Source: an uncultured Actinomycetes bacterium
GTDB lineage: Bacteria; Actinomycetota; CADDZG01; JAHWKV01
Assembly (NCBI GenBank): GCA_964501265.1
Contig: CAZCSK010000003.1
Location: forward strand, 67,480-131,479
DNA: 64,000 nt
Reading direction: 5' to 3'
Numbering within the stretch: the stretch's first letter is position 1; each line of letters opens with the position of its first letter. Positions 1 through 64,000 of this stretch are shown here, piece after piece. A model generated the notes under the pieces. It was given only the letters and a program-made list of their open reading frames with translations. It did no database searches and was not told the DNA's origin. Made by a program: the position numbers and the translations under genes.

Positions 1-64
1 GAGATCTTCCCTGGGCCTGGCGGTCCAGCACCGGAGGCATTCGCCTGGTAGGTGCTGGGAAGCC

Positions 65-1039
65 CTAACGGGTCCTGGTCACCTTGGATAAGCCGCGGTC
101 GGCGTCGGGATTCTCACCCAATTGCAGGGCCCACTCAAGGACGACTCTCTGGCCGACGACAAGACGAAGGATCGCGTCCATCGACGGATCTCCTAGAGGG
201 CGCGTAACGACGTCGAAGTCATCGTCGGGTCCAACAGTGACGACCCCGCGTCCTGCGAGCAGGAATTCGAGGTTGGGGTCATCTGGGTCAATAAATGCCA
301 GAGAAGATGCGGTCGCGGCCGTCGGTCCGTGTAGGAATTCAACGACAGGCTCGGCGGAAACTAAGCGGCCGGCCATCTCGGCGAATTTGAGTGCAATCTC
401 ATCGGCGATCCACTCGGCCGCAAACCCTGAGCAGATCACCGATTCCGGTGGCCCTTGATTCAAGGCGCCCGAAACATCCATTTTCGTGATTGTCCATTCG
501 ACTTCGCTGCAAAGGTTCGCAACAAGGTCCGCATCGAGAGGCTGGGCGATCGCACGGAGAAGAAGTGCCGCCGCGGTTAAAGACTTAGTCGCAGCGACCA
601 CGCGCTCCGATCCTGCATCGCACGTAAGCTCGATCGTCGCAAGAGCTCCAAGACGAGAACCCGGCTGGTTTGTAATCGATATGACGGGAAGCCCTCGCTC
701 CCGCGCTTTCGAGACTGCCTGCACCAGAGCGGGAGTCTCGCCCGACTGCGACAGGGCGATTACGACTTGACCGGCGACGAGAGCCGGCATAGGCACGGCA
801 GCTCCGGGGGCAGGCAGTACCGTAGCCGGGACGCCTGCAAGGATCTCAAGGGCGGCTCCTCCGTATCCGGCAACATGCCTGCTCGAGCCGACTGCGAGCA
901 GCCTGACAAGGTCAGCCTCGGCAACTAAAGCGTGGGCCTGCTCCAACAGGTCCGCGTTCTGATCGATTACCCGCGCTAAGACCGAAGGCTGTTCGGCGAT
1001 GTCGGCGGCGACCCGTAAATCGGACCGCCGAAGCGTCAT
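65..1039 (-). CDS. SIS-domain sugar-phosphate isomerase family protein (AgaS/GlmS-C-terminal-like; possible NagB-II-type deaminase)
   Basis: 324-aa ORF. SIS signature: VGSSRH...ISQSGET...ISITN...AATKS. Start overlaps upstream gene stop (ATGA coupling at 1036-1039). Confidence 0.6.
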   Translation of the reverse strand: MTLRRSDLRVAADIAEQPSVLARVIDQNADLLEQAHALVAEADLVRLLAVGSSRHVAGYGGAALEILAGVPATVLPAPGAAVPMPALVAGQVVIALSQSGETPALVQAVSKARERGLPVISITNQPGSRLGALATIELTCDAGSERVVAATKSLTAAALLLRAIAQPLDADLVANLCSEVEWTITKMDVSGALNQGPPESVICSGFAAEWIADEIALKFAEMAGRLVSAEPVVEFLHGPTAATASSLAFIDPDDPNLEFLLAGRGVVTVGPDDDFDVVTRPLGDPSMDAILRLVVGQRVVLEWALQLGENPDADRGLSKVTRTR

Positions 1040-3732
1040 AGAGTGCGCGCTTTTCTCCTGTGGAGGACAAGGAGCCCTAAGAGAAGCAACAGCCCAACAC
1101 TTCCACTCGCGGCGAACGTCCCAGCGAACTGTGATTCCGAATCGACCGACTCGGCCTGATCACCGGTAGAGGCGGCGATCGCGCTTGCTCCCGGCGGATC
1201 CTTAGTCTCAACGGGCAGGGCCAGATAGATCGCGGAAGTCAGCGCCGTAACGAGGACGTGGTTGCGGCAATAAGTTGTTTGGAGGCCCACTATCGAGTCG
1301 CACGTCCCTGCCCGTTGGGCGGCTGCGTCCGGCTGAAGCAGCGTAGCCCTCACCCAGCCTGGATTTGCCGGCGCTGCGAAGCGAACCTCGCCGGCAGGCA
1401 GGAGCACAGTATTGTCTTCGCTCAGAAGGGTGGCCCCATTGGCTCGTACCTGAACCATGCTGGGCCCCGGCAGTCCCGTTGCCCGAACCCGCATTGGGGT
1501 ATTTGGCGGTACCGTATCGCCAATCATCGACTCATAGAGTCCGTCGCGGTTGATGTCGGCTTCGAGGAGGAGTTGCACTGCTCCCTCTGCGGGCGGGGTG
1601 ACCGATATGGATGTCCGTCCCTCTTTGAGAGCTTGAAGGATTCCACCGACGCTCCGCTCTCGCGCAAAGACCCACGTCGTGGGGTTACCGGGGCCCTGGA
1701 TCAGCGCAGTCGAAAGCCAGTGCGAGTCGCTTCCTCCGGTCGCTGCCACCCGATTACCGCGTTGCAACCAGCACTCCCAGTAACGGGTCGCGTCCTCGTT
1801 CGAAGTACCCCCAGGCAGCGGGGGCTGAAGTTGGTGCGATATGTTCCAAACTTCGACGGTGTCGACACGAACATCAAACCCGTACCTCCAGTGCAGGCCC
1901 GACGTGTCGGAACAGTTGGCGTCGAGCGGCGTTGCGAGACCATCGGCGGGGTGGTTGGCCTGGAAAACGCCGCCGTCGGCGCGCAGGGTGTCGGCCATGC
2001 GGTTGATGGCGGCGGCCTGCATGTCCCCGGCGTTGTAGGCTCCGGCTACCGCCGTTCCGGAAACGAAAGACTCCCACTTGAAGCCCAGCATCTGGGCATG
2101 GCCACCGATCGAGTTCTCATAGCCCGGCACTCCGATCACTCCGTGAGTGCCGAATCCCGGATCGTTAACCGAGTGGGCGCCACTTTCCTCGGGATGGTCG
2201 TCGCTGTGGTGATCTGTAATGGCGAGGAAGTCCAAACCGCGAGCAGATGCCTCGAGGAATCTCTCATCCACTGTTCCTGAAAGCGTCCAGAAGTCCTCCG
2301 GAGCGGTGTTGAAATCGTCCGGCGGACAGTAGGCGTCGTGGGAGTAGCAGGTGTGGATATGAAGGTCGCCTGCCAGCCATTCGCCCGCCGGCGCGCTGGG
2401 GGCAGCGATAGAAACCCAGACCGGACTGGAGTAAGCGACGTAACGACCCGCCGCGTTCTGCACACGAATGAAGTAGTAGGGATCGGAGTAGCGGGCTTTG
2501 AGCGCAACGTCGATCGATCCAGTCCCGGACGCGACGATGCGGTTGCGCCCGGTTACGGGGTCGATGCCGCTTGTCACGACCTCGATTTGCAGGCCCGAGC
2601 GGTCGATGGTCGGGTCGGCGCTCGTAACCGATGCCCGCAGTTTCAATTTGCTGCCGTTCGGGCGTGCCAAACGCGACCCCATCAGGTTGCCGTCCACGGT
2701 AAAGTCAAGCCGGAGGTCGTTGTGGTCTCCGTCGGCCGTATTGTTAAAGTCAAAGTCTCCGGCTACGGCATAAAAGCGCCGAGCAAGCATCGCCTTACGG
2801 AGCGACGCCTCGGACCGGTCAGGGGCGAGAATAATCGTTTTCGCCCAGCGCGGCGCTCCCCAGTCGCCGTCCTCTTCCGGTTGGCCATGCAGGTCTTCTG
2901 CCCCGATCGCGCCTACATGCCAGCCTTTGTCGAGAGCGCGCACATAGTAGCCCTCAGGTGGTCCCTTGGCGCCGTATTCATTCTGACGGTTGTACATCTC
3001 GATCCCAACCATGCGGTCGTCGGCTTCGGGCACGAATCGAAAGTCTTCCCAGTCCTTCGAGGGGTCAGTTTGGGACTGCCCGGCTGCTCTTATTGCGTCC
3101 TCGACTATCTCCTTATCGCCGGGATGGTTGAAAGTGGCCAAACCATCGCTTCCGCCACCTAATTCCGGGCTATCGGTGAACCACTTCCAGAAGGTCTCCA
3201 TGGTGGCCGCGTAGCCGCCATCTGTCTTGGCGTTGGCGTCGTTCTTCGAGTAGTAGACGTTGATATGGCCGTAACGGTCAGAAGTCCATTCGAACCCGCG
3301 GATGCCGGTAAAGTCGGCGGTCGTTGCTGCTCTTGCTTGCTCAAGAGTAGCTTCCCATTTTCGTAGCGAGTCAGCAGGGTTGTGGGCACCACCCTCGGGC
3401 CCCGGACATTGCACGACCCTCACGGGGTCGAGGCATCCATCACTAACGGTGAATGGGATATCCGTGTTGTCCGAATGCTCACTTCCTGCGAGGAAGTCGA
3501 GGCCGAAGCTCTTGCCGGAGGCGTAGTAGTCGGCCGGACGCGTGCCGGGCCACCCGTCGGAGTAGGCGCTGTGCTCGTGCATCGCTCCGATCAGTTGTTG
3601 AACTTTGACCTTAGGCGTCGACGGTTTGCCGGCCCCCGCCGATTGAGGAAGGATGGTCAGCAACGCCAACGGGATCGCAAGGAGGGCAGTTCCCCTTTTG
3701 AAAAGTCTGGTCGGTTTGCTCGATCTATTCAT
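1036..3732 (-). CDS. Secreted metal-dependent phosphoesterase with two PHP-like domains and C-terminal TM anchor
   Basis: PHP motifs GDLHIHTCYSHD and LDFLAITDHH, plus an N-terminal second H-x-H region (MHEHSAYSDG). Signal peptide after MNRSSKPTRLFKRGTALLAIPLALL; the ORF-track start at 3765 was trimmed to the ATG at 3732, which has an AGGAAA RBS. C-terminus is hydrophobic helix + HRRKAR. Confidence 0.6.
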   Translation of the reverse strand: MNRSSKPTRLFKRGTALLAIPLALLTILPQSAGAGKPSTPKVKVQQLIGAMHEHSAYSDGWPGTRPADYYASGKSFGLDFLAGSEHSDNTDIPFTVSDGCLDPVRVVQCPGPEGGAHNPADSLRKWEATLEQARAATTADFTGIRGFEWTSDRYGHINVYYSKNDANAKTDGGYAATMETFWKWFTDSPELGGGSDGLATFNHPGDKEIVEDAIRAAGQSQTDPSKDWEDFRFVPEADDRMVGIEMYNRQNEYGAKGPPEGYYVRALDKGWHVGAIGAEDLHGQPEEDGDWGAPRWAKTIILAPDRSEASLRKAMLARRFYAVAGDFDFNNTADGDHNDLRLDFTVDGNLMGSRLARPNGSKLKLRASVTSADPTIDRSGLQIEVVTSGIDPVTGRNRIVASGTGSIDVALKARYSDPYYFIRVQNAAGRYVAYSSPVWVSIAAPSAPAGEWLAGDLHIHTCYSHDAYCPPDDFNTAPEDFWTLSGTVDERFLEASARGLDFLAITDHHSDDHPEESGAHSVNDPGFGTHGVIGVPGYENSIGGHAQMLGFKWESFVSGTAVAGAYNAGDMQAAAINRMADTLRADGGVFQANHPADGLATPLDANCSDTSGLHWRYGFDVRVDTVEVWNISHQLQPPLPGGTSNEDATRYWECWLQRGNRVAATGGSDSHWLSTALIQGPGNPTTWVFARERSVGGILQALKEGRTSISVTPPAEGAVQLLLEADINRDGLYESMIGDTVPPNTPMRVRATGLPGPSMVQVRANGATLLSEDNTVLLPAGEVRFAAPANPGWVRATLLQPDAAAQRAGTCDSIVGLQTTYCRNHVLVTALTSAIYLALPVETKDPPGASAIAASTGDQAESVDSESQFAGTFAASGSVGLLLLLGLLVLHRRKARTL

Positions 3733-3773
3733 CCAAGTTTTCCTTTCTTTCAATGCTGCGTGCACCGATCATC
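3721..3773 (-). promoter_or_regulatory. Conserved ~53-nt leader/RBS/start region shared with the adjacent GDPD gene (partner at 5006-5058)
   Basis: Plus-strand 3721-3773 and 5006-5058 align at about 45 of 53 positions; downstream coding sequences are otherwise unrelated. Contains RBS AGGAAR and the first 5 codons (M-N/S-R-S-S/N-K). Confidence 0.3.
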
Positions 3774-3831
3774 TGGTACGCACTCCGGCGCATTCGGGGA
3801 ACGGAGCGTAGATGAGCGGAGCCACGGTGCG

Positions 3832-5016
3832 TCAGCGCCCGGCGTCGACAGCTGTCGACGCCAACGCCGAACCGTCGCCAGCGAATCGGATGCGACCGGA
3901 CCGTCCTGGGGGTAGCGGCGCGCAGCCATCCCGGGCCGTGACCACCGTGGAACCGTCGCCCAGCCGCAGCGCCTTCCCCGGCAGGCCCATCCTGTGTTCG
4001 GCGTCGAGCAAACACGCCAATGCCTCGCCTGCGGGTCGCAGCGACAATGTCGTCGCGACCGGCTCACCGAGCACTGCAGCGGCGACATCGGGGTTATTGA
4101 CCTGGGCGCCGTCCGCCCCGATGGATCGGGCGTAGGCGAGGTCACCGGCTTCGGAGCCGGTTACTTCGCCTTGGTAGACATTGGGCAGCACGAGTCCACA
4201 GCCGTCGTGGATCTCGGCGATGTCGCCCGCGTCGAACGCCGGCAGGCTCGATCCAAAGGACCAATACTCCTGGGTCAGCGCGTACAACGAGCCCGGCGGC
4301 GCTCCGTCGGGCAGGTTGCCGAACTGGTTGGAGAAGTTCAGCCGCGCCGTCGGTTGGGCCGCGAGAATCACCTCACCTCGCGGTGGGAAGTAGGGGATGA
4401 ACACGGAGCGGTCGAGCACGCCGTAGGCGGCGGCCAGGTTGGCCAGGCCAGCCAGGTTGCGGACCGACTCCTTTATGTCGAACATCACCCCAGTCCCCGT
4501 GTCCTGGGCAAGGGCGAGGATCTCCTCGAGCGAGGGGATCTGGGCGGGGTCGTACTCGGAGCCGCGCCAGCGGTCGTTGTCGGCCGCGTTCAGCGCCCGC
4601 ACTTGGTCGTAGGTAAGGAGAAAGATCTTGCCGGTGCCGTTGGTCTTGGAATCGACATCGAGGTCGTGGAACGAGACGAACCGGCCGTCGAGGGTCTCCT
4701 GCACGTCGACCTCGATCATCTCGACGTCGTAGGCAATGGCGTAGCGGTAGGCGTCGAGCGTGTTCTCGGGGGCCAGGTTGGCGGCGCCCCGGTGCACGGC
4801 GATGATCGGGCTGTCGGCGCCGCGGTCGGGCACCGAGGGATTTTCCCACCGGGTGGGGTCGGGCAGTTGGTCGCATCCCGCAGGAAGAGCCGTGACTGAG
4901 GCGGGAAACACGGCGGCAGCCAGGAGGAGCGCGGCGGCAATAGCGACGGGCCGGTGGATACCCATTAATGCCATCCTTCGGTTAAATGGATAACCCCACT
5001 TGTTCGATCTACTCAT
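3832..5016 (-). CDS. Secreted glycerophosphodiester phosphodiesterase (GDPD) family protein
   Basis: GDPD catalytic motifs IIAVHRGA...APENTL...EVDV...HDLDVD. Signal peptide. ORF-track start at 5049 trimmed to the ATG at 5016 with RBS GAGAGGAAG. Confidence 0.7.
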   Translation of the reverse strand: MSRSNKWGYPFNRRMALMGIHRPVAIAAALLLAAAVFPASVTALPAGCDQLPDPTRWENPSVPDRGADSPIIAVHRGAANLAPENTLDAYRYAIAYDVEMIEVDVQETLDGRFVSFHDLDVDSKTNGTGKIFLLTYDQVRALNAADNDRWRGSEYDPAQIPSLEEILALAQDTGTGVMFDIKESVRNLAGLANLAAAYGVLDRSVFIPYFPPRGEVILAAQPTARLNFSNQFGNLPDGAPPGSLYALTQEYWSFGSSLPAFDAGDIAEIHDGCGLVLPNVYQGEVTGSEAGDLAYARSIGADGAQVNNPDVAAAVLGEPVATTLSLRPAGEALACLLDAEHRMGLPGKALRLGDGSTVVTARDGCAPLPPGRSGRIRFAGDGSALASTAVDAGR

Positions 5017-5058
5017 CGAAGTCTTCCTCTCTTTCAATCCTGCCTGCACTGATCAGCG
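5006..5058 (-). promoter_or_regulatory. Conserved leader element, paralogous copy of 3721-3773
   Basis: See 3721-3773. Roughly 85% identity over 53 nt spanning the 5' UTR, RBS and first codons. Confidence 0.3.
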
Positions 5059-5104
5059 AGTGAAGGTCGATAGGTAGGGCGGATTCTCGTAAACGCTTTC
5101 AGTG

Positions 5105-6991
5105 CTAGACGTGTGCCGGTCCCGCCCATTCCGGGAACGAGCCTGAACCGGGTTCTTCCACTTCTGTGTAGTACCGGATCATCCAGTAGGGAAGGAGATA
5201 ATCGACTCCGGGGTATCGGTGAGAGGCGCCCACGTACCCGTTGAGTTGGGTGGAGGGACGTTGCCAGAGAAAGTCGCTCGGGGGCCTTAGGGCCACAGGC
5301 AGCGGATAGCGGCTCCGAACTTTTGGCTTAGGCTGGCCCGGGAATTGGCTCTGGATGTCGCTGAGCCCCGGAATGATCGCGTTCCTTGGACCGGCCGGAG
5401 TCGACTGGCTGACCTCCATTTGATCTTGCGGCACGCATTCGAGCGGCTGCGGGCACCCAATCCGATCACTGCAGTTTCCGTTAGCATCCCGAAGACCGTT
5501 ACACGTTTCCCCGCCCTGATCGATTCGCGCACGGTATTGGCGCCATTCGCGCAGATGCTGAGCTGCGGCGTCAAGTCGGCCTTCCTCACCGGTCAGGGCC
5601 CAGGTGATGGTCTCGAAATGGGCGTTGATGTCGTCACCGGTCGTGCGGTCCATCACGCCGAGTGCTTGCTTGAAAAGCGTTCTCACCGCCGGGTCGTTCT
5701 CGAGGCGTGTGATGTTGAAGGCGTTCAGGTGATGCAGATTGTACTTGTAGTAGCCGGAGTGGCCGGCGTCGGCCGCGTCGACTTCCATCGAGAAGGCCAG
5801 GATGGGCCCCTGCGAAGCGAGTTCCTCGGCCCAGACGGCGTCCCACTTCTGGCGGTCGGCCTCGGTCCCGCCGTCTTTCAGGACATGACGGACCGCCTGC
5901 ACCATGTTCAGGCGAGCCATCGGGACGTAGACCATCAGCGGGGAGATCGCGCCGTCGAAGTCGTGGTCTGCGCTGACGTACCCGTGCGGCCGGGGGTAGT
6001 TCCAGCCGTACTTCACCAGGAAGTTGCCCATCGACAGCAGGTCGTCGCGAATTTGTTTGCGCAGTGCCGGCTCGTCCGGGCCGACGAGGTCGAAGGCGGT
6101 GAGCAGGCCGAAGGTCAGGCCGGCGTACGTGTCGCGGCTGGGCGCGGTCTCGCAGTTGTAGGCGACATCGTCGACGGTCGAGGTGATGGTGAAGACCCGG
6201 TAATAGTTGTCATTCACAGGTTGCTCGTCGGGGCCGGGTGTGTCCTCGATGCCCATCGCGCCAAGGCCGACCGGGGTGCAGGAACGCATGATCATGCCGC
6301 GCTCGCCCTTGATTATCCCGCCGCCAAAGTTAGCGGCGTGTCTCTGATTGATCGGATCGACGGTGTTAACGTCCGGCGGGATCTTCAGGCTGCCAGTCCA
6401 GTCTTCGGCGATGTTGATGTCGCGGTGCTCGGCGGCAAGGATCGTCTTCAGCCGACTCAGAGCCTGGTCGCGCTGGCCCTTCCAGAACTTGAGCTCTTGT
6501 CCCGGGGCGCTGTCGGAGTTGTCCTTGCCGGAAGACCGGATCTTGTCTCTCAGGTTCGCCAAGTTGGTCTTCGCCACGGCGTAGCGCATCGCCTGGGCGG
6601 CCACATACGTACCGGTCCACAACCCGCTGTCGCCCCACCCACCGGTGCCCACGACATCACCGGGTACCTTCTGAGTCGATCCAAAGTTGATCTCGACGAC
6701 GTGTCCCTGTTGCAGGGAGTCGGCCATCTTCGTCTCAAGGTCTACCGCGGCGGCGAGAGCCTCGTCGCATTCGATCAATGTGCAATTGTCGTTGGGTGTC
6801 GTGGTCGTCCCGGCCAGCGCTAGCCCGTTTGCTGTCGCCGCCCTCGGCTGCTCCATACCGCGAACATCTCCGGAATCTGGGCGGGCATTCGTACGCGAAT
6901 CGATGACTACCGCCTGAGCCGCGACGCCTACTGCAAGTGCAAAGGTGATGAGGGCGACGAGTGCGCGTCGCTTGCCCGAAATATCTCGCAT
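5105..6991 (-). CDS. Secreted hypothetical protein (628 aa), function not recognised
   Basis: Long ORF with clear N-terminal signal peptide (MRDISGKRRALVALITFALAVGVAAQA) and RBS GGAGGGGAAG upstream. No motif I can assign. Confidence 0.5.
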   Translation of the reverse strand: MRDISGKRRALVALITFALAVGVAAQAVVIDSRTNARPDSGDVRGMEQPRAATANGLALAGTTTTPNDNCTLIECDEALAAAVDLETKMADSLQQGHVVEINFGSTQKVPGDVVGTGGWGDSGLWTGTYVAAQAMRYAVAKTNLANLRDKIRSSGKDNSDSAPGQELKFWKGQRDQALSRLKTILAAEHRDINIAEDWTGSLKIPPDVNTVDPINQRHAANFGGGIIKGERGMIMRSCTPVGLGAMGIEDTPGPDEQPVNDNYYRVFTITSTVDDVAYNCETAPSRDTYAGLTFGLLTAFDLVGPDEPALRKQIRDDLLSMGNFLVKYGWNYPRPHGYVSADHDFDGAISPLMVYVPMARLNMVQAVRHVLKDGGTEADRQKWDAVWAEELASQGPILAFSMEVDAADAGHSGYYKYNLHHLNAFNITRLENDPAVRTLFKQALGVMDRTTGDDINAHFETITWALTGEEGRLDAAAQHLREWRQYRARIDQGGETCNGLRDANGNCSDRIGCPQPLECVPQDQMEVSQSTPAGPRNAIIPGLSDIQSQFPGQPKPKVRSRYPLPVALRPPSDFLWQRPSTQLNGYVGASHRYPGVDYLLPYWMIRYYTEVEEPGSGSFPEWAGPAHV

Positions 6992-7066
6992 TTGACTTCC
7001 CCTCCAGGAGCTCTCGGCCTTGAGGCGCCCAGGGATTGGACGGCCAGCCGAAGAATTAATGTAGCT

Positions 7067-7080
7067 TATACATACAAATC
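7067..7080. promoter_or_regulatory. AT-rich motif TATACATACAAATC, also at 24362-24375 with a related copy at 12625-12637; candidate operator or -10 region
   Basis: Exact 14-mer shared by two promoter regions in a GC-rich genome. Flanks also similar (AATG-N5-TATACATACAAATCyC). Confidence 0.25.
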
Positions 7081-7136
7081 CCTAAGCGTCAACACCTAAG
7101 CAGCAAATTGGACCGTTTGTTCCAAAGTTGATCCTC

Positions 7137-7167
7137 GCGGGTCACAATCAATGACCCGCACGGGTCA
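7137..7167. promoter_or_regulatory. Overlapping palindromes GCGGGTCA-N7-TGACCCGC-AC-GGGTCA (three GGGTCA/TGACCC half-sites)
   Basis: Perfect 8-bp inverted repeat with 7-nt spacer, immediately followed by a second 7+2+7 palindrome. Lies 3' of rbsK and within the promoter region of the 5105-6991 gene. No flanking T-tract, so operator more likely than terminator. Confidence 0.3.
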
Positions 7168-7212
7168 CCAAGGCTATCTTCTGGCTCTCAAAACGCCCAC
7201 TTTTAGGGGTCT

Positions 7213-8133
7213 TTAGCCGCCCTGGGCGCTCAAGATTTGCTCCAGCCGGGTTCGGGACGGCAGCGACGGCTGGGCCCCTTTTACCGTAGCCGCCAGGGAC
7301 CCCGCAGCGCATGCCCATCGCAAAGACTCTTCGACAGAGTGGTTTTCGACAAGGGCGGCCGCCAGGGCGCCGTTGAAGGCGTCGCCAGCGGCGACGGTGT
7401 CGACCGCGTCTATCAAGGGGGCAGAGACGAAGGCAGTTTTTTCAGCCGTGGCCAAGAAGCATCCTCGGGCGCCAAGTGTGATCACAACGTTCTGGGCCCC
7501 GCCTGCCAGGAGAAAATCTGCCGCCCTTTTTGTCGATTGCTCGTCGGTAAGCGTGAAGCCACACAAAGTTGCGGCTTCGGTTTCGTTCGGCGTGATCCAG
7601 GTACAAACGGAGAGAAGTGTTTCGGGTAGCCGAAGCGCCGGAGCGGGATCGAGTATCACAGTTACTCCGGCAGAGGCTGCGATCTGCGCCGCTGCCGTTA
7701 CGGTCTCAAGCGGCACTTCGAGCTGAAGCAAGAGCGCCTTCGCGTTCGGTAGCAGTCTCTCGAGCGCGGCCAGCTCTTCCTTGCCCATGCGTCCATTTGC
7801 GCCGGGCACGACGACGATCGAGTTTGCGCCGTCCTCTGCAAGTGAGATGAGCGCCGTGCCGGTCTCTGCCTCCGGGTCGACGGTGACCGCACTCGCGTCG
7901 ACGCCGTCCGCTTCAAGTGAACGAAGTAATGTCTCGCCGAACGGATCTCTGCCCACTCGTCCGATCATCGTCGTCGGTGCTCCAAGGCGCGCCGCGGCGA
8001 TCGCTTGGTTTGCTCCCTTGCCTCCTGGAGCCGTGAAGAAGCTGTCCCCAATAACAGTCTCTCCGGACTGGGGAAGACGGGATGCTGTAACGACCAAATC
8101 CATGTTGATACTACCGAGTACAACGATGCTCAC
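7213..8133 (-). CDS. rbsK: Ribokinase (PfkB family)
   Basis: N-terminal VLGSINMDLV...GGKGANQA and C-terminal DTVAAGDAFNGALAAAL anion-hole motif typical of ribokinase. Confidence 0.8.
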   Translation of the reverse strand: MSIVVLGSINMDLVVTASRLPQSGETVIGDSFFTAPGGKGANQAIAAARLGAPTTMIGRVGRDPFGETLLRSLEADGVDASAVTVDPEAETGTALISLAEDGANSIVVVPGANGRMGKEELAALERLLPNAKALLLQLEVPLETVTAAAQIAASAGVTVILDPAPALRLPETLLSVCTWITPNETEAATLCGFTLTDEQSTKRAADFLLAGGAQNVVITLGARGCFLATAEKTAFVSAPLIDAVDTVAAGDAFNGALAAALVENHSVEESLRWACAAGSLAATVKGAQPSLPSRTRLEQILSAQGG

Positions 8134-8139
8134 GTTCCC

Positions 8140-9471
8140 TTAGGTCTCCCCCGCGATGCGGCTCGGCAGTTCGGCCATTCGATCGACTAATCGAGAGAGA
8201 GAACGGTCGTGAAACACGGCCAGCGCCGTATGGATGTCGTCGCGAAACGGATCAACCCACCGAGATTCGAGATGCCCCGGCCCGAAGAACACCCCGAGAA
8301 TCGATCCTGCGGTTGCGCCGAAGCTGTCGGTGTCGTTTCCCTGACTGACCTGCTTGCAGATCCCGTCGCCGACGCTCGTCGCGAATCGCAGTGTGTTGAT
8401 GACGGTGCCGACCTCTTGAATGATGCGGCAAAAGCCGTAGCTCTCGTACTTGCTGTGGATCCTTCGGTAGCCGTCGAGCCAGTCGGAGGCGTCGCTCACC
8501 TCGCGAATCGAATCGGCAACCGCTTCGTGAAAACGGCTTCGACTAGGAACGAAACTGAGCGCAGTGCGAAATATCTCGAGCGGATCTTTCGCCACGAACG
8601 CGGTTGCGATCGCTGCTGCGACGAACATCGATCCATAGACGCCCGTCCGGCGGTGAGTCATCGACGCATCACGGTGAGCAAGAGACGCTGCGAGCGCCGG
8701 CTGTCCCGGGCACGCGTAGCCGTATGCGTCGGCCCGGATCAGCGCACCACAAAGTTCGTCGCCCGGGTTAAGTACCGTTACCCACTCTTCGAATTCAGGG
8801 GCGAGTTCTGCCAGGCTGTGCGCGCCCGCCTTGAGCAAAGTGGTTCTCTCTGAGCCGAATGTGGCCGCCACAGGCAAGTTGTACAGCCACAACTGTAGAA
8901 GGTCGGCGTGGGTGAAGTTAAGGCCGTGCTCCTCCAACGCGAGCATTGCGAGGATGGTGTAGTTGATGTCGTCGTCGGGAGCAACATGATCGATGCGCTC
9001 GCGCACCAGTTCTCTCCACTGCCCTTGCTGCTCCTTGAGAGAAAGGATCGCTCGCTCTGATGGATAGTCGTCAAGCGGCCATTCGCCGCCAGGTTCGAGC
9101 GCCTCGCGGATCTCATCGAACGAGGCGTCGATTTCGAAAGGCTTGCCGAGCATGCATCCGCACACGCGCCCAAGGAACGCAGCCCGAACCCGCTGGCGTG
9201 CGTCTTCCGCGTCTATCTGCGCCATGACGCCTAGGGGTCGCTCCGGGTCGCACTCCGTCCAGATCGCGTCGAGGCCCGGTGGCTCAAAATATGGCCAGTC
9301 ATCGCGCATGGGGAGCTCGGATAAGCGGTGAGCGAACAGCGCGAACGAGTCGAGGTTTTCGGGAAGAGCGGCAAGTTCCTCATCGAGGCTCTCCGTCATG
9401 TGTCCTTGCTCGCGCTTGTCGGAAATCACCATCGTCAGGAGCTTTCGAAGCAACTCTACTGAGGGCAGCAT
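8140..9471 (-). CDS. ADP-ribosylglycohydrolase family protein
   Basis: C-terminal GNDTDSFGATAGSILG motif and N-terminal G-rich loop characteristic of ARH/DraG. Start chosen at Met24 of the ORF (9471) to abut the upstream stop; the ORF-track start is 9540. Confidence 0.55.
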   Translation of the reverse strand: MLPSVELLRKLLTMVISDKREQGHMTESLDEELAALPENLDSFALFAHRLSELPMRDDWPYFEPPGLDAIWTECDPERPLGVMAQIDAEDARQRVRAAFLGRVCGCMLGKPFEIDASFDEIREALEPGGEWPLDDYPSERAILSLKEQQGQWRELVRERIDHVAPDDDINYTILAMLALEEHGLNFTHADLLQLWLYNLPVAATFGSERTTLLKAGAHSLAELAPEFEEWVTVLNPGDELCGALIRADAYGYACPGQPALAASLAHRDASMTHRRTGVYGSMFVAAAIATAFVAKDPLEIFRTALSFVPSRSRFHEAVADSIREVSDASDWLDGYRRIHSKYESYGFCRIIQEVGTVINTLRFATSVGDGICKQVSQGNDTDSFGATAGSILGVFFGPGHLESRWVDPFRDDIHTALAVFHDRSLSRLVDRMAELPSRIAGET

Positions 9472-9473
9472 CG

Positions 9474-11650
9474 TCAATCGGCAATGAGAAGTTTGAGCGG
9501 CAGAGCGCGCAGCACTCCATCCACCGGGGCGAAAACGCATAGGTCACCATTCACCGCGAGTGACGAGGTAATCGGGACTCCAAAGTTGATGTCCGAACGG
9601 ATCTCTCCTGAAGTAGAGAGCGTCACGATCCGGCCGTCTCCGAGCGGAACGAGGATGTGTTCATCGATCACGCAAGCGGAAGCCAGAAGCGCTCCGCCCT
9701 CATCGCGATACGGACCCACAGCGATAGGGGCGGATTCTGTAAGGACGGTCTTCCACCGGACCGACCCATCTAAACGGTCGAGACACCAAAGGCTTCCAAT
9801 CCCGGCCGAAGCCAGGAGGCCATCACCGCTCACCACCGGCGCGGCGGGGTTGAACCAGCCAGAGAACGGCGACGACCAGACGATGCTCGCGTCATCAGCG
9901 GACATGCGGTCAATGCGCGATCCCAACCTGATGACGTAGAAATCGGTCGAGCCGGGTTCTCGGCAGAAGCCCGAAACCGGAGTCTTCGGCAGATTGTCTG
10001 CGATTCCCTGCCCGTCCAAGCGATAGATGCTTTCCGGCTTCACATCCTGGGGCCAGATCGTCCTTCCGGTCGACGCCTCGAGTGCCCAGATGTCGGGGAC
10101 TTGCGCCGCGAAGGACAGGATCAGCGTTTCTCCCACGAGTATCGGATGCGCATGGCATGTGATGTTCTCGCGGCTTCCGAGGTCGTCCCGGCGCCACACC
10201 ACTGCCCCGTCCGAGACATCCAGCGCGACAAAACGCGCCACGTCCCCTACGAAGACTCGCTTGCCATCTGTTGCGGGGCGCAGATACGTCCAGAGCCTGA
10301 GAGGCTCGTCGATTTCGGCGCGCCATCGCACGCTACCGTCGGATGGATCGATGCAGACCGTCTCGCCGGTAACGGCGACCGCGACAACAGCGTCGTCTGC
10401 GATCACAACCGATGACTTAACCGCGCTCCCAAGCGCCACCGACCAAACGCGCCGGCCGCTCGATAACTCGAACGCCTCGACGTAGCCTCCGGGCAGGTCC
10501 TCGTTCGCCGACGTTGCGATCGCCAAGTCGCGGTGGATGATCGGCGCGCCGCGAAGGACTCCACCGGATAGGCCGGCGGTCCAGGCGTAGCCCGGATCAT
10601 CGGAAGAGATTCTGCCTGAACGAAAAGTGGCACCCGAAAATTCCTCAGCCCCACGCGCATATGTCGTGACACTCAAGCCCTTACCGTCCCATGTGCCCAC
10701 GCGATAGTGGGCCGGCGAGTAATCGAGTCCTCCGAAATTGGCCGATCCGGTGTTGTAGTGAACTGTCCCGGCTGCCTCCACCACGCGGCTGGTATGCCAG
10801 TGACCAGAGAACGAGGCCAATGGCGTCACTGGCAACCGACCATAAAAGTCACCCAGCATCTGATCATGCGTGAGGAGGATCACCGGCGTCTCGGGGACAA
10901 GAGCAGCAAGGTCCGCCTGCATCCAGCTTTCCTGCGCCTCCGCATCGAAGCCGAGATGATGAGTGGTCCAATCGATAGCTGCGAAATGGACACCGCCGTA
11001 GTCGAACGAATACCAGCGGGGCCCCAGGTGATGATCGTATGGAGTCGTCGGGATTGGGCCGGGATGATTGCCAGGGGCAGGAGCGAACGACATGTGATCG
11101 TGGTTACCGGGGATCGAGTGCACAGGCACAGGCGCCTCAGCGATGCAATCAGCATACGCGCGTAACTCATCGTCCGCGCCGGTATTCGTGTGATCTCCTG
11201 TTGCAATGATGAACGCCGCGTCGTGATGGTGGCGGCCGATCTCCGCCAGGAGTTTACGAAGAACAGCAGGCGTCGTCACGATGCGTTCATGCAGCCCGTC
11301 TTCGTCAGACCAATAGGCAGCGTCACCGGCTTCCCTGCCGAAAGCGCGATCCCCCAGCGAGAGATGGAAATCTGTGATCTGCACGAACTTAAAGGGCACC
11401 GGCTGCTCTTGGAACTCGAGCCGGAACTCCAACGACGAAGAGTCGTAAGGCAAAAACCAGGGATCGGCCGAGTAGCCCGTGGGGCGGGTGATGGTTATGA
11501 AAGGTCCGAACCCCAGTACCTCAAAACTTCCGTCGGCGCCGGTTCGAGTTACGTTCAAGCCATCGGTGACGGTGACACCCTTAGCGCCGCGATCCCCGAT
11601 AAGTACGCGCCCTGCGAGAGGACGTGCCTGCGTCGAGGTCTGGGACATTG
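9474..11650 (-). CDS. Calcineurin-like metallophosphoesterase fused to a PQQ-repeat beta-propeller
   Basis: Metallophosphoesterase motifs ITDFHL...GDHTN...GNHDH. C-terminal half has repeated D-G-x-x-x-W PQQ-like blades. Start trimmed to the ATG at 11650 with GGAGAAAAG RBS; the ORF-track start is 11768. Confidence 0.6.
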
Positions 11651-11754
11651 GCGCTTTTCTCCGATTGTCGAGACTCACTCGACCGCATGGTCGAGCGGTT
11701 GAAGTATAAGTATGAGAAGACCACGCAAAAGCAGGCGGACCCGAGGAGAGAGGG

Positions 11755-12597
11755 ATGAGGTTCCCCAAGTTAGGTCACGAATCGCTGGAGGATATCTTCG
11801 ATCTTTGCCGGCGATCGCTTACCGATCCCCCTGAGAAAGAGGATTTGCAGCGAGCATTGTTCGGCCCGTCCACCGATGCCACTGTGACCGGCGACCCGGA
11901 GCAGGGAGTCGTAGTAACGGTCGTGCGCAACGGCAAAGGTTATGTACGGCTGCTGGCCGTCGATCCAGTTCATCGCGGCAAGGGGATCGGGCGCGCCCTC
12001 ATTGAAGACGCAGAGCAAGATCTCGCGGACTTAGCATCGATTACCGTGGGGGCCGATGCCCCGGATTACTTATGGCCCGGAGTCGACATCCGCGAGACTG
12101 CGGCGATATGCCTTTTCGAAGCGATGGGCTACACGTGTTCTGAAGTTCACTACAACATGTTGGTTGACCTTTCTTCGATCCCGCGCTTTGAGGGAGGCGC
12201 CGAACGCCCAAGGTCCACTGAGCGCGATTCCATCTTGGAATGGTTGGCGCTTCATTGGCCCAACTGGCTGGACGAAGGCATGAGCGGATTCGACCGAGGG
12301 AATTTTCTGGTCGCGCGCGATGAGGAAGGGATAGCCGGCATCGCCGCGTGGAACGTGAATCGCCAAGGATGGTTCGGTCCGACTGCAGTGCGGCCCGCTC
12401 TGGTTGGAAAAGGGTACGGGCGGCCACTGCTCCTCGGCGCCTTAGAAGAGATTCGCCAGGCAGGTGTGAAGAATGCTGAGATCGCCTGGATTGGACCACA
12501 CAAGTTTTACGCGAGGACCGTCGGCGCAACAATCCACCGGACCTTCTGGGCACTCGAAAAGAAGAGGGAGCCGGGAATCGGCAGTGGGCAGGAGTAG
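11755..12597 (+). CDS. GNAT family N-acetyltransferase (possibly tandem GNAT-like halves)
   Basis: Acetyl-CoA binding motif RGKGIGRALIE in the first half; a second similar G-x-G region (GKGYGRPLL) in the C-terminal half. Confidence 0.6.
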   Translation: MRFPKLGHESLEDIFDLCRRSLTDPPEKEDLQRALFGPSTDATVTGDPEQGVVVTVVRNGKGYVRLLAVDPVHRGKGIGRALIEDAEQDLADLASITVGADAPDYLWPGVDIRETAAICLFEAMGYTCSEVHYNMLVDLSSIPRFEGGAERPRSTERDSILEWLALHWPNWLDEGMSGFDRGNFLVARDEEGIAGIAAWNVNRQGWFGPTAVRPALVGKGYGRPLLLGALEEIRQAGVKNAEIAWIGPHKFYARTVGATIHRTFWALEKKREPGIGSGQE

Positions 12598-12624
12598 CCG
12601 TGACGGCTTGGAAATGGTAAAAGG

Positions 12625-12637
12625 TCTATACAAATTC
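12625..12637. promoter_or_regulatory. TCTATACAAATTC, related to the TATACATACAAATC motif, upstream of the Liv-type ABC operon
   Basis: AT-rich island about 50 bp upstream of the livG-like start (12687). Confidence 0.2.
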
Positions 12638-12686
12638 TTGTTTCCCTGACCTTAAGATCGGAAACCGTGACAAGGCGACCGCTGAA

Positions 12687-13544
12687 TTGAGCGATTCACC
12701 AGGGCAAACGCCTGCCCTTGTGGCTCGGGGCGTTGGCGTTTCCTTCGGCGGACTTCGAGCGCTCGACCACGTCGATCTCGATGTTGCCCCCGGCGAGATC
12801 GTCGGCATCATGGGCCCCAACGGCGCAGGCAAAACGACTCTGTTCGACTGCATTAGCGGCTTCATCCCCTCCGAGGGTCACGTCTGGATAGGGGGCCGCG
12901 AGATAACCAGCCTCCCGGCCCACGCACGCGCCGGAGCGGGACTGGGACGAAGCTTTCAGGACGCGAGGCTGTTTCACACGATGACAGTTCTTGAAACATT
13001 GCGGGTGGCATCGGAGCTAACGATGAAGCACGCCGGCGTCGTGTCGGCCCTGCTCGCCCTCCCATCCTCTCGCTCTGCCGAAGGGAGCGCGAGGAAGATT
13101 GCGCTCGAAATGGTCGACGTGATGGGCCTCGGCGCATTCCGTGACAAGTTGATCAAAGAATTGTCAACAGGGACACGGCGAATCGTCGACATTGCTTGCA
13201 TCTCCATCCAAGGTCCTGCAGTCGTGTTGCTCGATGAGCCCTCTTCGGGGATCGCACAGCGAGAGGCCGAGGCCCTGGCCCCGTTGCTCAGAAGACTTCG
13301 CGATCGCCTCGGTTGCGCCATGGTGCTCATCGAACACGACATGCCTCTTCTACTCGGCCTGGCCACCCGCGTCTATGCACTCGAAACGGGAAGGGTCATT
13401 GCGGTCGGCGCGCCGGACGCAGTCGTTCGTCATCCCGCCGTCGTACGCTCTTACCTCGGCGACGACCCTGCCGCGATTGGACGGTCGGGTGTCCTCGCCA
13501 AGAAAACAAAGACAGCGCGCGCCTCCCAGACGCGGGCCGGCTGA
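12687..13544 (+). CDS. HAAT-family ABC transporter ATP-binding protein (LivG-like)
   Basis: Walker A GIMGPNGAGKTTLFDCISGF, LivG-type; signature motif and Walker B present. Confidence 0.75.
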   Translation: MSDSPGQTPALVARGVGVSFGGLRALDHVDLDVAPGEIVGIMGPNGAGKTTLFDCISGFIPSEGHVWIGGREITSLPAHARAGAGLGRSFQDARLFHTMTVLETLRVASELTMKHAGVVSALLALPSSRSAEGSARKIALEMVDVMGLGAFRDKLIKELSTGTRRIVDIACISIQGPAVVLLDEPSSGIAQREAEALAPLLRRLRDRLGCAMVLIEHDMPLLLGLATRVYALETGRVIAVGAPDAVVRHPAVVRSYLGDDPAAIGRSGVLAKKTKTARASQTRAG

Positions 13545-13553
13545 GGAGACCCT

Positions 13554-15542
13554 TTGGACATCATTACGATCGGCCTGGTGTTCGGAATGGCGAATGCCCT
13601 TCTCGCGATGGGTCTGGTGCTCATTTACATGTCGAACCGAGTGATCAACCTTGCCCATGGGGAATTGGGAGCGTTCGCAGTGGCGATGATGCTGGCGCTC
13701 ACGAGGGCGGCTCGACTGAACTACTGGCTTGCCATTTTGATCAGCCTTGCATCGACTGCGGTTCTGGCGGCAATCATAGAACGTAGCATTCTTCGAAGGC
13801 TCTTCCGCAGTCCCCGCCTAATCGTCCTAATCGCAACGATTGGTATTGCGCAACTCATTATCGTGGCCCGCTTGATTCTGCCCAAGCCAACGGCGGGGGG
13901 CGAGAAAGCCTATTTGGTGGGATCGCAAGTCTTCCCGGTGCCTTTCTCCTTCCAGCCGATCGAGTTTGGAAGGGTCGTTCTGCAGTCCCAGCACTTCATC
14001 GCGCTCATCGTGGGGCCTCTCGTTGCCGGCGCCGTCCTTCTTTTTCTTCGCCATTCCTCGTACGGAATCGCGCTCCGCGCGGCGGCACAGAACATGCCGC
14101 GGGCGCGCCTGCTGGGGATCCCGGTCCTTAGAGTCTCGACCATGGCGTGGGTGATTGCTGGGGTCATGTCGGCGATTGCCGCGATACTGCTGGCCCCCCT
14201 CATCGGGTACTCCTCGACCGAAGCGATTGGGCTCCCCCTATTGATGAGGGGCCTGGCCGCCGCAATGGCCGCCCGAATGGAGTCCGTGGGGACCGCCTTC
14301 GGCGTCGGACTCGGGCTCGGGGTTCTGGATCAATTGGTCTTCTTTTGGACGGGAAAGGCCGACCTCACCGAGATCGTTTTATTCGCAGTGATCTTGATCA
14401 CGCTTCTCTCTCGAAAAGGCGTGCTGAAGCGAACGGTTTCCTCGGAGGAATCTTCCTGGGAAGTCGCCGAACCGATTCGACCTCTTCCTCTAGAAGTCGC
14501 CGCTCAAATGAAGTGGCGTCTGGCCGTCGCGGCGGGGGCAGTTGTTCTCGCCGGACTGACCTTGAGGGCACCGTTTTCGCTCGGCGACTCGTCGGTTTTC
14601 TTCCTTGCAACCGTGCTGCTATTGGCAGTGGTTGCCGTCTCGGCGACTGTACTGACCGGTTGGGCCGGTCAGATGTCACTCGGCCAATGGGCGCTCGCAG
14701 GGGTCGGAGGAGTTTTCGGAGCCAAACTCATCGTGAGTTTCGAGTTGCCCTATTGGGGAGCGTTCGTCCTGGCCGCCATCACGGGGGGCATAGTTGCTCT
14801 CATCATCGGCCTTCCGGCGCTTCGGTTGGAGGGAACGGCTCTTGCGGTCATTACGCTCGGCTTCGCGGTTGCAGCGGAGGGATGGCTCTTCAAGCAGCCC
14901 TGGTTCCAAGGATCTGGATTCCTGCTACGGCCAGCCTTCATGACCACACGGGTTTATTACTTCGTCTCACTTGGTTTGCTGCTCGCCACAATCCACGCAA
15001 CACGCGCCTTTCAGCGCACGCGCGTAGGACGCAACATGATTGCCATGCGCGACAATCCCCTTCAGGCGTCGGCAATGGGGGTCCCCATCGTGCGCGCAAA
15101 GCTCACGGCCTTTGTTATGTCGGGAATGCTGGCCGCTGCGGCGGGGTTTCTTTGGTCGACCGGTATCGGATTGGCCGACAACAGCGTGTTTGGCCCGATA
15201 CGTTCACTCACGATCATCTCCGCAGTCGTAATCGGGGGGCTCGGCTCCATATCCGGCGCTGTTATCGGAGCGTTCTATTTGCAAGGGATTCCCTTTTTCG
15301 GCGCCATGATCTCTCCTCATTTGGCGCTACTCGCGACCGGATTGGGACTGCTGCTTCTCGTGATCCTGCTGCCCGGGGGATTGGCTCGTTTGGTTTTCGG
15401 CGCCCGCGACCTGCTGGCGCAATGGATCACCGGGATCGAAGTCAAACCTAAAGTGGTGCCTGTCTCGTCTGTCCTGGATGCGCTGGGCGGAGACTTTGCG
15501 CCGGCTGCGGAGGAAACCGTGACTCAGGCGGCACATCAGTGA
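13554..15542 (+). CDS. Fused LivH/LivM-type branched-chain-amino-acid-family ABC permease (two BPD_transp_2 domains)
   Basis: 662 aa, two tandem blocks of about 8 TM helices each with Liv-permease-like composition. Adjacent to LivG/LivF ATPases. Confidence 0.7.
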   Translation: MDIITIGLVFGMANALLAMGLVLIYMSNRVINLAHGELGAFAVAMMLALTRAARLNYWLAILISLASTAVLAAIIERSILRRLFRSPRLIVLIATIGIAQLIIVARLILPKPTAGGEKAYLVGSQVFPVPFSFQPIEFGRVVLQSQHFIALIVGPLVAGAVLLFLRHSSYGIALRAAAQNMPRARLLGIPVLRVSTMAWVIAGVMSAIAAILLAPLIGYSSTEAIGLPLLMRGLAAAMAARMESVGTAFGVGLGLGVLDQLVFFWTGKADLTEIVLFAVILITLLSRKGVLKRTVSSEESSWEVAEPIRPLPLEVAAQMKWRLAVAAGAVVLAGLTLRAPFSLGDSSVFFLATVLLLAVVAVSATVLTGWAGQMSLGQWALAGVGGVFGAKLIVSFELPYWGAFVLAAITGGIVALIIGLPALRLEGTALAVITLGFAVAAEGWLFKQPWFQGSGFLLRPAFMTTRVYYFVSLGLLLATIHATRAFQRTRVGRNMIAMRDNPLQASAMGVPIVRAKLTAFVMSGMLAAAAGFLWSTGIGLADNSVFGPIRSLTIISAVVIGGLGSISGAVIGAFYLQGIPFFGAMISPHLALLATGLGLLLLVILLPGGLARLVFGARDLLAQWITGIEVKPKVVPVSSVLDALGGDFAPAAEETVTQAAHQ

Positions 15543-17611
15543 GCACTCCTCCAATCGTTCCAGTTCTAGGCTGGGGGCCGCGCGCGCTCGCTGCCCGGTT
15601 CTCCAGATATCTAGCCGGCGAGGCAACCTTCCCAATCGTCGTCCTGTTCTTGCTGAATGCCGTCGACGAGTTCGACAGCAAAACTTTCGAAGTTGCCAGT
15701 CCCGAGATCGCCAAGCACTTCGGCGTTGGGGTCGGGACGTTCGGACTGATCACCGTCATAGCGATCCTCTTGGTCCCGTTTGTTAGTGTTCCTGTGGCCT
15801 ATTTGTCGGACCGCCGCAAACGCATGCCTTTCGCGATCGCCGGCGCCGCGGCCTGGGGCGCTTTCTCGCTGGCCAGCGGGTTTGCGCCCACGCTTTTCAT
15901 ACTGATGGCTGCGCGCGTCGGATCGGGTTTCGGCAAGGTTGTTAACGAACCTGTCCACAGCGCTCTCATCGCTGATTTCTATTCTCCGCGTTCTCGGGTA
16001 AAAGCATTTGGCATTCACAGCCTCGCGAATCCCGCTGGCGGGGCCATAGCGGCAGTTCTTACGGGCTTCATCGCCGAAGCCTTCGGGTGGCGCGCGCCGT
16101 TCTTCGTGCTGACGATCCCCACGGTCATAGCGTTGTTCGTCGGTTCACGCCTCAAGGAGCCGGAGCGAGGTCGATTTGAAAAACTCGAAACACCCAAAGC
16201 GCCCCCCTTCATGCCGACTGCGCGCCGTCTATGGGCAGTGCGATCTCTGCGTTTTCAATGGATAGGTCTTGCGTTCACAAGCGGATCGGTGCTCGGCGTG
16301 GGAATACTGATCCCCTTCTTTCTTGAAGAAGAGTTCGGCGTCGGGCTCGGGCTACGCGGTGTGCTAATCGGGATCGGCACCTTGCTCTCGGCGATTGGAG
16401 TGTTGGTGGGTACAGCATTCGCGCAAAAGGTGATCATCGAGCGTCCAAGCAGCGGCCTCCGCTTGCTTTGCTGGACGGCGATCGTGGCGGCGATTTCGCT
16501 CCTCGGGGTTGCTGTGTCTCCGACTCTTACCTTGGTGATGTTCTTCATATGGATAGTGATGGTGGTGTTTGCCTTCGTCAACCCGGGTCTGCGCGCGATC
16601 ACAGCGATGGTGGCGCCCCCCGAAATTCGGGCCTCGGCCTTCGCGCTCGGCGGGCTGGTTGCCCTTTCCGGCGCGGGGTTCGCACTCGGAGGGTTTGCGA
16701 TCGGCGAAGCATTCTCAGTTCGCTGGTCTCTCGCGGTGATGTCTCCCATCTTCTTCCGCGGTGTTCTCTACTTCTTCAAGGCTGCGAAGTATCTCGACGA
16801 CGATGTCGAACGGCTCGACCCAGCCCATGTAGATAAGGCACGCGGCACCGCCGGAGACTCGGGACCCGTGCTGCTTGAAGTGTCGAGGCTGACGGTCTCC
16901 TACGACGGAGTGCAGGTTCTTTTCGGCGTCGACATGGAGATACGCCGCGGCGAGATGGTTGCTCTGCTTGGGACCAACGGCGCGGGTAAATCGACCGTTC
17001 TAAATGCGATCTCAGGGATCGTTGAGCCCGACGGAGGTAACGTCTGGTTCGAGGGCGAAGCCGTCACCGGAGAGGCCCCCGAACGCACCGCCGCGCGCGG
17101 GATTATCCAGGTGCCCGGAGGCCGGGGGATCTTCCCTGGGCTCACCGTCGAAGAGAACCTCAGGATGGGAAGCTTTCTCATCCGGCGCGACGGCGCCCTG
17201 GTCACGGAACGGATGAATGAAGTCCTCGACTTGTTCCCTCGCCTTGCCGAGAGGATGCAGCAGCGGGCGGGGCTGCTCTCGGGCGGAGAGCGACAGATGC
17301 TCACGCTGGCCCAATCGTTCGTGCTTCACCCCAAGCTTCTTCTCATCGATGAACTCTCGCTGGGACTCGCGCCGGCGCTCATACAGGAGCTGCTCGTGGC
17401 GGTTCGGCGGATGAACGAATCCGGTATCACGATCGTCCTTGTCGAACAGTCGGTGAACCTCGCGCTGACGCTGGCCGACCGCGCATATTTCATGGAAAAA
17501 GGCGAAGTGCGTTTCTCTGGCCCAACCGCGGGGCTCTTTGAAAGAGACGATCTCCTGAGGTCCGTTTTCCTTGAGGGGGCGAGCGCGGTGAGCAAAGCAA
17601 AGAAGACCTAG
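15539..17611 (+). CDS. Fusion protein: N-terminal MFS-like 12-TM domain + C-terminal LivF-type ABC ATPase
   Basis: N-terminal ~420 aa hydrophobic, with MFS motif-A-like LSDRRKRMPF and R-x-x-x-G-x-G (ARVGSGFGK). C-terminal Walker A GTNGAGKST (LivF-type), LSGGERQ signature and Walker B LLLIDE. Confidence 0.65.
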   Translation: MSTPPIVPVLGWGPRALAARFSRYLAGEATFPIVVLFLLNAVDEFDSKTFEVASPEIAKHFGVGVGTFGLITVIAILLVPFVSVPVAYLSDRRKRMPFAIAGAAAWGAFSLASGFAPTLFILMAARVGSGFGKVVNEPVHSALIADFYSPRSRVKAFGIHSLANPAGGAIAAVLTGFIAEAFGWRAPFFVLTIPTVIALFVGSRLKEPERGRFEKLETPKAPPFMPTARRLWAVRSLRFQWIGLAFTSGSVLGVGILIPFFLEEEFGVGLGLRGVLIGIGTLLSAIGVLVGTAFAQKVIIERPSSGLRLLCWTAIVAAISLLGVAVSPTLTLVMFFIWIVMVVFAFVNPGLRAITAMVAPPEIRASAFALGGLVALSGAGFALGGFAIGEAFSVRWSLAVMSPIFFRGVLYFFKAAKYLDDDVERLDPAHVDKARGTAGDSGPVLLEVSRLTVSYDGVQVLFGVDMEIRRGEMVALLGTNGAGKSTVLNAISGIVEPDGGNVWFEGEAVTGEAPERTAARGIIQVPGGRGIFPGLTVEENLRMGSFLIRRDGALVTERMNEVLDLFPRLAERMQQRAGLLSGGERQMLTLAQSFVLHPKLLLIDELSLGLAPALIQELLVAVRRMNESGITIVLVEQSVNLALTLADRAYFMEKGEVRFSGPTAGLFERDDLLRSVFLEGASAVSKAKKT

Positions 17612-18531
17612 GAGCTGTTAGTCCCGTCGGTTCCCCTTAGAAATTCCAAGATCCTTTGCGTCGCCTCCGCGCGGCGAGTGAAGAGAAATACATGGCCGGC
17701 TTGTTCGTACACCCCGAGTTGAGCGCCCTTGATCGCGTCGGCGTGAAACTGTGCCTGTTCGAGAGGCACGGTGGGATCTGTATCGCCGTGAAGGATCAGG
17801 GTGGAACAAACGATTTCGCTTAGATCGGGCAGCCCGTCGCCGCGGGCGAGATCAATCTGAGCCAAATCGTTACGAAGTCCAGCGAGTCCAGGAGGAGCGT
17901 CGAGATGACTAAGGGCAAAGCGGGTCAGTTCCTTGGCCATAGACGGGTCTTCGGCGCGACGCAGCATTTCGTCCGGTGTGAGATTCTTCTCCGCTTCCCG
18001 TTGGAACGAACGAGGGTCATCGACCCTCTTTCGAGCAAGGGAGCGCGTGAGGGCACTCACGGCCTCTCCGAGTCCAGGGATTCTCAAAAGAATCCGCATC
18101 TGAGTCGGGGGCCGGATCATGTGGGCCGCCAATGCGCAGACCAGAACTAGAGCCCGCGTGCGCTCATGATGTTTTTCGGCAAAGGCGATCGCCGAGGGAC
18201 CGCCTCCGGAGATTCCGACCACGGCGCAGCCTTCGATGCCTAAAGCATCCAGCGCGGCGGCAAAAGCATCCGCCTGCTGCACGAAGGTCCGCCCCGTGGA
18301 AACCGGAGTTGCGCCGTAACCCGGACGGGAAACGAGCAAGACCGTAAAGCAGGACGCGATGTCTTCTGCCAGCGATATCGCCTGTCGCCAGCTACCCGGT
18401 GTTCCGTGGACAAGAAGCACCGCGGGGCCTTCACCTGCCTTCGCCACCTCGATCGGTCCGCGTGCCGTGTCGAGCATCTCGACACGCAATCCTTCGAGCG
18501 ATGTACCCCAAGCCTGTGGGTGAACGGTCAT
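17608..18531 (-). CDS. Alpha/beta hydrolase fold protein
   Basis: HG oxyanion motif LLVHGTPGS and nucleophile elbow GISGGG. Confidence 0.65.
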   Translation of the reverse strand: MTVHPQAWGTSLEGLRVEMLDTARGPIEVAKAGEGPAVLLVHGTPGSWRQAISLAEDIASCFTVLLVSRPGYGATPVSTGRTFVQQADAFAAALDALGIEGCAVVGISGGGPSAIAFAEKHHERTRALVLVCALAAHMIRPPTQMRILLRIPGLGEAVSALTRSLARKRVDDPRSFQREAEKNLTPDEMLRRAEDPSMAKELTRFALSHLDAPPGLAGLRNDLAQIDLARGDGLPDLSEIVCSTLILHGDTDPTVPLEQAQFHADAIKGAQLGVYEQAGHVFLFTRRAEATQRILEFLRGTDGTNSS

Positions 18532-19661
18532 TTTTTTGGGGCTACGTCGGTGAGCGCCTCGAGGATTCCGAGCACCGCACCTTCGCCGAAGCTGACGGTT
18601 TCCTCATAGCCCGCGCCGAACGGCTGAGGAAGGTAGCCCTGCCAGCTCGGAGAGATTCCCGCGAGCAAAGTGCGTCCTCCTCGGGCCTCGTCAACCGCTT
18701 TCCCGAAAGCTTGAAAGGCCTCGCCTGGAATCGATACCAGACTCACCGATCCGAGCGACCATTCGATCAGCTCGACGGTGAGGAGCGGGTCTTTCATGTC
18801 GATAAGTTCGACGAGAGGTGTCGGCGAGACCGGGACTTCGATCGTTCGCGAACTCGAAACCGCGATATGGCCTTCAAGAGGTTCACAATCTCCAAGACGC
18901 GCAAGTACCGCGGATGCGATGTCTTGCCCCAGGGCTTCAGTGTTCAAGAAGTTTCCTTCAGGTCCGGAAAGACCTTCCCATCCGCGCGGGTTCACATCTC
19001 CGAGGGCTCCCGAGAGCATGATCGTCGTGCCTCCGGCGTTCTGCTCCACGGCAGAGCGAAAGGGGCTCACCCAATCGCCGGAAACCTCTAGCCACTCCGA
19101 ACCCAACGAAACCGGATGAATAGCGAGATTGACGAGGACCCCGATGCGCGAATCGTCTGGACGCCGAATATCGAGCGCGCTGAACCAGGGGTCATACGGA
19201 TAGCCTCTCCGGTTGACGGAAAGTCCATCGGGCAATGGAGCGCGGACGAAGGAAAGTCCGGCGGGCTCCGCCGCGCCACGGGCCGCAGCAGCAGCGTCCC
19301 TGCACGCGTCGGAAAGGACATCTGCGTAGCCCTCGAGCGTTGTCCACCCCAACGCATCGCCGCCTTTCATGACATTGGGGCCATGGTGGGTGTGAGTGCA
19401 TGATGTAAGGACTGCGTCCAGCGGAATATTCAGGGCGCTCGATATGGACCGTCGCACCGGCTCCGAGAACTCAACCGACATCCCCAGCAAGTCGCAGACC
19501 ACAAGACACAGTGCGATGCCGCCCTCTTCGAGATAGAGAACGCGGACTTCAAGATCGTCGTGAACCTTGCTCGCAGGCAGGGTCCGGTCGCCGAAACCGG
19601 CGAGCATAACGGGCGTCGAGGGTGTGATGACGCTACGTCCGAAACCAGCTTTAAGACTCAT
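18528..19661 (-). CDS. Neutral/alkaline ceramidase-like amidohydrolase (N-terminal domain family)
   Basis: N-terminal ITP...MLAGFGDR...HDDLEVRVLYLE...VVCDLLG resembles the neutral ceramidase N-terminal domain; assignment tentative. Confidence 0.4.
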   Translation of the reverse strand: MSLKAGFGRSVITPSTPVMLAGFGDRTLPASKVHDDLEVRVLYLEEGGIALCLVVCDLLGMSVEFSEPVRRSISSALNIPLDAVLTSCTHTHHGPNVMKGGDALGWTTLEGYADVLSDACRDAAAAARGAAEPAGLSFVRAPLPDGLSVNRRGYPYDPWFSALDIRRPDDSRIGVLVNLAIHPVSLGSEWLEVSGDWVSPFRSAVEQNAGGTTIMLSGALGDVNPRGWEGLSGPEGNFLNTEALGQDIASAVLARLGDCEPLEGHIAVSSSRTIEVPVSPTPLVELIDMKDPLLTVELIEWSLGSVSLVSIPGEAFQAFGKAVDEARGGRTLLAGISPSWQGYLPQPFGAGYEETVSFGEGAVLGILEALTDVAPKK

Positions 19662-20638
19662 ACGTTGATCGCTACCGTGCGTTTTTCAGCGGCCGATCGA
19701 TACGCGGCGACGACGATGGCAAGGGCCGCTCGTCCGTCTTCGCCGGTCACGCCGGGCGCCAATCCTGACCCAACTGCTTGCACGAATGCCGCGCAAGGAT
19801 CGGTCACGTCGCCGGGCATCGCTATCTCCCGCGGCTCACCGGACTCGGGTCGAAGTACAAGCGGAGTCACAGAGTCGAAGTGGAGCGTCCCTTTGGATCC
19901 GAAGATCGTAAGCTGGTGATCGGGGGCCGGGAGCGCGTTCCAGGCCACATGCATGCTTCCAATCGCTCCACTCGAAAAGCGCATGATCACCTGTGCCGCC
20001 TTCTCGACCGAATTGGCCCCGGGCTGCAACACTGCCGAGACTTCCGTCACTTCGTCAGCTAGCACAGCTCTTAGAAGGTCGGCAATGTGGATTCCGAGAT
20101 CCAACAAGGCCCCTCCTCCGGACTGAAGGGGGTCGAAGAACCAGGTCGCCTCGGGAGCCCAATCTTGTGGGCCTGAGTGACCGAACGCCGCCCGTACTCC
20201 CACCAGGTCCCCAACGGATCCGGAAGCGACCTCATCGCGCATCGCAACAAACGGCGCCGCGAAGCGAACGTTGTGCGCGGTCATCAAGGTAGTTTCTGAG
20301 TCGCTCGCCGCCGAGATCATCGCATCGGCGTCATCGACAGTTGTTGCGATCGGCTTTTCAACAAGGACATGTTTGCCGGCCTTCGCTGCGGCAATCGCCA
20401 TCTCGGCATGAAGAAAGTTAGGCGTACAGATGTCGACGGCATCGATGTCCTGGAGTGTGAGCATTTCGCGCCAATCTCCGAACACCTTGCCCGAGCCCCA
20501 CTCGTCGGCGGCAGCCTGCGCAGATTCGGTTCTGCGGGAAGAGAAAGCGACGATCTCCGCGCCTGCCGCGCGGAAGGCAGGCAGGTGAAGACGACGGGCG
20601 ACTGCGCCGCACCCGATGACGCCGATGCGGACCGTCAC
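19658..20638 (-). CDS. Gfo/Idh/MocA family NAD(P)-dependent oxidoreductase
   Basis: N-terminal Rossmann motif IGVIGCGAVARRLHLPA and the EKP motif typical of the family. Confidence 0.75.
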   Translation of the reverse strand: MTVRIGVIGCGAVARRLHLPAFRAAGAEIVAFSSRRTESAQAAADEWGSGKVFGDWREMLTLQDIDAVDICTPNFLHAEMAIAAAKAGKHVLVEKPIATTVDDADAMISAASDSETTLMTAHNVRFAAPFVAMRDEVASGSVGDLVGVRAAFGHSGPQDWAPEATWFFDPLQSGGGALLDLGIHIADLLRAVLADEVTEVSAVLQPGANSVEKAAQVIMRFSSGAIGSMHVAWNALPAPDHQLTIFGSKGTLHFDSVTPLVLRPESGEPREIAMPGDVTDPCAAFVQAVGSGLAPGVTGEDGRAALAIVVAAYRSAAEKRTVAINV

Positions 20639-21905
20639 TTCAGGATGTGCCGCGCGACCTTGAGGACCGCTTCGGTGACGTCGTCGCAGTCTTCATCGGT
20701 GAAAGCCGCGCCGACGCCAACAGAAATCGACCGAGATGCGAGGTCTTCGGTACGAGGGCACATGCCCATTCGGTATTCGACATTGCTCGGATGTTCGGCG
20801 CAATTCCACGGCCCTCCCTTTCCAGATGCTGTGCGCTTCGCCAGGATCGAAGGCGTGGCGTAGACGGGTTTACCGTCGTAAATTTGGCCCGATGGGATTC
20901 CTTCCGCTAGAAGCGCCTTCACAAAGAGGCGAGCGGTCTGGGCGTCTGGAAGAAACCAGGTGATGCTTGAGGATCCGTCGCCATCAGGATCAGGGATCCT
21001 TCTTCGTTGCATTCCCGGCACTTCTCCGACCGATCCAAGGATTCTCGTCTTACGTTCTCGCATTCGCTCGAGGAGGCCGGGAAGCTTCTTGAATTGAGGT
21101 CCCGCTATCGCTCCCGCGATTTCCGTCATCCGAAAGTTCTCGCCTACGAAGGGCTCGTCGAGTTCGGCTCCTCGGGTCGACCCGTGACTCGTGACGAACT
21201 GCCCGCCTTGGTCCTGGTAACGGGCGGCGCGCAGGTACAGCTTCTCGTCGGAAGTGACAACTACACCACCTTCTCCGGTGGTCACGTTTTTTTCGAGCTG
21301 AAGCGAAAAGGTGCCGAGTTCACCGAGCGTTCCGAGCGACTTGCCGCGATAGGTCGAACCCATCGACTGAGCGGCGTCCTCCAGGATCGGAATCCCCCGG
21401 CGGTGTGCGATGTCAAGGATGGGATCCATGTCGCATGCCACGTTCTCTAGGTGCACCGGGATAACTGCCGTAGTACGTTCGCTGATCTTTGTCTCGAAGT
21501 CCGCCGGGTCAAGGCCAAGCGTCTCATCGACCTCGGCGAAGACCGGCACTGCTCCGGCAACAACCACGGCGTTCACTGTAGCGATGAAGGTGAATGCAGG
21601 AACGATGACCTCGTCGCCGCAGCCCACCCCAAGCGCCGCCAAGGCGGTGCGCAGAGCAGCGGTTCCGCTCGATGTTGCTACTGCAAACCCGGCTCCCAGC
21701 GTCGCACAAACCGACTTCTCGAAGGCGGCTACTTTTCCCAGGAGATTGGGCCCGTAATAACGGAAAAGCGAGCGGCTCTCGAGCACTTCGAGCACTTCGG
21801 CGCGCTCCTCATCGCCGAGCAGGGCGACGCCCTTTCCAAGAGGCAGCGGATCAAGACGCACAGGCTGGCCGCCGTCTACGGCCAGTCGCTCCGCGGTCTG
21901 CATCC
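20635..21905 (-). CDS. DegT/DnrJ/EryC1/StrS family PLP-dependent sugar aminotransferase
   Basis: Motifs ATSSGTAAL...DEVIVPAFTF and a conserved active-site Lys region. ORF-track N-terminal extension to 22233 rejected (it overlaps the SBP gene); start placed at MQTAERL. Confidence 0.7.
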
Positions 21906-21929
21906 GGATATTTTGTGGCTCGGGCGTTG

Positions 21930-23519
21930 CTATTTGAACCCGAGGTCTTCGCATCCGCCGTTGTTCGGTCCGAAGACTCGGTAATAGCAAGGGTATTTGG
22001 GGAAGAGGTACCTCGCTTCGGCCGTCGACCAGTCGGCCACTGTCCAGTGGCTGAAGCCCCGGGTCTTGTAGGGCCCGCCCGCCGGGAACTTGTACTCCAT
22101 TGGCACGTGCGCGTCCCAGAAGAAATCGTTGCGGATCATATCGGCACCGAGCATGAATGAGTTGGCGTCGAGCACACCGGTCCTCTTGTAGCCTCGGTTC
22201 ATGATTTCCGAGGTCGAAAGGATTCCCGTGCACGCAATGAGAACCGCCGCCGACTCGCTCTGTCCGTCATTCCCGTTGTAGGACTCGTAGATCTTCTTGC
22301 AGTTTTGAAACTTGGGGTGACCGGGAACCCTTGTCGATAGTCCGATGGCGTTCTCCCATTGCACCTGATCCATTAGCTTCGAAATATTGTCGTCGTCGCT
22401 TAGAGCGGTGCGGGAAGTCCAAGTCCACTTTGGAAAATAATTGTTCTGTGTGGCGGCATCGGTCATAAAAATGAGCCCGATGGTGTTGCCGGCCATGAAC
22501 CAAACCTGCCCGCACCCTTTGTTCTTGGCACGGACGACGATGGTGTTGGACTGCGATTGCGCGGTTTCGAGTTTGTCCTCGAAAACCATGATGTCCCCAA
22601 ATTCCAGACCGTACTTTTTCATCTTGCTTACGAGGATTTGCTGGGGAATGTCCCAGTTGCCGCTGGCTCCGGTTTCTATCCGGATGAGGCACGGCAGGTT
22701 GCCGGGAGCAACTTGGCTTACATATTTGGTAGTACCAGTTTGCAGGTAATTCTTCCCGAAGCTCGCCCACGCCTCCAGCGTTGGGTCGGCGGGGGCGAAA
22801 AGCGCAAGCCCGTTTGGCCCAGACTTTTCGAGCGAAGCGGGGTCGTCGCGCCCGCCCCAAACCGGGACCTTGCGCGAGATGACGTAATCGGATGCGATGT
22901 CGAGACCAGGGATGGCAAGGAAAACTTTCTCTTCGTCGGCCATCTTGATTGCTGCAGCGACGTTTTTTTCAGGGCAGCCCGAACCTCCGTCATCGAAAAT
23001 CATGGCCTTATAGGTTCGGCCCCCGGCAACCCCTCCTTTGTCGTTCACATAACGCGCGAACGTTTCGATTGCCTTTTTTATGTCTCCGGCCTGATTGGCG
23101 AACATCGCCTCGAGAACTCCTGCGTCGCCACAGGCAGCCACGTTGTAAGAGATCCCCACTTTGACTTCCTTCGCAGTGATCCCTTGAGTTTTTAGTCCGA
23201 AGTCCAGCGCCCCGCCGCTCGTGGTTCCCCCACCCGTACCCGCGCCCCCGATTCTCTTAACGGTAGGACCGCCGGATACTCCCGGGATGGGCGAGCCATC
23301 AATAGTGCCTGGCGCCGTGGCCTCCCCTAGCGAAGGATCGGACGCGTTGCCTTGTTCACCCGTGGCGTTTGGGCCGGTAGTGATCTTGTCGGAATTCGGT
23401 CCGCGTGCCCCAAAGGACGCTATCGCGGTGATGATCAGCACCCCCGAGGCGATCAAGAGGCCTCGAACCCATGCTTGCGTTTTGAGGAGCTCGTTGAACG
23501 CTTTGAGTCGACCCATCAT
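21930..23519 (-). CDS. Liv-type (Peripla_BP_6) ABC substrate-binding protein with N-terminal membrane anchor
   Basis: N-terminal TM/signal segment, G/T-rich linker, then ITAKEVKVGISY... typical of LivK/amide-urea family SBPs. 529 aa. Confidence 0.6.
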   Translation of the reverse strand: MMGRLKAFNELLKTQAWVRGLLIASGVLIITAIASFGARGPNSDKITTGPNATGEQGNASDPSLGEATAPGTIDGSPIPGVSGGPTVKRIGGAGTGGGTTSGGALDFGLKTQGITAKEVKVGISYNVAACGDAGVLEAMFANQAGDIKKAIETFARYVNDKGGVAGGRTYKAMIFDDGGSGCPEKNVAAAIKMADEEKVFLAIPGLDIASDYVISRKVPVWGGRDDPASLEKSGPNGLALFAPADPTLEAWASFGKNYLQTGTTKYVSQVAPGNLPCLIRIETGASGNWDIPQQILVSKMKKYGLEFGDIMVFEDKLETAQSQSNTIVVRAKNKGCGQVWFMAGNTIGLIFMTDAATQNNYFPKWTWTSRTALSDDDNISKLMDQVQWENAIGLSTRVPGHPKFQNCKKIYESYNGNDGQSESAAVLIACTGILSTSEIMNRGYKRTGVLDANSFMLGADMIRNDFFWDAHVPMEYKFPAGGPYKTRGFSHWTVADWSTAEARYLFPKYPCYYRVFGPNNGGCEDLGFK

Positions 23520-23521
23520 CT

Positions 23522-24334
23522 TTATTCCCCTCCCACAGACATAGACATATTACTCGCCTTGAGACGCTCGGAATTGCCCTCGTATGCTGGGACGATCGTG
23601 TCAAGATTCGAGACGAGATGTAGAAGGCCCCACGGTGCGGCCGACTTGGCGTGCTCGGGCGCGCGTGTGGTTTCGACTTGCAATCCTTTGAGGCCAGCGC
23701 GAACGAGATCTACTATTCGCGGGTAATCGCGAGCAATGCCCCCGCCTAATACAACGATTGATCCAACGGTAGCGAGTGGCTCTCGATGGATCGCCTCGGC
23801 GATGGCCGAAGCCGCCGCAACGATGGAAGCGCTATCGATTGGTTTGGGCAGAGCCCATCCTGCAGCGACGGTCTCGAGACAACCCCGGCCCCCGCACGGG
23901 CAAACGGTAGACCCAAATCCCCCCATATGACCGAAAAGATTTTCCGCGATCAATTCTCCATCCTCGACCACCGCACCGCCGATGCCGGTCCCAAGGCCCA
24001 AGTAGATCAGACGACCCAACACCTCGGCCCCGCGCAGGCGCGCTTCCCCAAGCGCCGCGGCGCCGGCGTCGTTGACGACGATACAAGCGGGCCCCTCGAG
24101 GCCCAGCTTCTCGACGGGGTCGATGTCGGTCCACCCGAGGTTGGACGCTTCCAGGACACGGCCGTCTTCAATCAAGCCGGGGACCGCTATAGCAAGCTCA
24201 TGGCAAGTCGGACGGTGGGCGGCATCAACAAAGCTATGGGAGCCATCGGCCCTGAAAAGGACAGTCTGGATGCTACTTGCGCCGACCTCCACGCAGGCTA
24301 CGGATCGGTTCAAGACGCGATCACCTTTCCCCAT
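23522..24334 (-). CDS. ROK-family sugar kinase (no HTH domain)
   Basis: ROK motifs VACVEVGASS (ATP-binding beta-hairpin) and the C-x-C-G-x-x-G-C zinc motif (CPCGGRGC). Start uncertain: no strong RBS at 24334. Confidence 0.55.
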   Translation of the reverse strand: MGKGDRVLNRSVACVEVGASSIQTVLFRADGSHSFVDAAHRPTCHELAIAVPGLIEDGRVLEASNLGWTDIDPVEKLGLEGPACIVVNDAGAAALGEARLRGAEVLGRLIYLGLGTGIGGAVVEDGELIAENLFGHMGGFGSTVCPCGGRGCLETVAAGWALPKPIDSASIVAAASAIAEAIHREPLATVGSIVVLGGGIARDYPRIVDLVRAGLKGLQVETTRAPEHAKSAAPWGLLHLVSNLDTIVPAYEGNSERLKASNMSMSVGGE

Positions 24335-24361
24335 GTCAAGATAGCGAATGTGAATGCAAAG

Positions 24362-24375
24362 TATACATACAAATC
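24362..24375. promoter_or_regulatory. TATACATACAAATC motif in the divergent ROK-kinase/nagA promoter region
   Basis: Identical 14-mer to 7067-7080. Located between divergent starts (24334 minus, 24421 plus). Confidence 0.25.
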
Positions 24376-24420
24376 TCGGAAGGTTGCGCAGACTTGGGCG
24401 CCGGATACACTGCCCCAACG

Positions 24421-25638
24421 ATGACCAGCACCGTCCTTGCAGCGACGAGGGTCCTCGGCCCCCCAAAAGGGGACTTGCACCCGAAAGGGGACTTGCACCC
24501 GAAAGGGGACTTGCACCCGAAAGGGGACTTGCACCCGAAAGGGGATTTGGCGGCCGAAACCGATGGTCGTCCTACCGCCGAAGGTCGGTGGATAGCGATC
24601 GAGGATGGTCGGATCACCCAGGTGGGGCTCGGAACGCGGCCGCGGGGCGCCGAAGAACTCTCCGGATTCCTTACTCCCGGGTTCATCGACCTGCAGGTAA
24701 ACGGGATCGGCGACGTGGACTTTGCCGACGCGACCACCCAGGATTGGCAGCGAGCGAAAATGGAATTGCTGTCCCATGGGGTCACCGGCTTTCTTCCGAC
24801 GCTGACTTCGGGCCCACTCGATTCATATTCCGAAAAACTGACCGCTATTGGAGGAGCCAAGCGCGTAAATGTGGGGGCTACTGTTCTGGGCGCGCACCTC
24901 GAAGGGCCTTTCCTGGGAGGCGCTCCAGGCGCGCACACCAAAGAGTTCCTGCGCGCTGCCGACCCCGACTGGCTTGCTGGACTATTGAAAACATTCCCGG
25001 ACCTGATTGCCTTGATGACTCTGTCCCCTGAAGCCGATACGAACTTGCAAGCCACCCGGTTGCTGGCACGGTCAGGCGTGGTAGTTGCGCTCGGACACTC
25101 GACCGCGACTTACGATGAAGCGCGCGCCGCGGTCGACGCGGGCGCCGTGATGGTCACTCATCTCTTCAACGCAATGTCCCCCCTTGCCCATCGCGACCCC
25201 GGGCTGGTCGGCGCAGCGCTCGACGACGACAGGCTCACGCCCACTCTCATCGCGGATCTCGTGCACGTACATCCGGCCGCGCTCCGGCTAGCCATCCAAC
25301 GCAAAGAGAATGTTGTAATTGTTAGCGACTCCATCGGGCCGGATTCCAAGCTGGCGCTAAGCCTTGGGGTGCGCGTTGTCGGAGGCGCTCCAAGACTGTC
25401 CGACGGAACTCTCGCCGGATCGGTGCTCACGCTCGATGTCGCGATCGCAAATCTCGTTCGCATCGGTATCTCACTTGAGCGCGCAGTTGAAATGGCCTCG
25501 GCCATTCCGGCCGCGATCCTGGGCCTGACCGACAGGGGGGCGATTGAGCCTGGTCGACGCGCCGATCTCGTGCTGCTCGAGCCCGAGTCTCTGCGAGTCC
25601 TGAAGGTTTGGGTCGAGGGGCAACTCGTTCATGGCTGA
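24421..25638 (+). CDS. nagA: N-acetylglucosamine-6-phosphate deacetylase carrying an in-frame (PKGDLH)x5 repeat insertion near the N-terminus
   Basis: NagA motifs GFIDLQVNG, HLEGPFL, GHS(T)A and HLFNAM. N-terminal beta-strand VLAATRVL aligns to E. coli LTQGRIF. An 18-bp tandem repeat sits between strands 1 and 2. Confidence 0.75.
   Translation: MTSTVLAATRVLGPPKGDLHPKGDLHPKGDLHPKGDLHPKGDLAAETDGRPTAEGRWIAIEDGRITQVGLGTRPRGAEELSGFLTPGFIDLQVNGIGDVDFADATTQDWQRAKMELLSHGVTGFLPTLTSGPLDSYSEKLTAIGGAKRVNVGATVLGAHLEGPFLGGAPGAHTKEFLRAADPDWLAGLLKTFPDLIALMTLSPEADTNLQATRLLARSGVVVALGHSTATYDEARAAVDAGAVMVTHLFNAMSPLAHRDPGLVGAALDDDRLTPTLIADLVHVHPAALRLAIQRKENVVIVSDSIGPDSKLALSLGVRVVGGAPRLSDGTLAGSVLTLDVAIANLVRIGISLERAVEMASAIPAAILGLTDRGAIEPGRRADLVLLEPESLRVLKVWVEGQLVHG
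24462..24551 (+). repeat. 18-bp tandem repeat x5 (cccgaaaggggacttgca; three perfect central copies) encoding PKGDLH hexapeptide repeats inside nagA
   Basis: Direct reading of sequence 24462-24551. Each unit contains CCC-GAAA-GGG (GNRA-tetraloop-like mini-hairpin). Confidence 0.85.
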
Positions 25639-26944
25639 CCTGCCCGGGGGATCCGGCCCGAACGGACAGCCCTGGCTCGGCGCTGTGGAGGGCTACTACG
25701 GGCCTCCCCTCAAACCGGCCGATCGCCTCGAACTGATCGCATGGCTGGCCCATCACGGATACAACTGCTACGCCTACGGGCCCAAAGACGATCCTTTCCA
25801 CCGCGATAGCTGGAGGGAGCCATACCCAATTGAGCGCGAGTCGGAGATCAAGGAGCTGATAGCGACGGGTGCGCGAGTCGGCACCGAGGTGGCGATGGGC
25901 ATTTCGCCGGGCCTTGACTGGAAGGGCGGCGACGAAACGCCATTGGTCGCCAAGCTCGCCCGCTTCCGCGAACTCGGCGCGAAAGTGCTAGCAGTCGCCT
26001 GGGACGACGTTCCACCCGGAGGTGCCGAACTGGGGGCCGCTCACGGTTCGGCGGTTGCGCACGCAGTAAAGGAGGTCGGTGACGACCTCTTATGGTTCAC
26101 CGTCCCGACCGATTACGCCACCGCCCATGCGACAGATTACTTAAAGGCATTCGTCGACCGACTGCCCATGGAAGTCGAGGTGGCGTGGACCGGCCCCAGT
26201 ATTGTGAGCCCTCGTGTTACCGGAGCCGACGCGGCCCGTCTCGCAGCGCAGTTAGGTCGCAAGCTTCTCTTCGCCGAAAACTTTCCGGTGAATGACGGTG
26301 CCATGGGCGGAGTGCTCCACCTCGGCCCATACCCCGATCGCTCGCCCGATCTGGTGAACGAAACGACGGGTGTCTTCTGCAACTTCATGTCGTTACCAAG
26401 AGCGAGCAGAGTGGGGCTGTCGGTCGCAGCTCGCTTCTGGAAGGAGCCTCACGTAGATCGAGAAGCAGCATGGCTCGAAGCACTTAGCGATTTTTCAGGA
26501 CTCGAGCCCCTGGCTCGCGCAAGCCGGAGTTGGATCGACTCCCCCGGCCCCGACGCGGAGTTGTCGTCGTGGGCGGAGTCGGTGGTCGACGGAGACGACC
26601 GGCTCGGCTCCTATCTACAAGCCGGCTGCAGAGACCAATTGGATCCATTGCTCGCGGCGGAAGTTGAACCGTGGCTCGACCAGTGGGACCGTGAATCTCA
26701 CGCGATGCAGGCCGCCATCGCGATGCTTTCGCATCCGCATCCCCGACCGGTCGAGCTTTCCTTCCTCACTGCGACGCTCTGGGATCTCGCCCGACACGCG
26801 CGGCAACAGTTGTTCGGAATTCGATGGGCTTACTACCCGGTGACCGCTCGCGTCGGTGATCAACTCGTCGCAACACCGGAAGCGCTGGTGCGTGGCGAGA
26901 ATCTTACCGATCGCCTTTGCGCGCAAGCACTTTCAAAGAGTTAG
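25631..26944 (+). CDS. GH84-family beta-N-acetylglucosaminidase (O-GlcNAcase/NagJ-like)
   Basis: N-terminal GAVEGYYGPP...YAYGPKDDPFHR and catalytic Asp-Asp in LAVAWDDV match GH84. Start overlaps the nagA stop by 8 nt. Confidence 0.65.
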   Translation: MADLPGGSGPNGQPWLGAVEGYYGPPLKPADRLELIAWLAHHGYNCYAYGPKDDPFHRDSWREPYPIERESEIKELIATGARVGTEVAMGISPGLDWKGGDETPLVAKLARFRELGAKVLAVAWDDVPPGGAELGAAHGSAVAHAVKEVGDDLLWFTVPTDYATAHATDYLKAFVDRLPMEVEVAWTGPSIVSPRVTGADAARLAAQLGRKLLFAENFPVNDGAMGGVLHLGPYPDRSPDLVNETTGVFCNFMSLPRASRVGLSVAARFWKEPHVDREAAWLEALSDFSGLEPLARASRSWIDSPGPDAELSSWAESVVDGDDRLGSYLQAGCRDQLDPLLAAEVEPWLDQWDRESHAMQAAIAMLSHPHPRPVELSFLTATLWDLARHARQQLFGIRWAYYPVTARVGDQLVATPEALVRGENLTDRLCAQALSKS

Positions 26945-28158
26945 ATCGAGAGGTGGAAAGTCTCCGAGAGCACGAGTCCTGCGGCCCCAAGGAGGCCGGC
27001 GCGCTGGTCGAGTTCTGAGAGAACAACCTCGACGTAATCGCGGAGGTTTACAAGAACTCGTTCCTTTGTCTTTCGATCGATCAGCGCACGCAACGTCTCT
27101 CCCCCGCCAACCGCATCCCCATGGATTATGAAAAGGCCCGGATTGAGAATTTGAGTGAGGTTGGCAAGACCGATCGCCAAGTGGTCCGCATACTCCTCGA
27201 GCAAACCCGCAGCCTCAGTGGAACTCTCGGCCTGGCCTACCAGCGCCCGAGCATCGAGGCTCTCGGCGTCGCTCAATGCCCGACGCGCTGCCTCAGCGCG
27301 CAACCACCGCAGAGTCGCGATTGTTTCCCAACAGCCCTTCAGTCCGCAACGACACATCTCGCCGTCAGGAACGACAGCGCAGTGCCCGGCCTCGCCGGCC
27401 TCTCCCTGTCGCCCGCGATAGATCGTGCCCCCGACAACCATCCCCACGCCGATGCCGTGACCGGTTTGAATCGAAGCGAACGTTGAAATGCCGCGTCCTT
27501 TGCCGAACCACTTCTCCCCCAACGCTTGCGCACGGGAGTCGTTGTCGAGCAAGACGGGTAATCGGAATTTCGCGGCGATGCTGTCGCTGAGCGTGGTACC
27601 GGCAAGGCCCGGAACCTGGCCGGATCCCACGATCCTGCCGGAAGATGTGTCACAAACCCCCGGAACCGCGATCCCGATACCGAGGAGTTCATCGGCCGAA
27701 CTGGGAATGATTTTTTCAAGGCCCCGAGAGATGGCTTCTATCGCGGAAGTGCCGTCCGGATCGGTAGGGTCAAACTCACCCTCGACTTCTTCCAGGAAGT
27801 CGCCGCGCGCGTTAACTAATGCCGCCTGAAATGTTCCCTCGGCTATAGCAACCGCTCCAGTGAGCCCCGCCCTTTCACCGAACCAGAGCGGACGCCCGCG
27901 CTTGCCAACTTGACCCGTGCTTTCGCGAGGCTCTCCTTCCTCTATTAACCCTGCCTCAAGAAGCACAGCGACGATGTTGCCTATGGTCGCCCGCGTAACA
28001 TGGGCCATCTTTGCGAGCTCGGCGCGAGACAGGGGGCCGTGGTCGCAGAATGCCTGCATCACCCGCGAACGGTTCACGTCGCCAATCTTGCTCGGTGTTA
28101 GCAGCCGACCGTTGAATGTGCGGGTTGGTTGCGCGGGTCTTTCGCCGGAGGTCTTCAT
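26941..28158 (-). CDS. ROK-family transcriptional regulator (NagC/XylR-like; N-terminal wHTH + ROK sugar-binding domain)
   Basis: HTH: RSRVMQAFCDHGPLSRAELAKMAHVTRATIGNIVAVLLEAGLI. ROK zinc motif CRCGLKGCWE. Confidence 0.7.
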   Translation of the reverse strand: MKTSGERPAQPTRTFNGRLLTPSKIGDVNRSRVMQAFCDHGPLSRAELAKMAHVTRATIGNIVAVLLEAGLIEEGEPRESTGQVGKRGRPLWFGERAGLTGAVAIAEGTFQAALVNARGDFLEEVEGEFDPTDPDGTSAIEAISRGLEKIIPSSADELLGIGIAVPGVCDTSSGRIVGSGQVPGLAGTTLSDSIAAKFRLPVLLDNDSRAQALGEKWFGKGRGISTFASIQTGHGIGVGMVVGGTIYRGRQGEAGEAGHCAVVPDGEMCRCGLKGCWETIATLRWLRAEAARRALSDAESLDARALVGQAESSTEAAGLLEEYADHLAIGLANLTQILNPGLFIIHGDAVGGGETLRALIDRKTKERVLVNLRDYVEVVLSELDQRAGLLGAAGLVLSETFHLSI

Positions 28159-29609
28159 GAGCGCAGGCGTTTGCGCAGAAGGTCATTGATCATCGCTGGA
28201 TTGCCGCGGCCCCCAGTTGCCTTCATAACCTGTCCGACCATGAAACCGAAGGGTTTGTCTTCGCCCGCCCTGATCCGTTCGGCAACTTCGGGGTTGTCAG
28301 CGATGGCCCTATCTACGGCCACTTCAATTTCGGTGGTGTCCGATACCTGACTGATCCCACGTTCCTGGACGATTTCCGATGGTGGTCGTCCGCTCGTCAG
28401 CGCTTCGGCCAGCACCTCGTTGCCCTGACTCTTGGAGATGTCTCCGCCAGCGACGAGGTCGGCTACCTCCGCCAAATGCGCGGGGGTGGCATGCGTATCG
28501 GTAAGAGATCTCTCGCCCAACAGACCAAGGAGGTCGTTTACAAACATATTGGCCACCTGTTTTGAGTCCGCTACTCGCGTCGCGGCCACTGTCTCCTCAT
28601 AGAAATCTGCGATCGTCCTCGATGACGTAAGCACGGCCGCTCCCGCCGGGCCGGCATGCTCGCCAAGTCGCCTTCGTCTCTCTGCCGGCAATTCGGGGAT
28701 CTCCTCATGCAACTGCCGCAGCCACTCGACCGACGGCTCAATCGGGACGAGGTCCGGTTCCGGAAAATAGCGGTAATCGAACGCTTCCTCCTTGGAGCGC
28801 AGGGGCTTGGTGACGCCGGCCTTCTCGTCCCAGTGTCGCGTCGACTGCTCGACCGGCGCTCCCTTTGCAATCAGTTCGCTCTGCCTTTTTTCTTCGTAGA
28901 CAAGAGCCCGGTGCACCGAGCGCAGGGAGTTCATGTTCTTGACCTCCGCCTTCGTCCCGCGCTCTCCCGCTCGAGCAACCGAGATGTTGGCATCGACGCG
29001 CATCGAACCCTCTTCCATGCGCACGTCGGAGACTTCCAGATAATCCAAGATTGCCCGCAATTCCGCGGCGAAAGCGCGCGCCACATCCGGCGACGGAATG
29101 TCGGGCTCTGTGACGATCTCCACCAGCGGCGTGCCGGCGCGGTTGAAATCTTCCAACGAATACTCAGCGGCGTGGATGCGTCCCCCCTCTCCGGCGTGAA
29201 GCGACTTACCGGTGTCCTCCTCGAGGTGGACCCGAGTGATTCCAACCGCATGGACCGACCCGGCCACTTCGATATTCACCGCCCCCCTCGAACCAATCGG
29301 AATGTCGTACTGGGAGATCTGGTAGTTCTTCGGCATGTCCGGATAAAAGTAATTCTTCCGATGGAAGATCGAGCGCGGTGAGATGTCGCATCCCACGGCC
29401 ATGGCGATCTTTGTTGTGAACTCAACCGCGGTCTCGTTCGCAACGGGCAACGTGCCGGGATGGCCCAGGCAGACCGCGCACACACGAGAATTGGGCTCTC
29501 CAGCAAAGGCGACCGCACAACCGCAGAACATCTTGGTCGCAGTCCTGAGCTGGACATGGATCTCGAGGCCTATTGTAGTGACGAGATCGCTCACGTCGAC
29601 GCGCCCCAC
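28155..29609 (-). CDS. gatB: Asp-tRNA(Asn)/Glu-tRNA(Gln) amidotransferase subunit B
   Basis: [10 protein letters not shown]...KMFCGC...[13 protein letters not shown], the GatB N-terminal signature. Confidence 0.85.
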
Positions 29610-31054
29610 ATAGCTGGTTTGTCCGAGAAAGAAAGTTCCTGCTCAAACGCGTAGGCGGCTCGCAGCATTGTCGATTCATCGAGCGGCTTCGCCATGATCT
29701 GCAGTCCAACAGGCAGGCCATCTTCCGGCGCCAGGCCGCAAGGAACCGATATCGCCGCGGCGCCCGCAAGGGATGTCGGCACATTGCAGATGTCGGATAG
29801 GTACATCGTCAATGGGTCCTCGGTCTTCTCGCCAAACCGAAATGCGGTAGTGGGAGATGACGGCGAGATGAGCAGGTCGAAGTCCTTGTAGGCGCGCTCA
29901 AAATCCCGGATTATCAAAGTGCGGGCCTTCTGGGCCTTTCCGTAGTACGCGTCGTAATAGCCGGCGGAGAGCGAATAGGTGCCCAGCATGATTCGCCGTT
30001 TCACCTCGGGACCGAAACCCGCTGAGCGCGTGAGTGAGTTCATTGAGGTCACATCTTCGGCTTCGACCCGAAGCCCGTACCGGACCCCGTCGTAACGCGC
30101 CAGATTGGACGAAGCTTCCGCCGGAGCGATCAGGTAGTAGATGTCGATCCCATATTCGAATGTCGGCAACGACACCTCCCCAATCTGCGCCCCAAGTCCT
30201 TCCAATATCGCTACGGCTTCCTGGAACTTGGCGCGCACTCCGTCTTGAAGGCCCTCTCCGGAGATCTCCTTCACCACACCGATTCGAAGTCCGTCGATCC
30301 CGCCCTTCAAGGCGGCGCTGTAATCGGGAACCTCCCCAGGCAACGATGTGGAGTCGCGGGGATCATGGCCCGCGATTGCCTGAAGAAGCAGGGCTGCGTC
30401 GGTGACGTCGCGAGTTATCGGGCCAGCTTGATCGAGCGAGCTTGCGAACGCGATCAACCCATACCGCGATACGAGCCCGTAAGTTGGCTTCAATCCCACT
30501 ACCCCGCAAAGGGCTGCCGGTTGGCGGATACTTCCGCCGGTGTCGGTGCCCAGACTCCAAATCGCCTGACCCGACGCCACCGCCGCAGCGCTTCCCCCGG
30601 AGGACCCTCCCGGAACGCGCGAGGTATCCCATGGATTGGAAGTCGGAAAGAATGCCGAGTTCTCAGTCGACGAGCCCATCGCGAACTCGTCGAGATTAGT
30701 CTTGCCCGTCATCGGCATACCGGCCCGGTCCAGTCGTTCGGCAACGGTGGCGGAATAAGGAGGAACGTAGTTTTCTAGCATCTTCGAGGAAGCCGTCGAC
30801 CGAATCCCCTTTGTGCAGATGATGTCCTTCAACGCGACGGGGACGCCCATGATGGGGCCGAAGTCTTGACCGCCTGCGTCCACCAACTTGGCTTTGGCCC
30901 TGGCGGAGTCTGCAGTCTGAGTAACGAAGGCATGGATCGATTCCTCCACCTCTTCCATGCGCCCGACCACCGAGGAGGTGACCTCACTCGAACTCACGTC
31001 GCGGCTTCGAATCATCCCGGCGAGCGCGGCCCCAGTATGTTGCCAGAGATGCAT
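29591..31054 (-). CDS. gatA: Glu-tRNA(Gln) amidotransferase subunit A (amidase signature family)
   Basis: [10 protein letters not shown] and the [12 protein letters not shown] amidase signature. Confidence 0.85.
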
Positions 31055-31347
31055 CAGGGAAGGTCGAGGATTCTTGGGACCCGGAAATGACCGGACTCGG
31101 CCAAAGGTGCGTTAGCGAGGGCCTCGTCCTGAGTTAGGGAAGTGGCAACCTCATCGGGCCGCAAAACGTTGGAAAGCGAAATGGCATGCGAAGTCGGCTC
31201 CACGTCTTCCGTGTCCAGGGATGTGACGCGCGCGGCGTGGTCAAGGATCTTCGACAACTGGGCTCGCAAGGTTTCGGCCTCGTCATCGGAAAGCTCGAGC
31301 CGAGCCAAGCGAGCGACGTGATCGACGTCCTTTCGTGTGATCGACAT
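31054..31347 (-). CDS. gatC: Glu-tRNA(Gln) amidotransferase subunit C
   Basis: [23 protein letters not shown], typical GatC. Start trimmed to Met37 of the ORF (31347); the ORF-track start is 31455. Confidence 0.7.
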
Positions 31348-31387
31348 GGGCCAAAGCTTATCTTGGGAACCCGGTATCCTTCCCGGC

Positions 31388-32026
31388 ATGACTGCACAAA
31401 GGCTGACCCGGCAAGGCCATAAGCGACGGCAGCAACTGATGTCCGAAGCCGCCAAACTCTTTGCTCACAGCGGCTATTACGCGACGCGCGTCATCGATAT
31501 CGTCAAATCGGCAGGTGTTGCAAAGGGTCTCTTCTATTGGTACTTCGAAAACAAGGAGACGCTGTTTCGCGAGATCATCAAGGCCGCCCGGGACGACCTC
31601 CGGCGCGCGCAGGCGCGAGCAATCGAAGGTGAGAAAGATCCAATCCGCCGGATCTCGAAAGGCATCTCGGCTTCCCTTCGCTTCAACGCTGCTAACGAAC
31701 ATCTGTATCTTCTCTTTCGGTCTGCCGGCAGGCAGGACCGATTCGCCGCGCTGATAGAAGAGTCGCAACTGATTCACGCCGAAGATACTGCGGCTCACAT
31801 TTCAGCGGCGATCGAGCGGGGCCAGTTGCCCGCCGGCGATCCCTTGCTACTGGCACATGGAGTCGTCGCAACCGTCTTTCAATTCGCACGTCTTTCCGCA
31901 TCCGGTTCGATCAGCATGAATCTCGATGACCTGTGCAAGTTCGTCGACTCTTACTGTCTGCGGGCACTTGGGGGGTCAATCAGCGTCCCGGTGGCGCCGG
32001 TTTTGCGCAAGAGAGCGAGAGCCTAA
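31388..32026 (+). CDS. TetR/AcrR family transcriptional regulator
   Basis: HTH: LFAHSGYYATRVIDIVKSAGVAKGLFYWYFENKE. Immediately upstream of and overlapping hemE. Confidence 0.7.
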   Translation: MTAQRLTRQGHKRRQQLMSEAAKLFAHSGYYATRVIDIVKSAGVAKGLFYWYFENKETLFREIIKAARDDLRRAQARAIEGEKDPIRRISKGISASLRFNAANEHLYLLFRSAGRQDRFAALIEESQLIHAEDTAAHISAAIERGQLPAGDPLLLAHGVVATVFQFARLSASGSISMNLDDLCKFVDSYCLRALGGSISVPVAPVLRKRARA

Positions 32027-33045
32027 TCTCACACGACCTTTTCCTGAAAGCGTGCCGCCGCGAGGCGGTAGACACAACGCCGGTCTGGTTGATGCGCCAA
32101 GCAGGACGATGCATTCCCGCCTACCGCGCGTTGCGCGCAAAAAATAGCTTTGGCGACCTGATTAGCAGGGCAGACCTGATCACCGAGGTAGTCCTCATGC
32201 CGCTTGAGGTTTTTGATGTCGACGCTGCGATTCTGTTCGCCGACATCATGACACCGGTCGCGGCGCTCGGAATCGAATTCGACATTGTCGAAGCAGTCGG
32301 CCCGGTGGTCAAGAACCCGATCGATTCTCTTCGCTCGGTGGATAAGCTCAACGTCGTTTCGACTGCCGAAGCCGTTCCCCAACTCTTCGAAGCCATCAAG
32401 ATGGTGAGAGAAGCCACACCAAAACCTTTGATCGGATTCGCTGGCGGGCCATTCACGCTGGCCTCATACTTGGTGGAAGGCAAGGCCGATCGCGCTTTCA
32501 CAAAGACCAAGGAGATGATGCAGTCCGATCCGGCCACTTGGCATGCGCTCCTGGCCAAACTGACCCAGGTTCTTATTGATTACCTGCGCGAGCAGGTACG
32601 CGCCGGAGCTCAGGCCCTGCAGATATTCGATTCATGGGTGGGCGCGCTGAGCGCAGCCGAATATAAAGAGTTTGCCCTCCCCTACTCGAGACTCATTTTC
32701 GAGCAAACCGCAGACCTGGGTGTGCCGCGGATCCACTTCGGGACCAATACGGCCGACCTGCTCGAGCTGATGGCGTCGCCGGAACCGGAGGTGATCGGAG
32801 TCGATTGGCGTATCCCTCTCGATGAGGCTTGGCGGCGCATCGGTCCTGAAATAGCAATCCAGGGCAACCTCGATCCGGCCGTCCTGCTTGCCTCACCCGA
32901 CGCAGCCGCCACCGAAGCCCGCGAGATCCTTCGTCGCGCTGGCGGGCGAGCGGGACACATCTTCAACTTGGGGCACGGCGTCGCGCCGAACACGCCGGTG
33001 GACAACATAAAAGCGCTCGTCGATGCGGTGCGCTCTTTCCGATGA
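31933..33045 (+). CDS. hemE: Uroporphyrinogen decarboxylase
   Basis: PVWLMRQAGR signature. GTG start at 31933 per ORF track; alternative in-frame TTG at 31951. Overlaps the tetR 3' end. Confidence 0.75.
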   Translation: MQVRRLLLSAGTWGVNQRPGGAGFAQESESLISHDLFLKACRREAVDTTPVWLMRQAGRCIPAYRALRAKNSFGDLISRADLITEVVLMPLEVFDVDAAILFADIMTPVAALGIEFDIVEAVGPVVKNPIDSLRSVDKLNVVSTAEAVPQLFEAIKMVREATPKPLIGFAGGPFTLASYLVEGKADRAFTKTKEMMQSDPATWHALLAKLTQVLIDYLREQVRAGAQALQIFDSWVGALSAAEYKEFALPYSRLIFEQTADLGVPRIHFGTNTADLLELMASPEPEVIGVDWRIPLDEAWRRIGPEIAIQGNLDPAVLLASPDAAATEAREILRRAGGRAGHIFNLGHGVAPNTPVDNIKALVDAVRSFR

Positions 33046-33929
33046 AAACCGCAGTGTTGCTGATGGCATACGGAAGCCCGCGCAACTCAGGCGAAATCGA
33101 ACCCTACTTCACAGACATTCGCGGGGGCCGGCCCCCTAGTGCCGAAGCGCTCCAGAAACTGAATGATCGCTACGCGGCTGTCGGAGGCAACTCCGGGTTG
33201 AATCAGATTACCGAGCGACAAGCCGCAGCGCTCGCGAAGCATCTGGGTCCCTCCTTCGCCGTCTTTATCGGGATGAAGCATTGGCATCCATTCATCCGCG
33301 ACGCGGTGAGCAGAATAGTCGATGAAGGTTTTGACAAGATCGTTGGGTTGGTGCTGGCCCCCCATTTTTCGTCAAAGAGCATCGGTGAGTATGAGAGGCG
33401 GATTCTGGACGCACTCGGGACTCGCCAAGTTGCGATCACGATGGTCAAGTCATGGTACGACGAACCTGTCTTCGTAGATCTCGTCGCCGCCAATTTGCGC
33501 GAAGCGGTCGAGGGCTGGCAAGAAGCGCGCGTCTTTTTTACAGCGCACAGCATCCCGGCTCGAATTGTTGAGAACGGCGATCCTTATCGCGAGCAGCTGG
33601 CGGATTCCGCGAAGTTGTATGCGGAAGCGGCGAATATCGACGATTACGAAATTGCGTGGCAAAGCGCAAGCGCCACTGGGGAGCCGTGGATCGGTCCGGA
33701 CATCGCCGACTCGCTCGAACTCTTTGGCGCATCCGGCGGGAAAAGAGCCGTGATAGCTCCGGTAGGTTTCGTCTCCGATCACTTGGAGATCCTGTACGAC
33801 ATCGATCTTGAGGCCAAACAAGGCGCCGAGGCCATCGGGATCGAGTTCCGTCGTATTCGGTCCCCCAATGACGATCCTCGGTTTATTTCCGCCCTTGGCA
33901 ACATCGTGATGAGATACGCTCACCCTTGA
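33042..33929 (+). CDS. cpfC: Ferrochelatase (coproporphyrin ferrochelatase type expected in this lineage)
   Basis: MAYGSP N-terminal motif and ferrochelatase fold hallmarks. 295 aa, no C-terminal extension. Confidence 0.7.
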   Translation: MKTAVLLMAYGSPRNSGEIEPYFTDIRGGRPPSAEALQKLNDRYAAVGGNSGLNQITERQAAALAKHLGPSFAVFIGMKHWHPFIRDAVSRIVDEGFDKIVGLVLAPHFSSKSIGEYERRILDALGTRQVAITMVKSWYDEPVFVDLVAANLREAVEGWQEARVFFTAHSIPARIVENGDPYREQLADSAKLYAEAANIDDYEIAWQSASATGEPWIGPDIADSLELFGASGGKRAVIAPVGFVSDHLEILYDIDLEAKQGAEAIGIEFRRIRSPNDDPRFISALGNIVMRYAHP

Positions 33930-35125
33930 TGATCGTGGCACTTTCGGCCGGACGGGACTCCCCGGCAGAACTCCGGGGCCGCCTGGCTCTGGATGAACCG
34001 CGCTTGCGTGAATTACTTGAAGCTCCACGGCCGGGGATCTCGGAAATGGCCGTCCTATCGACATGTCATCGGACTGAGATCTACGCCACTGGCGACGGTT
34101 TCGACGCCGATGTAGTCCACGCCGTCGCAGCGACCTTGCCCGGCCTTGCCCCAACCGACCATCACGATGTCAGATTCCTGCACGGTCCCGAAGCGGTCGA
34201 GCACTTGTTTCGAGTCGCCTGTGGGCTCGACTCCTTGGTGATCGGTGAGTCCCAGGTGCTGGGACAGGTGCGTCGTGCGCTCGTTCTCGCACAAGAAGCG
34301 AAAGCGGTTGGCCCAGTGCTGACGAACATCTTCGGACGGGCGTTGCGCCTCGGCCGCGATGTGCGGACTCAGACATCGCTCGGGCGGCTGAGCGCGTCGA
34401 TTGGCTCGGTCGCAGCCGATTATCTGGAAGCTCGCTTCGAGGGCTTGGCGGGTCGCAAGGCTGTGATCGTCGGGGCCGGCGAAGCTGCGGCCGACGCGGC
34501 CAAGGCTATCTGGAAAGCGGGCGCGCAACTTGTCATCGTGAGCCGAACGACCGAATCGGCGGAAAGTCTGGCGGCTCTAGTCGAGGGGACCTTCGCCCCG
34601 ATGGGCGAACTCGAACAGGCGCTTGATGGATCCGACTTTGCCGTTGTCGCCGTCCTGGGCGGAACGCTGATCGAGGCCTCGCAGCTTCCCAGGCGATCTC
34701 CACAAGCCCCCTACCTTGTTTTGGACCTGTCGCTACCGCGCGCGATTGAAGCGAACGTTCGAGACGACGTCGAGGTCAGAAATCTCGAAGAGATTCCCGG
34801 CCCCCGGGGGCCGGAGGTCACAGACGCCGTAATAGAGGCGGAGACTCTTGTTAAAAAGGAGGTCGCGGATCTCCTACATTGGGCCGATACGCGTGCGGCC
34901 GGACCCACGATCCGCGAGCTGCACAAATTTGCCGAGGAACTGGTGCGCGATGAGGTCGAACGCGCCGCGCCGGGCCTCCAACTCGATACCACTCAGATTG
35001 AAAGCATTGAAGCGTTGACGATGCGGGTAGTCAACAAACTGCTTCACGGACCAACAACGGAGCTTCGACGAGCCGACCACGAAACCCTCGCAACCATCCG
35101 AAGGATCTTCCACCTCGGAGAATAA
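33926..35125 (+). CDS. hemA: Glutamyl-tRNA reductase
   Basis: STCHRTEIY active-site motif (Cys nucleophile) and NADPH-binding GAGEAA. Confidence 0.8.
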   Translation: MMIVALSAGRDSPAELRGRLALDEPRLRELLEAPRPGISEMAVLSTCHRTEIYATGDGFDADVVHAVAATLPGLAPTDHHDVRFLHGPEAVEHLFRVACGLDSLVIGESQVLGQVRRALVLAQEAKAVGPVLTNIFGRALRLGRDVRTQTSLGRLSASIGSVAADYLEARFEGLAGRKAVIVGAGEAAADAAKAIWKAGAQLVIVSRTTESAESLAALVEGTFAPMGELEQALDGSDFAVVAVLGGTLIEASQLPRRSPQAPYLVLDLSLPRAIEANVRDDVEVRNLEEIPGPRGPEVTDAVIEAETLVKKEVADLLHWADTRAAGPTIRELHKFAEELVRDEVERAAPGLQLDTTQIESIEALTMRVVNKLLHGPTTELRRADHETLATIRRIFHLGE

Positions 35126-35126
35126 A

Positions 35127-36020
35127 TTGGACACGCGTCGGCGCGTGGGCGCTTCCCAATTCAAGGCGGGAACCCGAGGCAGCCGTCTGGCGCTGGCGCA
35201 AACAACCTGGGTGATCGAACAACTCGCTCGGCATGCGGGTCTAGAAGTCGAGCCCGAAGTCATCGAAATGAGGAATGATCACGAACCCCTTGGCGACGGT
35301 ATCTTCGTCAAAGACATTCAACGTGCACTACTCGAAGGCGATGTCGACCTTGGCGTGCACTCTCTCAAAGACCTTCCCACCACGCCCGTCGAAGGCCTCT
35401 TGATTGCGGCGATCCCTGTACGGGCCGATCCGCGCGAGGCTCTAGTGGGAGCGACGCTTGAATCGCTTCCCGAAGCCGCACGGGTTGGAACATCGAGTCC
35501 GCGTCGCAAGGCGCAGCTGCTTAACCTTCGGCCCGACCTTCGCGTGGATGCAATAAATGGAAATGTAGATACGCGAATACGCAAGGTGGAAGCGGGCGAC
35601 TATGACGCCGTGATGCTCGCCGCGGCGGGCCTTGAGAGGCTAGGGCTCAAGGCCGACGAATTCCTACCGATCGACCGCGTGCTGCCCGCACCCGGACAGG
35701 GTGCCCTGGCGGTCGAGGTGCGCGCGGTCAACGGCGATCTCGCAGAGCTCGTTTCCCGCATCCACGACTCACAGACCCGGAACTGTGTGGTGGCCGAACG
35801 AGTCGTTCTTTCAGAGCTGGGGGGAGGATGTCTGTTGCCGGTGGCGGCTTACGGACGCATGGAAGACGGCAAGCTGGTTTTAGACGCCACGGTGATCTCG
35901 GCGGATGGCAAGGCTCGAATCACGGAGCGCACCGAAGGCGACCCCGCCAAATATCTGGCGCTCGGCAGACAAGTCGCGCGTGGTCTCATCAAACAAGGCG
36001 CTCGAACCCTGCTCAAATGA
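35127..36020 (+). CDS. hemC: Hydroxymethylbilane synthase (porphobilinogen deaminase)
   Basis: GTRGSRLAL...VHSLKDLPT motifs. Confidence 0.85.
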   Translation: MDTRRRVGASQFKAGTRGSRLALAQTTWVIEQLARHAGLEVEPEVIEMRNDHEPLGDGIFVKDIQRALLEGDVDLGVHSLKDLPTTPVEGLLIAAIPVRADPREALVGATLESLPEAARVGTSSPRRKAQLLNLRPDLRVDAINGNVDTRIRKVEAGDYDAVMLAAAGLERLGLKADEFLPIDRVLPAPGQGALAVEVRAVNGDLAELVSRIHDSQTRNCVVAERVVLSELGGGCLLPVAAYGRMEDGKLVLDATVISADGKARITERTEGDPAKYLALGRQVARGLIKQGARTLLK

Positions 36021-36820
36021 GTCTCGCGGGAAAACGGATTCTCGTGCTACGCCCCGCGCATCAAGCAGCGGAGTTGGCAGGACGCATCGAAGCGATGGGT
36101 GGACTGCCCATCGTAATTCCCGCTATTGAGGTTGAGCCCGCGCACGACTTTAACCACATAGACGAGCTGCTCGCAAAGCTGGACGAGTTCGCCTGGCTCG
36201 TGTTCACGAGCGCGAACGGAGTCGATGTGATCGCGCCGCGCATCGCCACCCAACCTGCGAACCCCCCGAAGTCAATTGGGGGGCCCGGGGGGGTAGCAGC
36301 CCCCTTCGGTAAAGACCCGCGCGCGCCAGAAGGTGCGAACCCCCCGAAGTCAATTAAGGTCGCCGCTGTCGGTCCGGGTACGAGCGCGGCTTTAAAACTT
36401 CACGGTTTCACAACCGATTGGATGCCGTCGAGTTTCGACATCGAGACACTAGCAAACACGTTGCCGGGCACGGGGCGCGTCTTGATGGTCCGGGCGCTAA
36501 GCGCTGACGCCGAAGGCGACGAGATTCTCACGCGCCGGGGGTTCGGGGTCGAACGTATCGACGCTTATCGCACGAAGCAAGTGAATGCGGTCGAGCTGGC
36601 GGAGGCCGTCACCAATATTGACGCCGTCGCATTCACGAGCGCGTCGACCGTCGAATCCTTCAGGGCCGCAATCCCCGGCGAGATAGGCGCCGTGGTCTGC
36701 AGCATCGGCCCAGCCACGAGTGCCGCGTGCGCCCGCGCCGGGCTCAAAGTCGGAGTACAAGCCCCTGAGCACACTATCCCCGGTCTCGTAAAAGCCATGG
36801 ACGAATATCTGACAAACTAG
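36017..36820 (+). CDS. hemD: Uroporphyrinogen-III synthase with a 26-aa in-frame insertion
   Basis: RILVLRP...FTSANGV typical HemD. Start at the ATG 36017 overlapping the hemC stop (ATGA); ORF-track start 35828 rejected. Confidence 0.65.
   Translation: MSLAGKRILVLRPAHQAAELAGRIEAMGGLPIVIPAIEVEPAHDFNHIDELLAKLDEFAWLVFTSANGVDVIAPRIATQPANPPKSIGGPGGVAAPFGKDPRAPEGANPPKSIKVAAVGPGTSAALKLHGFTTDWMPSSFDIETLANTLPGTGRVLMVRALSADAEGDEILTRRGFGVERIDAYRTKQVNAVELAEAVTNIDAVAFTSASTVESFRAAIPGEIGAVVCSIGPATSAACARAGLKVGVQAPEHTIPGLVKAMDEYLTN
36256..36355 (+). repeat. 22-bp perfect direct repeat (tgcgaaccccccgaagtcaatt) at 36256-36277 and 36334-36355 flanking a 56-bp GC-rich hairpin-prone segment; net 78-bp in-frame insert in hemD
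   Basis: Direct reading of sequence. Encodes ANPPKSI...ANPPKSI. Internal G6CCCG7...C5TTCGG has stem potential. Confidence 0.8.
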
Positions 36821-36826
36821 AGTTCC

Positions 36827-37798
36827 ATGAGCGAGGCACGACTGCGGCGTTTGCGTCGCAACGAAAACATCCGCCGACTGGTCGGCGGCCCGCGCCTCGA
36901 CCCCGGCCGCTTCGTCTTGCCCGTGTTCGTCGCCGATGGGATCGAGACGGAGACACCCTTAAGTTCCCTGCCCGGCCACTACCATTGGCCCGCGTCGCGA
37001 GTGGGCGTCATCGCTAAGGAGGCCGAGTCGTTGAGCATTCCGGCCCTTCTTATTTTCGGCGTCACCAAGAAGAAAGACGAGCGAGGCTCGCAGGCTTGGG
37101 CATCCGACGGCCCAGCCCAGCAGGCGATATCGGAAGCCAAGGCCGCGGCTCCGGATCTAGTTGTGTTCGCCGACACCTGTCTTTGCGGATACACATCGCA
37201 CGGACATTGCGGGTTCGTCGAGAACGAAGAAGTCCTGAACGACGCAACCGTAGAGTTGCTCGCCAAAACCGCCGTCTCGCAAGTGGAAGCCGGCGCCGAT
37301 TTCGTCGCCCCTTCCGACATGATGGACGGGCGGGTGCGCGCAATTCGCGATGCACTCGATAGCAGCGGTCACCCGACCGCCGGCATCATGAGTTACTCGG
37401 CCAAGTTCGCATCTTCAATGTACGGGCCCTTTCGTGAAGTGGCCGATTGCGCGCCCACATTCGGCGACCGGCGCGGCTATCAGATCGACCCGTCCGCGGG
37501 GCGGCAGGCCCTCGCCTCGATAGAGCGCGACATCAAGGAAGGCGCCGACATCGTGATGATCAAGCCAGCCCTGCCTTATCTCGATGTGATTCACGAAGCA
37601 CGGCGCCGGTTCGACATTCCGATCACCGCCTACAACGTGAGCGGTGAGTTTGCGATGGTAAAAGCAGCGGCCGAGAGGGGCTGGATCGATGAGAAACAAG
37701 CTGCCCTCGAGAACCTGACCTCGATCGTTCGGGCAGGGGCGGACTTCGTGATCACCTATCACGCCCTCGAGGCCGCTCGATGGCTCGGCGAACATTAA
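36827..37798 (+). CDS. hemB: Porphobilinogen synthase (delta-aminolevulinate dehydratase)
   Basis: Active-site region DTCLCGYTSHGHCG and the Schiff-base lysine region. Confidence 0.85.
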   Translation: MSEARLRRLRRNENIRRLVGGPRLDPGRFVLPVFVADGIETETPLSSLPGHYHWPASRVGVIAKEAESLSIPALLIFGVTKKKDERGSQAWASDGPAQQAISEAKAAAPDLVVFADTCLCGYTSHGHCGFVENEEVLNDATVELLAKTAVSQVEAGADFVAPSDMMDGRVRAIRDALDSSGHPTAGIMSYSAKFASSMYGPFREVADCAPTFGDRRGYQIDPSAGRQALASIERDIKEGADIVMIKPALPYLDVIHEARRRFDIPITAYNVSGEFAMVKAAAERGWIDEKQAALENLTSIVRAGADFVITYHALEAARWLGEH

Positions 37799-39067
37799 TT
37801 GAACGAATACTCGAGGGCTCGGGCGGTGATGCCAGGCGGAGTTTCATCTCCCGTCCGCGCCTTCGGCGCGGTCGGCGGCGACCCCATTTTCATTAGATCG
37901 GGAAGTGGAAGTCGTGTAACCGACATCAAGGGCCGCGAGTACATAGACATGCTCGCGTCTTGGGGGCCGCTGATTCTGGGACACGCCGACACAAAGGTGG
38001 TCGAAGCAATAAACCAAGCTGCGGCGCGGGGAACATCTTTCGGAGCGCCGACGACTACAGAGACCGACCTCGCCGAGGCAATCGTGGCCGCACTGCCGTC
38101 GGTCGAGATGGTGCGGTTTGTATCTTCGGGAACCGAGGCGGCGATGAGCGCGATTCGCCTCGCACGAGCGGCCACCGGCAAGCCGAAGATACTCAAGTTC
38201 GCAGGCTGCTACCACGGACACGCGGACGCTCTTCTGGTGTCCGCTGGCTCGGGGCCGGCAACCCTCGGCCTCCCCGATTCGCCTGGCGTAACCGAGGGCA
38301 CTCGAGCCGATACCGTCGTGGCTCACTTCAACTCAACCGAATCGGTGACGCAAGCCTTCGATCAATTCGGCCCGGACCTAGCGGCGATCATCGTCGAACC
38401 AGTCGCGGCCAACATGGGCGTGGTGCCACCGGCATCGGAGTTTCTTGCACAACTGCGCCGCCTCTGCGACATCAACGAATCCCTGTTGATCTTCGACGAA
38501 GTCGTGACCGGCTTTCGCGTCTCGTACGCGGGCGCCCAAGGAATGTATGGGATCGATCCTGATCTCACCATCCTCGGCAAGATCATCGGCGGAGGTTTGC
38601 CGGTGGGCGCGTACGGGGGCCGGCGCGATCTCATGGAGATGATCGCCCCTTCGGGTCCCGTCTATCAAGCGGGAACGCTGTCGGGCAATCCGGTCAGCAT
38701 GGCCGCCGGCCTCGCCACCATCAACCAACTTAGTCGGAACGATCCCTATGAGCGGCTAGAGAAGATGGGAACAGTGCTACAAGAGGGGCTCGAAGCGGCT
38801 GCCCACGATTCAGCAACGCCAGTGACCGTGCAGCGAGTAGGCTCGATGCTGACGGTATTCTTCACCGATGCGGCCCCAGTTGATTTTCAAGGTGCGAAAC
38901 GCTCCGATACTGCGGCCTTCGCCAAGTTCTTTCATTCGATGCTTAAACAGGGCGTCTACTGGCCGCCCTCGCAATTTGAGGCGGCGTTCCTGAGTACCGC
39001 CCACACGGAAGCCGACATCGAGCAAGTCATTTCCGCCGCTGCAATTTCATTTGAAAGGATAAGTTGA
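37799..39067 (+). CDS. hemL: Glutamate-1-semialdehyde 2,1-aminomutase
   Basis: N-terminus MPGGVSSPVRAF and class-III aminotransferase motifs. Confidence 0.85.
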   Translation: MNEYSRARAVMPGGVSSPVRAFGAVGGDPIFIRSGSGSRVTDIKGREYIDMLASWGPLILGHADTKVVEAINQAAARGTSFGAPTTTETDLAEAIVAALPSVEMVRFVSSGTEAAMSAIRLARAATGKPKILKFAGCYHGHADALLVSAGSGPATLGLPDSPGVTEGTRADTVVAHFNSTESVTQAFDQFGPDLAAIIVEPVAANMGVVPPASEFLAQLRRLCDINESLLIFDEVVTGFRVSYAGAQGMYGIDPDLTILGKIIGGGLPVGAYGGRRDLMEMIAPSGPVYQAGTLSGNPVSMAAGLATINQLSRNDPYERLEKMGTVLQEGLEAAAHDSATPVTVQRVGSMLTVFFTDAAPVDFQGAKRSDTAAFAKFFHSMLKQGVYWPPSQFEAAFLSTAHTEADIEQVISAAAISFERIS

Positions 39068-39753
39068 TGGCTGAAGATCGTAAAGTGATGCGTTACGCGT
39101 TCTATTCTGTGGATTCCTCCTGGCGAAATCTTCCCGATGAGGAGCGCACGCTTCACAAAAAGGAGTTCATCGAAGTCGTATCCCACGCACCTTGTGAAGT
39201 GCACCCCTATTCCACGGTGGGCCTGCGCGCCGATTCGGATCTCGCCCTTTGGGAAATCGCGGACGGGGCGGAGCAAATTCAAAACTTTCAGGCCGACCTC
39301 AACGCCACCGCCCTAGGGCGAGCGCTGAAGCCTAGCCACTCATTCCTGGCGATGACCAAGAAGTCCACATACTTGAAAGATCATAAGCACGAAGGCCAGG
39401 AGTTCAACATGCCGGCCGGACCGAAGGGCAGCTCCTACCTGTTCGTCTATCCGATGGACAAACTGCGCCCGTGGTATCGCCTGCCCTTCGAGGAGCGCCG
39501 CAAGATCATGGGAGCGCACTTCAAGACCGGTCATCACTACCCAGGGATAGCAATCCACACGGGTTACTCATTTGGCATAGACGACCAAGAGTTCGTGGTC
39601 GCATTCGAAGGTGAATCTCTCGGCGAATTCTTGGATCTGGTGCAGGAGTTGCGGGAGTCGGAGTCGTCGAGTTACACGGCCCGCGATGTCCCCATCTTTA
39701 CCTGCATTAAGATGCCCCTGGAACAAATCCTCAACCAACTGGATGGAGCGTGA
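39064..39753 (+). CDS. chdC: Coproheme decarboxylase (HemQ/ChdC, chlorite dismutase family)
   Basis: 229 aa, N-terminal YAFYSV...WR, chlorite-dismutase-like. Terminal gene of the heme operon. Confidence 0.7.
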   Translation: MMAEDRKVMRYAFYSVDSSWRNLPDEERTLHKKEFIEVVSHAPCEVHPYSTVGLRADSDLALWEIADGAEQIQNFQADLNATALGRALKPSHSFLAMTKKSTYLKDHKHEGQEFNMPAGPKGSSYLFVYPMDKLRPWYRLPFEERRKIMGAHFKTGHHYPGIAIHTGYSFGIDDQEFVVAFEGESLGEFLDLVQELRESESSSYTARDVPIFTCIKMPLEQILNQLDGA

Positions 39754-39773
39754 ATCGAGCCGGATTGGGGGTT

Positions 39774-40169
39774 CTATCTCGGAGCCACAACCCGTAGGCC
39801 CAAGCCGAGCGCAGCTTCAGCCATCCTCTTGTCGTAAGTGACGACCTCCTCTAACTCCGATCCCAAAGCGAGAGCCGATGCCAGGTGTATGGCGTCGAGG
39901 GTTCTGAGGGTCAGGGGTTCGAGGAAGGCTGCGCGCTCGAGCAACTCCTCATCAATCGTCAACAGATCTAATCGTCTGAGCACATCGCGGGCCCTTAGAA
40001 GAGGCTCGGGCCCAATACCGTAAGCGGCCCTTAGAACCTCCGCACGAGCCAACGCGCTCGACACTCTTCGTCCGAGCAACTGCCAATACCGACGCAGGGC
40101 AGTCGATTCCGGCTCTTTGGCGACAAGTTTCAGCAGAGCGGAGGAATCTAGGTAGACGATCGATGCCAT
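39774..40169 (-). CDS. vapC: Type II toxin VapC (PIN domain ribonuclease)
   Basis: MASIVYLDSSALLKL with conserved acidic PIN residues. 131 aa, directly downstream of the antitoxin gene. Confidence 0.7.
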   Translation of the reverse strand: MASIVYLDSSALLKLVAKEPESTALRRYWQLLGRRVSSALARAEVLRAAYGIGPEPLLRARDVLRRLDLLTIDEELLERAAFLEPLTLRTLDAIHLASALALGSELEEVVTYDKRMAEAALGLGLRVVAPR

Positions 40170-40445
40170 CTAGCGCTCGGACTTCCGCATTTCCTCAAGG
40201 ATCTCCGAGAGTAGCCGGGAGCCTTTCGGGAGACGAATCGGCGGAGGGAGTTCGGCCAGATCCTTCTCCGCCTCTCGAAGCTTGCCCGATGCCCTGAGCC
40301 GTTCCCACGCAGTGTCCTCACGGATGGGGACCAGATGGGCTACCGGGCGGCCGCGATCCGTCACCTCAAAGCTCTCCCCGCGCATGACCCGTGAGAGAAA
40401 CTTGCTGGCATTTTGCCGCAGTTCGCGCACCCCGATACGGTCCAT
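40170..40445 (-). CDS. vapB: Type II antitoxin (Phd/YefM-VapB family)
   Basis: MDRIGVRELRQNASKFLSRV...FEVTDRGRPVAHLVP, typical Phd/YefM N-terminus. Stop abuts the vapC start. Confidence 0.65.
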   Translation of the reverse strand: MDRIGVRELRQNASKFLSRVMRGESFEVTDRGRPVAHLVPIREDTAWERLRASGKLREAEKDLAELPPPIRLPKGSRLLSEILEEMRKSER

Positions 40446-40446
40446 G

Positions 40447-40461
40447 TGCTACATAGTAGCA
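40447..40461. promoter_or_regulatory. 6-3-6 palindrome TGCTAC-ATA-GTAGCA adjacent to the vapB start codon; candidate TA autoregulatory operator
   Basis: Perfect inverted repeat 2 nt upstream of the vapB ATG (40443-40445). TA operons are typically autoregulated at such sites. Confidence 0.3.
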
Positions 40462-40607
40462 TATCAATCTCCTTTAGAAGGAAGCGCATATCTTCAATTG
40501 TAGGGATGGGGTGTGACATCGCCTTCGCGCGAGGGATAGTTCTTGGGATCGGTGTATTAGGATGCCGCTGGAGCCAATCCTCAACCAACTGGATGGAGTG
40601 TGATCGC

Positions 40608-40907
40608 ATGCTGCGAATGGCTATCTACTATCGGCCCTCAGAAGACTCGGAAGCCTTTGAGAAACGTTACCTAGAAGGACACCTGCCGCTCGTGCAGGCT
40701 TACGACAACATCAAGGATACGAAGTTCTTCAAGGTGTCACGATCGATCATGGGCGAGTTCCCGTACTCCCACGCGTTCGTCGGATCGTGGGCCGACAAGG
40801 ACGGCTGGAAGTCCGATATGAACTCAGACAAGGCCAAAGCCGCTACTGAAGACGCCCAGAGCTTCGCCCCGGCCTTCGACGTGGTGGTCTTCGAAGAACT
40901 AGGCTAA
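40608..40907 (+). CDS. Small dimeric alpha+beta-barrel (EthD/Dabb-like) protein, tentative
   Basis: About 100 aa starting MLRMAIYYRPSEDSEAFEKRY, composition typical of the EthD-like stress family; weak call. ORF-track upstream extension to 40413 rejected. Confidence 0.35.
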   Translation: MLRMAIYYRPSEDSEAFEKRYLEGHLPLVQAYDNIKDTKFFKVSRSIMGEFPYSHAFVGSWADKDGWKSDMNSDKAKAATEDAQSFAPAFDVVVFEELG

Positions 40908-41009
40908 CTAGTTCCTTCGGGCGCCAAAAAACGCCCTTGGGCCTTCACCTCCAGTTGTTTCGGGCCGACTTATCTTTGGAGGCACGTTCCCGCCCATGGA
41001 GGTTCCCCG

Positions 41010-41780
41010 TTGAAAAGACTCGCCACTCTGAGCGCGATTTTGATCTTCGCCGCTGGATATATAGGACTGACGGCCACGCCCGCCCACGCCAAGTGCACGG
41101 ACGTGAAGTTCAGCAAGTCCAACTATCACGTGAACGAAGTAGACGGGGAAGTGGCGATCACGATCAAACGTGATATCAGTCTGCTCGGATGCCCTGGGAC
41201 GTTGAACTACAGCACCCAAGACGACAGCGCCACCGCGCCTTTCGATTACACGCAAACGAGCGACGAGTACATTTTTACCGAACCTACGCAGTCGACATAC
41301 ACGTTCACTATTCCGATCGTGAATGATGTCCTCCTTGAAGGCCCGGAGAGATTCAAGGTGAGCTTCGAGGCCTTCAACGACGCAACGACCGAACGCGGGA
41401 CTGCGACCGTCACGATCGCCGATAATCGCTTCGCTACTCCACCGCCTCCTCCTCCGCCTTCGACCACGACTTCGACTTCCGGTTCCTCTTCATCAGTCGT
41501 CTTGTCCAACAAACCGGCCCGGTCGGGGTCAACCCCCGCTGCAGCACCTTCCCCTCCGATTCAGCAGGAGCCGGTTGAGGCCGAGCCCGCGATCCAGATC
41601 GAATCCGAATCAGCTCCCATTGTGGCCCGCTCTCTCGCTTTGGCACAAGGAAAGGACCGAAACATGAGCGGAAAAAAGCTTTGGGCTTTTCTGCTGGTCG
41701 TACTGCTCGCCGCGACAGCGTTTTTACTCGTCGCGTGGCGTGTTCGTAGGAGCCCAAGAGAACACTTCAGTACTCTCTAG
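41010..41780 (+). CDS. Surface protein: signal peptide + Calx-beta domain + Pro/Ser/Thr linker + C-terminal TM anchor
   Basis: TTG start with GGAGG RBS. Calx-beta-like pattern (Y.V.E..G.V.I.R...DGTA-like DDSATAPFDY...F.V). C-terminal LWAFLLVVLLAATAFLLVAWRVRR. Confidence 0.5.
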   Translation: MKRLATLSAILIFAAGYIGLTATPAHAKCTDVKFSKSNYHVNEVDGEVAITIKRDISLLGCPGTLNYSTQDDSATAPFDYTQTSDEYIFTEPTQSTYTFTIPIVNDVLLEGPERFKVSFEAFNDATTERGTATVTIADNRFATPPPPPPPSTTTSTSGSSSSVVLSNKPARSGSTPAAAPSPPIQQEPVEAEPAIQIESESAPIVARSLALAQGKDRNMSGKKLWAFLLVVLLAATAFLLVAWRVRRSPREHFSTL

Positions 41781-41836
41781 ATCCGAGGATTGCCCGCGTC
41801 GAGTACTCTTGAGGTACCGCCCCGGGGAGGAACGAG

Positions 41837-42553
41837 ATGAGGAAGTTTGTCGCTCTTGTCGCCATGTTGATCCTGACAGCCACCTTCTTAGTTGTTTCAG
41901 CCGATCCTGCCGCAGCCGCTTGCCATGAAGCAGCTTTTAGCCCCACAACTCAGCAGGTCAACGAGAGCGCCGGGACTGTGAAGTTGAAGGTCATTCTCGT
42001 GGGCGGTGCTTCAACCTGCTCGGGTACGGTCAATTACCAAACAGAGAACGGAACAGCTGAAGGAGGGCAAGATAAGGATTTTGCCCCTGCCCAGGGATCT
42101 CTCACTTTCGTGGCGAACGACGATCGGCAGGAGGAGATCACCGTCCAGATCTTGGAGGACACGAACTTCGAGAACAACGAGACTTTCAAAGTCAAGCTCA
42201 CCGGATGCAACGGCGCGATCACAGTTTGTTCCAGCCAGGCAACCGTCACTATCGCCGACAACGACTCGGCACCGTCTCCCCCTCCGCCCGCTACGACTTC
42301 TCCGAGTCCGAAGAAGTCTCCGTCCCCATCTCCCTCACCTTCGCCTTCGCCGTCGCCGTCCCCAAGCCCTACTGAATCAGAGGACCCTGAGGAATCGCCT
42401 TCGGCTTCACCCGAGGCCTCGGCTTCGCCGAGTCCCCTCATCCAAACCCAGGGCAAGTCCGGCGGCGGCAAGAAGGTGGCGATCATCGCCCTAATCGCCG
42501 CGCTGGTTGCGGGCGGCGCTGGATTTGGTCTCTGGAAGTTACGCCAAACTTAA
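41837..42553 (+). CDS. Paralogous Calx-beta surface protein with (SP)n linker and C-terminal TM anchor
   Basis: GGGAGGAACGAG RBS. Calx-beta-like core (VNESAGTVKLKV...NGTAEGGQDKDF). SPSPSP low-complexity linker. C-terminal GGGKKVAIIALIAALVAGGAGFGLWKLRQT. Confidence 0.5.
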   Translation: MRKFVALVAMLILTATFLVVSADPAAAACHEAAFSPTTQQVNESAGTVKLKVILVGGASTCSGTVNYQTENGTAEGGQDKDFAPAQGSLTFVANDDRQEEITVQILEDTNFENNETFKVKLTGCNGAITVCSSQATVTIADNDSAPSPPPPATTSPSPKKSPSPSPSPSPSPSPSPSPTESEDPEESPSASPEASASPSPLIQTQGKSGGGKKVAIIALIAALVAGGAGFGLWKLRQT

Positions 42554-42563
42554 ACGGGGCACG

Positions 42564-44393
42564 CTAAGAAACTGGGGCCAGAACTCGGTCTAGGAAATCG
42601 GCGACTTTCGGGTACGCGTCCAGGCGGTTGCGGAGTTTCGCTAGCCCGTGGCCCTCGTCCTCGTAGATGAGCAGTTCGCAGTCGATGCCTCTCTCGCTCA
42701 AAACACGGTGTATCTGCTCCGCTTCCGTCACAGGCACTCGCGGATCATTTCGTCCGTGGATTATGAAGAGCGGCGCGCGCATGTTGTGCACATGGTTGAT
42801 CGGTGAGACCTCTTCGAGAAAGTCCCGGTCCATCTCCAACGACCCGTATTCCCGCTCGCGGAACTTTCGGCGCCACGCCGACGTGTTCTCGAGAAACGTA
42901 ACAAGGCTCGATACGCCGACGATGTCCACTCCTGCGGCCCACAGTTCCGGCTGAAAGGCCAGCCCAGCAAGAACCATGTAACCCCCATACGAACCGCCGT
43001 AGAGCGCGGCCCTCGAAGTGTCGATGTCTGTTTCGCCGAGGTAGGTGTGCAGAGCCGCAAGGTCTTTCACTGAATCGAGCCGCTTTCGGACATCGTCTAA
43101 ATGGTGGAACCTCTTGCCGTATCCCGTCGACCCGCGGACGTTGGGGCCCGCGACGGCAAATCCTCTGTGCAGGAAGTACTGCGCCAGCGGATTGAACATC
43201 CCCGACGTCTGACTCTCCGGCCCTCCGTGCACCATGACGACAACCGGAGGGCGGCTTCCTTCAAACACCCGCGGCCGAGAGAGAAAGGTTGGAATCGTCT
43301 CGCCATCGAAGGACTGGAATCGATGGACTTGCGTATCGACGAAGTCTTCGACGGGAATGGGGCTCGGACTGGTCGTTAGCCTTGTCTTTTGCTTCAAAGA
43401 AAAATCGTAGAGCCAAACGTCTCCCGGTTCGGTCGGGCCACTAAATGAGTAGGCAAGATAGCGTCCGTCCCGGGAGAATCCGCCTGCGGCGACACCTTGC
43501 CCAGGAAGCGCGATCTCCCCGATGAGCTCCAGGGTGATTGGGTCGTACAAAGCAAGCCGCGAGAACCCGTCCTCGTTTGTTGAAACGATCAATCGTGTGC
43601 CCGTCCAATCGAGGTCGCAACTTGCGTCGAAATCCTGTTCAAGAACATACGTCGCGTCGCGCTCCGCCATGCTGTATCGAGCAACGCAGTGATGCTCGCG
43701 GTCTTGATCGCAGGTGAAAAAGAAGGTCGATGAGTCAGGCATCCAATGCGGGGCGGTGAACGAAGCCTCGTCGTCGTGAGGAGTGACATGCACGGTGTCG
43801 CCCGCCACTAGATCGACGAGGTAGATGTCGTTGTCGGCGTTGCGGTCGGTCATGCGATAGATCGAGAGAAAACGGCCGTCGGGTGAAAATCCTACCGGTT
43901 GGCACCATCCGCCCATGTCGAACACGCAACGCTCTTCACCGGTTTTGAGGGCCCTGACGAACACGTCAAAGTCAACACCGTTGCGCCGGTTGCATGCGAA
44001 TGCGATCGAGGCGCCGTCTCTCGTGACGCCTCCAAGCCGGTGGATCCACTCGGGGTCGTAGATAACCGGACGGAAATTGCCGCCGTCGTCGTCCATCAAA
44101 TAGATCTGAAGCCGTTCGTTTCCGCCCTCGTCTTTTTGAACGAGAATTTCGTTAGAGGTCGGAAGGTATGCGCCACTAACCGGCTCGGAGAAATCGGTGA
44201 TCTGAGTAAGACCTCCGCCCGCCCGGGGCACCCTGTAAAGCTGCATGGTCCCAGTGAGATTGGATGAGACCAGGACCTTCGAGGAATCCGGGCTAAATCC
44301 CGACGCCCAGGCAGTCTTGATGTTCAGAAAGTCCTCGATGGTGTTTGGCCCAGGCATACCCGGAGTATAGATGCCATCCACCGCGATCAGCAA
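42564..44393 (-). CDS. S9 family serine peptidase (prolyl oligopeptidase/DPP-like) with N-terminal beta-propeller
   Basis: GGSYGGYM nucleophile elbow; downstream Asp (RNDPRVP) and His (DEGHG) complete the triad. Start codon uncertain (TTG at 44393 vs ATG at 44357). Confidence 0.75.
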   Translation of the reverse strand: MLIAVDGIYTPGMPGPNTIEDFLNIKTAWASGFSPDSSKVLVSSNLTGTMQLYRVPRAGGGLTQITDFSEPVSGAYLPTSNEILVQKDEGGNERLQIYLMDDDGGNFRPVIYDPEWIHRLGGVTRDGASIAFACNRRNGVDFDVFVRALKTGEERCVFDMGGWCQPVGFSPDGRFLSIYRMTDRNADNDIYLVDLVAGDTVHVTPHDDEASFTAPHWMPDSSTFFFTCDQDREHHCVARYSMAERDATYVLEQDFDASCDLDWTGTRLIVSTNEDGFSRLALYDPITLELIGEIALPGQGVAAGGFSRDGRYLAYSFSGPTEPGDVWLYDFSLKQKTRLTTSPSPIPVEDFVDTQVHRFQSFDGETIPTFLSRPRVFEGSRPPVVVMVHGGPESQTSGMFNPLAQYFLHRGFAVAGPNVRGSTGYGKRFHHLDDVRKRLDSVKDLAALHTYLGETDIDTSRAALYGGSYGGYMVLAGLAFQPELWAAGVDIVGVSSLVTFLENTSAWRRKFREREYGSLEMDRDFLEEVSPINHVHNMRAPLFIIHGRNDPRVPVTEAEQIHRVLSERGIDCELLIYEDEGHGLAKLRNRLDAYPKVADFLDRVLAPVS

Positions 44394-44410
44394 TCTAGTA
44401 ATTTAGAAAA

Positions 44411-44445
44411 ACATCTTGCTATTTTGGTAAGCAGAGCTATAATCT
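44411..44445 (+). promoter_or_regulatory. Sigma-70-like promoter TTGCTA-N16-TATAAT upstream of the DUF4097 gene
   Basis: Near-consensus -35/-10 hexamers in an AT-rich island, followed by AAGGAG RBS and ATG at 44472. Confidence 0.35.
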
Positions 44446-44471
44446 CCCACAACCTAGGTAAGGAGATCCCT

Positions 44472-45314
44472 ATGAGTCCACAAGGCATCGACGAAAAGCG
44501 ACAGCTCCTCGAAATGGTAGCCGAGGGCAAAGTGACCCCCGAGGAGGCCGCCAAGCTGCTAAATGTCCTCTCCGGCCAAGCCGCTCCCGACCGTCCAACG
44601 GACGTCTCCGATGGCCCGGTCACTGCGGTCAAAGTGATCGGTACTTTCCGCACAGTCAAAGTAACCGGGGACTCGAGCGTGCAAGGCGCAATTGCCGAAG
44701 GACCGCACAAGGTACGCCTCTTAGACGGCACTCTCGTTTTCGAGGACGACATCACCGAGGATGAGGACGGTTACACGTTGTTCGGCCCAGGACGCGTGAC
44801 GCGGCGCAAGGGGTTTGACATGCGGATCAACAATCGCAAATTCCAATGGGGTCAGGGTTTCGATCCCGCGCACCCCCCAGTCCTTCGCATCAGAATGAAT
44901 CCTTCACTGCCGCTATCGCTGGAACTCATGGCAGGAACCGCGAATGTGAGCGATGTCAAGGGCGAGATCAAAGCGAGAATCGCCGCCGGCACGGGCAAGT
45001 TCCAAGGAGTCACGGGCCCCATACAAATCAGTGTCGAGGCTGGGACAGTCCATGTCGACGGCAAGCTGACGCAGGGCGAGTCCGAGATTTCTTGCACCGC
45101 CGGCAAAGTCCGCGTTCAGCTCGACCCCAGCTCGGACGTGCACGTAGTTGCCAAATCAACGCTCGGGCGCATCTCCTTGCCGCATGAGTACTCAAGCAAT
45201 CCCGAATGGTCGGGTCTTGGGGGGGCCGAACGCGAGGCAACCATCGGAAAGGGCACCGCTCGCCTTAACGTCAGCGCAGTCACAGGGTCGGTTCAGGTCG
45301 AGGTGGGACCGTGA
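44472..45314 (+). CDS. DUF4097-family (YvlB/LiaG-like) putative cell-envelope stress protein
   Basis: N-terminal EKRQLLEMVAEGKVTPEEAAKLLNVL motif typical of YvlB-like proteins, then beta-rich repeats. AAGGAG RBS. Confidence 0.5.
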   Translation: MSPQGIDEKRQLLEMVAEGKVTPEEAAKLLNVLSGQAAPDRPTDVSDGPVTAVKVIGTFRTVKVTGDSSVQGAIAEGPHKVRLLDGTLVFEDDITEDEDGYTLFGPGRVTRRKGFDMRINNRKFQWGQGFDPAHPPVLRIRMNPSLPLSLELMAGTANVSDVKGEIKARIAAGTGKFQGVTGPIQISVEAGTVHVDGKLTQGESEISCTAGKVRVQLDPSSDVHVVAKSTLGRISLPHEYSSNPEWSGLGGAEREATIGKGTARLNVSAVTGSVQVEVGP

Positions 45315-45694
45315 CTCCACTCAAGCAAGCCCCGCGGCAGTGTCCTGTGTGCTCGGAGGAGTTGACTCTCACGCGCCTCGCGTGCGACGAGTGCGGCACG
45401 GAACTGTCCGGTCACTTCCCCACCTGCGAATACTGCAGCCTTTCTCCGGGGGATCGCGGGACCTTGAAGGTATTTCTAGCGTCACGGGGAAACATGAAGG
45501 AAGTCGAACGTCACCTTGAGGTCAGTTATCCCACGGCTCGCATCCGCTTCGATGCGATCTTGTCGAAGCTTGGGCTTCCCGCGGGCGGTGATGCGGAGTC
45601 AGACGAGAATGAAGGCGACGGCAAACTGGATGTGCTCGGGGAACTCGCTTCGGGGACCATTAACGTGGACGAGGCCCTTAAGCGTTTAGGTTAG
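45311..45694 (+). CDS. DUF2089-family zinc-ribbon/HTH protein (YvlA-like)
   Basis: CPVC...C..C zinc ribbon, then HTH-like MKEVERHLEVSYPTARIRFDAIL. 4-nt overlap with the upstream gene. Confidence 0.55.
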   Translation: MTPLKQAPRQCPVCSEELTLTRLACDECGTELSGHFPTCEYCSLSPGDRGTLKVFLASRGNMKEVERHLEVSYPTARIRFDAILSKLGLPAGGDAESDENEGDGKLDVLGELASGTINVDEALKRLG

Positions 45695-45741
45695 TTAGTT
45701 CGGCGCGGTAGGCTGGAGTCCCAACCCACAGGAGATCACAG

Positions 45742-46584
45742 TTGCATCGACGTCTGCTCGCGCTCGCGTGTTTAAGCGCTCTCACACTTTCGGGATGCAG
45801 CCGACTCGGATTGGTTCGCCGCTCCGACGCTCCCCCTAGCCCGCGTCCCACCGCGGCCCAGATTGGCGATCCGTCGGCAACCGCAATCGAAGTCCCTTCC
45901 CCAACTCCTCCTCAGGCGTCGCGAGCGCCGGGGGCCCCGCCCGGCGACTACACCAAGATCAACGATTTCGGCGATGTCGGATCCGCCTCCAGGCAGTTGC
46001 TCCGCCCTTCCCCGTTTACCGAGATCATTGTTGAGATCGATTTTCTGGCGGGGTTGGAGCCGAGTCAGAAGGCGGTCACCAACGTCATCGCAAGCCTGAA
46101 AAGAGTCACGGGCAAAAGGATCGTCCTTGAAGGAGCGAACCAGATGACTCCGACAAGGTCGGGCTGTTACTCTTCGGGCGATGTCGCCGCGAGCGCCGCA
46201 AGCCGGTCGATCTCGAGCGAAGGCAAGAGAGCCGCGATCTACGTCTTCTATCTGAACGTCTATTTCTGCGACAACGACAAAGCCCTCGGCGCTGCGACCA
46301 ACGCGACCGTGGCGGCGGTATTTCCGGAGACTTACCGTGGGAAGGGCGGTACCGATGCGGCTGTGGAAGAAACCGTACTCCTGCATCAAATCGGCCACTT
46401 GCTCGGCCTCGTTAACTTTTCCTACGTGGGCATTCGCCCCCACCACGACGGAAACGGGCATTCTAAAAACCCGAACTCGGTAATGCACCCCTCGGCGGAA
46501 ACGGACTTCTCAAGAGGCGCCCCGCTCACGTTTGATTCTGACGATTTGGCCGACATGGCCGACCTCGCTGCCGGACGCCTCTAA
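45742..46584 (+). CDS. Probable lipoprotein with metzincin-like domain; variant motif HQxxHxxGL...HSKNPxSVMH (catalytic Glu replaced by Gln)
   Basis: TTG start with AGGAGA RBS. Signal peptide + Cys (LTLSGCS). HQIGHLLGLVN...HSKNPNSVMH. C-terminal FDSDDLADMADLAAGRL. Confidence 0.5.
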   Translation: MHRRLLALACLSALTLSGCSRLGLVRRSDAPPSPRPTAAQIGDPSATAIEVPSPTPPQASRAPGAPPGDYTKINDFGDVGSASRQLLRPSPFTEIIVEIDFLAGLEPSQKAVTNVIASLKRVTGKRIVLEGANQMTPTRSGCYSSGDVAASAASRSISSEGKRAAIYVFYLNVYFCDNDKALGAATNATVAAVFPETYRGKGGTDAAVEETVLLHQIGHLLGLVNFSYVGIRPHHDGNGHSKNPNSVMHPSAETDFSRGAPLTFDSDDLADMADLAAGRL

Positions 46585-46628
46585 ATGGGAAGGCACGGTA
46601 GACTTTGAATCTAGTGGGGAGGCAAACC

Positions 46629-47579
46629 TTGAAGATTCGTAAACCGGCCGCAGTTCTGATGGCATTGCTCCTTGTAGCTGGAGCTTGCTCAAAGGCCAAG
46701 GAAGTCAAGACAGGACCGCGCACCGGAAAATACGGCGACCCGAACGCCGTCGATGCCTCTCCCACGGCTAAGGCGGCGGCGGGCGGAGCGCCAGCCGGAG
46801 GAACCTCAACTGGAGGCACGTCCGGCTCGGCTCCAACGAGTGCCACGACCAAGCCGACTCAAAAGGCAACGTCGTCCGGAGGATCGACTGGGGGGGCAGC
46901 CGCGGGGCCGAAACTAATCAACGACGCTGGGGGCAACGCCTGCAAGCCGATCCTTCAGCAAAGCGCCTACACCGAGATCGTTGTAGAGGTCGACTGGGTT
47001 GCGGGCCGCGAACCCAACCAACCCGCCATCAATCATTTGGTTAGTCTGTTAAAGCGTGAGACGGGGAAGCCCGTAACCCTGAAGGGCGGAAACCTACTTC
47101 CGGCCCAGGGTGGCAAATACGACGGCGAAAAGGTCCATCAAATCGCCGCTGGACGAAACACAAAGAGCGAAGCTCCGGTCGCGTCCCTTTGGGTCGGATA
47201 TCTTGACGGGGCTCCTCCGGCCCCTCCTGGCTACGCCACTTTGGGCACCGCTTATGGGGGTACCGTTTCCACTGTGTATAGGGACAGCATCAAGGCCACG
47301 GGGTTTCCGGACCTGGTCCAAGATGGGATCGAAAGAGCCGTCCTCATTCAGGAGATTTTTCATCTTCTTTGCATGACAAACATTGGCTACAAGAGCCCTC
47401 GGGACCATGAAGACAAGGACCACCCTCGTCATTCCAAGAACCCGAGCTCGGTCATGTATTGGGCCCTGATGACTCAGGACGGAATCGTCCCTTTCATCAC
47501 CAATGGCGGATCCCCTCCGGCTGATTTCGACGCCGACGACCGCGCCGACCTGGCCGATCTAAGGGCCGGCAGACTCTAG
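46629..47579 (+). CDS. Paralogous probable lipoprotein; degenerate motif QEIFHLLCM...HSKNPSSVMY (first zinc-ligand His lost)
   Basis: TTG start with GGGGAGG RBS. LLLVAGACS signal/lipobox-like. Conserved YTEIVVEVDWVAGREP block and C-terminal FDADDRADLADLRAGRL. Confidence 0.5.
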   Translation: MKIRKPAAVLMALLLVAGACSKAKEVKTGPRTGKYGDPNAVDASPTAKAAAGGAPAGGTSTGGTSGSAPTSATTKPTQKATSSGGSTGGAAAGPKLINDAGGNACKPILQQSAYTEIVVEVDWVAGREPNQPAINHLVSLLKRETGKPVTLKGGNLLPAQGGKYDGEKVHQIAAGRNTKSEAPVASLWVGYLDGAPPAPPGYATLGTAYGGTVSTVYRDSIKATGFPDLVQDGIERAVLIQEIFHLLCMTNIGYKSPRDHEDKDHPRHSKNPSSVMYWALMTQDGIVPFITNGGSPPADFDADDRADLADLRAGRL

Positions 47580-47581
47580 GG

Positions 47582-48430
47582 ATGCGCATCCGGGCGGGCG
47601 CCCTGGCGGCCGCCCTTTTGCTTCTGGCTGGGGCCTGCAGCCCGCGCCCTCCGACGCGGCCCCCAGAACCTCGGAGCGGCAGTTACGGATCAGGCGTTCG
47701 GTTGCCCGCCGACCGGCCCTCCCCAGCACCTGAGGCAACAACCGCCGCGGACACGCCAGAGACGAGAGACGATCGAGCGCGTGTTGACGATCTCGACTCT
47801 GTTGGGCAGGCCGCCCGAGCCCTATTGCAGCCTGGGCCCTTCTCTCAAATTGTCGTCGAAGTGGATTGGGTCGCCGGAAGGGAGCCCACGGCAAAGGCGA
47901 AGGAAATACTGGCAGCGCGCCTCCAAGAAGTGAGCCATAAATCCGTCAAGTTTGCAGGCGGCAACCCGATCAACCCAGGGGGCCCATGGACGATCGACGA
48001 CATCGCAACGCTGTCGCTTAATCGCAATACCCACAGCGTCGAGCCAAGCTTAAGTCTTTACATTGCGTTTCTCGATGGGAGGGCGCAGGAGAACAAGTTC
48101 GCCCTCGGGCGGGTAGTTGCCTCAACCGTCATCGCCATTTTTCCAGATGTGATCCGCAATTTCACTCCTCCGAACGTGGACGTTGCCGACGTTCAGGCCG
48201 GCTCGATGGTCCATGAACTGGGTCACCTGTTGGGCCTGGTCAACCTCATTTACGACAGCCCCCGCCCACACGGCGACCCGAACAACCCGCAACATTCCAA
48301 GAATCCAAAGTCGGTGATGTATCACGCCTACGAGCAGTCCTTTGGCGCCAGCGTTTTCGGCGCCCCGCCCAACCAATTCGACGCCGACGACCTCGCAGAC
48401 TTGGCTGACCTGGCGGCCGGCCGCCTCTAA
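47582..48430 (+). CDS. Paralogous probable lipoprotein with intact HExxHxxGL...HSKNPKSVMY (putative active zinc metalloprotease)
   Basis: LLLLAGACS signal. HELGHLLGLVN...HSKNPKSVMY: the third-His-to-Met spacing (+8) matches the matrixin Met-turn. C-terminal FDADDLADLADLAAGRL. Confidence 0.5.
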   Translation: MRIRAGALAAALLLLAGACSPRPPTRPPEPRSGSYGSGVRLPADRPSPAPEATTAADTPETRDDRARVDDLDSVGQAARALLQPGPFSQIVVEVDWVAGREPTAKAKEILAARLQEVSHKSVKFAGGNPINPGGPWTIDDIATLSLNRNTHSVEPSLSLYIAFLDGRAQENKFALGRVVASTVIAIFPDVIRNFTPPNVDVADVQAGSMVHELGHLLGLVNLIYDSPRPHGDPNNPQHSKNPKSVMYHAYEQSFGASVFGAPPNQFDADDLADLADLAAGRL

Positions 48431-48520
48431 CCTCCCAACCAGGGGGCGCGTGTCTCAATTTTTGCCATTTTTTCTCCATGGCATATGCTTACCGGCGCTC
48501 ACCAATGGGAGGAAGATCGC

Positions 48521-49828
48521 ATGGTTGAACTAACTACCGACTACCCGAAGTTTCAGTTCAGTGACGAACGACTAAAGAACGGCTTACGGCTGATCATGTC
48601 CGAGAGTCATCTAGTGCCGGTGGCCGCTGTCAACCTCTGGTACGACGTCGGCTCCAAGAACGATGCCCCCGGTAAAACGGGCATCGCTCATCTTTTCGAG
48701 CACATGATGTTCGAAGGCTCAGCGAACGTCACCAAAGGTGAGCACTTCAAATTAGTTAACTCAGTAGGGGGAACGAACAACGCCTCGACCTCGACCTTTC
48801 GGACCAACTACTTCGAATATGCTCCCTCGCATAATCTCGAGATGCTGATGTGGCTAGAAGCAGACCGCATGGGCGGCCTACTCCAGGCCCTGAGCCAAAA
48901 GACTCTGGACAATCAGCGCGATGTCGTAAAAAACGAACGACGCCAGGTAGTCGAGGACGTGCCTTATGCGATATGGCAAGAAAAGGCCTTCGAATTACTT
49001 TTCCCGGAGGGTCACCCCTACCGTTACCCAATCATCGGCTCCATGGATGATCTCTCCGCAGTTTCGCTAAAGGACGTCAAGGATTTCTTCAGCAATCACT
49101 ACGCTCCCAACAATGCGGTACTAAGCATCGTGGGGGACATTGATCCCGCCCAGGTACGCAAGTGGGCGGAGAAATATTTCGGCAAAATCCCGGCGAATCC
49201 CAAGATTCCGGCGCTCCGAGACCTTGAGCTGCCCTTCTCCCTCGGGGGCGAGGTGCGCGAAACCATCCGTGACAGGGTGCCTTACGCGGGCGTTTTCATG
49301 GCGCACAGGTCCCCTGGGATTGAGACCCGAGAAGACGACGTACTGACAATGGCCGGCGCTGTCCTTTCTTTCGGAAACGGAAGCAGGATGCATCAACGCT
49401 TGGTGCGAGAAAGAATCACTCTTGCCGCGGGTTTCCAGACTTTTTCACAACCTGGGGTCTCCATGAGCTACGCCTTTGGCATTGCCAACCCCAGCATCTT
49501 CGAGGACCGAGTCGAGCAGGGATTAATAGCACTCATCGACAGCCTCAAAACCGAACCCGTGAGCGCAGATGAGTTGGCCAGGGCAAGAGCACAGGTCGAA
49601 CGATCCTTGATCGACGGTTTGACAACAGTCGCGGCCAGGGCCGATTGGCTGTCGCAGCACGCCACAATCTTTGATGACCCGGGCAAGGCCAACGAGAAAC
49701 TCGATGACCTGATGAGCGTCACCGCAGACGAAATCCGTGACGTTGCAAACGAGATCCTCGTTAAAGAAAACCGAGCCGTGATTACTATCTTGCCCAAGCC
49801 ACCCAAGCCCAAAGCACGGAACAAGTGA
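48521..49828 (+). CDS. M16 family zinc peptidase (active subunit, HxxEH inverzincin motif)
   Basis: HLFEHMMFEGS zinc-binding motif. GGGAGGAAG RBS before the ATG at 48521. Confidence 0.75.
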   Translation: MVELTTDYPKFQFSDERLKNGLRLIMSESHLVPVAAVNLWYDVGSKNDAPGKTGIAHLFEHMMFEGSANVTKGEHFKLVNSVGGTNNASTSTFRTNYFEYAPSHNLEMLMWLEADRMGGLLQALSQKTLDNQRDVVKNERRQVVEDVPYAIWQEKAFELLFPEGHPYRYPIIGSMDDLSAVSLKDVKDFFSNHYAPNNAVLSIVGDIDPAQVRKWAEKYFGKIPANPKIPALRDLELPFSLGGEVRETIRDRVPYAGVFMAHRSPGIETREDDVLTMAGAVLSFGNGSRMHQRLVRERITLAAGFQTFSQPGVSMSYAFGIANPSIFEDRVEQGLIALIDSLKTEPVSADELARARAQVERSLIDGLTTVAARADWLSQHATIFDDPGKANEKLDDLMSVTADEIRDVANEILVKENRAVITILPKPPKPKARNK

Positions 49829-49840
49829 GGAGACCCCTAG

Positions 49841-51232
49841 ATGCCGGCGCTACCTAAACTGATCGCAAAGACTCCAACAGAGGGAACTCCAAAGACGTGG
49901 AAATTCCCTGGCTTCACTAGAACACAGCTCGATTCAGGCTTCACGATCATCGTCGCCAATGCTCCGGGTCGTACGCTCGCAGTTGCCCAGCTTCTTCTCG
50001 ACGCTGGGGCGAGCAACGAAAAAGCCGAAGAAGGTGGCGTGGCCAACATCACCGCTAACGCGCTACTCGAGGGCACCGATAACCACAAAGGCGAGAAGTA
50101 CGTACAGGCCTTGGAGCGTCTAGGGGCGGACATTGACGGGGGGGCAAACTGGGACTCCTTCGGGCTGAACCTGCGGGCCCCAGTAAGCAGACTGGAGCCA
50201 GCACTCGAACTCTTGGCGGAAGCGGTTCGCAGTCCGGAGCTGCCCTGGCGCGAAGTCGACCGCCTCACGCAGCAAACAGTTGGCGGAATCATGCAGGACT
50301 ATGCAAGCTCAGCCAGCCGCGCGACGATTGCATTCAACAAGCTGATATATACCCCTTCGTCACCATACTCCCGCTCGGCTGGAGGCAGTTTCTGGTCCGT
50401 GAGCACGATGGGTAAAAAGAGCGTCAAGAAGTACTACGAGCGGTTCGCCGCTTCAAGCTCGGCGACGCTCGTCGTGGTCGGAGACCTAGAGGGTGTTCCA
50501 GTCGAAAAAATCGCAGAGAAACTCTTTGGGGGCTGGAAAGGCAAGGACCCGGAGCGGACGCAACTACCGGTAGCCGAGAGCCTCAGACACACCTCTGCGC
50601 TGCTCGTCGAACGGCCTGACTCGACCCAGTCTCAGATCGCGATAGGCCACGTCGGAGTTTCGCGCTCGTCGCCGGACTACCTGCCGGTCCAGATGGTAGC
50701 GACTGCCCTCGGAGGCCTTCCCGACTCCCGTCTCAACCGGAAGCTGAGGGAGGAAAAGGGCTTTACATATGGCATCCAAGCTGGGTTCGACTTCCGACGA
50801 CAGGCCGGACCCTTTCGAATCAGTACGTCAGTTGACACCAACAAAACAGTAGATGCGATTGCAGAGATAGTGAAGGTCCTTGAAAAAGTCCACGATGAAG
50901 GCATCACCAAACAAGAACTCGAGTTGGTAAAAGGCTTTCTCACTGGCATCTTTACCCTTCGTTACGAGACGCCCGAGGCCATCGCATCGGCACTTTCAAG
51001 CTTGGTTACCTATGGGCTACCTGACGACTACTACGCAACCTACAGAGAACAAGTGCAAGAAGTGACGCTAGACGATTGCAATCGGGCCGCGGCCGAGTAC
51101 CTGCATCCCGATCGACTGGGTATCGTCGTGGTTGGCGACGCCAAAAAGGTGCGCGATCCACTCCACTCTGCTGGACTTGGGACTGTGGCCTACATCGAAG
51201 ATCCAGAGCCTGGGAATCCTCCGACACACTAG
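49841..51232 (+). CDS. M16 family peptidase-like protein (non-catalytic partner, no HxxEH)
   Basis: Same fold-level composition as the upstream M16 but lacks the inverzincin motif; typical M16B pair arrangement. Confidence 0.6.
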   Translation: MPALPKLIAKTPTEGTPKTWKFPGFTRTQLDSGFTIIVANAPGRTLAVAQLLLDAGASNEKAEEGGVANITANALLEGTDNHKGEKYVQALERLGADIDGGANWDSFGLNLRAPVSRLEPALELLAEAVRSPELPWREVDRLTQQTVGGIMQDYASSASRATIAFNKLIYTPSSPYSRSAGGSFWSVSTMGKKSVKKYYERFAASSSATLVVVGDLEGVPVEKIAEKLFGGWKGKDPERTQLPVAESLRHTSALLVERPDSTQSQIAIGHVGVSRSSPDYLPVQMVATALGGLPDSRLNRKLREEKGFTYGIQAGFDFRRQAGPFRISTSVDTNKTVDAIAEIVKVLEKVHDEGITKQELELVKGFLTGIFTLRYETPEAIASALSSLVTYGLPDDYYATYREQVQEVTLDDCNRAAAEYLHPDRLGIVVVGDAKKVRDPLHSAGLGTVAYIEDPEPGNPPTH

Positions 51233-51290
51233 CTTCGGCCCACAACACCAGTCAGAATTGGTAAAAACTGAGACACGCGCCCCCGGGAGA

Positions 51291-51793
51291 TTAGGAGCGG
51301 GCTGACAGTTGAACTATCTGCTTGGCTGCTGCGTCTAGATAGACGAGCACTTGTTTACCTGGCTCGGGTGGCGTCACGCCCTGCGCCAGTTTCAGTACGG
51401 TGCCGTCGGCGAACACTGCACGGCCCTTGGCGTCTAATTTGTTGAAGACTCCCGAATACACGACCCTTGGATCTGAGCCGTCTTTGGGTACGACGCCGAT
51501 GCCAGCCACCCATAGGGCCACCTTTGCTTTGTTGACCCCAACGTGAACGTATCGATCTTGCCAGTGGACGAGCGGCGTGACTGTATGTTCATTGGTTGTA
51601 AAGCTCTCGACGCTCTTGGAGATTTCGTACGTCCTGGCGCCATCAAGTGTGATGCTTTCGAAGGTGACAGCGGTAACGACACCTTCATCGGATGGTACGC
51701 GCGGTCCTTTGTCGAGGATGCTCTCGAGGGCGGGAGGGGTTCGCGCGCACGCTATCGCTAGGAGAAAAACAAGAACAGAGAACCTGCGCAATC
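51291..51793 (-). CDS. Probable lipoprotein, unknown function (167 aa)
   Basis: TTG start giving MRRFSVLVFLLAIAC; the ORF-track 5' extension to 52130 rejected (it overlaps the upstream gene). Last gene of the minus-strand supraoperon. Confidence 0.45.
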
Positions 51794-51795
51794 GA

Positions 51796-52815
51796 CTATG
51801 CCGCGGGAGTAACCGTTGAGGTCGAGATTTCGGATGTCTCCTGCGGCGGGGGTGCTGCGTCCGGTGCGGCTTGCGGGCCGAAGATTCCTCGGAGCGGCGC
51901 GGTGAGGGCCGCCGCTGGCAGGACGATCGCCAGCTTCGTATCGCCAAGACGCGAAATTTCAAAGAACATCGTTCGAGGACGGATCGGCTCGCGGGCTTGC
52001 CCCGCTCGAACTGCCGCAAGCAACTGCAACGGATAGCGCGGGCCGTCTCCACGCGCGGCCCGCTTAAAATCCTTGTGAGTCTCGAAGTCAATCTCCTCAG
52101 CAACTTTGATGACCTTGCCGTCAAGCACATAGAAAGACATCTTTCGAAAATGGGCTATTCCCGGCAGTGAGCCGGACGAGCCGCGAGTGCTTCGGGCAGG
52201 CAGGTTGGGAGGTATTACATCAAAGCGCTTGACCCCCGCGTCCTCATTGGGGTGCTCAAAGGGGTCTTCTCTGGGGAAATAATCGGGGCTGTCCTTGTTG
52301 AATTCCACAACACCGGCTGCTTCGGAAATTGACCGCCGAAAATACTGGAATGCGTAGATGGAATCGAGGATGAAATTCTGCCCCACCTGGATAACGCCGC
52401 TGCGGTCGCGGGGTGCGAGCACCGGGGGGGCCCCAGCCGGATCAGAGACCCATTGTCCCGCCTGCAGGGTCTGGGCGACTTTCTTGCTTCCGGCCACCTC
52501 GAGACCCTGAGCTGAGGGCACTTTCGACACATCGGCCACCCGAATGGCTATCGTGTCGTCGGATATGTATTCCTCGAACACTTCCGTATCGTTGAACGTC
52601 AGAAGGGCTCGAGCCCGAAGGTCGTCTTCAACTTCGCCAGTCACTACGGCTTTGCCGGCAGGAGTATCGTCGGTGTAGCTGAAAGCGTGTGGGAGACCCT
52701 CCGATGCCGCCAGAAACTTGAGCACCTTCTCTTCCGCTGTTTCGTCTCTGCTACCGCAGGCAGCGCCAAGCACAATGAGAGTCAGGCAAACTAAAACTGC
52801 AACGAGGCGGCGCAT
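51796..52815 (-). CDS. Probable lipoprotein, unknown function (339 aa)
   Basis: MRRLVAVLVCLTLIVLGAACGS signal + Cys. Start trimmed from 52914 to 52815. Confidence 0.45.
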   Translation of the reverse strand: MRRLVAVLVCLTLIVLGAACGSRDETAEEKVLKFLAASEGLPHAFSYTDDTPAGKAVVTGEVEDDLRARALLTFNDTEVFEEYISDDTIAIRVADVSKVPSAQGLEVAGSKKVAQTLQAGQWVSDPAGAPPVLAPRDRSGVIQVGQNFILDSIYAFQYFRRSISEAAGVVEFNKDSPDYFPREDPFEHPNEDAGVKRFDVIPPNLPARSTRGSSGSLPGIAHFRKMSFYVLDGKVIKVAEEIDFETHKDFKRAARGDGPRYPLQLLAAVRAGQAREPIRPRTMFFEISRLGDTKLAIVLPAAALTAPLRGIFGPQAAPDAAPPPQETSEISTSTVTPAA

Positions 52816-53321
52816 TATTGCAGTTCCAGGGCCACTACTTTGCGCAACAAAGTCCGCGGAAATTCGTAGTCCTGGTGGATGGACAGAATGAACATTCCTC
52901 TGCCGCGAAACCACACAAAGATGTTTTGCTTGTTGCCAGCGGTGGAACTCACGCTTGTGTCCCCCACGCGAAGCTGCGACGGCGTTGTGCCGCCCAGCAG
53001 CGCTGCGATCGATTTGCGGAATCCTTCGCTCTGGGGCCGAGCGAATCTAGAAAGACGGCTCACTTGAAGAGTTGCCCGCAATAGTTCGTCATCGCGCATC
53101 GAGAAAAGCCCGTTTGAGTCGACATATGACTGTTTGATTCCAACCGCTTCCTTTCTGATGTCCTCCGGCTGCACAACAAGGCCCAGAATCTGCTTGGGAA
53201 TCCGAATACCCGATCCTTCGACGAACCCAGCACCGGTGTCAGCCGCCTTCGAGCATCCGGCGGCAACAAGCAATGCGGCACAGGCGAGGGCGACGGCGAT
53301 ACGCGCCGTTGTCTTCCTCAT
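52815..53321 (-). CDS. Probable lipoprotein, unknown function (168 aa)
   Basis: MRKTTARIAVALACAALLVAAGCS signal + Cys. ATGA overlap with the upstream gene. Start trimmed from 53405. Confidence 0.45.
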   Translation of the reverse strand: MRKTTARIAVALACAALLVAAGCSKAADTGAGFVEGSGIRIPKQILGLVVQPEDIRKEAVGIKQSYVDSNGLFSMRDDELLRATLQVSRLSRFARPQSEGFRKSIAALLGGTTPSQLRVGDTSVSSTAGNKQNIFVWFRGRGMFILSIHQDYEFPRTLLRKVVALELQ

Positions 53322-53845
53322 TGAACGGTCAGTTTGGCCCGGATAAAGCCCGCGGCTCGGTCGGTGATTTCCCAGGTTCCGGTTTGTCCAAATGTCTGAG
53401 ACCAAACCGCCCCCGGTTTCATCGGCCCCGAGTCGAAAGCGCCCGAAGCGGTGAAACTGCGGATCGGGCGGCCATCAGTGCGGTCCTCGTTTTTCACCCG
53501 CAGAGTAAATCCCACCGGCATCGTAAAGTCCTGGCCAAGTTCTTTGTTGGGCCCGAACGCGTAGAAGGGACTTTCCTCGACCAGGAAGACGTCAAAGAAC
53601 TTTTCGTCTGGCGCTTTCGTGGGTGCTACTGTCGCGGCTGTTGGCGATGGATTGCCGACACCCAGCTTGTCAGTTGGCTGCGGTGAGGGCTCAGGCGACT
53701 TGCACTCGCCAAGCCGGCACGCAGGAGTTGCATCACCGATCTTGTCCAGATCGATGTCGCCCCCGATGCTGTTGGGTTTTCCGCACGCTGCCCCTATCAT
53801 CGCCAAACAAGCAACTAACACTGTCCATCGCTTCATACTTCTCAT
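53318..53845 (-). CDS. Probable lipoprotein, unknown function (175 aa), beta-rich C-terminal domain
   Basis: MRSMKRWTVLVACLAMIGAACGK signal + Cys. 4-nt overlap with the upstream ABC fusion gene. Confidence 0.45.
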   Translation of the reverse strand: MRSMKRWTVLVACLAMIGAACGKPNSIGGDIDLDKIGDATPACRLGECKSPEPSPQPTDKLGVGNPSPTAATVAPTKAPDEKFFDVFLVEESPFYAFGPNKELGQDFTMPVGFTLRVKNEDRTDGRPIRSFTASGAFDSGPMKPGAVWSQTFGQTGTWEITDRAAGFIRAKLTVQ

Positions 53846-56835
53846 GTTAGGGCACCCGAGCGTTTAATGGCCTCCTCGGAGGTCCCCAGGTACGCCTGGA
53901 TCAGTCGCTCATCGTTCAATACCTCGGCTGGTTGACCGCGCATCAGCACCTTGCCTTGAATCATTGCGACTAGCTCGTCGGAGACGGCCGAGATCAGAGG
54001 CATATCGTGCTCGATTATCAGCATGCTGCACCCCGTCTCGAACCTCACCCGACGAAGGAGTGGCGCAAGCCCCTCCGACTCGGCCTGGGCGATTCCGGTT
54101 GAAGGCTCGTCAAGCAGAAGCACTTTGGGCTCGGCCGCGAGGACGCAGGCAAGGTCGGTGATTCGGCGCAAACCAGTGGAGAGTTCACGCACAAATTTGT
54201 CGCGATATCCCCCAAGGTCAAGCAGTTCGATAAGCCTGTCTGCCCGTAATCGGATGCGGCGCTCCGCCTGTCGCACCTGCGGTACCTGCAGCGCGGTCAG
54301 GGCCATATTGCGAACTTCCAACTTGGGCTCTAGAGCGACAAGTAGGTTTTCGTAAACCGTAAGAGCCGGAAACAGTCTGGCGTCCTGGAAGCGTCTCACC
54401 AAACGCAATTTTGCCCGCTCGTCCGGACGCAGCGAAGAGATGTCGTTCCCATCAAAGATGATCTGGCCCTCGTCGGCGAACTGAAATCCACAAATGATGT
54501 CGAACAAGGTGGTCTTGCCAGCTCCGTTGGGCCCTATCAGCCCGAGTGCTTCGCCCTCACGAAGATCGATACTCACATCCGTCAGAGCGTCGATCCCGCC
54601 GAAACTCTTGCTAATCGAGCGAACCTGCAAGACGGGCCGCGCTTCAGCCAGTTCGAACTGCCGCTGCTCGCGTGCAGACCGCATTGCGCCTGCGGGAGCG
54701 CCATCCGTAAGTGCTCCGGTTCCCTTGACGTAGACAGCGCGCAAGATGTCGGGGCGGCGCATCAGTTCCTCGGTTTTGCCGATGAACTTAACTTCACCCT
54801 TCTCCATGAAGATCGCATGTTCCGCCACTGTCAATGCGACATTGACCGATTGCTCGACGATGATGATCGCCGTTCCCTGGCGGTTGATCGCCCGAACGAC
54901 TTCGATGAGTTGGCCCACCATTGCTGGAGACAATCCCAACGACAGTTCATCGATCATCAATAACTTTGGCTTGGAAAGAAGGGCTTGAGCAAGTGAAAGC
55001 ATCTGTTGCTCTCCGCCCGAGAGCAGACCTGCAAGTTCACTTCCCCGCTCCTTGAGGATTGGGAAAAGCCGGTGAACTTCCTCCATACGCGTCTTCGCGT
55101 CGGCCTTGTCGCTGGACATCCAACCGCCGAGTTCCAGGTTCGCCTTCACCGTCAAACCAGGGAAAACGCCACGCCCTCCAGGCATGTGGATAACTCCTCG
55201 CTGTGTAATCTCGTGAGGAGGCATGTGTGTTATGTCGCGACCGTCGTGAACGATGGCACCTGAAGATGCCTCCTGGGTGCCGCTGATGGCGCGAAGCAGC
55301 GTGGACTTGCCTGCGCCGTTGGTACCGAGTAGGGCAATCGTCTGACCCTCTTCGACATCGAAGTCCACGCCGAAGAGCACCTGTACGTTGTCGTACGCCA
55401 CATCCACATCGCGGCAAACAAGCATCTTGCCTTGGCCCGACGCCTTGGCATAGCGCCATTCCGCCGATGCCGACTGACTGGCCTCAGCCGATCTGACATC
55501 TCTTGCGTACTTGCCTGCCGCACTCAGACTTATCAGGCTTGAAAGGACGATGAAAGGCGTCGCGAATCTAAGAGCTCCTTGAATACCAAAGCGCTGAATG
55601 ATTTCAGCCACGGCGAAAAATTGAATAACGTTCGAAGGGATGCCGGTTAGAACGAAAAGCGACCCACCCTGCGTCCTCACGTGCGCGGGAAGGATGTTCG
55701 CTCTCAATACTCCTCCGGCAGGGCCCAGGAGCGCGCCGCCGATGCCGAACACAATGCTGCTTGCGATAAGTACCGGAAGAGGTGGTGCCGCCGCCAAGAC
55801 CAAAAGAAAGAGTGCCGAGGCGACCCCAAGGAGCCCCGAATACACGAGTACCCGCTGGGGTCGGTAGCGGAGCAAGACATCGATAAGTCCGCCTGACAGG
55901 AAGCCGAACGGCAGCAAGACAAGGGTGATGGCAATGCTGATGTATGCGCGCTCCTTGATACCGAGCCCGTACTCGGCCCTAAGGAACTGCGCAAACAAGA
56001 GCGCATAAATGTAAGTGCCAACGTTGCCCGGAATCGCGGCAAGGAAGAACGTGCGAATGGTCCTGATCGCCCATATTGTTCTGAAGGCCTCGCCGAAGCT
56101 AACTGGCTCCTCAGGTTGGCGCGCCTCCTCCTCGGTGGCGCCGTTTGCTCTCCGCTCCATGTAGCCCCTAATTGGTTCCTTCAGTCCGATGAAAGCGAGT
56201 AGCGTGGCGGCAATCATCAGCGACCCCGAAACCACGAATGGTGACCGCCAACCGAATGTGGTGACCAGATAGACAATGAGCAACGAAGTGGTAACGCTAA
56301 TTGCGTCGAAGGTCACTCCGAATAGGGCGAAGACCTTTCCACGGGAGGTCGCGGGATAGTAGTCGGCGATAAGCGAGGAAATCGGAATTCCGCGAATCTG
56401 CGATCCTAGGTTGTCCCCCATTCGAGAAAGGGCAAGCGGAGTGAGGGAGTACGAGCGCGCTGTAAACAACGAGAAAATGCCACCCAGCGCCGTTCCAATG
56501 GCAACTAGTGGCACCCTCTTATGACGGTCTGCGTAATAACCCAAGCCCAGCGTAGCGAAAATCAAGACAAAACCTGTAAGGCTTGTGGCCTGCACAAGGC
56601 GACTGAGTGTGATTTCCAAATCTCGAATGATCTCAGGAGCGGCCGCACCGAAAATGCCGCCGTCGAAAGCGCTGACGATCCCGAGTAGGACAAAAACCAA
56701 GATCGGCTTCAGGCCGTAAGGAGTGTTTTTAAGTTCCTTGTAGTTCGCGGCCTCTTTGAGCGTGCGCTTGAAGCTGAGTTTGCCCACGGCAAGGGTGCTG
56801 GGCCGGCCCGCGGAAGCATCTTTGACTTCACTCAT
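53842..56835 (-). CDS. Triple fusion: MFS-like 12-TM domain + LivF-type NBD + LivG-type NBD
   Basis: 997 aa. N-terminal hydrophobic domain with MFS-like GYYADRHKRVPL. First NBD Walker A GTNGAGKST (LivF-like), second NBD GLIGPNGAGKTT (LivG-like); each has LSGG signature and Walker B. Confidence 0.65.
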   Translation of the reverse strand: MSEVKDASAGRPSTLAVGKLSFKRTLKEAANYKELKNTPYGLKPILVFVLLGIVSAFDGGIFGAAAPEIIRDLEITLSRLVQATSLTGFVLIFATLGLGYYADRHKRVPLVAIGTALGGIFSLFTARSYSLTPLALSRMGDNLGSQIRGIPISSLIADYYPATSRGKVFALFGVTFDAISVTTSLLIVYLVTTFGWRSPFVVSGSLMIAATLLAFIGLKEPIRGYMERRANGATEEEARQPEEPVSFGEAFRTIWAIRTIRTFFLAAIPGNVGTYIYALLFAQFLRAEYGLGIKERAYISIAITLVLLPFGFLSGGLIDVLLRYRPQRVLVYSGLLGVASALFLLVLAAAPPLPVLIASSIVFGIGGALLGPAGGVLRANILPAHVRTQGGSLFVLTGIPSNVIQFFAVAEIIQRFGIQGALRFATPFIVLSSLISLSAAGKYARDVRSAEASQSASAEWRYAKASGQGKMLVCRDVDVAYDNVQVLFGVDFDVEEGQTIALLGTNGAGKSTLLRAISGTQEASSGAIVHDGRDITHMPPHEITQRGVIHMPGGRGVFPGLTVKANLELGGWMSSDKADAKTRMEEVHRLFPILKERGSELAGLLSGGEQQMLSLAQALLSKPKLLMIDELSLGLSPAMVGQLIEVVRAINRQGTAIIIVEQSVNVALTVAEHAIFMEKGEVKFIGKTEELMRRPDILRAVYVKGTGALTDGAPAGAMRSAREQRQFELAEARPVLQVRSISKSFGGIDALTDVSIDLREGEALGLIGPNGAGKTTLFDIICGFQFADEGQIIFDGNDISSLRPDERAKLRLVRRFQDARLFPALTVYENLLVALEPKLEVRNMALTALQVPQVRQAERRIRLRADRLIELLDLGGYRDKFVRELSTGLRRITDLACVLAAEPKVLLLDEPSTGIAQAESEGLAPLLRRVRFETGCSMLIIEHDMPLISAVSDELVAMIQGKVLMRGQPAEVLNDERLIQAYLGTSEEAIKRSGALT

Positions 56836-56844
56836 CTTTGGCTG

Positions 56845-59190
56845 TCACTCCTGTTCGGTCGTTGGCTCGGTGATGTCGACAAGGCCCGCAGACTCCTCGT
56901 CTTCGGCCTGGATGCTCTTGGCTGCCCCGCCGAAGGCTCGCTCTTCACTGTTCTTGCTCGGCCCGCCGCCCAACATCTTGCCGCGCTCGCCGTAAAGCCC
57001 AGAAATACCCTTATACCGCTGATGGACAGGCAAGAGGGCAAGTCCGGAGTTCGGAATCGTTTCCGCAAGCGGAATAAGCCGTCGGGCTAACGCCAGTGGG
57101 TCGTAGTCGGCAAACAGGCTCGGCACTACCAGTTGCCTTCTTTGAGCGATGATTCGCAGTATCCCGTCGCGAAGACCAAACAGAAGCGAAGCCAGGCCGC
57201 CGGGCGCGAAGTAAAGCAGGGCCAAGACGCCGACGCTACCAACCAGGAAGGGCAGAGAACCAGTCGTGGGCAAGAACTGGGTAAGCGCAAAATAGCCCGC
57301 TCCCAGCAAGGCGCCCGGAACCGAACCAACCCCTCCGACTACGGTGAAGAGGAATATCTGGAAGCCCAAGAATGGGTCAAAAGAGGACTCAGCGACAGCC
57401 CTTTGGTGAACCGCCAGGAGAACTCCGCAGAAACCGCAGAGCAGCCCGGAAAAAGCGAATGCTGCAAGTCGCGTCCTTACAAGATTGACGCCGAACGATT
57501 GAATATTGGCTTCATTCTCCCGAGCAGCGATCAGCACCCTGCCAACCCTACTGCGCCGAAGCACCGACACCAGCGCGATAGCCAACAGCAAACCGCTTAG
57601 AGCAAGGTAATACATGCTTCGCTCATCTTCGAAATCAATAAATTGAAACAAGCTCGGGCGATCGACGCGGTCGGGCAAAAGCCACCCGAAATATTCCTCC
57701 TTAAAGAGCGTCGCGTTGATGGCGAAAGCAAATGCGGTAGTAGTGACTGCCAAGAACAGGCCTTTGATTCGCAGGGCCGGGAAACCAACGAGAACCGCGA
57801 AGACAGCAGTCAGGATTGGAGCGAGGGGTAGTGCTACCCAGAAAGAATATTTCGAGGCAATGGCTCCGCCTATGACTGCCCCTACCGCAACAAACGCGAA
57901 TTGGCCAAGGCTCACCTGCCCGGCCCACCCCGTCAGTACGACCAACGACAGCGAAGTTATGGCAACAATCAGTAGATAGCCAGAAAGGTTCACTTGGCGG
58001 GGCGAGAGAACGAACGGAAGACCGACGAGGGCCAAGACTCCAACTGCAATTAGGGCCCGCCGCCACACCCGCACTCCACCAACTTCCAACATCTCCTTGG
58101 GGGTGGCTCGCTGCTCCTCGGTAGCCTTCCAAGCCGTCGTTTCGCCGGCCTCACTTCTAGTTACGCGACGGCGCTGGAACAGGAGCGCCCCAATGATCGC
58201 GAACAACATCCCAACCTCCAAGAGCGCCAAATGTTGTTCGTAACTCCACTTGACCGCCTCGCGAAGAACAGAAAGCCCGATTGCCGAGGCAATAGCAATC
58301 GGAAAGCTGTACATCCTGGCAATGACGGCCGCCGCAAGCGCCCCCAAAAGCACCTCGGGGGAAGAAATTCCTGAACTAAAGCTCCCCGAAACGCCGCCCG
58401 TAAGAATTACCCCAAGGCCCGAGAGCGCTCCCGCGATCGTCCATACCACCATCGAGAGCGTCCCAACGTTGATTCCTAAAAGGCGCGCCCGTTCCGCGTT
58501 CTCCGAGGAGGCACGAATGGCATACCCGAGCCGCGAGTACCGCAGAAACAGCACCAGCGCAATCATCGCGGCGACCGAAGCGAAGATGGCGAACAGATGA
58601 GGAAACCCGAAGCTCAGTCGGTTCGAACCAATTTGGAATTTGAAGTCGTTGAAAGGAAACGTCACAAGCACTTGCCCTTGGATTTGCTCCACCGTGCGGT
58701 CCGCGGGCGGTGGGAAGATGGGAAGCGTGGTCACGTATCCAATCGCTCCCCCGAGCACGCCGAGAGTCGCGATAGTCAGTACCGTAAGCACAAGCCGCGG
58801 GGCGTTGAAGAAGCGCCTGATAAGGGCGATCTCTATAAGGAAACCAAGGAATGCTGACACGATCACGCCGCCCAAAGCAGCCAAAAGGAATGGCCATTTA
58901 TTGAGAACGGCGAGATTGTAGGTAAATACACCCCCAGCGGCGCCAAGGGCGCCTTGGGAGAAATTGATGATACGGGTTGACCTGTAAATGAGAACGATCC
59001 CGACGGCAATCAAACCCGTAAGAAGTCCTGCAATCAAGCCCTGAAATAGGATCGCCAGGGGGGTTCCGTTCTCGGAACCGGTTCCAGGTAAGACTAGCTG
59101 GGTGATGACCAGAACACCGGCGCCAGCAGCTACTCCGATGACAATCGACCGAATCTTCTCGCTCTTGAGGCCCAGGGCGGCGGTAGCCAT
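56845..59190 (-). CDS. Fused LivH/LivM-type ABC permease (781 aa)
   Basis: Two tandem polytopic Liv-permease-like domains separated by a charged linker; paralogue of 13554-15542. Confidence 0.7.
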   Translation of the reverse strand: MATAALGLKSEKIRSIVIGVAAGAGVLVITQLVLPGTGSENGTPLAILFQGLIAGLLTGLIAVGIVLIYRSTRIINFSQGALGAAGGVFTYNLAVLNKWPFLLAALGGVIVSAFLGFLIEIALIRRFFNAPRLVLTVLTIATLGVLGGAIGYVTTLPIFPPPADRTVEQIQGQVLVTFPFNDFKFQIGSNRLSFGFPHLFAIFASVAAMIALVLFLRYSRLGYAIRASSENAERARLLGINVGTLSMVVWTIAGALSGLGVILTGGVSGSFSSGISSPEVLLGALAAAVIARMYSFPIAIASAIGLSVLREAVKWSYEQHLALLEVGMLFAIIGALLFQRRRVTRSEAGETTAWKATEEQRATPKEMLEVGGVRVWRRALIAVGVLALVGLPFVLSPRQVNLSGYLLIVAITSLSLVVLTGWAGQVSLGQFAFVAVGAVIGGAIASKYSFWVALPLAPILTAVFAVLVGFPALRIKGLFLAVTTTAFAFAINATLFKEEYFGWLLPDRVDRPSLFQFIDFEDERSMYYLALSGLLLAIALVSVLRRSRVGRVLIAARENEANIQSFGVNLVRTRLAAFAFSGLLCGFCGVLLAVHQRAVAESSFDPFLGFQIFLFTVVGGVGSVPGALLGAGYFALTQFLPTTGSLPFLVGSVGVLALLYFAPGGLASLLFGLRDGILRIIAQRRQLVVPSLFADYDPLALARRLIPLAETIPNSGLALLPVHQRYKGISGLYGERGKMLGGGPSKNSEERAFGGAAKSIQAEDEESAGLVDITEPTTEQE

Positions 59191-60173
59191 CAGGACCTAA
59201 AGTATTCGGGTAGAGGAGCGAAGATATTCAGCGCGCCAATGTTTTGGGTTGTTGTGAGTCTGGCGCTGGACTCAAAAACGTTCTCGAATGCGATGTACCC
59301 ACCAAATTGAGTTGCCACGGAGTAGTTGTAATCGATTGAATAGCTTGTCCCGCTGGGAGCCGTGTATTGCTGATCACCGTCCACGAACCAGCTGTCTATC
59401 ACGACGCCGCACACATCCACCCGCTTGCGACCTGTGACTGTGCCCGTCTGCCTTAGCACTGCCAGCGACCCGCCATCTACTCCCGCATTGTTGTCGCCCA
59501 GGGTTAGGCCGGCTCGCACTGGCAGAGGGAGAATCTTAATGGATGGCTCAGGCGTGAAGGTTGTAGGGGTCCTGTCGTCAAGGCTTGAGTACTCACTGAT
59601 TCTGGTGAGAAATATTCCGTCGGCGCTCCCCCCATCCTGAACGATTTCAAAGTCCTGAACTATGACCCTGAACTGTCCTCCACGAACTCGGAATTCGCCC
59701 ACCCAGAATCTGGAGCCAGTAGCCGTTACTTGCCGGATTCCACCGATTCCCTTGCCGCTGTCGGTGGTGCTGGTCTGAGTCACCCCTTGAGCATTGGTGG
59801 TCGTAACCGTTGCTCGCCATCGATACAGGCCCTCCTTTGGCAAACCCTTGACCGAGGTGGAGGCCTCCTCTTCGGGAAAGGTCTGATCTGAAGCTTTGGG
59901 GCAAGACTCCTGAGGGGGTTGCGGGGGCTTCGTCACAACGGCCTTAGTGGTTGGACTAGGACTCGGCTTGCTTGCCTCCTGCACTTCAAACTCCCCGAAA
60001 CTCGGAGGAGCCACCGGCTCAGGAAGCGGGGGCACTCCGAAGACGAGACCGGCAGTGACGGCCTTCACCGCAACTCCCGATGGCGGAATCTTAAGGCACG
60101 CCGACAAGGCGAAGATCACAGACGTCAAAAGAAGGGCGGATGCCCGACGGCTACGCAGCTTTGCGCGAGACAA
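59190..60173 (-). CDS. Lipoprotein, unknown function (327 aa); not a recognisable Peripla_BP_6 SBP
   Basis: Canonical lipobox FALSAC after a basic N-terminus. Pro-rich linker then beta-rich domain. Overlaps the TgpA-like gene 3' end by 23 nt. Confidence 0.45.
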   Translation of the reverse strand: MSRAKLRSRRASALLLTSVIFALSACLKIPPSGVAVKAVTAGLVFGVPPLPEPVAPPSFGEFEVQEASKPSPSPTTKAVVTKPPQPPQESCPKASDQTFPEEEASTSVKGLPKEGLYRWRATVTTTNAQGVTQTSTTDSGKGIGGIRQVTATGSRFWVGEFRVRGGQFRVIVQDFEIVQDGGSADGIFLTRISEYSSLDDRTPTTFTPEPSIKILPLPVRAGLTLGDNNAGVDGGSLAVLRQTGTVTGRKRVDVCGVVIDSWFVDGDQQYTAPSGTSYSIDYNYSVATQFGGYIAFENVFESSARLTTTQNIGALNIFAPLPEYFRS

Positions 60174-62409
60174 CTTTAAGCTCCCTTCTCGACGGTGCGT
60201 TCAGCGTAGGGGCGTAGGGATGACGCAAGGACAATTTGGAAATTATTGCAACGGCTCTGAGGGTAACGGTGTGGGCTTGGCCCATCCGCCGTCTGAGGGC
60301 ACGGGAGAGTTCTTCCGCTGCAGCCGCATCCTCGACAGTGACCTGTTCCTGCAGATCTCCCCACAGAGTTCGAGTTACCAACCATGCGAGTTCAGTGTGC
60401 TCGTCGTCTGGAATCACGCGGTCCAAGAACATGAGCGGCGTATCTCCCTGATACCGATATCCAAAGTCTGTTGCGAGATCTCGAAATTCGGCATATGCAA
60501 GCCCGATCCTTTCCCTTACTCCACTCTGTAGCGCCCACGTGCGGCGCCGCGCCCGACGATAGGCCTTGACGACCCCGGGTATTGAGAAATAGATGATGGC
60601 GATCAGCGTGATAAATGGCAAGGCCACCAGAACTGCGTAGCGAATCTGCTCGAACAAGAATCGCTCGGGGTCGGTAGCCACGGGGAAAAACACCTTGACG
60701 GATATGTCATCGCTGGGAAGTAGGTTGCGATCCGCCTGGGTCTGGTCTGCGCCTATGTTGGTGGTCGACTGGCGTGGAGTTCCGATGATCGGCAGCCACT
60801 TGTAGCCAGTGAAGTAAACCTCAAGAAAAGAGGCGCCATGCTTGGGACGTACCTCGACCACGTCCCCCACTCGGTCACCCCCATCAAATCCATACCCCAT
60901 GCGCGAGGGCACTCCAGCCCACCTGGCAAGCATGGCCTGTCCAGCAACAATCTCGTATGGGGTGCCCTTGTGACTGCCCGCAAGCATGTCCTGCACCCGA
61001 TCCGGCGGCACTGCCTTCGGTCGACCCTGGCCGTCCGCTATAACGATGTCCAAGAACTCGTTGCGGACGAAGTCGAGTCGGTCCCACAATGGCTCTTTTG
61101 GCGCCTTCGCAAGAAGGGCCCTCACTGCTGGCGGAGGGTCGGGAATTTCAAGAAACTGACCGATGGCCTTTGGTGGATCTGCGTTCACATTTTGCAGTTC
61201 CTCAACGGTTGGGATGCGCGCGGCGGTAACTGTGTATTTCTGGCCCGCCTCAACCTGGCCTTCAGCGAGTCGGATAGTCCCGGCCCTTTTGTCGTAAGCA
61301 AGGAATGGGCCGTCGGCGACAACTCCAGCAAGGTTTGGAAGTCCGGGGAGAACGGCGCCCTCCATATCGACGATTTCGAAGGAAGCTTTGATGCCTTGGG
61401 ACAGTTCACTGTCGACGATGCCGGACGGGTCAACTTCTTCAATCTGGCTGTCCTTAAATGCCGGCAATCGCCACTCTTCGCCATCGTACACATCCAAGCC
61501 TCCCATGCGCCAGGGACCCGTGATCGACGACTTCGCGGTAAAGAGAACCCGGTCGCGAACGTTGTCGAGCGGGATGTATTTGGGCTTCTGGGCCTCCTGC
61601 GCGGGGTCGTATATGGGAGGCGGAAACAAGAAATCAGTGTTCAGAGCCAAGAACCCGAGCGCTCCAGTGATCCCGAGAATCAGAGGGACTGCTCGGGCCG
61701 CTCGCCGCAGTTCGTATCCTAAGGATCGCTGCTCCGCATCGCCGGTGATATCGACCCCGGAGAGAAGCCCAAGTCCCACCGCAAACATGGCGAAGGCAAT
61801 AAGACCGCTAACAATCTTGGCGTTGCCGGGAACGCTGATCGCTGCAATCATAACAACGGGCAAGGACGAGAGGATGCCAAGCGACGGCCGCCGGAGTTCA
61901 ATTGCCACCCAAGCCCCCGCGAACCCTAGTCCACCCATCAGCCAACCCACGATTGCGCGCCATCCCAAATCGAAGGGCACCGGCGGGCGTAGCACATCGC
62001 CCGACGTCACTGACCGCCTCACGAAGGCCCCGAGGTCGACTATGTCGTTGAACGATCCGGCCGGCAAACTGATGATGACTCCGGCCATGACAATCCCGCC
62101 AATGATTGCAAGATTGGAAAGGATCGCATTCTTTAGACGACGCGCGAGGATTGCTACTGCGATGCCTATAAGTCCGGCGATGGCTGCCCAGAACCTCGGT
62201 GTTATTCCCTTGAAAATGCCGCCCACCATGACGGCAGCGGCCAGGATTGGAAACGCCATGACTATCCCAAGGCGCAATGCCGGGATCGGAAATTCCTGTT
62301 TTTCTTCTTCGAAGACGAGGTCGCCCTCGGGACGCTCTTCCTCGAGATGCTCTAACGCGTGTTCCTCGAGTTCCTCCAGTTCGGAATGCGCTTCGCCGCG
62401 AAGCGCCAT
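60151..62409 (-). CDS. TgpA-like transglutaminase-domain membrane protein (DUF3488 N-terminal TMs + transglutaminase-like core + DUF4129-like C-terminus); catalytic Cys apparently absent
   Basis: About 6 N-terminal TM helices. Core region GTPYEIVAGQAMLARWAGVPSRMGYGFDGG aligns to TgpA G-x-C-E-x-F...G-I-P-A-R-x-V-x-G-Y but with no Cys. Follows DUF58 and MoxR genes as in the canonical triad. Confidence 0.6.
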   Translation of the reverse strand: MALRGEAHSELEELEEHALEHLEEERPEGDLVFEEEKQEFPIPALRLGIVMAFPILAAAVMVGGIFKGITPRFWAAIAGLIGIAVAILARRLKNAILSNLAIIGGIVMAGVIISLPAGSFNDIVDLGAFVRRSVTSGDVLRPPVPFDLGWRAIVGWLMGGLGFAGAWVAIELRRPSLGILSSLPVVMIAAISVPGNAKIVSGLIAFAMFAVGLGLLSGVDITGDAEQRSLGYELRRAARAVPLILGITGALGFLALNTDFLFPPPIYDPAQEAQKPKYIPLDNVRDRVLFTAKSSITGPWRMGGLDVYDGEEWRLPAFKDSQIEEVDPSGIVDSELSQGIKASFEIVDMEGAVLPGLPNLAGVVADGPFLAYDKRAGTIRLAEGQVEAGQKYTVTAARIPTVEELQNVNADPPKAIGQFLEIPDPPPAVRALLAKAPKEPLWDRLDFVRNEFLDIVIADGQGRPKAVPPDRVQDMLAGSHKGTPYEIVAGQAMLARWAGVPSRMGYGFDGGDRVGDVVEVRPKHGASFLEVYFTGYKWLPIIGTPRQSTTNIGADQTQADRNLLPSDDISVKVFFPVATDPERFLFEQIRYAVLVALPFITLIAIIYFSIPGVVKAYRRARRRTWALQSGVRERIGLAYAEFRDLATDFGYRYQGDTPLMFLDRVIPDDEHTELAWLVTRTLWGDLQEQVTVEDAAAAEELSRALRRRMGQAHTVTLRAVAIISKLSLRHPYAPTLNAPSRRELKVVSRKAA

Positions 62410-63770
62410 TACCGGTTACCTGCGCCGATGTCGTGGTACAGGGCAGTGGCAAGATCCTGTCCCGGATGCACAGAGGAAACTTGGCATCCAAGCGAAGCCG
62501 CTCGTCCGACGGTGTCGGCATTCTCGTCGTCCCACAAAAGCGCTATCACTAAGATTGAAATGCCCTTGTTCAAAAGGATGCGGAGTTGGGCCGCAGCCGT
62601 TATGTCGAGTTTCGGCGTGATCAGAATGTTGTGAGCATCGCGGCGCGTATCCGAAATCTTTCGCGTGATCGCCTGAGTCAACGGCTCACGACCCATTTCA
62701 ACACGAGCGAACGCGTCGAGAGCGCGCAGTTGCGTTTCCGCGCCACGCATGTGCCGCGTCAAGGGACCACCATTCGCCTCGAGGCGAATCTCATAACCCT
62801 CGCGCAAGTGGCGGACGGCAAGCGAAGCAGCGGCCCGCACACCGGTTTCAAAAGATTCCGAGTGGTCGCCGTCTTTGGAGTGGGAGCCACGGTCGGTATC
62901 CAAAATTATCGTGACGTGGTCGGTGATGCCCTGCTCAGCTTCGCGAACCATCAATTTCCCCGTGCGGGCAGATGCACGCCAGACAACACGCCGCAGGTCG
63001 TCGCCACGCACGTACTCGCGCATTCCGTAGAACTCAAGGCCAGAAGGCCACGGTTTGGACACCGGTGGGCGGATGGGCGGGTCTTCGTACTGGCGAGTTA
63101 AGGGGCGGTCTGACACAAACTCGATGCGCGGGTGAACCATCAATTCGAACTTCTCTGCGATCACGTTCTCGCGCTCGGTCAGGCCTAGGGGGTCGCTTGT
63201 TACGGCAACCAGGGGGCCTACTTCGTACACACCACGCCGACTGCAACGCAAACCGTAACGGTGAGAAACAGTGCGGTCTCGGGACAATTTGGGAATAGGC
63301 ACCTTGACCTTGGTTCCTAGCCGCTCCGGAAGCCGTTCTTCCAAAGTGAATGCGCCAATCCGGCGCTTTGCTGTGAGTTGCACCTCCACCTCCATGCGGT
63401 CTCCCTCGCGGGCCCGGGGGTAAAGACCAGCACGGATGCCTTCAAGTTTCAGTTTGCGTGGCGCCAACAAGTAGCTCGTCACGACAAGAAGAAAGGCACC
63501 GTAAGCAAACAGATAGAGGGCCTTGCCCGCAACAATAAAGGCAACTAGCCAGGTTAAGAGGGCAGCGACGATGGCCAGAACGCCCGAACGCGTAAGTCCT
63601 ATTTTTCGCTGGACGGCCTGGGAAACGAGCCTTATGTTGTGAGGCGCAAGCACCGCGGTTGTTCGGTCGACGAAAAGAAGAAACTTGCCCTTCCGACCTA
63701 TGCTGGTCGCGATTTTGCGCGTGGGAGTCTTGCCCTTCTTGGTTTCGCCCGACCTAGACAGCTTTGCCAA
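62409..63770 (-). CDS. DUF58 (vWA-like) domain protein
   Basis: DUF58 signature EFYGMREYVRGDDLRRVVWRASARTGKLMVRE. N-terminal TM helices. TTG start with GAGGAAGGAAA RBS. Confidence 0.7.
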   Translation of the reverse strand: MAKLSRSGETKKGKTPTRKIATSIGRKGKFLLFVDRTTAVLAPHNIRLVSQAVQRKIGLTRSGVLAIVAALLTWLVAFIVAGKALYLFAYGAFLLVVTSYLLAPRKLKLEGIRAGLYPRAREGDRMEVEVQLTAKRRIGAFTLEERLPERLGTKVKVPIPKLSRDRTVSHRYGLRCSRRGVYEVGPLVAVTSDPLGLTERENVIAEKFELMVHPRIEFVSDRPLTRQYEDPPIRPPVSKPWPSGLEFYGMREYVRGDDLRRVVWRASARTGKLMVREAEQGITDHVTIILDTDRGSHSKDGDHSESFETGVRAAASLAVRHLREGYEIRLEANGGPLTRHMRGAETQLRALDAFARVEMGREPLTQAITRKISDTRRDAHNILITPKLDITAAAQLRILLNKGISILVIALLWDDENADTVGRAASLGCQVSSVHPGQDLATALYHDIGAGNR

Positions 63771-63813
63771 GTTTTTCCTTCCTCACCTACTTACTTGCTT
63801 ACTTGGACTTTAG

Positions 63814-64000
63814 CTATGACTTGGACTTGCCGCCACCGCTCGGAGGCTTCACCTTGCTCACGAATCGCTCGATGGCCGCGTCGATGGTCTCGCCTCTTAG
63901 TATTGCATCAGGATTCAAAATAATCCTGTGCGAAAGGATGGGCACTAAGACCTGCCTAACATCGTCAGGATAGACATCTTCTCTTCCATCGCTCGCGGCA
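63814..64000 (-). CDS. MoxR-family AAA+ ATPase, C-terminal fragment (gene continues beyond window end)
   Basis: Translation of the minus strand gives ...REDVYPDDVRQVLVPILSHRIILNPDAILRGETIDAAIERFVSKVKPPSGGGKSKS*, matching the MoxR C-terminal lid region. Confidence 0.55.
   Translation of the reverse strand, partial: AASDGREDVYPDDVRQVLVPILSHRIILNPDAILRGETIDAAIERFVSKVKPPSGGGKSKS

Follow-up and report, generated by a model that had tools for sequence, protein, structure and literature searches.

A vapBC cassette inserted between chdC and an EthD-family gene in uncultured Actinomycetota, with a 51-bp duplication of the chdC 3' end

How a toxin-antitoxin (TA) cassette becomes integrated into a chromosome is an acknowledged open question; the insertion loci of chromosomal type II TA systems are plastic, and the mechanism of their integration has been described as 'unelucidated' (Fraikin et al. 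2020, PMC7167474). In this study, the question is raised by a 64-kb stretch of DNA from an uncultured Actinomycetota lineage (hereafter, the window), in which a vapBC pair is lodged between chdC, at the end of a heme operon, and a gene for an EthD-family protein, with a direct repeat on either side (Table 1). The chdC gene lies downstream of hemB and hemL, and its product scores 117 bits against NCBIfam HemQ_actino, which is under the equivalog cut-off.

Table 1. Features of the chdC-EthD locus in window coordinates, and k-mers that span the junctions of the alleles
Feature	Position	Strand	Remarks
TetR-family regulator gene	31337..32026	+	In L169-L171, last sense codon (32021-32023) joined to detached 51-mer
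Heme-operon block	32024..39701	+	Ferrochelatase to chdC minus last 51-52 nt; absent from the locus in L169-L171
chdC/hemQ-like gene, chlorite-dismutase family	39067..39753	+	Pfam PF06778, 1e-52; final heme-operon gene
Direct repeat copy 1	39703..39753	+	Functional chdC 3' end, last 16 codons and TGA
Left insert end	39754..39773	.	20-nt spacer, chdC stop to vapC stop (convergent genes); chdC TGA joined to ATCGAGCC
vapC, PIN-domain toxin, 131 aa	39774..40169	-	Pfam PF01850, 2e-15 (2.1e-15), residues 5-120
vapB, Phd/YefM-type antitoxin, 91 aa	40170..40445	-	PF02604, 2e-9; TIGR01552, 2e-10
Operator palindrome GTGCTAC-ATA-GTAGCA(T)	40446..40462	.	Abuts vapB ATG; TGCTAC-ATA-GTAGCA core
80-nt segment	40473..40552	.	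Window allele only; exactly between vapB promoter and repeat copy 2
Direct repeat copy 2	40553..40603	+	Displaced, non-coding copy of chdC 3' end; EthD gene leader
TAGGAT, -10-like hexamer (TANNNT)	40558..40563	+	Within copy 2; putative EthD promoter element
Shine-Dalgarno GGAG of EthD gene	40595..40598	+	9 nt ahead of ATG
EthD-family gene, 99 aa	40608..40907	+	NCBIfam TIGR02118, 39.1 bits (cut-off 30.5)
Junction k-mer, short filled allele			GATCTCCTGCTAGGATGCC
Junction k-mer, window filled allele			GGGATCGGTGTATTAGGATG
Junction k-mer, TetR-joined allele			AGGGCCCTGCATTAGGATG
Junction k-mer, empty allele			GGAGCGTGATCACATGCTGAG

A repeat search returned a single direct-repeat family at the site, comprising two copies of 51 nt each that are 45/51 identical (88%) and are spaced 850 nt from start to start. 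Copy 1 encodes CIKMPLEQILNQLDGA followed by the chdC stop; copy 2, read in the same frame, gives CIRMPLEPILNQLDGV and a stop, with its TGA 4 nt ahead of the ATG at 40608. A block of 23 nt is identical between the two copies (39726-39748 and 40576-40598), and this exact core, AATCCTCAACCAACTGGATGGAG, occurs twice in the 64 kb, both times within the repeat copies; in 100 dinucleotide-preserving shuffles, with up to three mismatches allowed, the number of matches expected by chance was 0. An initial sequence-only reading of this DNA had described a 45-bp repeat, which we confirm (40/45 identical, far beyond chance). The first copy had been placed at 39706-39750, 3 nt from its actual position of 39709-39753, and the repeat reaches 6 nt farther 5' than the 45-mer (TGCATT/TGTATT). 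Another long repeat in the window (72 nt, at 47507 and 48358, 851 bp apart) represents the conserved C-terminus of tandem paralogous lipoprotein genes and was set aside.

Relatives with an empty site demonstrate that the cassette is an insertion. In five contigs of close relatives (L164, L165-L167 and L168), which are 90-97% identical in nucleotide sequence to the window across the 3' part of chdC, the gene ends in one 51-mer that is followed by 'tcac' and the ATG of the EthD gene, and comparison with the window yields two BLAST alignments that overlap by exactly the 51 nt. The single 51-mer of L164 matches copy 1 at 51/51 positions. In the more distant relatives L003, L004 and L008, the EthD gene likewise directly follows chdC. 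These empty sites, where chdC runs into the small downstream gene with one copy of the repeat, lend support to the proposal of the sequence-only reading that a TA module had inserted with duplication of its target. The same insertion is found in two other lineages, L083 and L172, that are ~7-10% divergent in nucleotide sequence from the window, with an identical left junction (variants ATCGAG and ACCGAG) that does not occur in the empty sites. The window, L083 and L172 share this junction as well as the states G15 and C23 that are specific to copy 2, which indicates that the insertion arose once. The occupied arrangement was assembled independently from different samples, as the window sequence and as two ENA contigs, and the window sequence matches a Logan contig from SRR6868923 at 100%.

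The insertion appears to be old and not, as had been proposed at first, recently acquired: dS of the cassette among occupied alleles ranges from 0.12 to 0.36, the repeat copies differ at 6/51 positions, and two other lineages carry the insertion. The suggested examination of GC content and codon usage offers no help here; the insert has a GC content of 0.588 versus 0.596 for the window and its GC3 is indistinguishable from that of the host, and since both match the host, composition says nothing on origin. Between the window and L164, the 3' part of chdC is 97.3% identical (dS 0.096) versus 91.2% (dS 0.38) on the EthD side, and this contrast leaves room for the idea that the empty alleles of the closest group could be revertants.

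Between the repeat copies of the window lie 799 nt (39754-40552) that hold only vapC, vapB and the palindromic operator, and the cassette is single-copy within the window. The insert measures 719 nt in L083 and L172, both of which lack the 80-nt segment; this segment resembles none of the fetched loci to a significant degree, nor chdC, the EthD gene, the TetR end or the start of the heme operon, and it includes a sigma-70-like match (GTGACA-16-GATAGT, + strand, 40513-40540). Both TA genes are intact and belong to the same operon, with vapB upstream and its stop abutting the vapC start (40170/40169). Acidic residues D8, E44, D92 and D113 of VapC are invariant in an alignment of 21 sequences. 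A search of the PDB returned M. tuberculosis VapB46 (6jqy, 6e-10) and chain A of 3dbo for VapB, and no chain at E<=1e-3 for VapC. With a PIN toxin that carries the acidic residues and an upstream antitoxin with a DNA-binding N-terminal domain, the pair is predicted to be a type II TA system of the VapBC type. The operator palindrome includes a -10-like hexamer, TACTAT, on the vapB strand, and the vapB start is probably leaderless; GTGCTAC-N3-GTAGCAC stands directly ahead of the ATG in 9/80 family loci, in unrelated contexts. Across the three alleles, dN/dS is ~0.13 for vapC and 0.3-0.45 for vapB, and the cassette appears to be a complete TA operon kept by purifying selection.

In the empty sites, only 4 nt separate the chdC stop from the EthD ATG, and the GGAG of the EthD gene sits within the final codons of chdC. 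Because of this overlap, an insertion without duplication would damage one of the two genes. Copy 2 is present in all three occupied alleles and also occurs, detached from chdC, in three further relatives (L169-L171). TAGGAT and GGAG are unchanged in 6/6 of these copies, including that of L169 with its 16 other changes (P ~0.014), and TAGGAT in copy 2 may act as a promoter element of the EthD gene.

The explanation that we favour, and hold to be reasonably probable, is that vapBC entered once between chdC and the EthD gene and that the 51-bp duplication stems from a one-off illegitimate event, independent of any recombinase, which selection then tolerated. In this account, a compact TA operon, bringing VapC, VapB and its own operator/promoter palindrome, was inserted a single time in a lineage of uncultured Actinomycetota. 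That event also doubled the terminal 51 bp of chdC, such that copy 1 keeps chdC whole and copy 2 keeps the ribosome-binding site of the EthD gene and probably its -10 element. The duplication could have arisen by template switching in replication or repair, with synthesis taken up again 51 nt back from where it had left off, or a fragment could have been captured at a staggered break that was then filled in; neither is directly favoured over the other. Later, among lineages that recombine with one another, the locus remained polymorphic for the presence of the cassette; through homologous recombination, the 51-bp repeats may permit the cassette to be lost precisely, or an excised circle to integrate again.

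We read the duplication as a one-off illegitimate event because no recombinase lies nearby and because other loci of the family lack such repeats. Pfam lists of the neighbourhood contain no recombinase or transposase within ~7 kb or in the 719-799-nt insert, the repeat search found no terminal inverted repeats of the cassette, no tRNA lies in the 30-50 kb interval, and no Rfam family matches 39500-41100 at E<=1. From 80 metagenome loci recovered with a VapC alignment, 53 were kept for a scan for flanking repeats, with nine scoring artefacts, the window and L083 left out; flanking direct repeats above chance were found at 0/53, where the best raw score was 15 versus a null 99th percentile of 14 and a score of 33 for the window. 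An insertion sequence, MITE or transposon was rejected given that terminal inverted repeats and a transposase are missing, the cassette is single-copy and the flanks at other loci of the family are unrelated. Transposon-type target-site duplications have a fixed length of 2-14 bp, and the 51 bp seen here far exceed ordinary transposition footprints. An integron gene cassette was likewise rejected, as a cassette array is lacking and the repeats consist of coding sequence from chdC. No donor of the cassette came to light: the VapC next in similarity is only 64% identical, the plasmid collection gave only mycobacterial VapC homologues (39-48% identity), and a scan of viral contigs gave two weak relatives only. 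Without a donor copy, neither the original ends of the insert nor microhomology at its junctions can be defined. Ku and LigD genes occur near chdC in L009; as there are none in the window, that pair says nothing on end-joining.

Unexpectedly, the whole heme operon is absent from the locus in the relatives L169-L171, and the TetR gene abuts the detached 51-mer there, within 1-2 nt of the breakpoint seen for the cassette. By BLAST, L169 positions 1-1720 align to 30256-31973 of the window and positions 1797-3068 to 40595-41875, and the 51-mer of these three relatives is chdC-like across its whole length. Three different sequences adjoin the detached 51-mer on its left, with ends that agree to within 1-2 nt. 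In the window this neighbour is the 80-nt segment, in L083 and L172 it is the vapB promoter, and L169-L171 have the TetR end there. No ChdC variants truncated by 16 residues, as expected had the heme operon moved elsewhere, were found, and short homologues differ only N-terminally. A hairpin or fragile site at the breakpoint is not supported by single-strand DNA folding (z-scores of -0.62 to +1.31). Repeated use of one breakpoint to within 1-2 nt, by the independent rearrangement of L169-L171 and by the 80-nt indel that sets the window apart from L083 and L172, would not be expected of a purely random one-off event. It is conceivable, albeit unlikely in our estimation, that recombination has a genuine hot spot 51/52 nt from the end of chdC, or that an unrecognised process, recombinase-independent or trans-acting, docks there. 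The position would then have been used at least twice independently, once for the vapBC insertion with its duplication and once when the 7.7-kb heme operon was excised or translocated and TetR was left joined to the 51-mer; the 80-nt indel is perhaps a third use. If true, the hot spot would provide a sequence-defined entry point to the movement of 'naked' TA cassettes and gene blocks. Reuse of the breakpoint in an independent rearrangement of the heme operon is the sole part of this locus that could lead to something new.

A related possibility is site-specific insertion, in which the chdC 3' end serves as a hot spot or attachment site for recombination, the 51-mers are attL/attR-like identity blocks, and vapBC is what survives of a larger integrated element or else a minimal satellite that depends on mobilisation in trans. 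Integrase-mediated islands classically leave such a footprint, in which the 3' end of the target gene is duplicated and the gene itself remains whole; the direct repeats at this locus are precisely such a duplicated 3' end, and the meeting of three left neighbours with the detached 51-mer would also fit. However, no tyrosine or serine recombinase lies beside either repeat, the insert is smaller than 0.8 kb, and the target is a protein-coding end that overlaps the ribosome-binding site of the next gene, all unlike integrase-mediated islands. Moreover, the L169-L171 event is a junction or deletion and not an att-type exchange, since its 51-mer is wholly chdC-like, and together with the 53 repeat-free loci and the lack of significant predicted DNA secondary structure at the site, this makes a site-specific origin improbable. 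Even less credible, at a very low probability, is an initial tandem duplication of the 51 bp with vapBC landing later between the copies. Short tandem duplications are common, and such an order of events would account for the survival of both neighbouring genes, yet two separate events would have had to strike one place, perfect tandem repeats are not stable, and two copies without the cassette were seen in 0/11 related alleles.

The sequence-only reading had itself named, as one of two circumstances that would speak against an insertion, that the second copy is a conserved leader of the downstream gene. That alternative holds insofar as the 51-mer accompanies the EthD gene without vapBC or chdC in L169-L171, and indeed in three contexts overall; the insertion is not refuted by this. 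The stronger claim, that copy 2 is an EthD upstream element that resembles the chdC end, or an assembly artefact, and that no insertion took place, we consider next to impossible, since in the empty sites the element is the chdC 3' end itself in single copy, which already refutes it, and the independent assemblies contradict an artefact. A different matter is whether the cassette reached the window genome from a carrier lineage, by allelic replacement through flanking homology or by RecA-mediated integration of a circle with vapBC and one 51-mer. Such an import concerns spread and is compatible with a single illegitimate insertion as the origin; we regard it as a tentative possibility that is rather doubtful on balance. 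The identity contrast between the window and L164 on the two sides of the site places a recombination boundary at or near it, per-gene dS between the window and L083 ranges from 0.15 to 0.59, and changes specific to copy 2 are found left of the 23-nt identical block, the stretch where crossovers would be expected. Conversely, dS of the cassette among occupied alleles does not depart from the values spanned by the flanking genes (hemA 0.23), the sequences are short, and neither an excised circle nor a donor was observed.

The locus provides a rare complete natural set of alleles, namely an empty form, a filled form with two junction variants and a third, rearranged form, with junctions resolved to the nucleotide. 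These junctions show that a TA operon without a mobility gene entered between two genes whose signals overlap, together with a 51-bp duplication that spared both. The general rule thus illustrated is that where the end of one gene holds the translation signals of the next, only duplicating insertions survive, and therefore long 'target duplications' can reflect selection and not a transposase. With the uninterrupted site still present in close relatives, the locus is a clean but fairly ordinary example of the entry of a TA cassette into a chromosome. Pandey and Gerdes in 2005 and Mine et al. in 2009 are said to have mentioned repeats flanking TA loci.

Comparable arrangements are documented in E. 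coli, where chromosomal type II modules that some strains carry and others lack lie between housekeeping genes, mazEF in relA-mazG, yafNO in dinB-yafP and ccdO157 in folA-apaH (PMC7167474). As in those cases, a two-gene TA operon lies within or beside an operon unrelated to it, the gene pair is uninterrupted in related genomes, and there is no mobility gene; unlike them, the present locus has a defined 51-bp duplication of a gene 3' end, in uncultured Actinomycetota, and is polymorphic across lineages that are ~10% apart. In Microcystis aeruginosa PCC 7806, a ParE/ParD-like module is 'fenced' by a pair of direct repeats of 152 bp each (Klemencic et al. 2021, PMC7935541). There too, the TA pair is immediately 3' of an unrelated gene with direct repeats on both sides; however, the Microcystis repeats are identical and intergenic and have inverted repeats within them, whereas those described here are a diverged coding duplicate that includes the translation signals of the neighbour, with a documented empty site. 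The combination of a PIN toxin with an antitoxin of the Phd/YefM fold is shared with VapBC46, VapBC47 and the 3dbo pair of M. tuberculosis. The VapCs of mycobacterial plasmids are only distantly similar to the toxin of this cassette, whose role is predicted from its sequence, and these plasmid homologues are annotated as VapC47/VapB47 and prevent-host-death antitoxin.

The vapBC toxin-antitoxin (TA) cassette entered the junction between chdC and an EthD-family gene with a 51-bp target duplication. The window carries one direct-repeat pair here, 51 nt long, 45/51 identical and 850 nt apart from start to start, and the 799 nt between the copies hold vapC, vapB and a palindrome on the minus strand. 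The exact 23-nt core of the repeat has no further occurrence in the 64 kb, and chance predicts none there even when 3 mismatches are allowed. The sequence-only reading had reported a 45-mer with 40/45 identity; a repeat search of the window found this correct, with the first copy misplaced by 3 nt and the repeat reaching 6 nt further 5'.

Features of the vapBC locus and of the related TetR junctions (window positions unless a contig is named)
Feature	Position	Strand	Remarks
chdC/hemQ-like gene, chlorite-dismutase family	ends 39753		PF06778, 1e-52; comes after hemB and hemL
Copy 1 of the 51-mer	39703-39753		last 16 codons and stop of chdC
vapC, PIN-domain toxin, 131 aa	39774-40169	minus	PF01850
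vapB, Phd/YefM-type antitoxin, 91 aa	40170-40445	minus	PF02604, TIGR01552; directly abuts vapC
Palindrome GTGCTAC-ATA-GTAGCA			adjoins vapB ATG
Copy 2 of the 51-mer	40553-40603		outside any gene; former stop codon 4 nt 5' of EthD ATG
EthD-family gene, 99 aa	ATG 40608		TIGR02118, over curated cut-off
TetR/51-mer junction region	L169 1700-1810; L170 330-425; L171 70-165

The nearest genomes to the window are uncultured Actinomycetota MAGs. In three more distant relatives (L003, L004 and L008; ChdC identity 62-71%), hemB-hemL-chdC is directly followed by the EthD gene. Five closer contigs (L164, L165-L167 and L168) were located via cluster members of the window ChdC and EthD proteins; L168 stems from the sister of a sample with a window-identical contig. 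Each of the five has a single 51-mer: the chdC end ...GGATGGAGCGTGA leads through 'tcac' into the EthD ATG, and window copy 1 is identical to the single copy of L164. BLAST of each against the window returned two alignments overlapping by exactly 51 nt (for L164, 1-377 to 39377-39753 and 327-722 to 40553-40950), the filled-site/empty-site signature of insertion with target duplication. These single-copy sites bear out the earlier proposal of such an insertion, and its expectation that relatives without the module would have chdC directly next to the small downstream gene.

The insertion has a single origin. L083 and L172, two filled contigs derived from one ENA sample, contain the cassette in the orientation of the window, each ~93% identical to the latter across the cassette. 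All three alleles have the left junction TGA^A[T/C]CGAGC... (caret, junction) and the copy-2-specific substitutions G15 and C23, which together indicate one insertion event. Nor is the insertion recent, as had been claimed: dS is 0.12-0.36 in the cassette (0.15-0.59 per gene between the window and L083), the repeat copies differ at 6/51 positions within each genome, and the composition of the insert is host-like. Divergence is patchy, with dS between the window and the empty-site contig L164 of 0.096 in the 3' part of chdC and 0.38 in the EthD gene. Therefore, recombination takes place within the group, and its empty alleles may be ancestral or revertant. The 51-bp repeats would permit precise loss of the cassette, and a crossover within the 23-nt block identical between the window's two copies (39726-39748 / 40576-40598) would restore a site that looks just like the ancestral empty one; they would also permit re-integration of an excised circle.

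At the empty site, the GGAG of the EthD gene lies inside the last codons of chdC (GAT GGA GCG TGA), 9 nt 5' of the ATG, so a non-duplicating insertion would truncate chdC or cut the ribosome-binding site off from the EthD gene. We compared six 51-mers detached from chdC (window, L083, L172, L169, L170 and L171). TAGGAT (positions 6-11), a match to the TANNNT -10 pattern of actinobacteria, and GGAG-N-GTGA are unchanged and constantly spaced in 6/6; the L169 51-mer has 16 substitutions elsewhere, which would all avoid these ten positions with a probability of ~0.014. We infer that copy 2 is a functional EthD leader with its ribosome-binding site, and it probably carries a promoter as well. In the short alleles (L083 and L172, insert 719 nt) the TA operator is just 14 nt 5' of TAGGAT, so an effect of the TA complex on the EthD gene is conceivable.

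Judging from its conservation, the cassette itself looks functional. The four PIN acidic residues of VapC are invariant in the alignment, dN/dS among the three alleles is ~0.13 for vapC and 0.3-0.45 for vapB, and the closest solved structures to VapB are M. tuberculosis VapB46 and PDB 3dbo chain A. The palindrome occurs at the same position in 9 of 80 unrelated loci coding for relatives of the window VapC, with unrelated sequence farther upstream, and is therefore part of the cassette. It holds a TACnnT -10-like hexamer on the vapB strand, 7 nt 5' of the ATG, which suggests that vapBC is a leaderless, autoregulated operon.

A long flanking repeat is not a property of this VapC cassette family. 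Scanning metagenome contigs with a VapC alignment gave 80 loci, and in the 53 usable ones the best flank-to-flank direct repeat scored 15 (99th percentile of mismatched flank pairs, 14); the same scoring gave 33 for the window and 28 for L083. Viral contigs essentially lack the family, and mycobacterial plasmids hold distant relatives only. The insert has no terminal inverted repeats, and no tRNA was found near the cassette. A site-specific process acting at an att-like site would fit a breakpoint that recurs, but neither recombinase nor transposase genes lie within ~7 kb of the cassette and the repeats are not family-wide. The best-supported reading has one illegitimate insertion, independent of any recombinase, which made the duplication at the same time. 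The cassette could have entered by a template switch resuming 51 nt behind its departure point, or as a fragment captured at a staggered break with subsequent fill-in, and selection to keep chdC intact and the EthD gene expressed would afterwards have filtered the outcome. The closest VapC found elsewhere has only 64% identity, so that narrowing the molecular route would take a donor sequence. Duplication first and insertion later would be an alternative order, but no such allele occurs among 11. Another rival, in which homologous recombination brought in an allele that was filled beforehand, bears on the spread of the cassette, not on its origin.

The breakpoint recurs in L169 (an NCBI MAG), L170 and L171 (from two ENA samples), where a TetR-family gene stands before the EthD gene; the window orthologue of this TetR gene (31337-32026) is just upstream of the heme operon. 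The whole block 32024-39701, the 7.7-kb heme operon, is absent from this locus, and the last sense codon of TetR (window 32021-32023) is joined to the same detached 51-mer at ...C^TGCATTAGGATGCC... (about 39702), so that the TetR reading frame now stops at a TAG within it. This event is independent of the vapBC insertion, and its breakpoint in chdC lies 1-2 nt or less from the left edge of copy 2. At the same edge, exactly between the vapB promoter and copy 2, the window has an 80-nt segment (40473-40552) that is absent from L083 and L172 and has no similarity to any sequence compared; it contains a sigma-70-like promoter match pointing toward the EthD gene. The short alleles also lack 2 nt inside the repeat, and the window thus keeps the older state of the repeat 5' end.

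Several candidate explanations exist for this recurrence. Selection might favour the shortest leader still holding TAGGAT, or CCT microhomology, which all three partners have, might be at work. Alternatively, the detached copies may be of common descent, consistent with their shared G15 and T47, with later deletions ending at the same edge. A fragile site is a further candidate but lacks support from folding, and an unrecognised site-specific process is another. The recurrent breakpoint is the sole part of the finding with potential for something new. That TA operons such as mazEF, yafNO and ccdO157 break into housekeeping operons and are absent in related strains is well known, and a recent review calls the mode of TA integration 'unelucidated' (PMC7167474); in Microcystis, a ParDE-like module lies between identical 152-bp direct repeats (PMC7935541). 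Beside these, the window locus is a well-resolved new case. It stands out in three ways: empty sites are documented, the translation signals of the neighbouring gene lie within the duplicated 51 bp of coding sequence, and the arrangement has persisted across lineages ~10% apart.

Close relatives differ by rearrangement downstream of the EthD gene as well (window 40908-42553). In the window, two membrane-anchored Calx-beta/Pro-rich genes lie there; in L165-L167 (L165 1400-1900) ~70 nt of the first are left before a block with pterin-4a dehydratase, YchF and an MNT/HEPN pair, and in L083 an FTR1 permease gene is inserted (4492-5337). L001, the MAG whose ChdC is the nearest full-length match among the species-representative genomes (79% identity), has tandem short repeats of ~15-nt units directly 3' of the chdC stop (4690-4840), followed by ABC-transporter genes, not the EthD gene. 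In the close relative L009, 1.7 kb separate chdC from downstream Ku and LigD-like genes of non-homologous end joining (2079-3941); the 64-kb window has none. A 72-nt direct repeat with 851-bp spacing, resembling the vapBC case, is explained by three tandem paralogous genes at 45742-48430 (~280-324 aa, lipoprotein-like N-termini, conserved C-terminus). Finally, the 18-nt unit CCCGAAAGGGGACTTGCA is repeated five times in tandem at window 24462-24551 and, in frame with an ATG at 24422, would encode an N-terminal (PKGDLH)x5 repeat.

Follow-up and report, generated by a model that had tools for sequence, protein, structure and literature searches.

Three consecutive plus-strand genes in a 64,000-nucleotide stretch of DNA from an uncultured Actinomycetes bacterium (the window) encode related proteins, here called copies 1 to 3 (Table 1), each of which opens with a signal peptide ending in a lipobox cysteine (LSGC in copy 1, AGAC in copies 2 and 3). 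The cysteine is followed by a linker of 58–84 residues, 57–74% of which are Pro, Ala, Ser, Thr or Gly; that of copy 2 has 84 residues and is rich in Gly, Ser, Thr and Ala. An AGGAG ribosome-binding site lies 5' of copy 1. For copy 2, translation more likely begins at 46629 than at 46605, since a GGGGAGG ribosome-binding site is found there and the resulting protein agrees with database protein P0009. The pairwise identity of 37–40%, together with the retrieval of orthologues of copy 1 (E = 1e-43) and of copy 2 (E = 5e-38) by a copy 3 query against 5.8 billion sequences, places the paralogy of the three far beyond chance. The lipobox Cys is conserved in at least 90% of the family alignment, a lipobox-like motif occurs in 220 of 248 full-length members, and the three products are predicted to be membrane-tethered bacterial lipoproteins. 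The open reading frames, their identity and the Cys in each thus bear out the initial annotation, made from the window sequence, which had described three tandem paralogous metzincin-like lipoproteins, one with HExxH (HELGH in copy 3) and the others with HQxxH (HQIGH in copy 1) and QExxH (QEIFH in copy 2).

Two genes precede the trio. The Toastrack gene, also present at a related locus (L011), is the first of a likely operon, and the DUF2089 gene, which shares a 4-nt overlap with it and stops 47 nt short of copy 1, encodes a predicted transcription regulator; a Lia-like role has been predicted for the DUF2089 protein (PMC11237479). Promoter-like sites were not found in numbers above shuffle expectation. 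The hairpin behind copy 3 has a stem of just 5 bp and an inverted copy at 51270–51283, and is a low-confidence candidate for a terminator. Of the two M16 peptidase genes further downstream, one (48485–49828) encodes HLFEH and the other (49841–51232) is without HxxEH; this pair is itself active/inactive, like the alpha/beta-MPP-type pairs. Functional coupling of the trio to the M16 pair is weakened because a signal peptide was found in neither M16 protein, because the pair is absent from two related loci (L016 and L017), and because in two others (L012 and L018) it adjoins the QExxH gene in divergent orientation and so flanks the array at its opposite end. HemQ-type heme genes also occur in the neighbourhood of the trio.

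Table 1. Features of the trio and its surroundings; positions are counted from the first nucleotide of the window.
Feature	Position	Strand	Remarks
Promoter-like site TTGCTA-16-TATAAT	44416–44443	+	5' of Toastrack gene; consensus match alone
SHOCT-like and Toastrack (DUF4097) gene	44424–45314	+	PF22746 33 bits, above cut-off; DUF4097 19.8 bits, sub-threshold
DUF2089 Zn-ribbon and HTH gene	45311–45694	+	Pfam PF09862 and PF22747, both above cut-offs
Copy 1	45742–46584	+	280 aa lipoprotein, metzincin fold; ORF and translation
Copy 1 zinc-motif equivalent	46384–46416	+	HQIGHLLGLVN
Copy 1 insertion	46414–46458	+	15 aa
Copy 1 HSKNPxSVM	46459–46485	+	
Copy 1 C-terminus	46531–46581	+	FDSDDLADMADLAAGRL
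Copy 2	46629–47579	+	316 aa lipoprotein; ORF open from 46605 (324 aa)
Copy 2 zinc-motif equivalent	47349–47381	+	QEIFHLLCMTN
Copy 2 insertion	47379–47429	+	17 aa
Copy 2 HSKNPxSVM	47430–47456	+	
Copy 2 C-terminus	47526–47576	+	FDADDRADLADLRAGRL
Copy 3	47582–48430	+	282 aa lipoprotein; begins 2 nt past copy 2 stop
Copy 3 zinc-binding helix motif	48212–48244	+	HELGHLLGLVN (HExxHxxGxxN); at end of model helix 201–216
Copy 3 insertion	48242–48292	+	NLIYDSPRPHGDPNNPQ, 17 aa; between Gly turn and third His, splits metzincin signature
Copy 3 HSKNPKSVM	48293–48319	+	putative third Zn ligand H238 and Met-turn M246; aligns with MMP block after excision
Copy 3 C-terminus	48377–48427	+	FDADDLADLADLAAGRL; closing helix of catalytic fold, model helix 268–278
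Weak terminator-like hairpin, then T-run	48443–48456	+	GGGGCGCGTGTCTC; 13 nt past copy 3 stop
M16 peptidase pair	48485–51232	+	Pfam and motif check

Among the three copies the complete site (H211, E212, H215, H238 and M246, in copy 3 numbering) is found in copy 3 only, where the HExxHxxG helix with its general-base Glu is intact. Copy 1 has the Glu replaced and retains the three putative zinc ligands and the Met, and in copy 2 the first zinc-ligand His is replaced, with the equivalents of G214F, G218C and E251M in addition. HSKNPxSVM is common to all copies, as expected from the shared core initially described, of which LLGLVN does not extend to copy 2 (LLCMTN). At +11, where metzincins have a contiguous third ligand (His or Asp), copies 1 to 3 have Asn; across the family this position, 221, is D in 57% and N in 39% of sequences, with G, A and E besides, and an invariant His comes 15–17 residues beyond it. 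In canonical metzincins the gap between the second and third His is 5 residues; here 22 residues in copies 2 and 3 and 20 in copy 1 lie between the second His and that of the HS block, and the insertion is therefore 17 or 15 residues long, where roughly 17 had first been reported. Family members have insertions of 15 residues in 53 sequences and of 17 in 37, and that of copy 3 includes the nearly invariant D232. Seven residues separate His from Met, the matrixin-like spacing already remarked on, just as in MMPs (HSTDPSALM) and in archaemetzincin HCx4CxM, and the Met-turn Met downstream of the third ligand is invariant. The alignment of homologues that had been proposed as a check, in which a lack of conservation at the HExxH-like positions would have told against the assignment, instead showed H215, H238, M246 and D267 to be invariant and H211, E212, G214 and G218 to be conserved to 95% or more across the 102 sequences aligned.

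Profile searches with intact sequences against Pfam, NCBIfam and the PDB returned sub-threshold motif matches only; the family could not be placed from its sequence alone. Pfam PF00413 (Peptidase_M10) scored 19.3 bits on copy 1 and 16.5 on copy 3 against a cut-off of 24 and did not match copy 2; weak matches to it were found in 85 of 102 members. Against the PDB, the intact family profile gave nothing significant (best metzincin E about 0.6–1). When the insertion was excised in silico, 159 PDB matches with E≤1 were obtained, and the 60 listed were all metzincins matched in one contiguous block, among them MMP-20 (1.9e-7), MMP-1 (3.4e-7), the archaemetzincin 3lmc (9.5e-7) and fragilysin (2.7e-6). 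The excised copy 3 construct cleared the Peptidase_M10 cut-off (34.7 bits against 24), which only such artificially excised constructs passed, and all 29 excised constructs matched the NCBIfam archmetzin model NF033823, though well below its cut-off (26.4 bits, from 11.3 for the intact sequence, against 145); Pfam M54 model PF07998 also fell short after excision (17.3 against 24.4). Part of this gain in score is built in, because the excision boundaries were picked so as to restore canonical spacing, while the match to the downstream HS..N..SVMY block is not a product of that design. The outcome bears out the insertion proposed in the initial annotation, and H238 is described here as the putative third zinc ligand.

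Confident AF2 models were obtained for copies 2 and 3, with block-mean pLDDT of 96–98 for the secondary structure around the C-terminal helix of copy 3. The predicted models have the beta-sheet of a metzincin together with its backing, active-site and C-terminal helices, and the best 37 Foldseek matches are all metzincins, so that the zincin-like fold looked for by structure prediction is recovered. For both models ranks 1 to 3 are taken by 2x7m, 3zvs and 3lmc, all archaemetzincins (MEROPS M54; AmzA of Methanopyrus kandleri 2x7m, Archaeoglobus fulgidus 3zvs/4axq, Methanocorpusculum 3lmc), which thus show the closest three-dimensional similarity to the trio. The M54 signature HEXXHXXGXXHCX4CXMX17CXXC contains four Cys that form a Cys4 zinc site (PMC3427221). 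Unlike archaemetzincins, the window copies have a third His that is separated from the motif by 15–17 residues, a loop from Met to helix that is 3 residues longer, and Ser, Ser, Asp and Asp (S239, S244, D267 and D270) in place of the four Cys; archaemetzincins are cytosolic, whereas the trio would be secreted lipoproteins with long tethers. In the 102 sequences the quartet 239/244/267/270 reads SSDD in 90, DCDC in 8 and CCDC in 4, a perfect covariation in which positions 244 and 270 never hold a lone Cys, and its layout fits the archaemetzincin pattern HC-x4-C-x-M-x17-C-x-x-C (PMC3427221).

D267 and D270, the archaemetzincin CxxC positions, lie in the acidic C-terminal 17-mer (consensus FDxDDxADxADLxAGRL in copies 1 to 3). 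The initial annotation had rightly noted that it is shared by all copies and had taken it for a tail; in the structure model it forms the helix that closes the fold and not a separate appendage. A sorting or anchoring signal of the PEP-CTERM, GlyGly-CTERM or LPXTG-like type was considered and rejected because the 17-mer has no hydrophobic segment, is a confident in-domain helix and covaries with the Met-turn segment.

The likeness to matrixins (M10A, PF00413) first suggested holds for the spacing and the Met-turn, while the closest structural relatives are archaemetzincins. The excised trio motif HELGHLLGLV-HSKNPKSVMY resembles its MMP-20 counterpart, both have a Ser behind the third His and the same spacing from His to Met, and matrixins are the best sequence-level PDB matches after excision (E about 1e-7). 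The matrixin Cys-switch propeptide (PRCGxPD) was not found, and lipobox Cys19, by direct reading of the sequence, is the only Cys of copy 3. Snapalysins (M7), Asp-zincins with HExxHxxGxxD, are smaller (about 130 residues against about 200 in the trio domain), and the trio differs from them in Asn at +11, the extra invariant His and the MMP-like HS...M block. To our knowledge, leishmanolysin is the one well-known metzincin family with a signature interrupted at the position found in the trio. In this family (GP63, M8), likewise membrane-anchored at the cell surface, HExxHxxG...H is interrupted by a 62-residue insertion between Gly271 and His334 (PMC9321319). Given this precedent, the split motif counts as unusual rather than unique. 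No Pfam or NCBIfam model covers the family. From sequences and predicted models, the trio is assigned to a large unnamed metzincin family, related to archaemetzincins and a variant within the known superfamily.

This family comprises 2,443 clusters at 50% identity, most members being single-copy HExxH genes, and spans Actinomycetota, marine Poseidoniales and Thermoplasmata archaea, and Bacteroidota; homologues came, among others, from Actinomycetota, Acidimicrobiales and Nitriliruptorales MAGs. It has been missed by Pfam and NCBIfam owing to the short insertion that interrupts its zinc signature, the diagnostic feature. A scan of reference genomes yielded at least nine distant loci, with none from the window's own clade among the matches listed. 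The distant members L013 and L015 are single-copy genes in unrelated surroundings and therefore give no general operon clue.

All three orthologues of copy 1 (P0244, P0008 and P0007) read HQIGH, the HQ substitution being kept down to 81% identity. The Gln of copy 2 is kept in 13 proteins of a QExxH clade down to 41% identity, although a single base separates His from Gln codons. Three changes, no more, are both fixed in this clade and peculiar to it (H211Q, E251M and one at G162), with P0249 (HEFFH) as an exception; the neighbour-joining tree carries no support values. Values of dN/dS relative to L011 are 0.094 for copy 1 and 0.107 for copy 2, both approximate because dS is high (1.3 and 2.3). 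By these comparisons the QExxH clade is judged old and under purifying selection, and the HQxxH copy a recent addition. In five of six loci (the window, L011, L012, L016 and L017) the QExxH gene is followed, across gaps of 2 to 49 nt, by an HExxH paralogue. The sixth, L018, has no downstream paralogue and is uninformative on pairing because its 1.4 kb of downstream sequence is without any credible ORF; L010 is an identical copy of the window locus.

Since these substitutions are fixed in orthologue clades and accompanied by purifying selection, copies 1 and 2 are read as conserved pseudo-proteases that are probably non-catalytic, their inactivity being predicted from E212Q and H211Q; this lends support to the original proposal of pseudo-protease paralogues beside one active copy. 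The same two lesions occur on the metzincin fold, with the Met-turn kept, in the non-proteolytic ADAMs (ADAM7 HQLGH, ADAM22 QSLAH, unc-71 QSIGH; for ADAM7 and ADAM22, PMC11266112), and CarG, an E-to-Q archaemetzincin homologue, is not proteolytic (PMC3427221). In these ADAMs and in alpha/beta-MPP-type pairs, inactive paralogues are kept by selection and bind rather than cleave. These comparison systems are eukaryotic, either multidomain receptors or enzymes of mitochondria, whereas the inactive copies of the trio would be prokaryotic lipoproteins with one domain, whose genes stand in tandem with that of an intact paralogue.

Several other readings were weighed. It is unlikely that the family members are not peptidases and act instead as metal-dependent hydrolases on cell-wall or lipid-linked substrates, or as binding or structural modules whose HExxH variants represent binding specificities: HExxH, the third His, the Met-turn and the general-base Glu are at least 95% conserved in the 102 sequences, RNA substrates are implausible for extracytoplasmic lipoproteins, and the highest-ranked neighbours after the archaemetzincins in the fold search are all true endopeptidases. 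There is a rather small chance that the third ligand is the Asp or Asn at 221, in the manner of snapalysins, which would leave H238 as a second-shell or substrate-binding residue or as the ligand of a second metal that the His/Asp-rich insertion would hold. The HExxHxxGxxD arrangement with an Asp ligand is not found in the window copies, and Asn, which they share with 39% of the family (a few members having Gly, Ala or Glu), is, like Ser and Thr, not known as a zinc ligand (PMC3427221). H238, on the other hand, is 100% invariant and followed by Ser or Cys and by Met at exactly the MMP and archaemetzincin spacing, and excision of the insertion brings back significant contiguous matches.

The remaining alternatives concern copies 1 and 2. 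That all three copies are competent isoenzymes of differing specificity, with Gln211 of copy 2 a weak or compensated ligand and Gln212 of copy 1 permitting slow turnover, would agree with the strong constraint under which copy 2 keeps its general-base Glu, H215, H238 and Met-turn, and with the high confidence of the models of copies 2 and 3; it is nevertheless quite improbable, for both E-to-Q metzincin precedents (ADAM7 and CarG) are non-proteolytic, the loss of E251 in the QExxH clade is fixed and coordinated, and copy 2 of the window also lacks G214 and G218. The lesions at catalytic positions might also be taken to mean that copies 1 and 2 are functionless duplicates decaying into pseudogenes. 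This reading is scarcely credible and was rejected on the dN/dS of about 0.1 and the recurrence of the same substitutions in orthologues over the identity ranges given above; the frames are intact and provided with ribosome-binding sites, and the remaining fold is conserved and confidently modelled.

The explanation that we favour, and consider likely as a whole, is that of a surface lipoprotein metzincin family in which copy 3 is active, copy 2 its partner and copy 1 a dead copy. Each protein would consist of a lipid-anchored Cys, a disordered tether of 58–84 residues and a catalytic-type domain of about 200 residues at the cell surface, with an interrupted signature made up of HExxHxxGLV, a loop of 15–17 residues, the invariant His as presumed zinc ligand and the Met-turn (HSxNxxSVM) at matrixin/archaemetzincin spacing; Asp267/Asp270 and Ser239/Ser244 would take the place of the archaemetzincin Cys4 zinc knuckle. 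Copy 3 is predicted to be a zinc endopeptidase working outside the cytoplasmic membrane. The designation peptidase is taken from the fold and the catalytic residues, because in vitro no proteolysis has been seen with the archaemetzincins of archaea, which provide the nearest structures (PMC3427221). Copy 2, with a zinc ligand lost and E251M fixed, is predicted to have no catalysis of its own and to partner or regulate the HExxH enzyme whose gene follows directly, the two genes forming an old and conserved pair; a partnership, and any physical contact between copies 2 and 3, is suggested by conserved adjacency. Copy 1, which keeps the metal ligands and has no general base, would be a recent, lineage-specific dead copy that could bind substrate uncleaved. 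A bolder version, in which the HExxH enzyme is obligately paired at the cell surface with the QExxH protein as its non-catalytic subunit and the family is a secreted, cysteine-free branch of the archaemetzincins, is possible and is put forward tentatively.

No new kind of biology is implied, as there are precedents for the fold, the catalytic logic, an insertion at this position and the inactive paralogues. Although metzincins belong to the proteases that have been studied best, neither Pfam nor NCBIfam sees this family; recognition of the split motif would let thousands of "hypothetical lipoproteins" be annotated. The family connects secreted bacterial enzymes with the enigmatic archaemetzincins and suggests how, outside the cytoplasm, Ser/Asp or what is likely a disulfide can stand in for the Cys4 zinc knuckle. 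If it is indeed a secreted branch, it would offer a tractable way into the biology of archaemetzincins. For the study of what bacterial pseudoproteases do, the conserved QExxH/HExxH gene pair offers a clean system provided by nature and, should the QExxH protein prove to be an obligate subunit, would be the first prokaryotic extracytoplasmic pair of a metzincin pseudoprotease and a protease, analogous to alpha/beta-MPP.

The three tandem lipoproteins of the window (c1, c2 and c3) are best regarded as members of a so far undescribed family of metzincins, within which a pseudoenzyme/enzyme gene pair is conserved. The copies are 37–40% identical to one another, and a c3 query of 5.8 billion sequences matched c1 orthologues at E = 1e-43 and c2 orthologues at 5e-38, so that their paralogy is not due to chance. 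Each begins with a signal peptide closed by a lipobox cysteine (LSGC in c1, AGAC in c2 and c3), followed by a linker of 58–84 residues, 57–74% of them Pro, Ala, Ser, Thr or Gly, which is disordered in the structure models. The zinc helices read HQIGHLLGLVN, QEIFHLLCMTN and HELGHLLGLVN, respectively, and the copies have in common HSKNPxSVM and their C-terminal ends (FDSDDLADMADLAAGRL, FDADDRADLADLRAGRL, FDADDLADLADLAAGRL); the motifs listed in the initial annotation (HQxxH, QExxH, HExxH, HSKNPxSVM and the shared C-terminus) are thus borne out by the translated reading frames. A GGGGAGG ribosome-binding site and identity to the database protein P0009 indicate the most likely start of c2.

No Pfam or NCBIfam model matched the trio at its cut-off, and the Peptidase_M10 matches of 19.3 and 16.5 bits fell below the gathering score of 24. 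All 100 matches of a word-indexed search were named "hypothetical protein" only, none with a Pfam domain. The family is large and without functional annotation: when 1.84 billion cluster representatives were searched exhaustively with a profile, 2,443 proteins matched at E≤1e-3, 998 of them at E≤1e-30. Named sources of homologues are Actinomycetota, Acidimicrobiales and Nitriliruptorales MAGs, and the matches listed in a reference-genome scan include Poseidoniales and Thermoplasmata archaea and Bacteroidota such as Arenibacter. The proteins of marine group II archaea, 33–36% identical to c3, lie near the actinobacterial forms, and the distribution as a whole gives a hint of transfer between domains. 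Elsewhere in the family most genes are of the HExxH type, present in single copy and set in unrelated contexts. The HExxH-like positions, whose lack of conservation would have refuted the initial annotation, proved to be conserved: in an alignment of 102 sequences H215, H238, M246 and D267 (c3 numbering throughout) are invariant, and conservation is 90% or higher for the lipobox Cys, H211, E212, G214, G218, D232, F266, D273 and L274. A lipobox-like motif was found in 220 of 248 full-length members, and members scanned singly gave matches to Reprolysin_5 (59/102) and weak ones to Peptidase_M10 (85/102). The database protein P0216 reads HELGRLFGL, with Arg for the second zinc His; further motif variants are P0127, P0149, P0153, P0186, P0189, P0206 and P0213, and a subgroup has HExGHLLRLVN (turn Gly to Arg).

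In canonical metzincins the third ligand stands three residues past the Gly (HExxHxxGxxH/D). The corresponding position 221 is Asn in c1, c2 and c3 and varies across the family (Asp in 57%, Asn in 39%, and also Gly, Ala and Glu). An invariant His lies 15 residues further on in 53 sequences and 17 in 37; Ser comes next and the invariant Met seven residues on. With the family profile intact nothing significant was found in the PDB, metzincins appearing just at E about 0.6–1. When the segment beginning at +11 and ending just ahead of the invariant His was excised in silico from 29 diverse members, the profile gave 159 matches at E≤1, the best 60 of which were all metzincins, each aligned in one contiguous block (for example 'avlvHELGHlLGLVHssneksvMywave' against a 28-residue metzincin segment). 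E-values were 1.9e-7 for MMP-20, 3.4e-7 for MMP-1, 7e-7 for MMP-12, 9.5e-7 for the archaemetzincin-like 3lmc and 2.7e-6 over 84 residues for fragilysin, a shift that upholds the initial proposal of an insertion before the third His. At 34.7 bits excised c3 clears the gathering score of Pfam M10, and all 29 constructs match Pfam M10 and NCBIfam archmetzin, the latter far under its whole-protein cut-off. Some of the improvement follows from the design, since the boundaries were picked to restore canonical spacing, but the agreement downstream of the invariant His does not. Since, in addition, H238 is invariant and position 221 varies, H238 is most likely the third zinc ligand. Leishmanolysin carries a 62-residue insertion at exactly this site, between Gly271 and His334 (PMC9321319), and the split signature is therefore rare yet not without precedent.

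Structure prediction for c3 yielded a metzincin fold. The AlphaFold2 model, based on the family alignment, had a mean pLDDT of 86.6 and a pTM of 0.80, with the domain (61–282) mostly >93. Foldseek against the PDB placed archaemetzincins first (3lmc, 2x7m and 4axq; E about 1e-5), followed by matrilysin, fragilysin and ADAM22, and the top 37 matches were all metzincins. Structural comparison figures were 11.1 for 3lmc, 11.0 for 3zvs, 10.2 for Bacteroides fragilis MPII, about 10 for adamalysins/ADAMs, 9.1 for MMP-9, 8.5 for snapalysin, 8.2 for ulilysin and 7.4 for leishmanolysin. We have high confidence in the metzincin fold and the family placement of the trio, and these proteins would work like metzincins. 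The family resembles archaemetzincins in structure and leishmanolysin in its split signature. The trio differs from M54 (third His not contiguous, Cys4 absent, curated models not reached), from M10A (Pfam cut-off not reached, Cys switch absent) and from M7 (Asn in place of Asp). The initial suggestion of an undescribed metzincin variant holds as far as Pfam (2025) and NCBIfam (2026), the annotations of the source records and the literature searched are concerned, no description of the family having been found in them.

The C-terminal motif is present in all three copies, but its earlier description as a tail does not hold: residues 268–278 of the c3 model form the last domain helix (block-mean pLDDT 96–98), and by prediction the motif supplies the metzincin fold with its C-terminal helix. 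Covariation links positions 239, 244, 267 and 270 (SSDD in 90 sequences, DCDC in 8, CCDC in 4), and Cys at 244 and 270 never occurs singly in the alignment. The resulting pattern, H-[S/C]-x4-[S/C]-x-M ... D-x-x-[D/C], has its counterpart in the signature of archaemetzincins, HC-x4-C-x-M-x17-C-x-x-C, in which the four Cys make up a structural zinc site beneath the catalytic one (PMC3427221). HCSETNCLM, HCKNESCVM and HCTNEDCVM persist in members from Bacteroidota and Thermoplasmata. HCx4CxM is kept at the Thermoplasmata locus L007 and the Bacteroidota loci L005 and L008, and the marine group II members at L001, L002, L003 and L006 (Poseidoniales/Methanobacteriota MAGs) are of the Cys-free SSDD type.

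The idea that c1 and c2 are pseudo-protease paralogues gains from comparison with related loci. L010 is identical to the window, and L011, a relative that has diverged, shares its gene order. Against L011, dN/dS is 0.094 in c1, at 81% amino-acid identity, and 0.107 in c2, at 68%, approximate values given the high dS. The HQxxH clade is narrow, with four proteins of at least 81% identity, all HQIGH, while the QExxH clade is broad, with 13 Gln-bearing proteins down to 41% identity. His and Gln codons are one third-position base apart, and retention of Gln over this range despite a one-base difference argues for selection. Exactly three domain changes are fixed and specific to the QExxH clade, H211Q, E251M (five residues past the Met) and Gly at 162; E212, H215, H238 and M246 are kept. 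P0249, 53% identical to c2, is the only clade member with HEFFH, and it still has no Glu at 251; it may have reverted from Gln to His, as it would appear, or have kept the ancestral residue. With this exception the substitutions are kept within both clades. In a neighbour-joining tree, which has no support values, the three clades group together, with the c3-type HExxH clade sister to the QExxH and HQxxH clades. Equivalent lesions on the metzincin fold are known from ADAM7 (HQLGH), ADAM22 (QSLAH) and unc-71 (QSIGH) (PMC11266112), and CarG, an E-to-Q archaemetzincin homologue, is a non-proteolytic transcription cofactor (PMC3427221); like the split signature, such lesions are thus known elsewhere.

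An HExxH paralogue directly 3' of the QExxH gene is found in the window and its identical copy, and in L011, L012, L016 and L017, with gaps of 2 nt (window), 2, 49, 33 and 10 nt, respectively. At L018 no credible ORF was found on either strand in the 1.4 kb past the QExxH gene (7886–9280), a stretch that may have degraded, may be left over from a mobile element or may reflect a chimeric assembly.

Features of the lipoprotein array and its surroundings in the window
Feature	Position	Strand	Remarks
Two tandem Calx-beta proteins and S9 prolyl-oligopeptidase-family enzyme (beta-propeller)	41010-42553, 42564-44393	-	just upstream
Promoter-like site	44416-44443		consensus match
SHOCT-like plus Toastrack (DUF4097) protein	44424-45314		upstream of array
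DUF2089 Zn-ribbon-HTH protein	45311-45694		directly upstream of array; 4-nt overlap with Toastrack gene
c1	45742-46584	+	280 aa ORF
c2	46605-47579	+	open frame; likeliest start 46629, giving 316 aa
c3	47582-48430	+	282 aa ORF
Weak terminator-like hairpin	48443-48456	+	14-mer GGGGCGCGTGTCTC, then T-run
M16 peptidase	48485-49828		HLFEH; downstream of c3
M16 peptidase	49841-51232		without HxxEH; after first M16 gene
Four consecutive small lipoprotein-like proteins	51291-53845	-	LAIAC, LGAAC, VAAGC, IGAAC; no Pfam match
MFS_1 plus two-ABC_tran fusion	53842-56835	-	unusual; 997 aa; beyond M16 pair
BPD_transp_2 (Liv-type) permease	56845-59190	-	781 aa

The promoter-like and terminator-like sites may bracket a possible five-gene unit, such consensus matches being no commoner than in shuffled sequence. 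The Toastrack/DUF2089 pairing, a predicted Lia-like module passing membrane-associated signals to transcription (PMC11237479), also occurs in L011 and, about 4 kb off, in L018; the Calx-beta genes are likewise conserved upstream in L011. The M16 proteins, neither with a signal peptide, are a predicted active/inactive couple. They adjoin the QExxH gene in three lineages in differing orientation (window, L012 and L018, divergent in the latter two) and are absent from L016 and L017. The 14-mer with its T-run recurs inverted at 51270–51283 (-), on the far side of the M16 pair. The lipoprotein/ABC/permease block, syntenic with that of the window at 48–66% identity, directly adjoins the metzincin pair in both L016 and L017. 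On these grounds the M16 pair looks like an insertion bracketed by the 14-mer element in the window's lineage. Genes for ALAD (HemB), a class-III aminotransferase (HemL-like) and a chlorite-dismutase-family protein (HemQ/ChdC-like) stand in a row at 36827–39753, which fits the coproporphyrin-dependent route to heme in Actinomycetota and other monoderm bacteria.

The assignment of c3 as active and of c1 and c2 as inactive is, in our judgement, probable. c3 would be a lipid-anchored, tethered zinc endopeptidase in which H211, H215 and H238 hold the zinc, E212 acts as general base and M246 lies beneath, the 17-residue loop forming an extra element alongside the primed side of the cleft. c1, a putative recent copy, probably binds metal without activating water and may serve to bind or trap substrate. 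c2 would retain the same fold with its metal site dismantled and, given the 2-nt spacing, may be produced in step with c3 as its non-catalytic partner or regulator; a direct partnership of the two is a tentative proposal, somewhat short of probable. Judged by its gene content, the neighbourhood points tentatively to a function in nutrient acquisition or at the cell envelope.

Follow-up and report, generated by a model that had tools for sequence, protein, structure and literature searches.

A conserved gene cluster that joins a MoxR-DUF58-TgpA-like module and five lipoproteins to a Liv-type permease and an MFS-NBD-NBD fusion protein

Several described envelope systems resemble parts of the locus analysed here. 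The MoxR-DUF58-TgpA triad stands alone in many bacteria, as exemplified by Pseudomonas aeruginosa TgpA and by the Bifidobacterium PFNA cluster, which carries aaa-atp/duf58/tgm (PMC8430577). Among Liv-type transporters, the LivK-type binding proteins of Rhodopseudomonas palustris bind fatty and dicarboxylic acids (PMC3223731). HnSpns, whose structure is 6E8J, is a bacterial Spinster homolog of the MFS family (PMC10243590), and an MFS transporter paired with LprG moves lipids (PMC10576003). No description of the present cluster was found in the literature, in line with the first-pass annotation, which had considered the system not described as such.

The window, that is, the whole stretch of 64,000 nucleotides analysed, comes from an uncultured Actinomycetes bacterium (contig CAZCSK010000003.1). 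ORF analysis shows that from position 51291 to the window end it is occupied by one minus-strand co-directional block, as the first-pass annotation had claimed, with gaps of at most 43 nt and the 1- and 4-nt overlaps it had reported (three and two, respectively), in addition to one overlap of 23 nt. The twelve genes it had counted come down to ten, the LivH-LivM permease being one fused ORF and MoxR being cut by the window end. The features, in the direction of transcription, are:

63814..64000, minus strand: 3' end of the MoxR (MRP-type AAA+) gene, last 61 codons and stop, the remainder lying beyond the window end; 43-nt gap to the DUF58 gene
62409..63770, minus strand: DUF58 protein, 453 aa, TTG start (Pfam DUF58 6.4e-10); 1-nt overlap with the TgpA-like gene
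60151..62409, minus strand: TgpA-like membrane protein, 752 aa (TgpA_N 4.8e-12, Transglut_core 3.4e-5); 23-nt overlap with LP1
59190..60173, minus strand: lipoprotein LP1, 327 aa, TTG start, lipobox LSAC, Pro-rich linker and all-beta domain; 1-nt overlap with the permease gene
56845..59190, minus strand: fused LivH-LivM permease, 781 aa (BPD_transp_2 1.8e-54, two stretches in one ORF); 9-nt gap to the MFS-NBD gene
55456..56835, minus strand: MFS domain, residues 1-460 of the 997-aa fusion protein (MFS_1 6.1e-27)
53842..55428, minus strand: two nucleotide-binding domains (NBDs) in the same 997-aa ORF (ABC_tran 2.9e-60, two stretches); 4-nt overlap with LP2
53318..53845, minus strand: lipoprotein LP2, 175 aa, lipobox GAAC, C-terminal cupredoxin-like beta-sandwich; 4-nt overlap with LP3
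52815..53321, minus strand: lipoprotein LP3, 168 aa, lipobox AAGC; 1-nt overlap with LP4
51796..52815, minus strand: lipoprotein LP4, 339 aa, LolA/LolB/LppX/LprG-like fold, C-terminal extension and disordered tail; 4-nt gap to LP5
51291..51791, minus strand: lipoprotein LP5, 166 aa, TTG start 4 nt past the LP4 stop, lipobox AIAC
51270..51283, minus strand: weak hairpin resembling a terminator, immediately following the stop codon of LP5

A consensus scan for promoters and terminators inside the block returned nothing above shuffled expectation; the hairpin after LP5 is suggestive of the operon 3' end, the total of such sites not exceeding shuffled expectation. The composition of the cluster is uniform with the surroundings.

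Pfam searches confirmed the DUF58, TgpA_N with Transglut_core, BPD_transp_2, and MFS_1 with two ABC_tran assignments put forward earlier; DUF4129, also proposed, was not detected at E<=0.01. MoxR had been rightly placed in the block, since the fragment in the window, whose translation ends in IERFVSKVKPPSGGGKSKS followed by the stop, has exactly the C-terminal sequence of the 345-aa MoxR of locus L077, which matches AAA_3 (8e-61) and AAA_lid_2 (7.7e-23) and, far below AAA_3, bpMoxR (3.1e-8). The DUF58 protein, equal in length to the gene called in L077, has a basic N-terminus followed by two TM helices (peaks at residues 64-80 and 87-103), and its C-terminal DUF58 domain is predicted to be cytoplasmic. 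The TgpA-like protein comprises about seven N-terminal TM helices, an extracytoplasmic transglutaminase-like core, one more TM helix and a cytoplasmic tail. Alignment to P. aeruginosa TgpA (6G49) showed that none of the 48 orthologs retains the catalytic Cys, His or Asp: Pro stands in place of Cys in every one, Ala in place of His in 43, and Ile or Val in place of Asp in 45. Judged from these residues the protein is catalytically dead, and with the Cys-His-Asp triad absent no transglutaminase or protease chemistry is expected; the uniform inactivity of this lineage is in keeping with a structural function linked to a partner.

The fused permease has at least 16 TM helices in a TM scan and a cytoplasmic tail of about 100 aa, its N-half being LivH/UrtB-like and its C-half LivM/UrtC-like (NCBIfam). 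In the fusion protein, the MFS domain has approximately 12 TM helices (11 TM peaks plus a weakly hydrophobic TM4). Its best solved relative in a profile search against the PDB is HnSpns (1e-17), which suggests a Spinster-like domain; Spns1 and EfpA are also among the matches, and no Rv1410-type transporter appears at E<=0.01. It is followed by a LivF/UrtE-like NBD (residues ~470-705; UrtE 1.8e-90) and a LivG/UrtD-like NBD (~733-990; UrtD 2.2e-87), both with intact Walker A and B motifs and with the signatures LSGGE and LSTGL; the top NCBIfam scores are to UrtE, UrtD, LivG and LivF. The MFS-NBD-NBD fusion had been called unusual, and it is confirmed, but other genomes have it as well: each of the 120 homologs listed (55-90% identity, 877-1088 aa) carries MFS_1 together with ABC_tran.

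The five lipobox proteins have no Pfam or NCBIfam match, and Pfam and PDB profile searches bear out the earlier observation that none is a Peripla_BP_6 binding protein. LP1, LP3 and LP5 have no assignable fold and represent orphan families, LP1 and LP3 matching nothing in Pfam or the PDB and LP5 nothing significant. The LP1 orthologs P0129-P0131 retain the signal peptide, the Cys pair C66 and C230 is invariant, and the AF2 model, all-beta, is poor (pLDDT 41). LP3 is the best-conserved small lipoprotein. The LP5 orthologs span 143-163 aa, and the LP5 TTG is the sole in-frame start upstream of its lipobox. For LP2, 2 of 11 orthologs match Cupredoxin_1 (best E 3.4e-5), copper ligands are absent, and a divergent ortholog occupies the same slot in 23 more loci. 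LP4 is modelled with moderate confidence (pLDDT 65.8) as a LolA/LppX/LprG-like fold, and no sequence link to the LppX/LprG families was found.

The order MoxR-DUF58-TgpA-like-LP1-LivHM-MFS-NBD-NBD-LP2-LP5 recurs in approximately 56 species-level loci of Acidimicrobiia, other Actinomycetota and Dormibacteria, all from uncultured MAGs, so that in related genomes the modules are linked rather than lying at separate loci. These loci were gathered via the MFS domain, so the association is shown in one direction, from the transporter to the triad. In subfamily 1, to which the window belongs, and counting only loci with enough flank, the permease is present in 49/49, LP3 in 47/48, LP4 in 45/46, the TgpA-like gene in 44/45, DUF58 in 39/42 and MoxR in 32/41; with MoxR missing from the other nine, its role may be generic. 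Linkage persists down to ~47-50% fusion-protein identity and across phyla, with non-conserved flanks; esterase and acyl-CoA dehydrogenase genes neighbour the cluster in some loci. A sister subfamily 2 consists of LivHM, the MFS-NBD-NBD fusion and a further protein, X, only, the triad and lipoprotein genes being found in 0/7 to 0/9 loci, with one locus of 10 (L066) showing LP3-LP5 matches. Old intragenomic duplicates (42-63% identity) keep the TgpA-like gene, LP1-5, permease and fusion and are missing their own MoxR-DUF58. The coherent system proposed in the first-pass annotation is upheld as a conserved unit, but its linkage is hierarchical: duplicated clusters share MoxR-DUF58, and the sister subfamily is without triad and lipoproteins. 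Because of their domain content and presence in both subfamilies, LivHM, MFS-NBD-NBD and X constitute the transporter core, and the triad and lipoproteins an add-on shell.

The absence of a Peripla_BP_6 protein among the lipoproteins does not leave the system without a candidate binding protein: in this genome, three tandem paralogous X proteins of ~600 aa, Cys-rich and membrane-anchored by one N-terminal TM helix, lie just past the window end, divergent from MoxR. In 48 loci X adjoins the cluster; in 27 of them it is the immediate divergent neighbour of MoxR or DUF58, and in subfamily 2 it directly follows MFS-NBD in the same orientation. The X proteins of subfamily 2 hit Peripla_BP_6 with scores exceeding the gathering cutoff (5.8e-8, 1.5e-7) and also hit Peripla_BP_4 (3.4e-4). 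Those of subfamily 1, the window's own type, have no match to Peripla_BP_6 and no significant similarity to E. coli LivJ/K, and they alone carry the conserved post-TM motif LPSALNLPQxNPxTxLEYAPVPP. Through the homology between the two subfamilies (hhalign probability 100%, E 9.6e-62, 438 columns), X proteins are probably divergent type-I periplasmic-binding-protein relatives.

Genomic context together with fold and sequence similarity leads us to favour, at somewhat better than even chances, a single layered envelope transport system or supercomplex. Its core would be a binding-protein-dependent Liv/HAAT-type ABC importer with fused LivH-LivM and with NBDs fused to a 12-TM Spinster-like MFS domain; the shell, restricted to the larger subfamily (the window's), would combine the dead polytopic TgpA-like protein and five wall-side lipoproteins with two components facing the cytoplasm, a DUF58 adaptor anchored in the membrane and the MoxR AAA+ ATPase. 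The lipoproteins and the dead transglutaminase domain may form an extracytoplasmic scaffold or hand-over chain feeding ligand to X, which would dock on LivHM, ATP hydrolysis powering uptake, while the tethered MFS domain may act as a further conduit beside the ABC membrane domains, or carry out flipping or counter-transport there. MoxR, through DUF58 and the TgpA-like cytoplasmic tail, would assemble or remodel the complex and could act in trans on duplicated copies; the cluster may give the poorly understood MoxR-DUF58-transglutaminase chaperone trio a concrete candidate client. Two kinds of substrate appear about equally likely. The Spinster-like MFS domain, the LolA/LprG-like LP4 and the esterase and acyl-CoA dehydrogenase genes that flank some of the loci suggest that it is lipophilic or amphipathic; the HAAT family default and the protease genes that recur nearby suggest a hydrophobic amino acid or a compound derived from peptides.

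It may instead be that two independent systems share an operon, a generic envelope-maintenance MoxR-DUF58-TgpA module and an ordinary amino-acid/urea-type Liv/Urt importer, with the lipoproteins as unrelated passengers. The free-standing triads of other bacteria, the transporter core without triad in subfamily 2, the absence of MoxR from 9/41 clusters and the Urt/Liv scores of the NBDs would all agree with this, yet we consider it unlikely given the co-occurrence of the TgpA-like gene (44/45) and of LP3/LP4 (45-47 of 46-48) at ~50% divergence, in two phyla and amid unconserved flanks, the overlapping codons at the module borders (TgpA/LP1 23 nt, LP1/permease 1 nt), the co-duplication of the TgpA-like gene and all lipoproteins with the transporter, and the uniformly inactive TgpA-like lineage, which fits a partner-tied structural role. 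Similarly improbable is a machine that exports lipids or glycolipids or builds the envelope, like LprG-Rv1410 or LppX-dependent lipid export, in which the MFS domain extracts a membrane lipid and passes it to LP4 and the ABC part energises or regulates the process and imports no nutrient. HnSpns as closest solved relative, the EfpA match, the probable LppX/LprG/LolA fold of LP4, the sharing of an operon by an MFS domain and an LprG-fold lipoprotein, as in the mycobacterial pair (PMC10576003), and a transporter surrounded by five lipoproteins and an envelope-associated triad are in its favour; nevertheless, BPD_transp_2 permeases, LivF/G-type NBDs and a cognate binding-protein relative are importer hallmarks, subfamily 2 has the fusion and X without any LolA-like lipoprotein, and neither Rv1410-type transporters among the solved MFS relatives (E<=0.01) nor a sequence link from LP4 to LppX/LprG was found.

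The system might also be an importer that scavenges hydrophobic amino acids or peptide fragments freed by envelope proteases, with lipoproteins and TgpA-like protein binding polymers or the wall and the MFS domain as a low-affinity parallel route. This would accord with the HAAT default and with the protease genes nearby: the window itself encodes three metzincin-like lipoproteins, a pair of M16 proteins and an S9 peptidase; metzincin-like lipoproteins lie near the cluster in about seven other genomes, including one subfamily-2 locus; and 11-15 loci have TldD/PmbA pairs, 5 have S8 subtilases. These protease neighbours, however, vary by clade, are absent from most loci and may reflect shared neighbourhood ancestry, TldD/PmbA are cytoplasmic, X has no detectable similarity to LivJ/K, and the LolA-like carrier and Spinster-like domain are left unexplained, so that this explanation is unlikely as well. 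A role in anti-phage defence or conflict, resting on ATPases of the MoxR and ABC types, was rejected and is effectively refuted: the weak bpMoxR match and the generic PADLOC ATPase matches on the NBDs invite it, but the PADLOC matches are P-loop similarity only, with none for DUF58, the TgpA-like protein, LP1 or X, every part is membrane-bound or extracytoplasmic transport machinery, and composition is uniform.

Compared with known systems, the single layered system favoured here shares with the E. coli LivJ/K-LivHMGF and Urt-type importers (HAAT, TC 3.A.1.4) the BPD_transp_2 LivH-/LivM-like membrane domains, LivF/UrtE- and LivG/UrtD-like ATPases with intact motifs, and one or more cognate type-I binding-protein relatives per permease. 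It differs in the fusion of its two membrane domains, in the joining of its ATPases to each other (F-G order) and to a 12-TM MFS domain, and in being embedded in a lipoprotein shell with a MoxR module; unlike LivJ/K, X is ~600 aa, Cys-rich and TM-anchored, and too divergent to match LivJ/K or, in the window's type, Pfam. The R. palustris COG0683 proteins demonstrate that the cargo of a Liv-type system can be a hydrophobic organic acid instead of an amino acid, and that one transporter can be served by a set of paralogous binding proteins (PMC3223731), but they are soluble, canonical Peripla_BP_6 proteins serving ordinary unfused transporters with no accessory shell. The Spinster transporters (HnSpns and the lipid transporters Spns1/Spns2) have the same 12-TM MFS_1 architecture; here, the best-scoring match falls in the N-terminal half (profile positions 14-166), the central loop (REPxRGYMERR...EPxSFGEAWRTIWAIRTLRR) is highly conserved and specific to the family, and the domain is fused C-terminally to two NBDs. 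As in the mycobacterial LprG-Rv1410 and LppX lipid-export pairs, a lipoprotein of probable LppX/LprG/LolA fold and an MFS domain occur in one actinobacterial operon, but LP4 is larger (339 aa), neither it nor the MFS domain is related in sequence to LppX/LprG or Rv1410, respectively, the MFS domain is fused to ABC ATPases, and an importer-type permease and binding protein are present. Finally, the known triad (P. aeruginosa TgpA PA2873, PDB 6G49; Bifidobacterium PFNA) comprises the same three families in the same order, with a TgpA_N multi-TM domain followed by an extracytoplasmic transglutaminase-like core; in this cluster the catalytic Cys/His/Asp are replaced in all 48 orthologs, DUF4129 is not detected, MoxR-DUF58 is dispensable in cis for duplicated clusters, and the triad, instead of being self-contained, is tied to a transporter through codons that overlap.

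From position 51291 to the window end, the minus strand carries a single unbroken block of co-directional genes, listed here in order of transcription (LP1 to LP5 are the five lipoproteins of the cluster; L077 is a locus that extends the window past position 64000):

63814-64000, minus strand: MoxR, last 61 codons only, identical to the end of the 345-aa MoxR in L077
62409-63770, minus strand: DUF58 protein (Pfam DUF58, 6.4e-10)
60151-62409, minus strand: TgpA-like protein (TgpA_N, 4.8e-12; Transglut_core, 3.4e-5)
59190-60173, minus strand: LP1, no Pfam or NCBIfam family match
56845-59190, minus strand: fused LivH-LivM permease, one 781-aa ORF (BPD_transp_2, 1.8e-54, two stretches)
53842-56835, minus strand: MFS-NBD-NBD fusion protein, 997 aa (MFS_1, 6.1e-27; ABC_tran, 2.9e-60, two stretches)
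53318-53845, minus strand: LP2, no family match for the window protein
52815-53321, minus strand: LP3, no family match
51796-52815, minus strand: LP4, no Pfam or NCBIfam match
51291-51791, minus strand: LP5, no family match

The first-pass annotation had described twelve genes; the count is ten, with the MoxR fragment included and LivH-LivM taken as one ORF. The tight junctions that it had reported are confirmed, with gaps of 43 nt (MoxR to DUF58), 9 nt and 4 nt and overlaps at the remaining junctions: 1 nt at DUF58/TgpA-like, LP1/permease and LP3/LP4, 4 nt at fusion/LP2 and LP2/LP3, and 23 nt at TgpA-like/LP1, where orthologous clusters overlap by 17-20 nt. In the source assembly LP1 is annotated in a form shortened to 292 aa that has lost the signal peptide, which the orthologs P0129-P0131 retain. 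A scan of the block for consensus promoters and terminators gave a count not above the shuffled expectation, with one weak hairpin after LP5. As anticipated, HMM searches matched DUF58, Transglut_core, BPD_transp_2, ABC_tran and MFS_1 in the window and AAA_3 on the MoxR of L077.

The linkage of these genes is conserved. Through an alignment of the MFS domain (A1), 74 loci were gathered from species-representative genomes, so that sampling is via the fusion protein; all carrier genomes are metagenome-assembled genomes (MAGs), and all evidence comes from MAG sequence. The carriers are mostly Acidimicrobiia and other Actinomycetota, with three Dormibacteria and one Nitriliruptorales among the 74 loci. 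Two contigs (L014 and L064) are labelled as Burkholderiales MAGs, yet their sequences group with the actinobacterial loci, and the label probably reflects mis-binning. In tblastn searches with the window proteins, the order MoxR-DUF58-TgpA-LP1-permease-fusion-(LP2)-LP3-LP4-LP5 is repeated locus after locus. Two subfamilies can be told apart by the identity of the fusion protein, 46-90% in subfamily 1, the window type, and about 36-44% in subfamily 2 (e.g. L061-L072), a sister group that has the transporter together with X, a membrane-anchored Cys-rich protein encoded beyond the window end.

Components found in each subfamily, counting only loci with flanks long enough to judge; the LP1 and LP5 counts are held down by BLAST sensitivity
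X: subfamily 1, 26/29; subfamily 2, 6/6
MoxR: subfamily 1, 32/41; subfamily 2, 0/7
DUF58: subfamily 1, 39/42; subfamily 2, 0/7
TgpA-like: subfamily 1, 44/45; subfamily 2, 0/7
LP1: subfamily 1, 42/48; subfamily 2, 0/9
Permease: subfamily 1, 49/49; subfamily 2, 11/12
LP3: subfamily 1, 47/48; subfamily 2, 1/10
LP4: subfamily 1, 45/46; subfamily 2, 1/10
LP5: subfamily 1, 35/45; subfamily 2, 1/10

The LP2 slot holds a divergent ortholog in 23 further loci. In subfamily 2 the lipoprotein matches are confined to one locus, L066, and the MoxR-DUF58-TgpA-like triad genes occur in none. The conserved block also has defined edges, since the pair of M16 (insulinase-type) peptidase genes that lies convergent with the cluster in the window (48485-51232, plus strand) was found in none of the related loci. 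Because order and counts recur and the block is bounded in this way, the triad and the transporter and lipoprotein genes are linked in related genomes, and not scattered over unlinked loci. The coherent envelope system proposed in the first-pass annotation thus stands as a conserved unit, its gene number apart, while the interpretation is supported in part and substantially extended here.

The transporter consists of the permease and the fusion protein. In the permease, PF02653 (1.8e-54) covers two stretches, with NCBIfam LivH/UrtB in the N-terminal half and LivM/UrtC in the C-terminal half. The nucleotide-binding domains (NBDs) of the fusion protein score best against UrtE (1.8e-90), UrtD (2.2e-87), LivG (4.7e-84) and LivF (2.3e-78), the first being UrtE/LivF-like and the second UrtD/LivG-like; both keep the Walker A, Walker B and switch residues, and the signature motif of the second reads LSTGL. 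The fusion, which had been singled out as unusual, is present in the window as described, and its architecture proves to be the rule among its relatives: at least 341 were found, and all 120 listed carry both MFS_1 and ABC_tran. About 12 TM helices make up the MFS part, in which the central loop and the linker are strikingly conserved. Among solved structures, the best relative of the MFS part is HnSpns (6E8J, E 1e-17, with the best stretch in the N-domain), a Spinster homolog from Hyphomonas (PMC10243590), followed by SLC37A4, QacA, EfpA, EmrB and NorA; human Spns1 was also matched. No Rv1410-type chain is among the 42 solved MFS relatives at E<=0.01. A literature search for MFS-ABC fusions, including LivG/LivF with a fused MFS, returned no relevant description; an MFS domain joined to ABC importer ATPases brings a primary transporter together with a secondary-transporter fold within a single complex.

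The first-pass annotation had seen no binding protein of the Peripla_BP_6 type among the five lipoproteins. The window itself indeed holds none; candidate genes lie just beyond its end. A Logan/NCBI contig matches the window with 100% identity, and in L077, which extends that stretch, three tandem X paralogs (1-5043, minus strand; about 618 aa, 59-65% mutually identical) precede the complete MoxR gene and are transcribed divergently from it. In X, a single N-terminal TM helix and a linker rich in Pro and Ser are combined with an extracytoplasmic domain of about 500 aa that is rich in Cys. X adjoins the cluster in 48 loci and is directly divergent from MoxR or DUF58 in 27 loci, 160-460 nt apart; in subfamily 2 an X homolog lies downstream of the fusion gene on the same strand. 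X of the window type has no direct match in Pfam, in PDB sequences or against E. coli LivJ/K, profile searches of PDB sequences with all X and with subfamily-2 X gave nothing significant, and neither subfamily aligned significantly with LivJ/K by hhalign; a phmmer search with LivJ/K through every ORF of the 77 loci brought up no canonical binding protein. The family link comes through subfamily 2: two of its X proteins exceed the Peripla_BP_6 gathering score (5.8e-8 and 1.5e-7; model positions 22-255 and 24-308 of 343), a third matches Peripla_BP_4 (3.4e-4), and the X profiles of the two subfamilies align by hhalign with a probability of 100% (E 9.6e-62, 438 columns). X is therefore probably a highly divergent, membrane-anchored type-I binding protein, and would represent a new branch of that family missed by standard annotation. 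The three paralogs are likely the binding proteins of this transporter, in agreement with the usual pattern of several binding proteins per permease. If so, the ABC importer has binding proteins of its own, and permease, fusion protein and X would form an ancestral, self-sufficient core. Just after the TM helix, the motif LPSALNLPQxNPxTxLEYAPVPP is present in 15/15 aligned X proteins of subfamily 1 and 0/7 of subfamily 2, which makes it a candidate docking site for the shell of additional components.

Part of that shell is the triad. MRP-type MoxR ATPases partnered by DUF58 and TgpA/VWA proteins are found widely among bacteria; to our knowledge, their triads have almost no defined clients. The full MoxR gene of L077 encodes 345 aa with AAA_3 (8e-61) and AAA_lid_2 (7.7e-23). 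An Rfam hit to group-II-D1D4-2 falls inside this conserved ORF (L077 5996-6119, plus strand); at 30.5 bits (E 0.0066) it stays below the gathering score of 36 and is most probably due to chance. Given the basic N-terminus and TM hairpin of the DUF58 protein, its domain should be cytoplasmic, beside MoxR. The TgpA-like protein has a predicted topology of about seven TM helices, an outside domain, one further TM helix and a basic cytoplasmic tail, and its Transglut_core match reaches 24.5 bits against a cut-off of 23. Aligned with Pseudomonas aeruginosa TgpA (6G49), with a pairwise E of 0.43 and unambiguous motif columns, it has the nucleophile Cys replaced by Pro, His by Ala and Asp by Ile; among the orthologs Cys is Pro in 48/48, His is Ala in 43/48 and Asp is Ile or Val in 45/48, within a highly conserved surrounding motif. 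Judged by these residues the TgpA-like protein is a pseudo-enzyme, and its core presumably serves as a binding or scaffold domain. The DUF4129 domain named for checking in the first-pass annotation was not matched by Pfam at E<=0.01; the tail, GDTPLMFLDRV...LWGDL, resembles it by eye only.

The lipoproteins make up the rest of the shell. Each of the five has a signal peptide that ends with the Cys of a lipobox, and a simple-rule lipobox is found in most orthologs. The C-terminal domain of LP2 follows the cupredoxin pattern without its Cys or His ligands (Cupredoxin_1 in two orthologs, 3.4e-5). LP1, LP3, LP4 and LP5 profiles gave nothing significant against PDB sequences, and LP3 with LP5, and LP1 with LP4, are unrelated by hhalign. 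A concatenated LP1+LP4 query against 5.8 billion proteins yielded no match, having probably been swamped by low-complexity Pro/Ala words. The AF2 alignments were shallow, the cleaned LP1+LP4 concatenated alignment giving only 14 close homologs, and the LP1 model (pLDDT 41) was unusable for fold search, LP1 being predicted only as all-beta. The LP4 model displays an open beta-sheet half-barrel closed by helices, a feature of LolA, LolB and LppX-LprG, and thus predicts a LolA/LprG-like fold. By sequence, no Pfam or NCBIfam match places LP4 in LppX_LprAFG, LolA or related families; a profile search of 1.84 billion representatives found only 321 proteins at E<=0.001, which carry no annotation; families as large as LolA and LppX/LprG would have given many more. 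Four orphan lipoprotein families can be recognized, among them LP4 with its predicted fold.

The linkage of the components is hierarchical. In two genomes the cluster occurs twice, the second copy being an old one (L010 compared with L005, in tandem on JAHWKU010000002.1; L045 compared with L023, on DATLBX01 contigs), with 42-63% identity per component. The second copies keep the TgpA-like protein, LP1, the permease and the fusion protein, together with LP2-LP5 in L010; in L045, LP3 and LP4 were found and the remaining later lipoproteins were not detected by BLAST. Neither has a MoxR or DUF58 of its own, and L010 has its own X. Five related MAGs have DUF58 in the cluster and no MoxR. The duplicates and the MoxR-less MAGs give an order of coupling in which the core of permease, fusion protein and X comes first, followed by the TgpA-like protein with the lipoproteins, then DUF58 and finally MoxR, which fits a first shell of structural partners and a catalytic, trans-acting role for MoxR.

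In the working of such a system, X would bind the ligand and dock on LivHM, the LivF and LivG domains would power import, and the MFS domain may offer a second conduit; the lipoproteins and the TgpA-like ectodomain could form an outside scaffold or hand-over chain, and MoxR, through DUF58 and the TgpA-like tail, would assemble or remodel the complex. In its fullest form, which we regard as unlikely, the proposal is that MoxR-DUF58 and the dead TgpA constitute a dedicated AAA+-driven device that assembles or gates a Liv-type ABC importer fused to a Spinster-like MFS, transmitting cytoplasmic force through DUF58 and the TgpA-like protein to an outside lipoprotein chain, with a LolA-like carrier included, that passes lipophilic cargo to the anchored binding proteins. 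If true, this would give the widespread triad its first defined client, and the whole would be an envelope-spanning uptake machine of a new class, belonging to monoderm-type actinobacteria. An anti-phage defence system was also considered and set aside: the PADLOC matches were generic ATPase ones, confined to MoxR and the NBDs, with none on DUF58, TgpA-like, LP1 or X.

The cargo may be a lipophilic compound or one derived from amino acids or peptides. The first is suggested by the Spinster-like MFS domain and the LolA/LprG-like LP4, by the ability of LivK-type binding proteins to bind fatty and dicarboxylic acids (PMC3223731), and by the precedent of lipid export by LprG-Rv1410 (PMC10576003); the MFS partner itself was not recognized as an Rv1410 ortholog among the 42 solved relatives at E<=0.01. 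The neighbourhood points weakly to the metabolism of esters or fatty acids: genes for a carboxylesterase, an acyl-CoA dehydrogenase and an alpha/beta-hydrolase surround the core-only subfamily-2 transporter in L063 (5009-7993 and 14690-15700), and an acyl-CoA dehydrogenase is encoded downstream of LP5 in a few loci of subfamily 1 (L004, L006, L007, L009). An amino-acid or peptide-derived cargo is the default for the family, and protease neighbours are recurrent though clade-specific. No conserved metabolic neighbour names the substrate, as esterase, acyl-CoA dehydrogenase, TldD/PmbA, S8 and metzincin-like genes recur in sub-clades only; neither does a riboswitch (none in an Rfam search covering the cluster and the divergent promoter region) or a common operator, a k-mer search of 27 X/MoxR intergenic regions giving none above shuffles.

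Among the flanking genes, 11-15 loci from a single Acidimicrobiales clade have a TldD/PmbA metallopeptidase pair downstream of LP5, at about 15-19 kb in locus coordinates (L018, L020, L021, L053, L056 and others), and S8 subtilase genes follow LP5 in five loci; both probably reflect clade-specific neighbourhood conservation. In the window, three tandem lipoprotein paralogs of 280, 324 and 282 aa (45742-48430, plus strand) are putative metzincin-like envelope proteases: the 280- and 282-aa copies have HExxH-type zinc motifs (HELGHLLGL and HQIGHLLGL), degenerate in the 324-aa copy (QEIFHLLCM), and all three have a Met-turn-like SVMY/SVMH and weak Matrixin matches (E 0.001-0.008). Homologs lie 1-2 kb from the cluster in about seven other genomes, including the subfamily-2 locus L065. 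Further away are two adjacent Calx-beta domain proteins (256 and 238 aa), after which comes a gene of the S9 prolyl-oligopeptidase family on the other strand (41010-44393), and eight co-directional heme genes (31933-39753, plus strand: HemE, ferrochelatase, HemA, HemC, HemD, HemB, HemL and a chlorite-dismutase-family, HemQ-like protein), which we take to be the coproporphyrin-dependent pathway typical of Actinomycetota.

Each part of the system belongs to or resembles a known family, and the whole combination was matched by nothing in the literature search. With Liv/HAAT-type importers (TC 3.A.1.4) it shares the LivH/LivM-type membrane domains and the LivG/LivF-type ATPases with intact motifs; where these importers have four separate subunits, two polypeptides are found here, the 781-aa LivH-LivM and the 997-aa MFS-LivF-LivG, a layout that holds in all homologs examined. 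With the MoxR-DUF58-TgpA triad it shares an MRP-type MoxR followed by DUF58 and a TgpA_N multi-TM protein with a transglutaminase core, but Cys-His-Asp is replaced and DUF4129 undetected (E<=0.01). Searches for the triad with ABC transporters and for TgpA/MoxR/DUF58 returned nothing relevant, the nearest described contexts being the stand-alone TgpA operon and the Bifidobacterium PFNA cluster (PMC8430577). Here the partner of the triad lies in the same operon, conserved across phyla and co-duplicated, so that the target of the triad can now be tested directly; the occurrence of the combination in uncultured but abundant Acidimicrobiia and Dormibacteria of soil and water is relevant to the nutrition or envelope building of these organisms. 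Measured against these known systems, the cluster is rated as an ABC importer, apparently dependent on binding proteins, whose fused MFS domain is without precedent and which has a divergent, probable binding protein anchored in the membrane and a dedicated shell of accessory and chaperone components.
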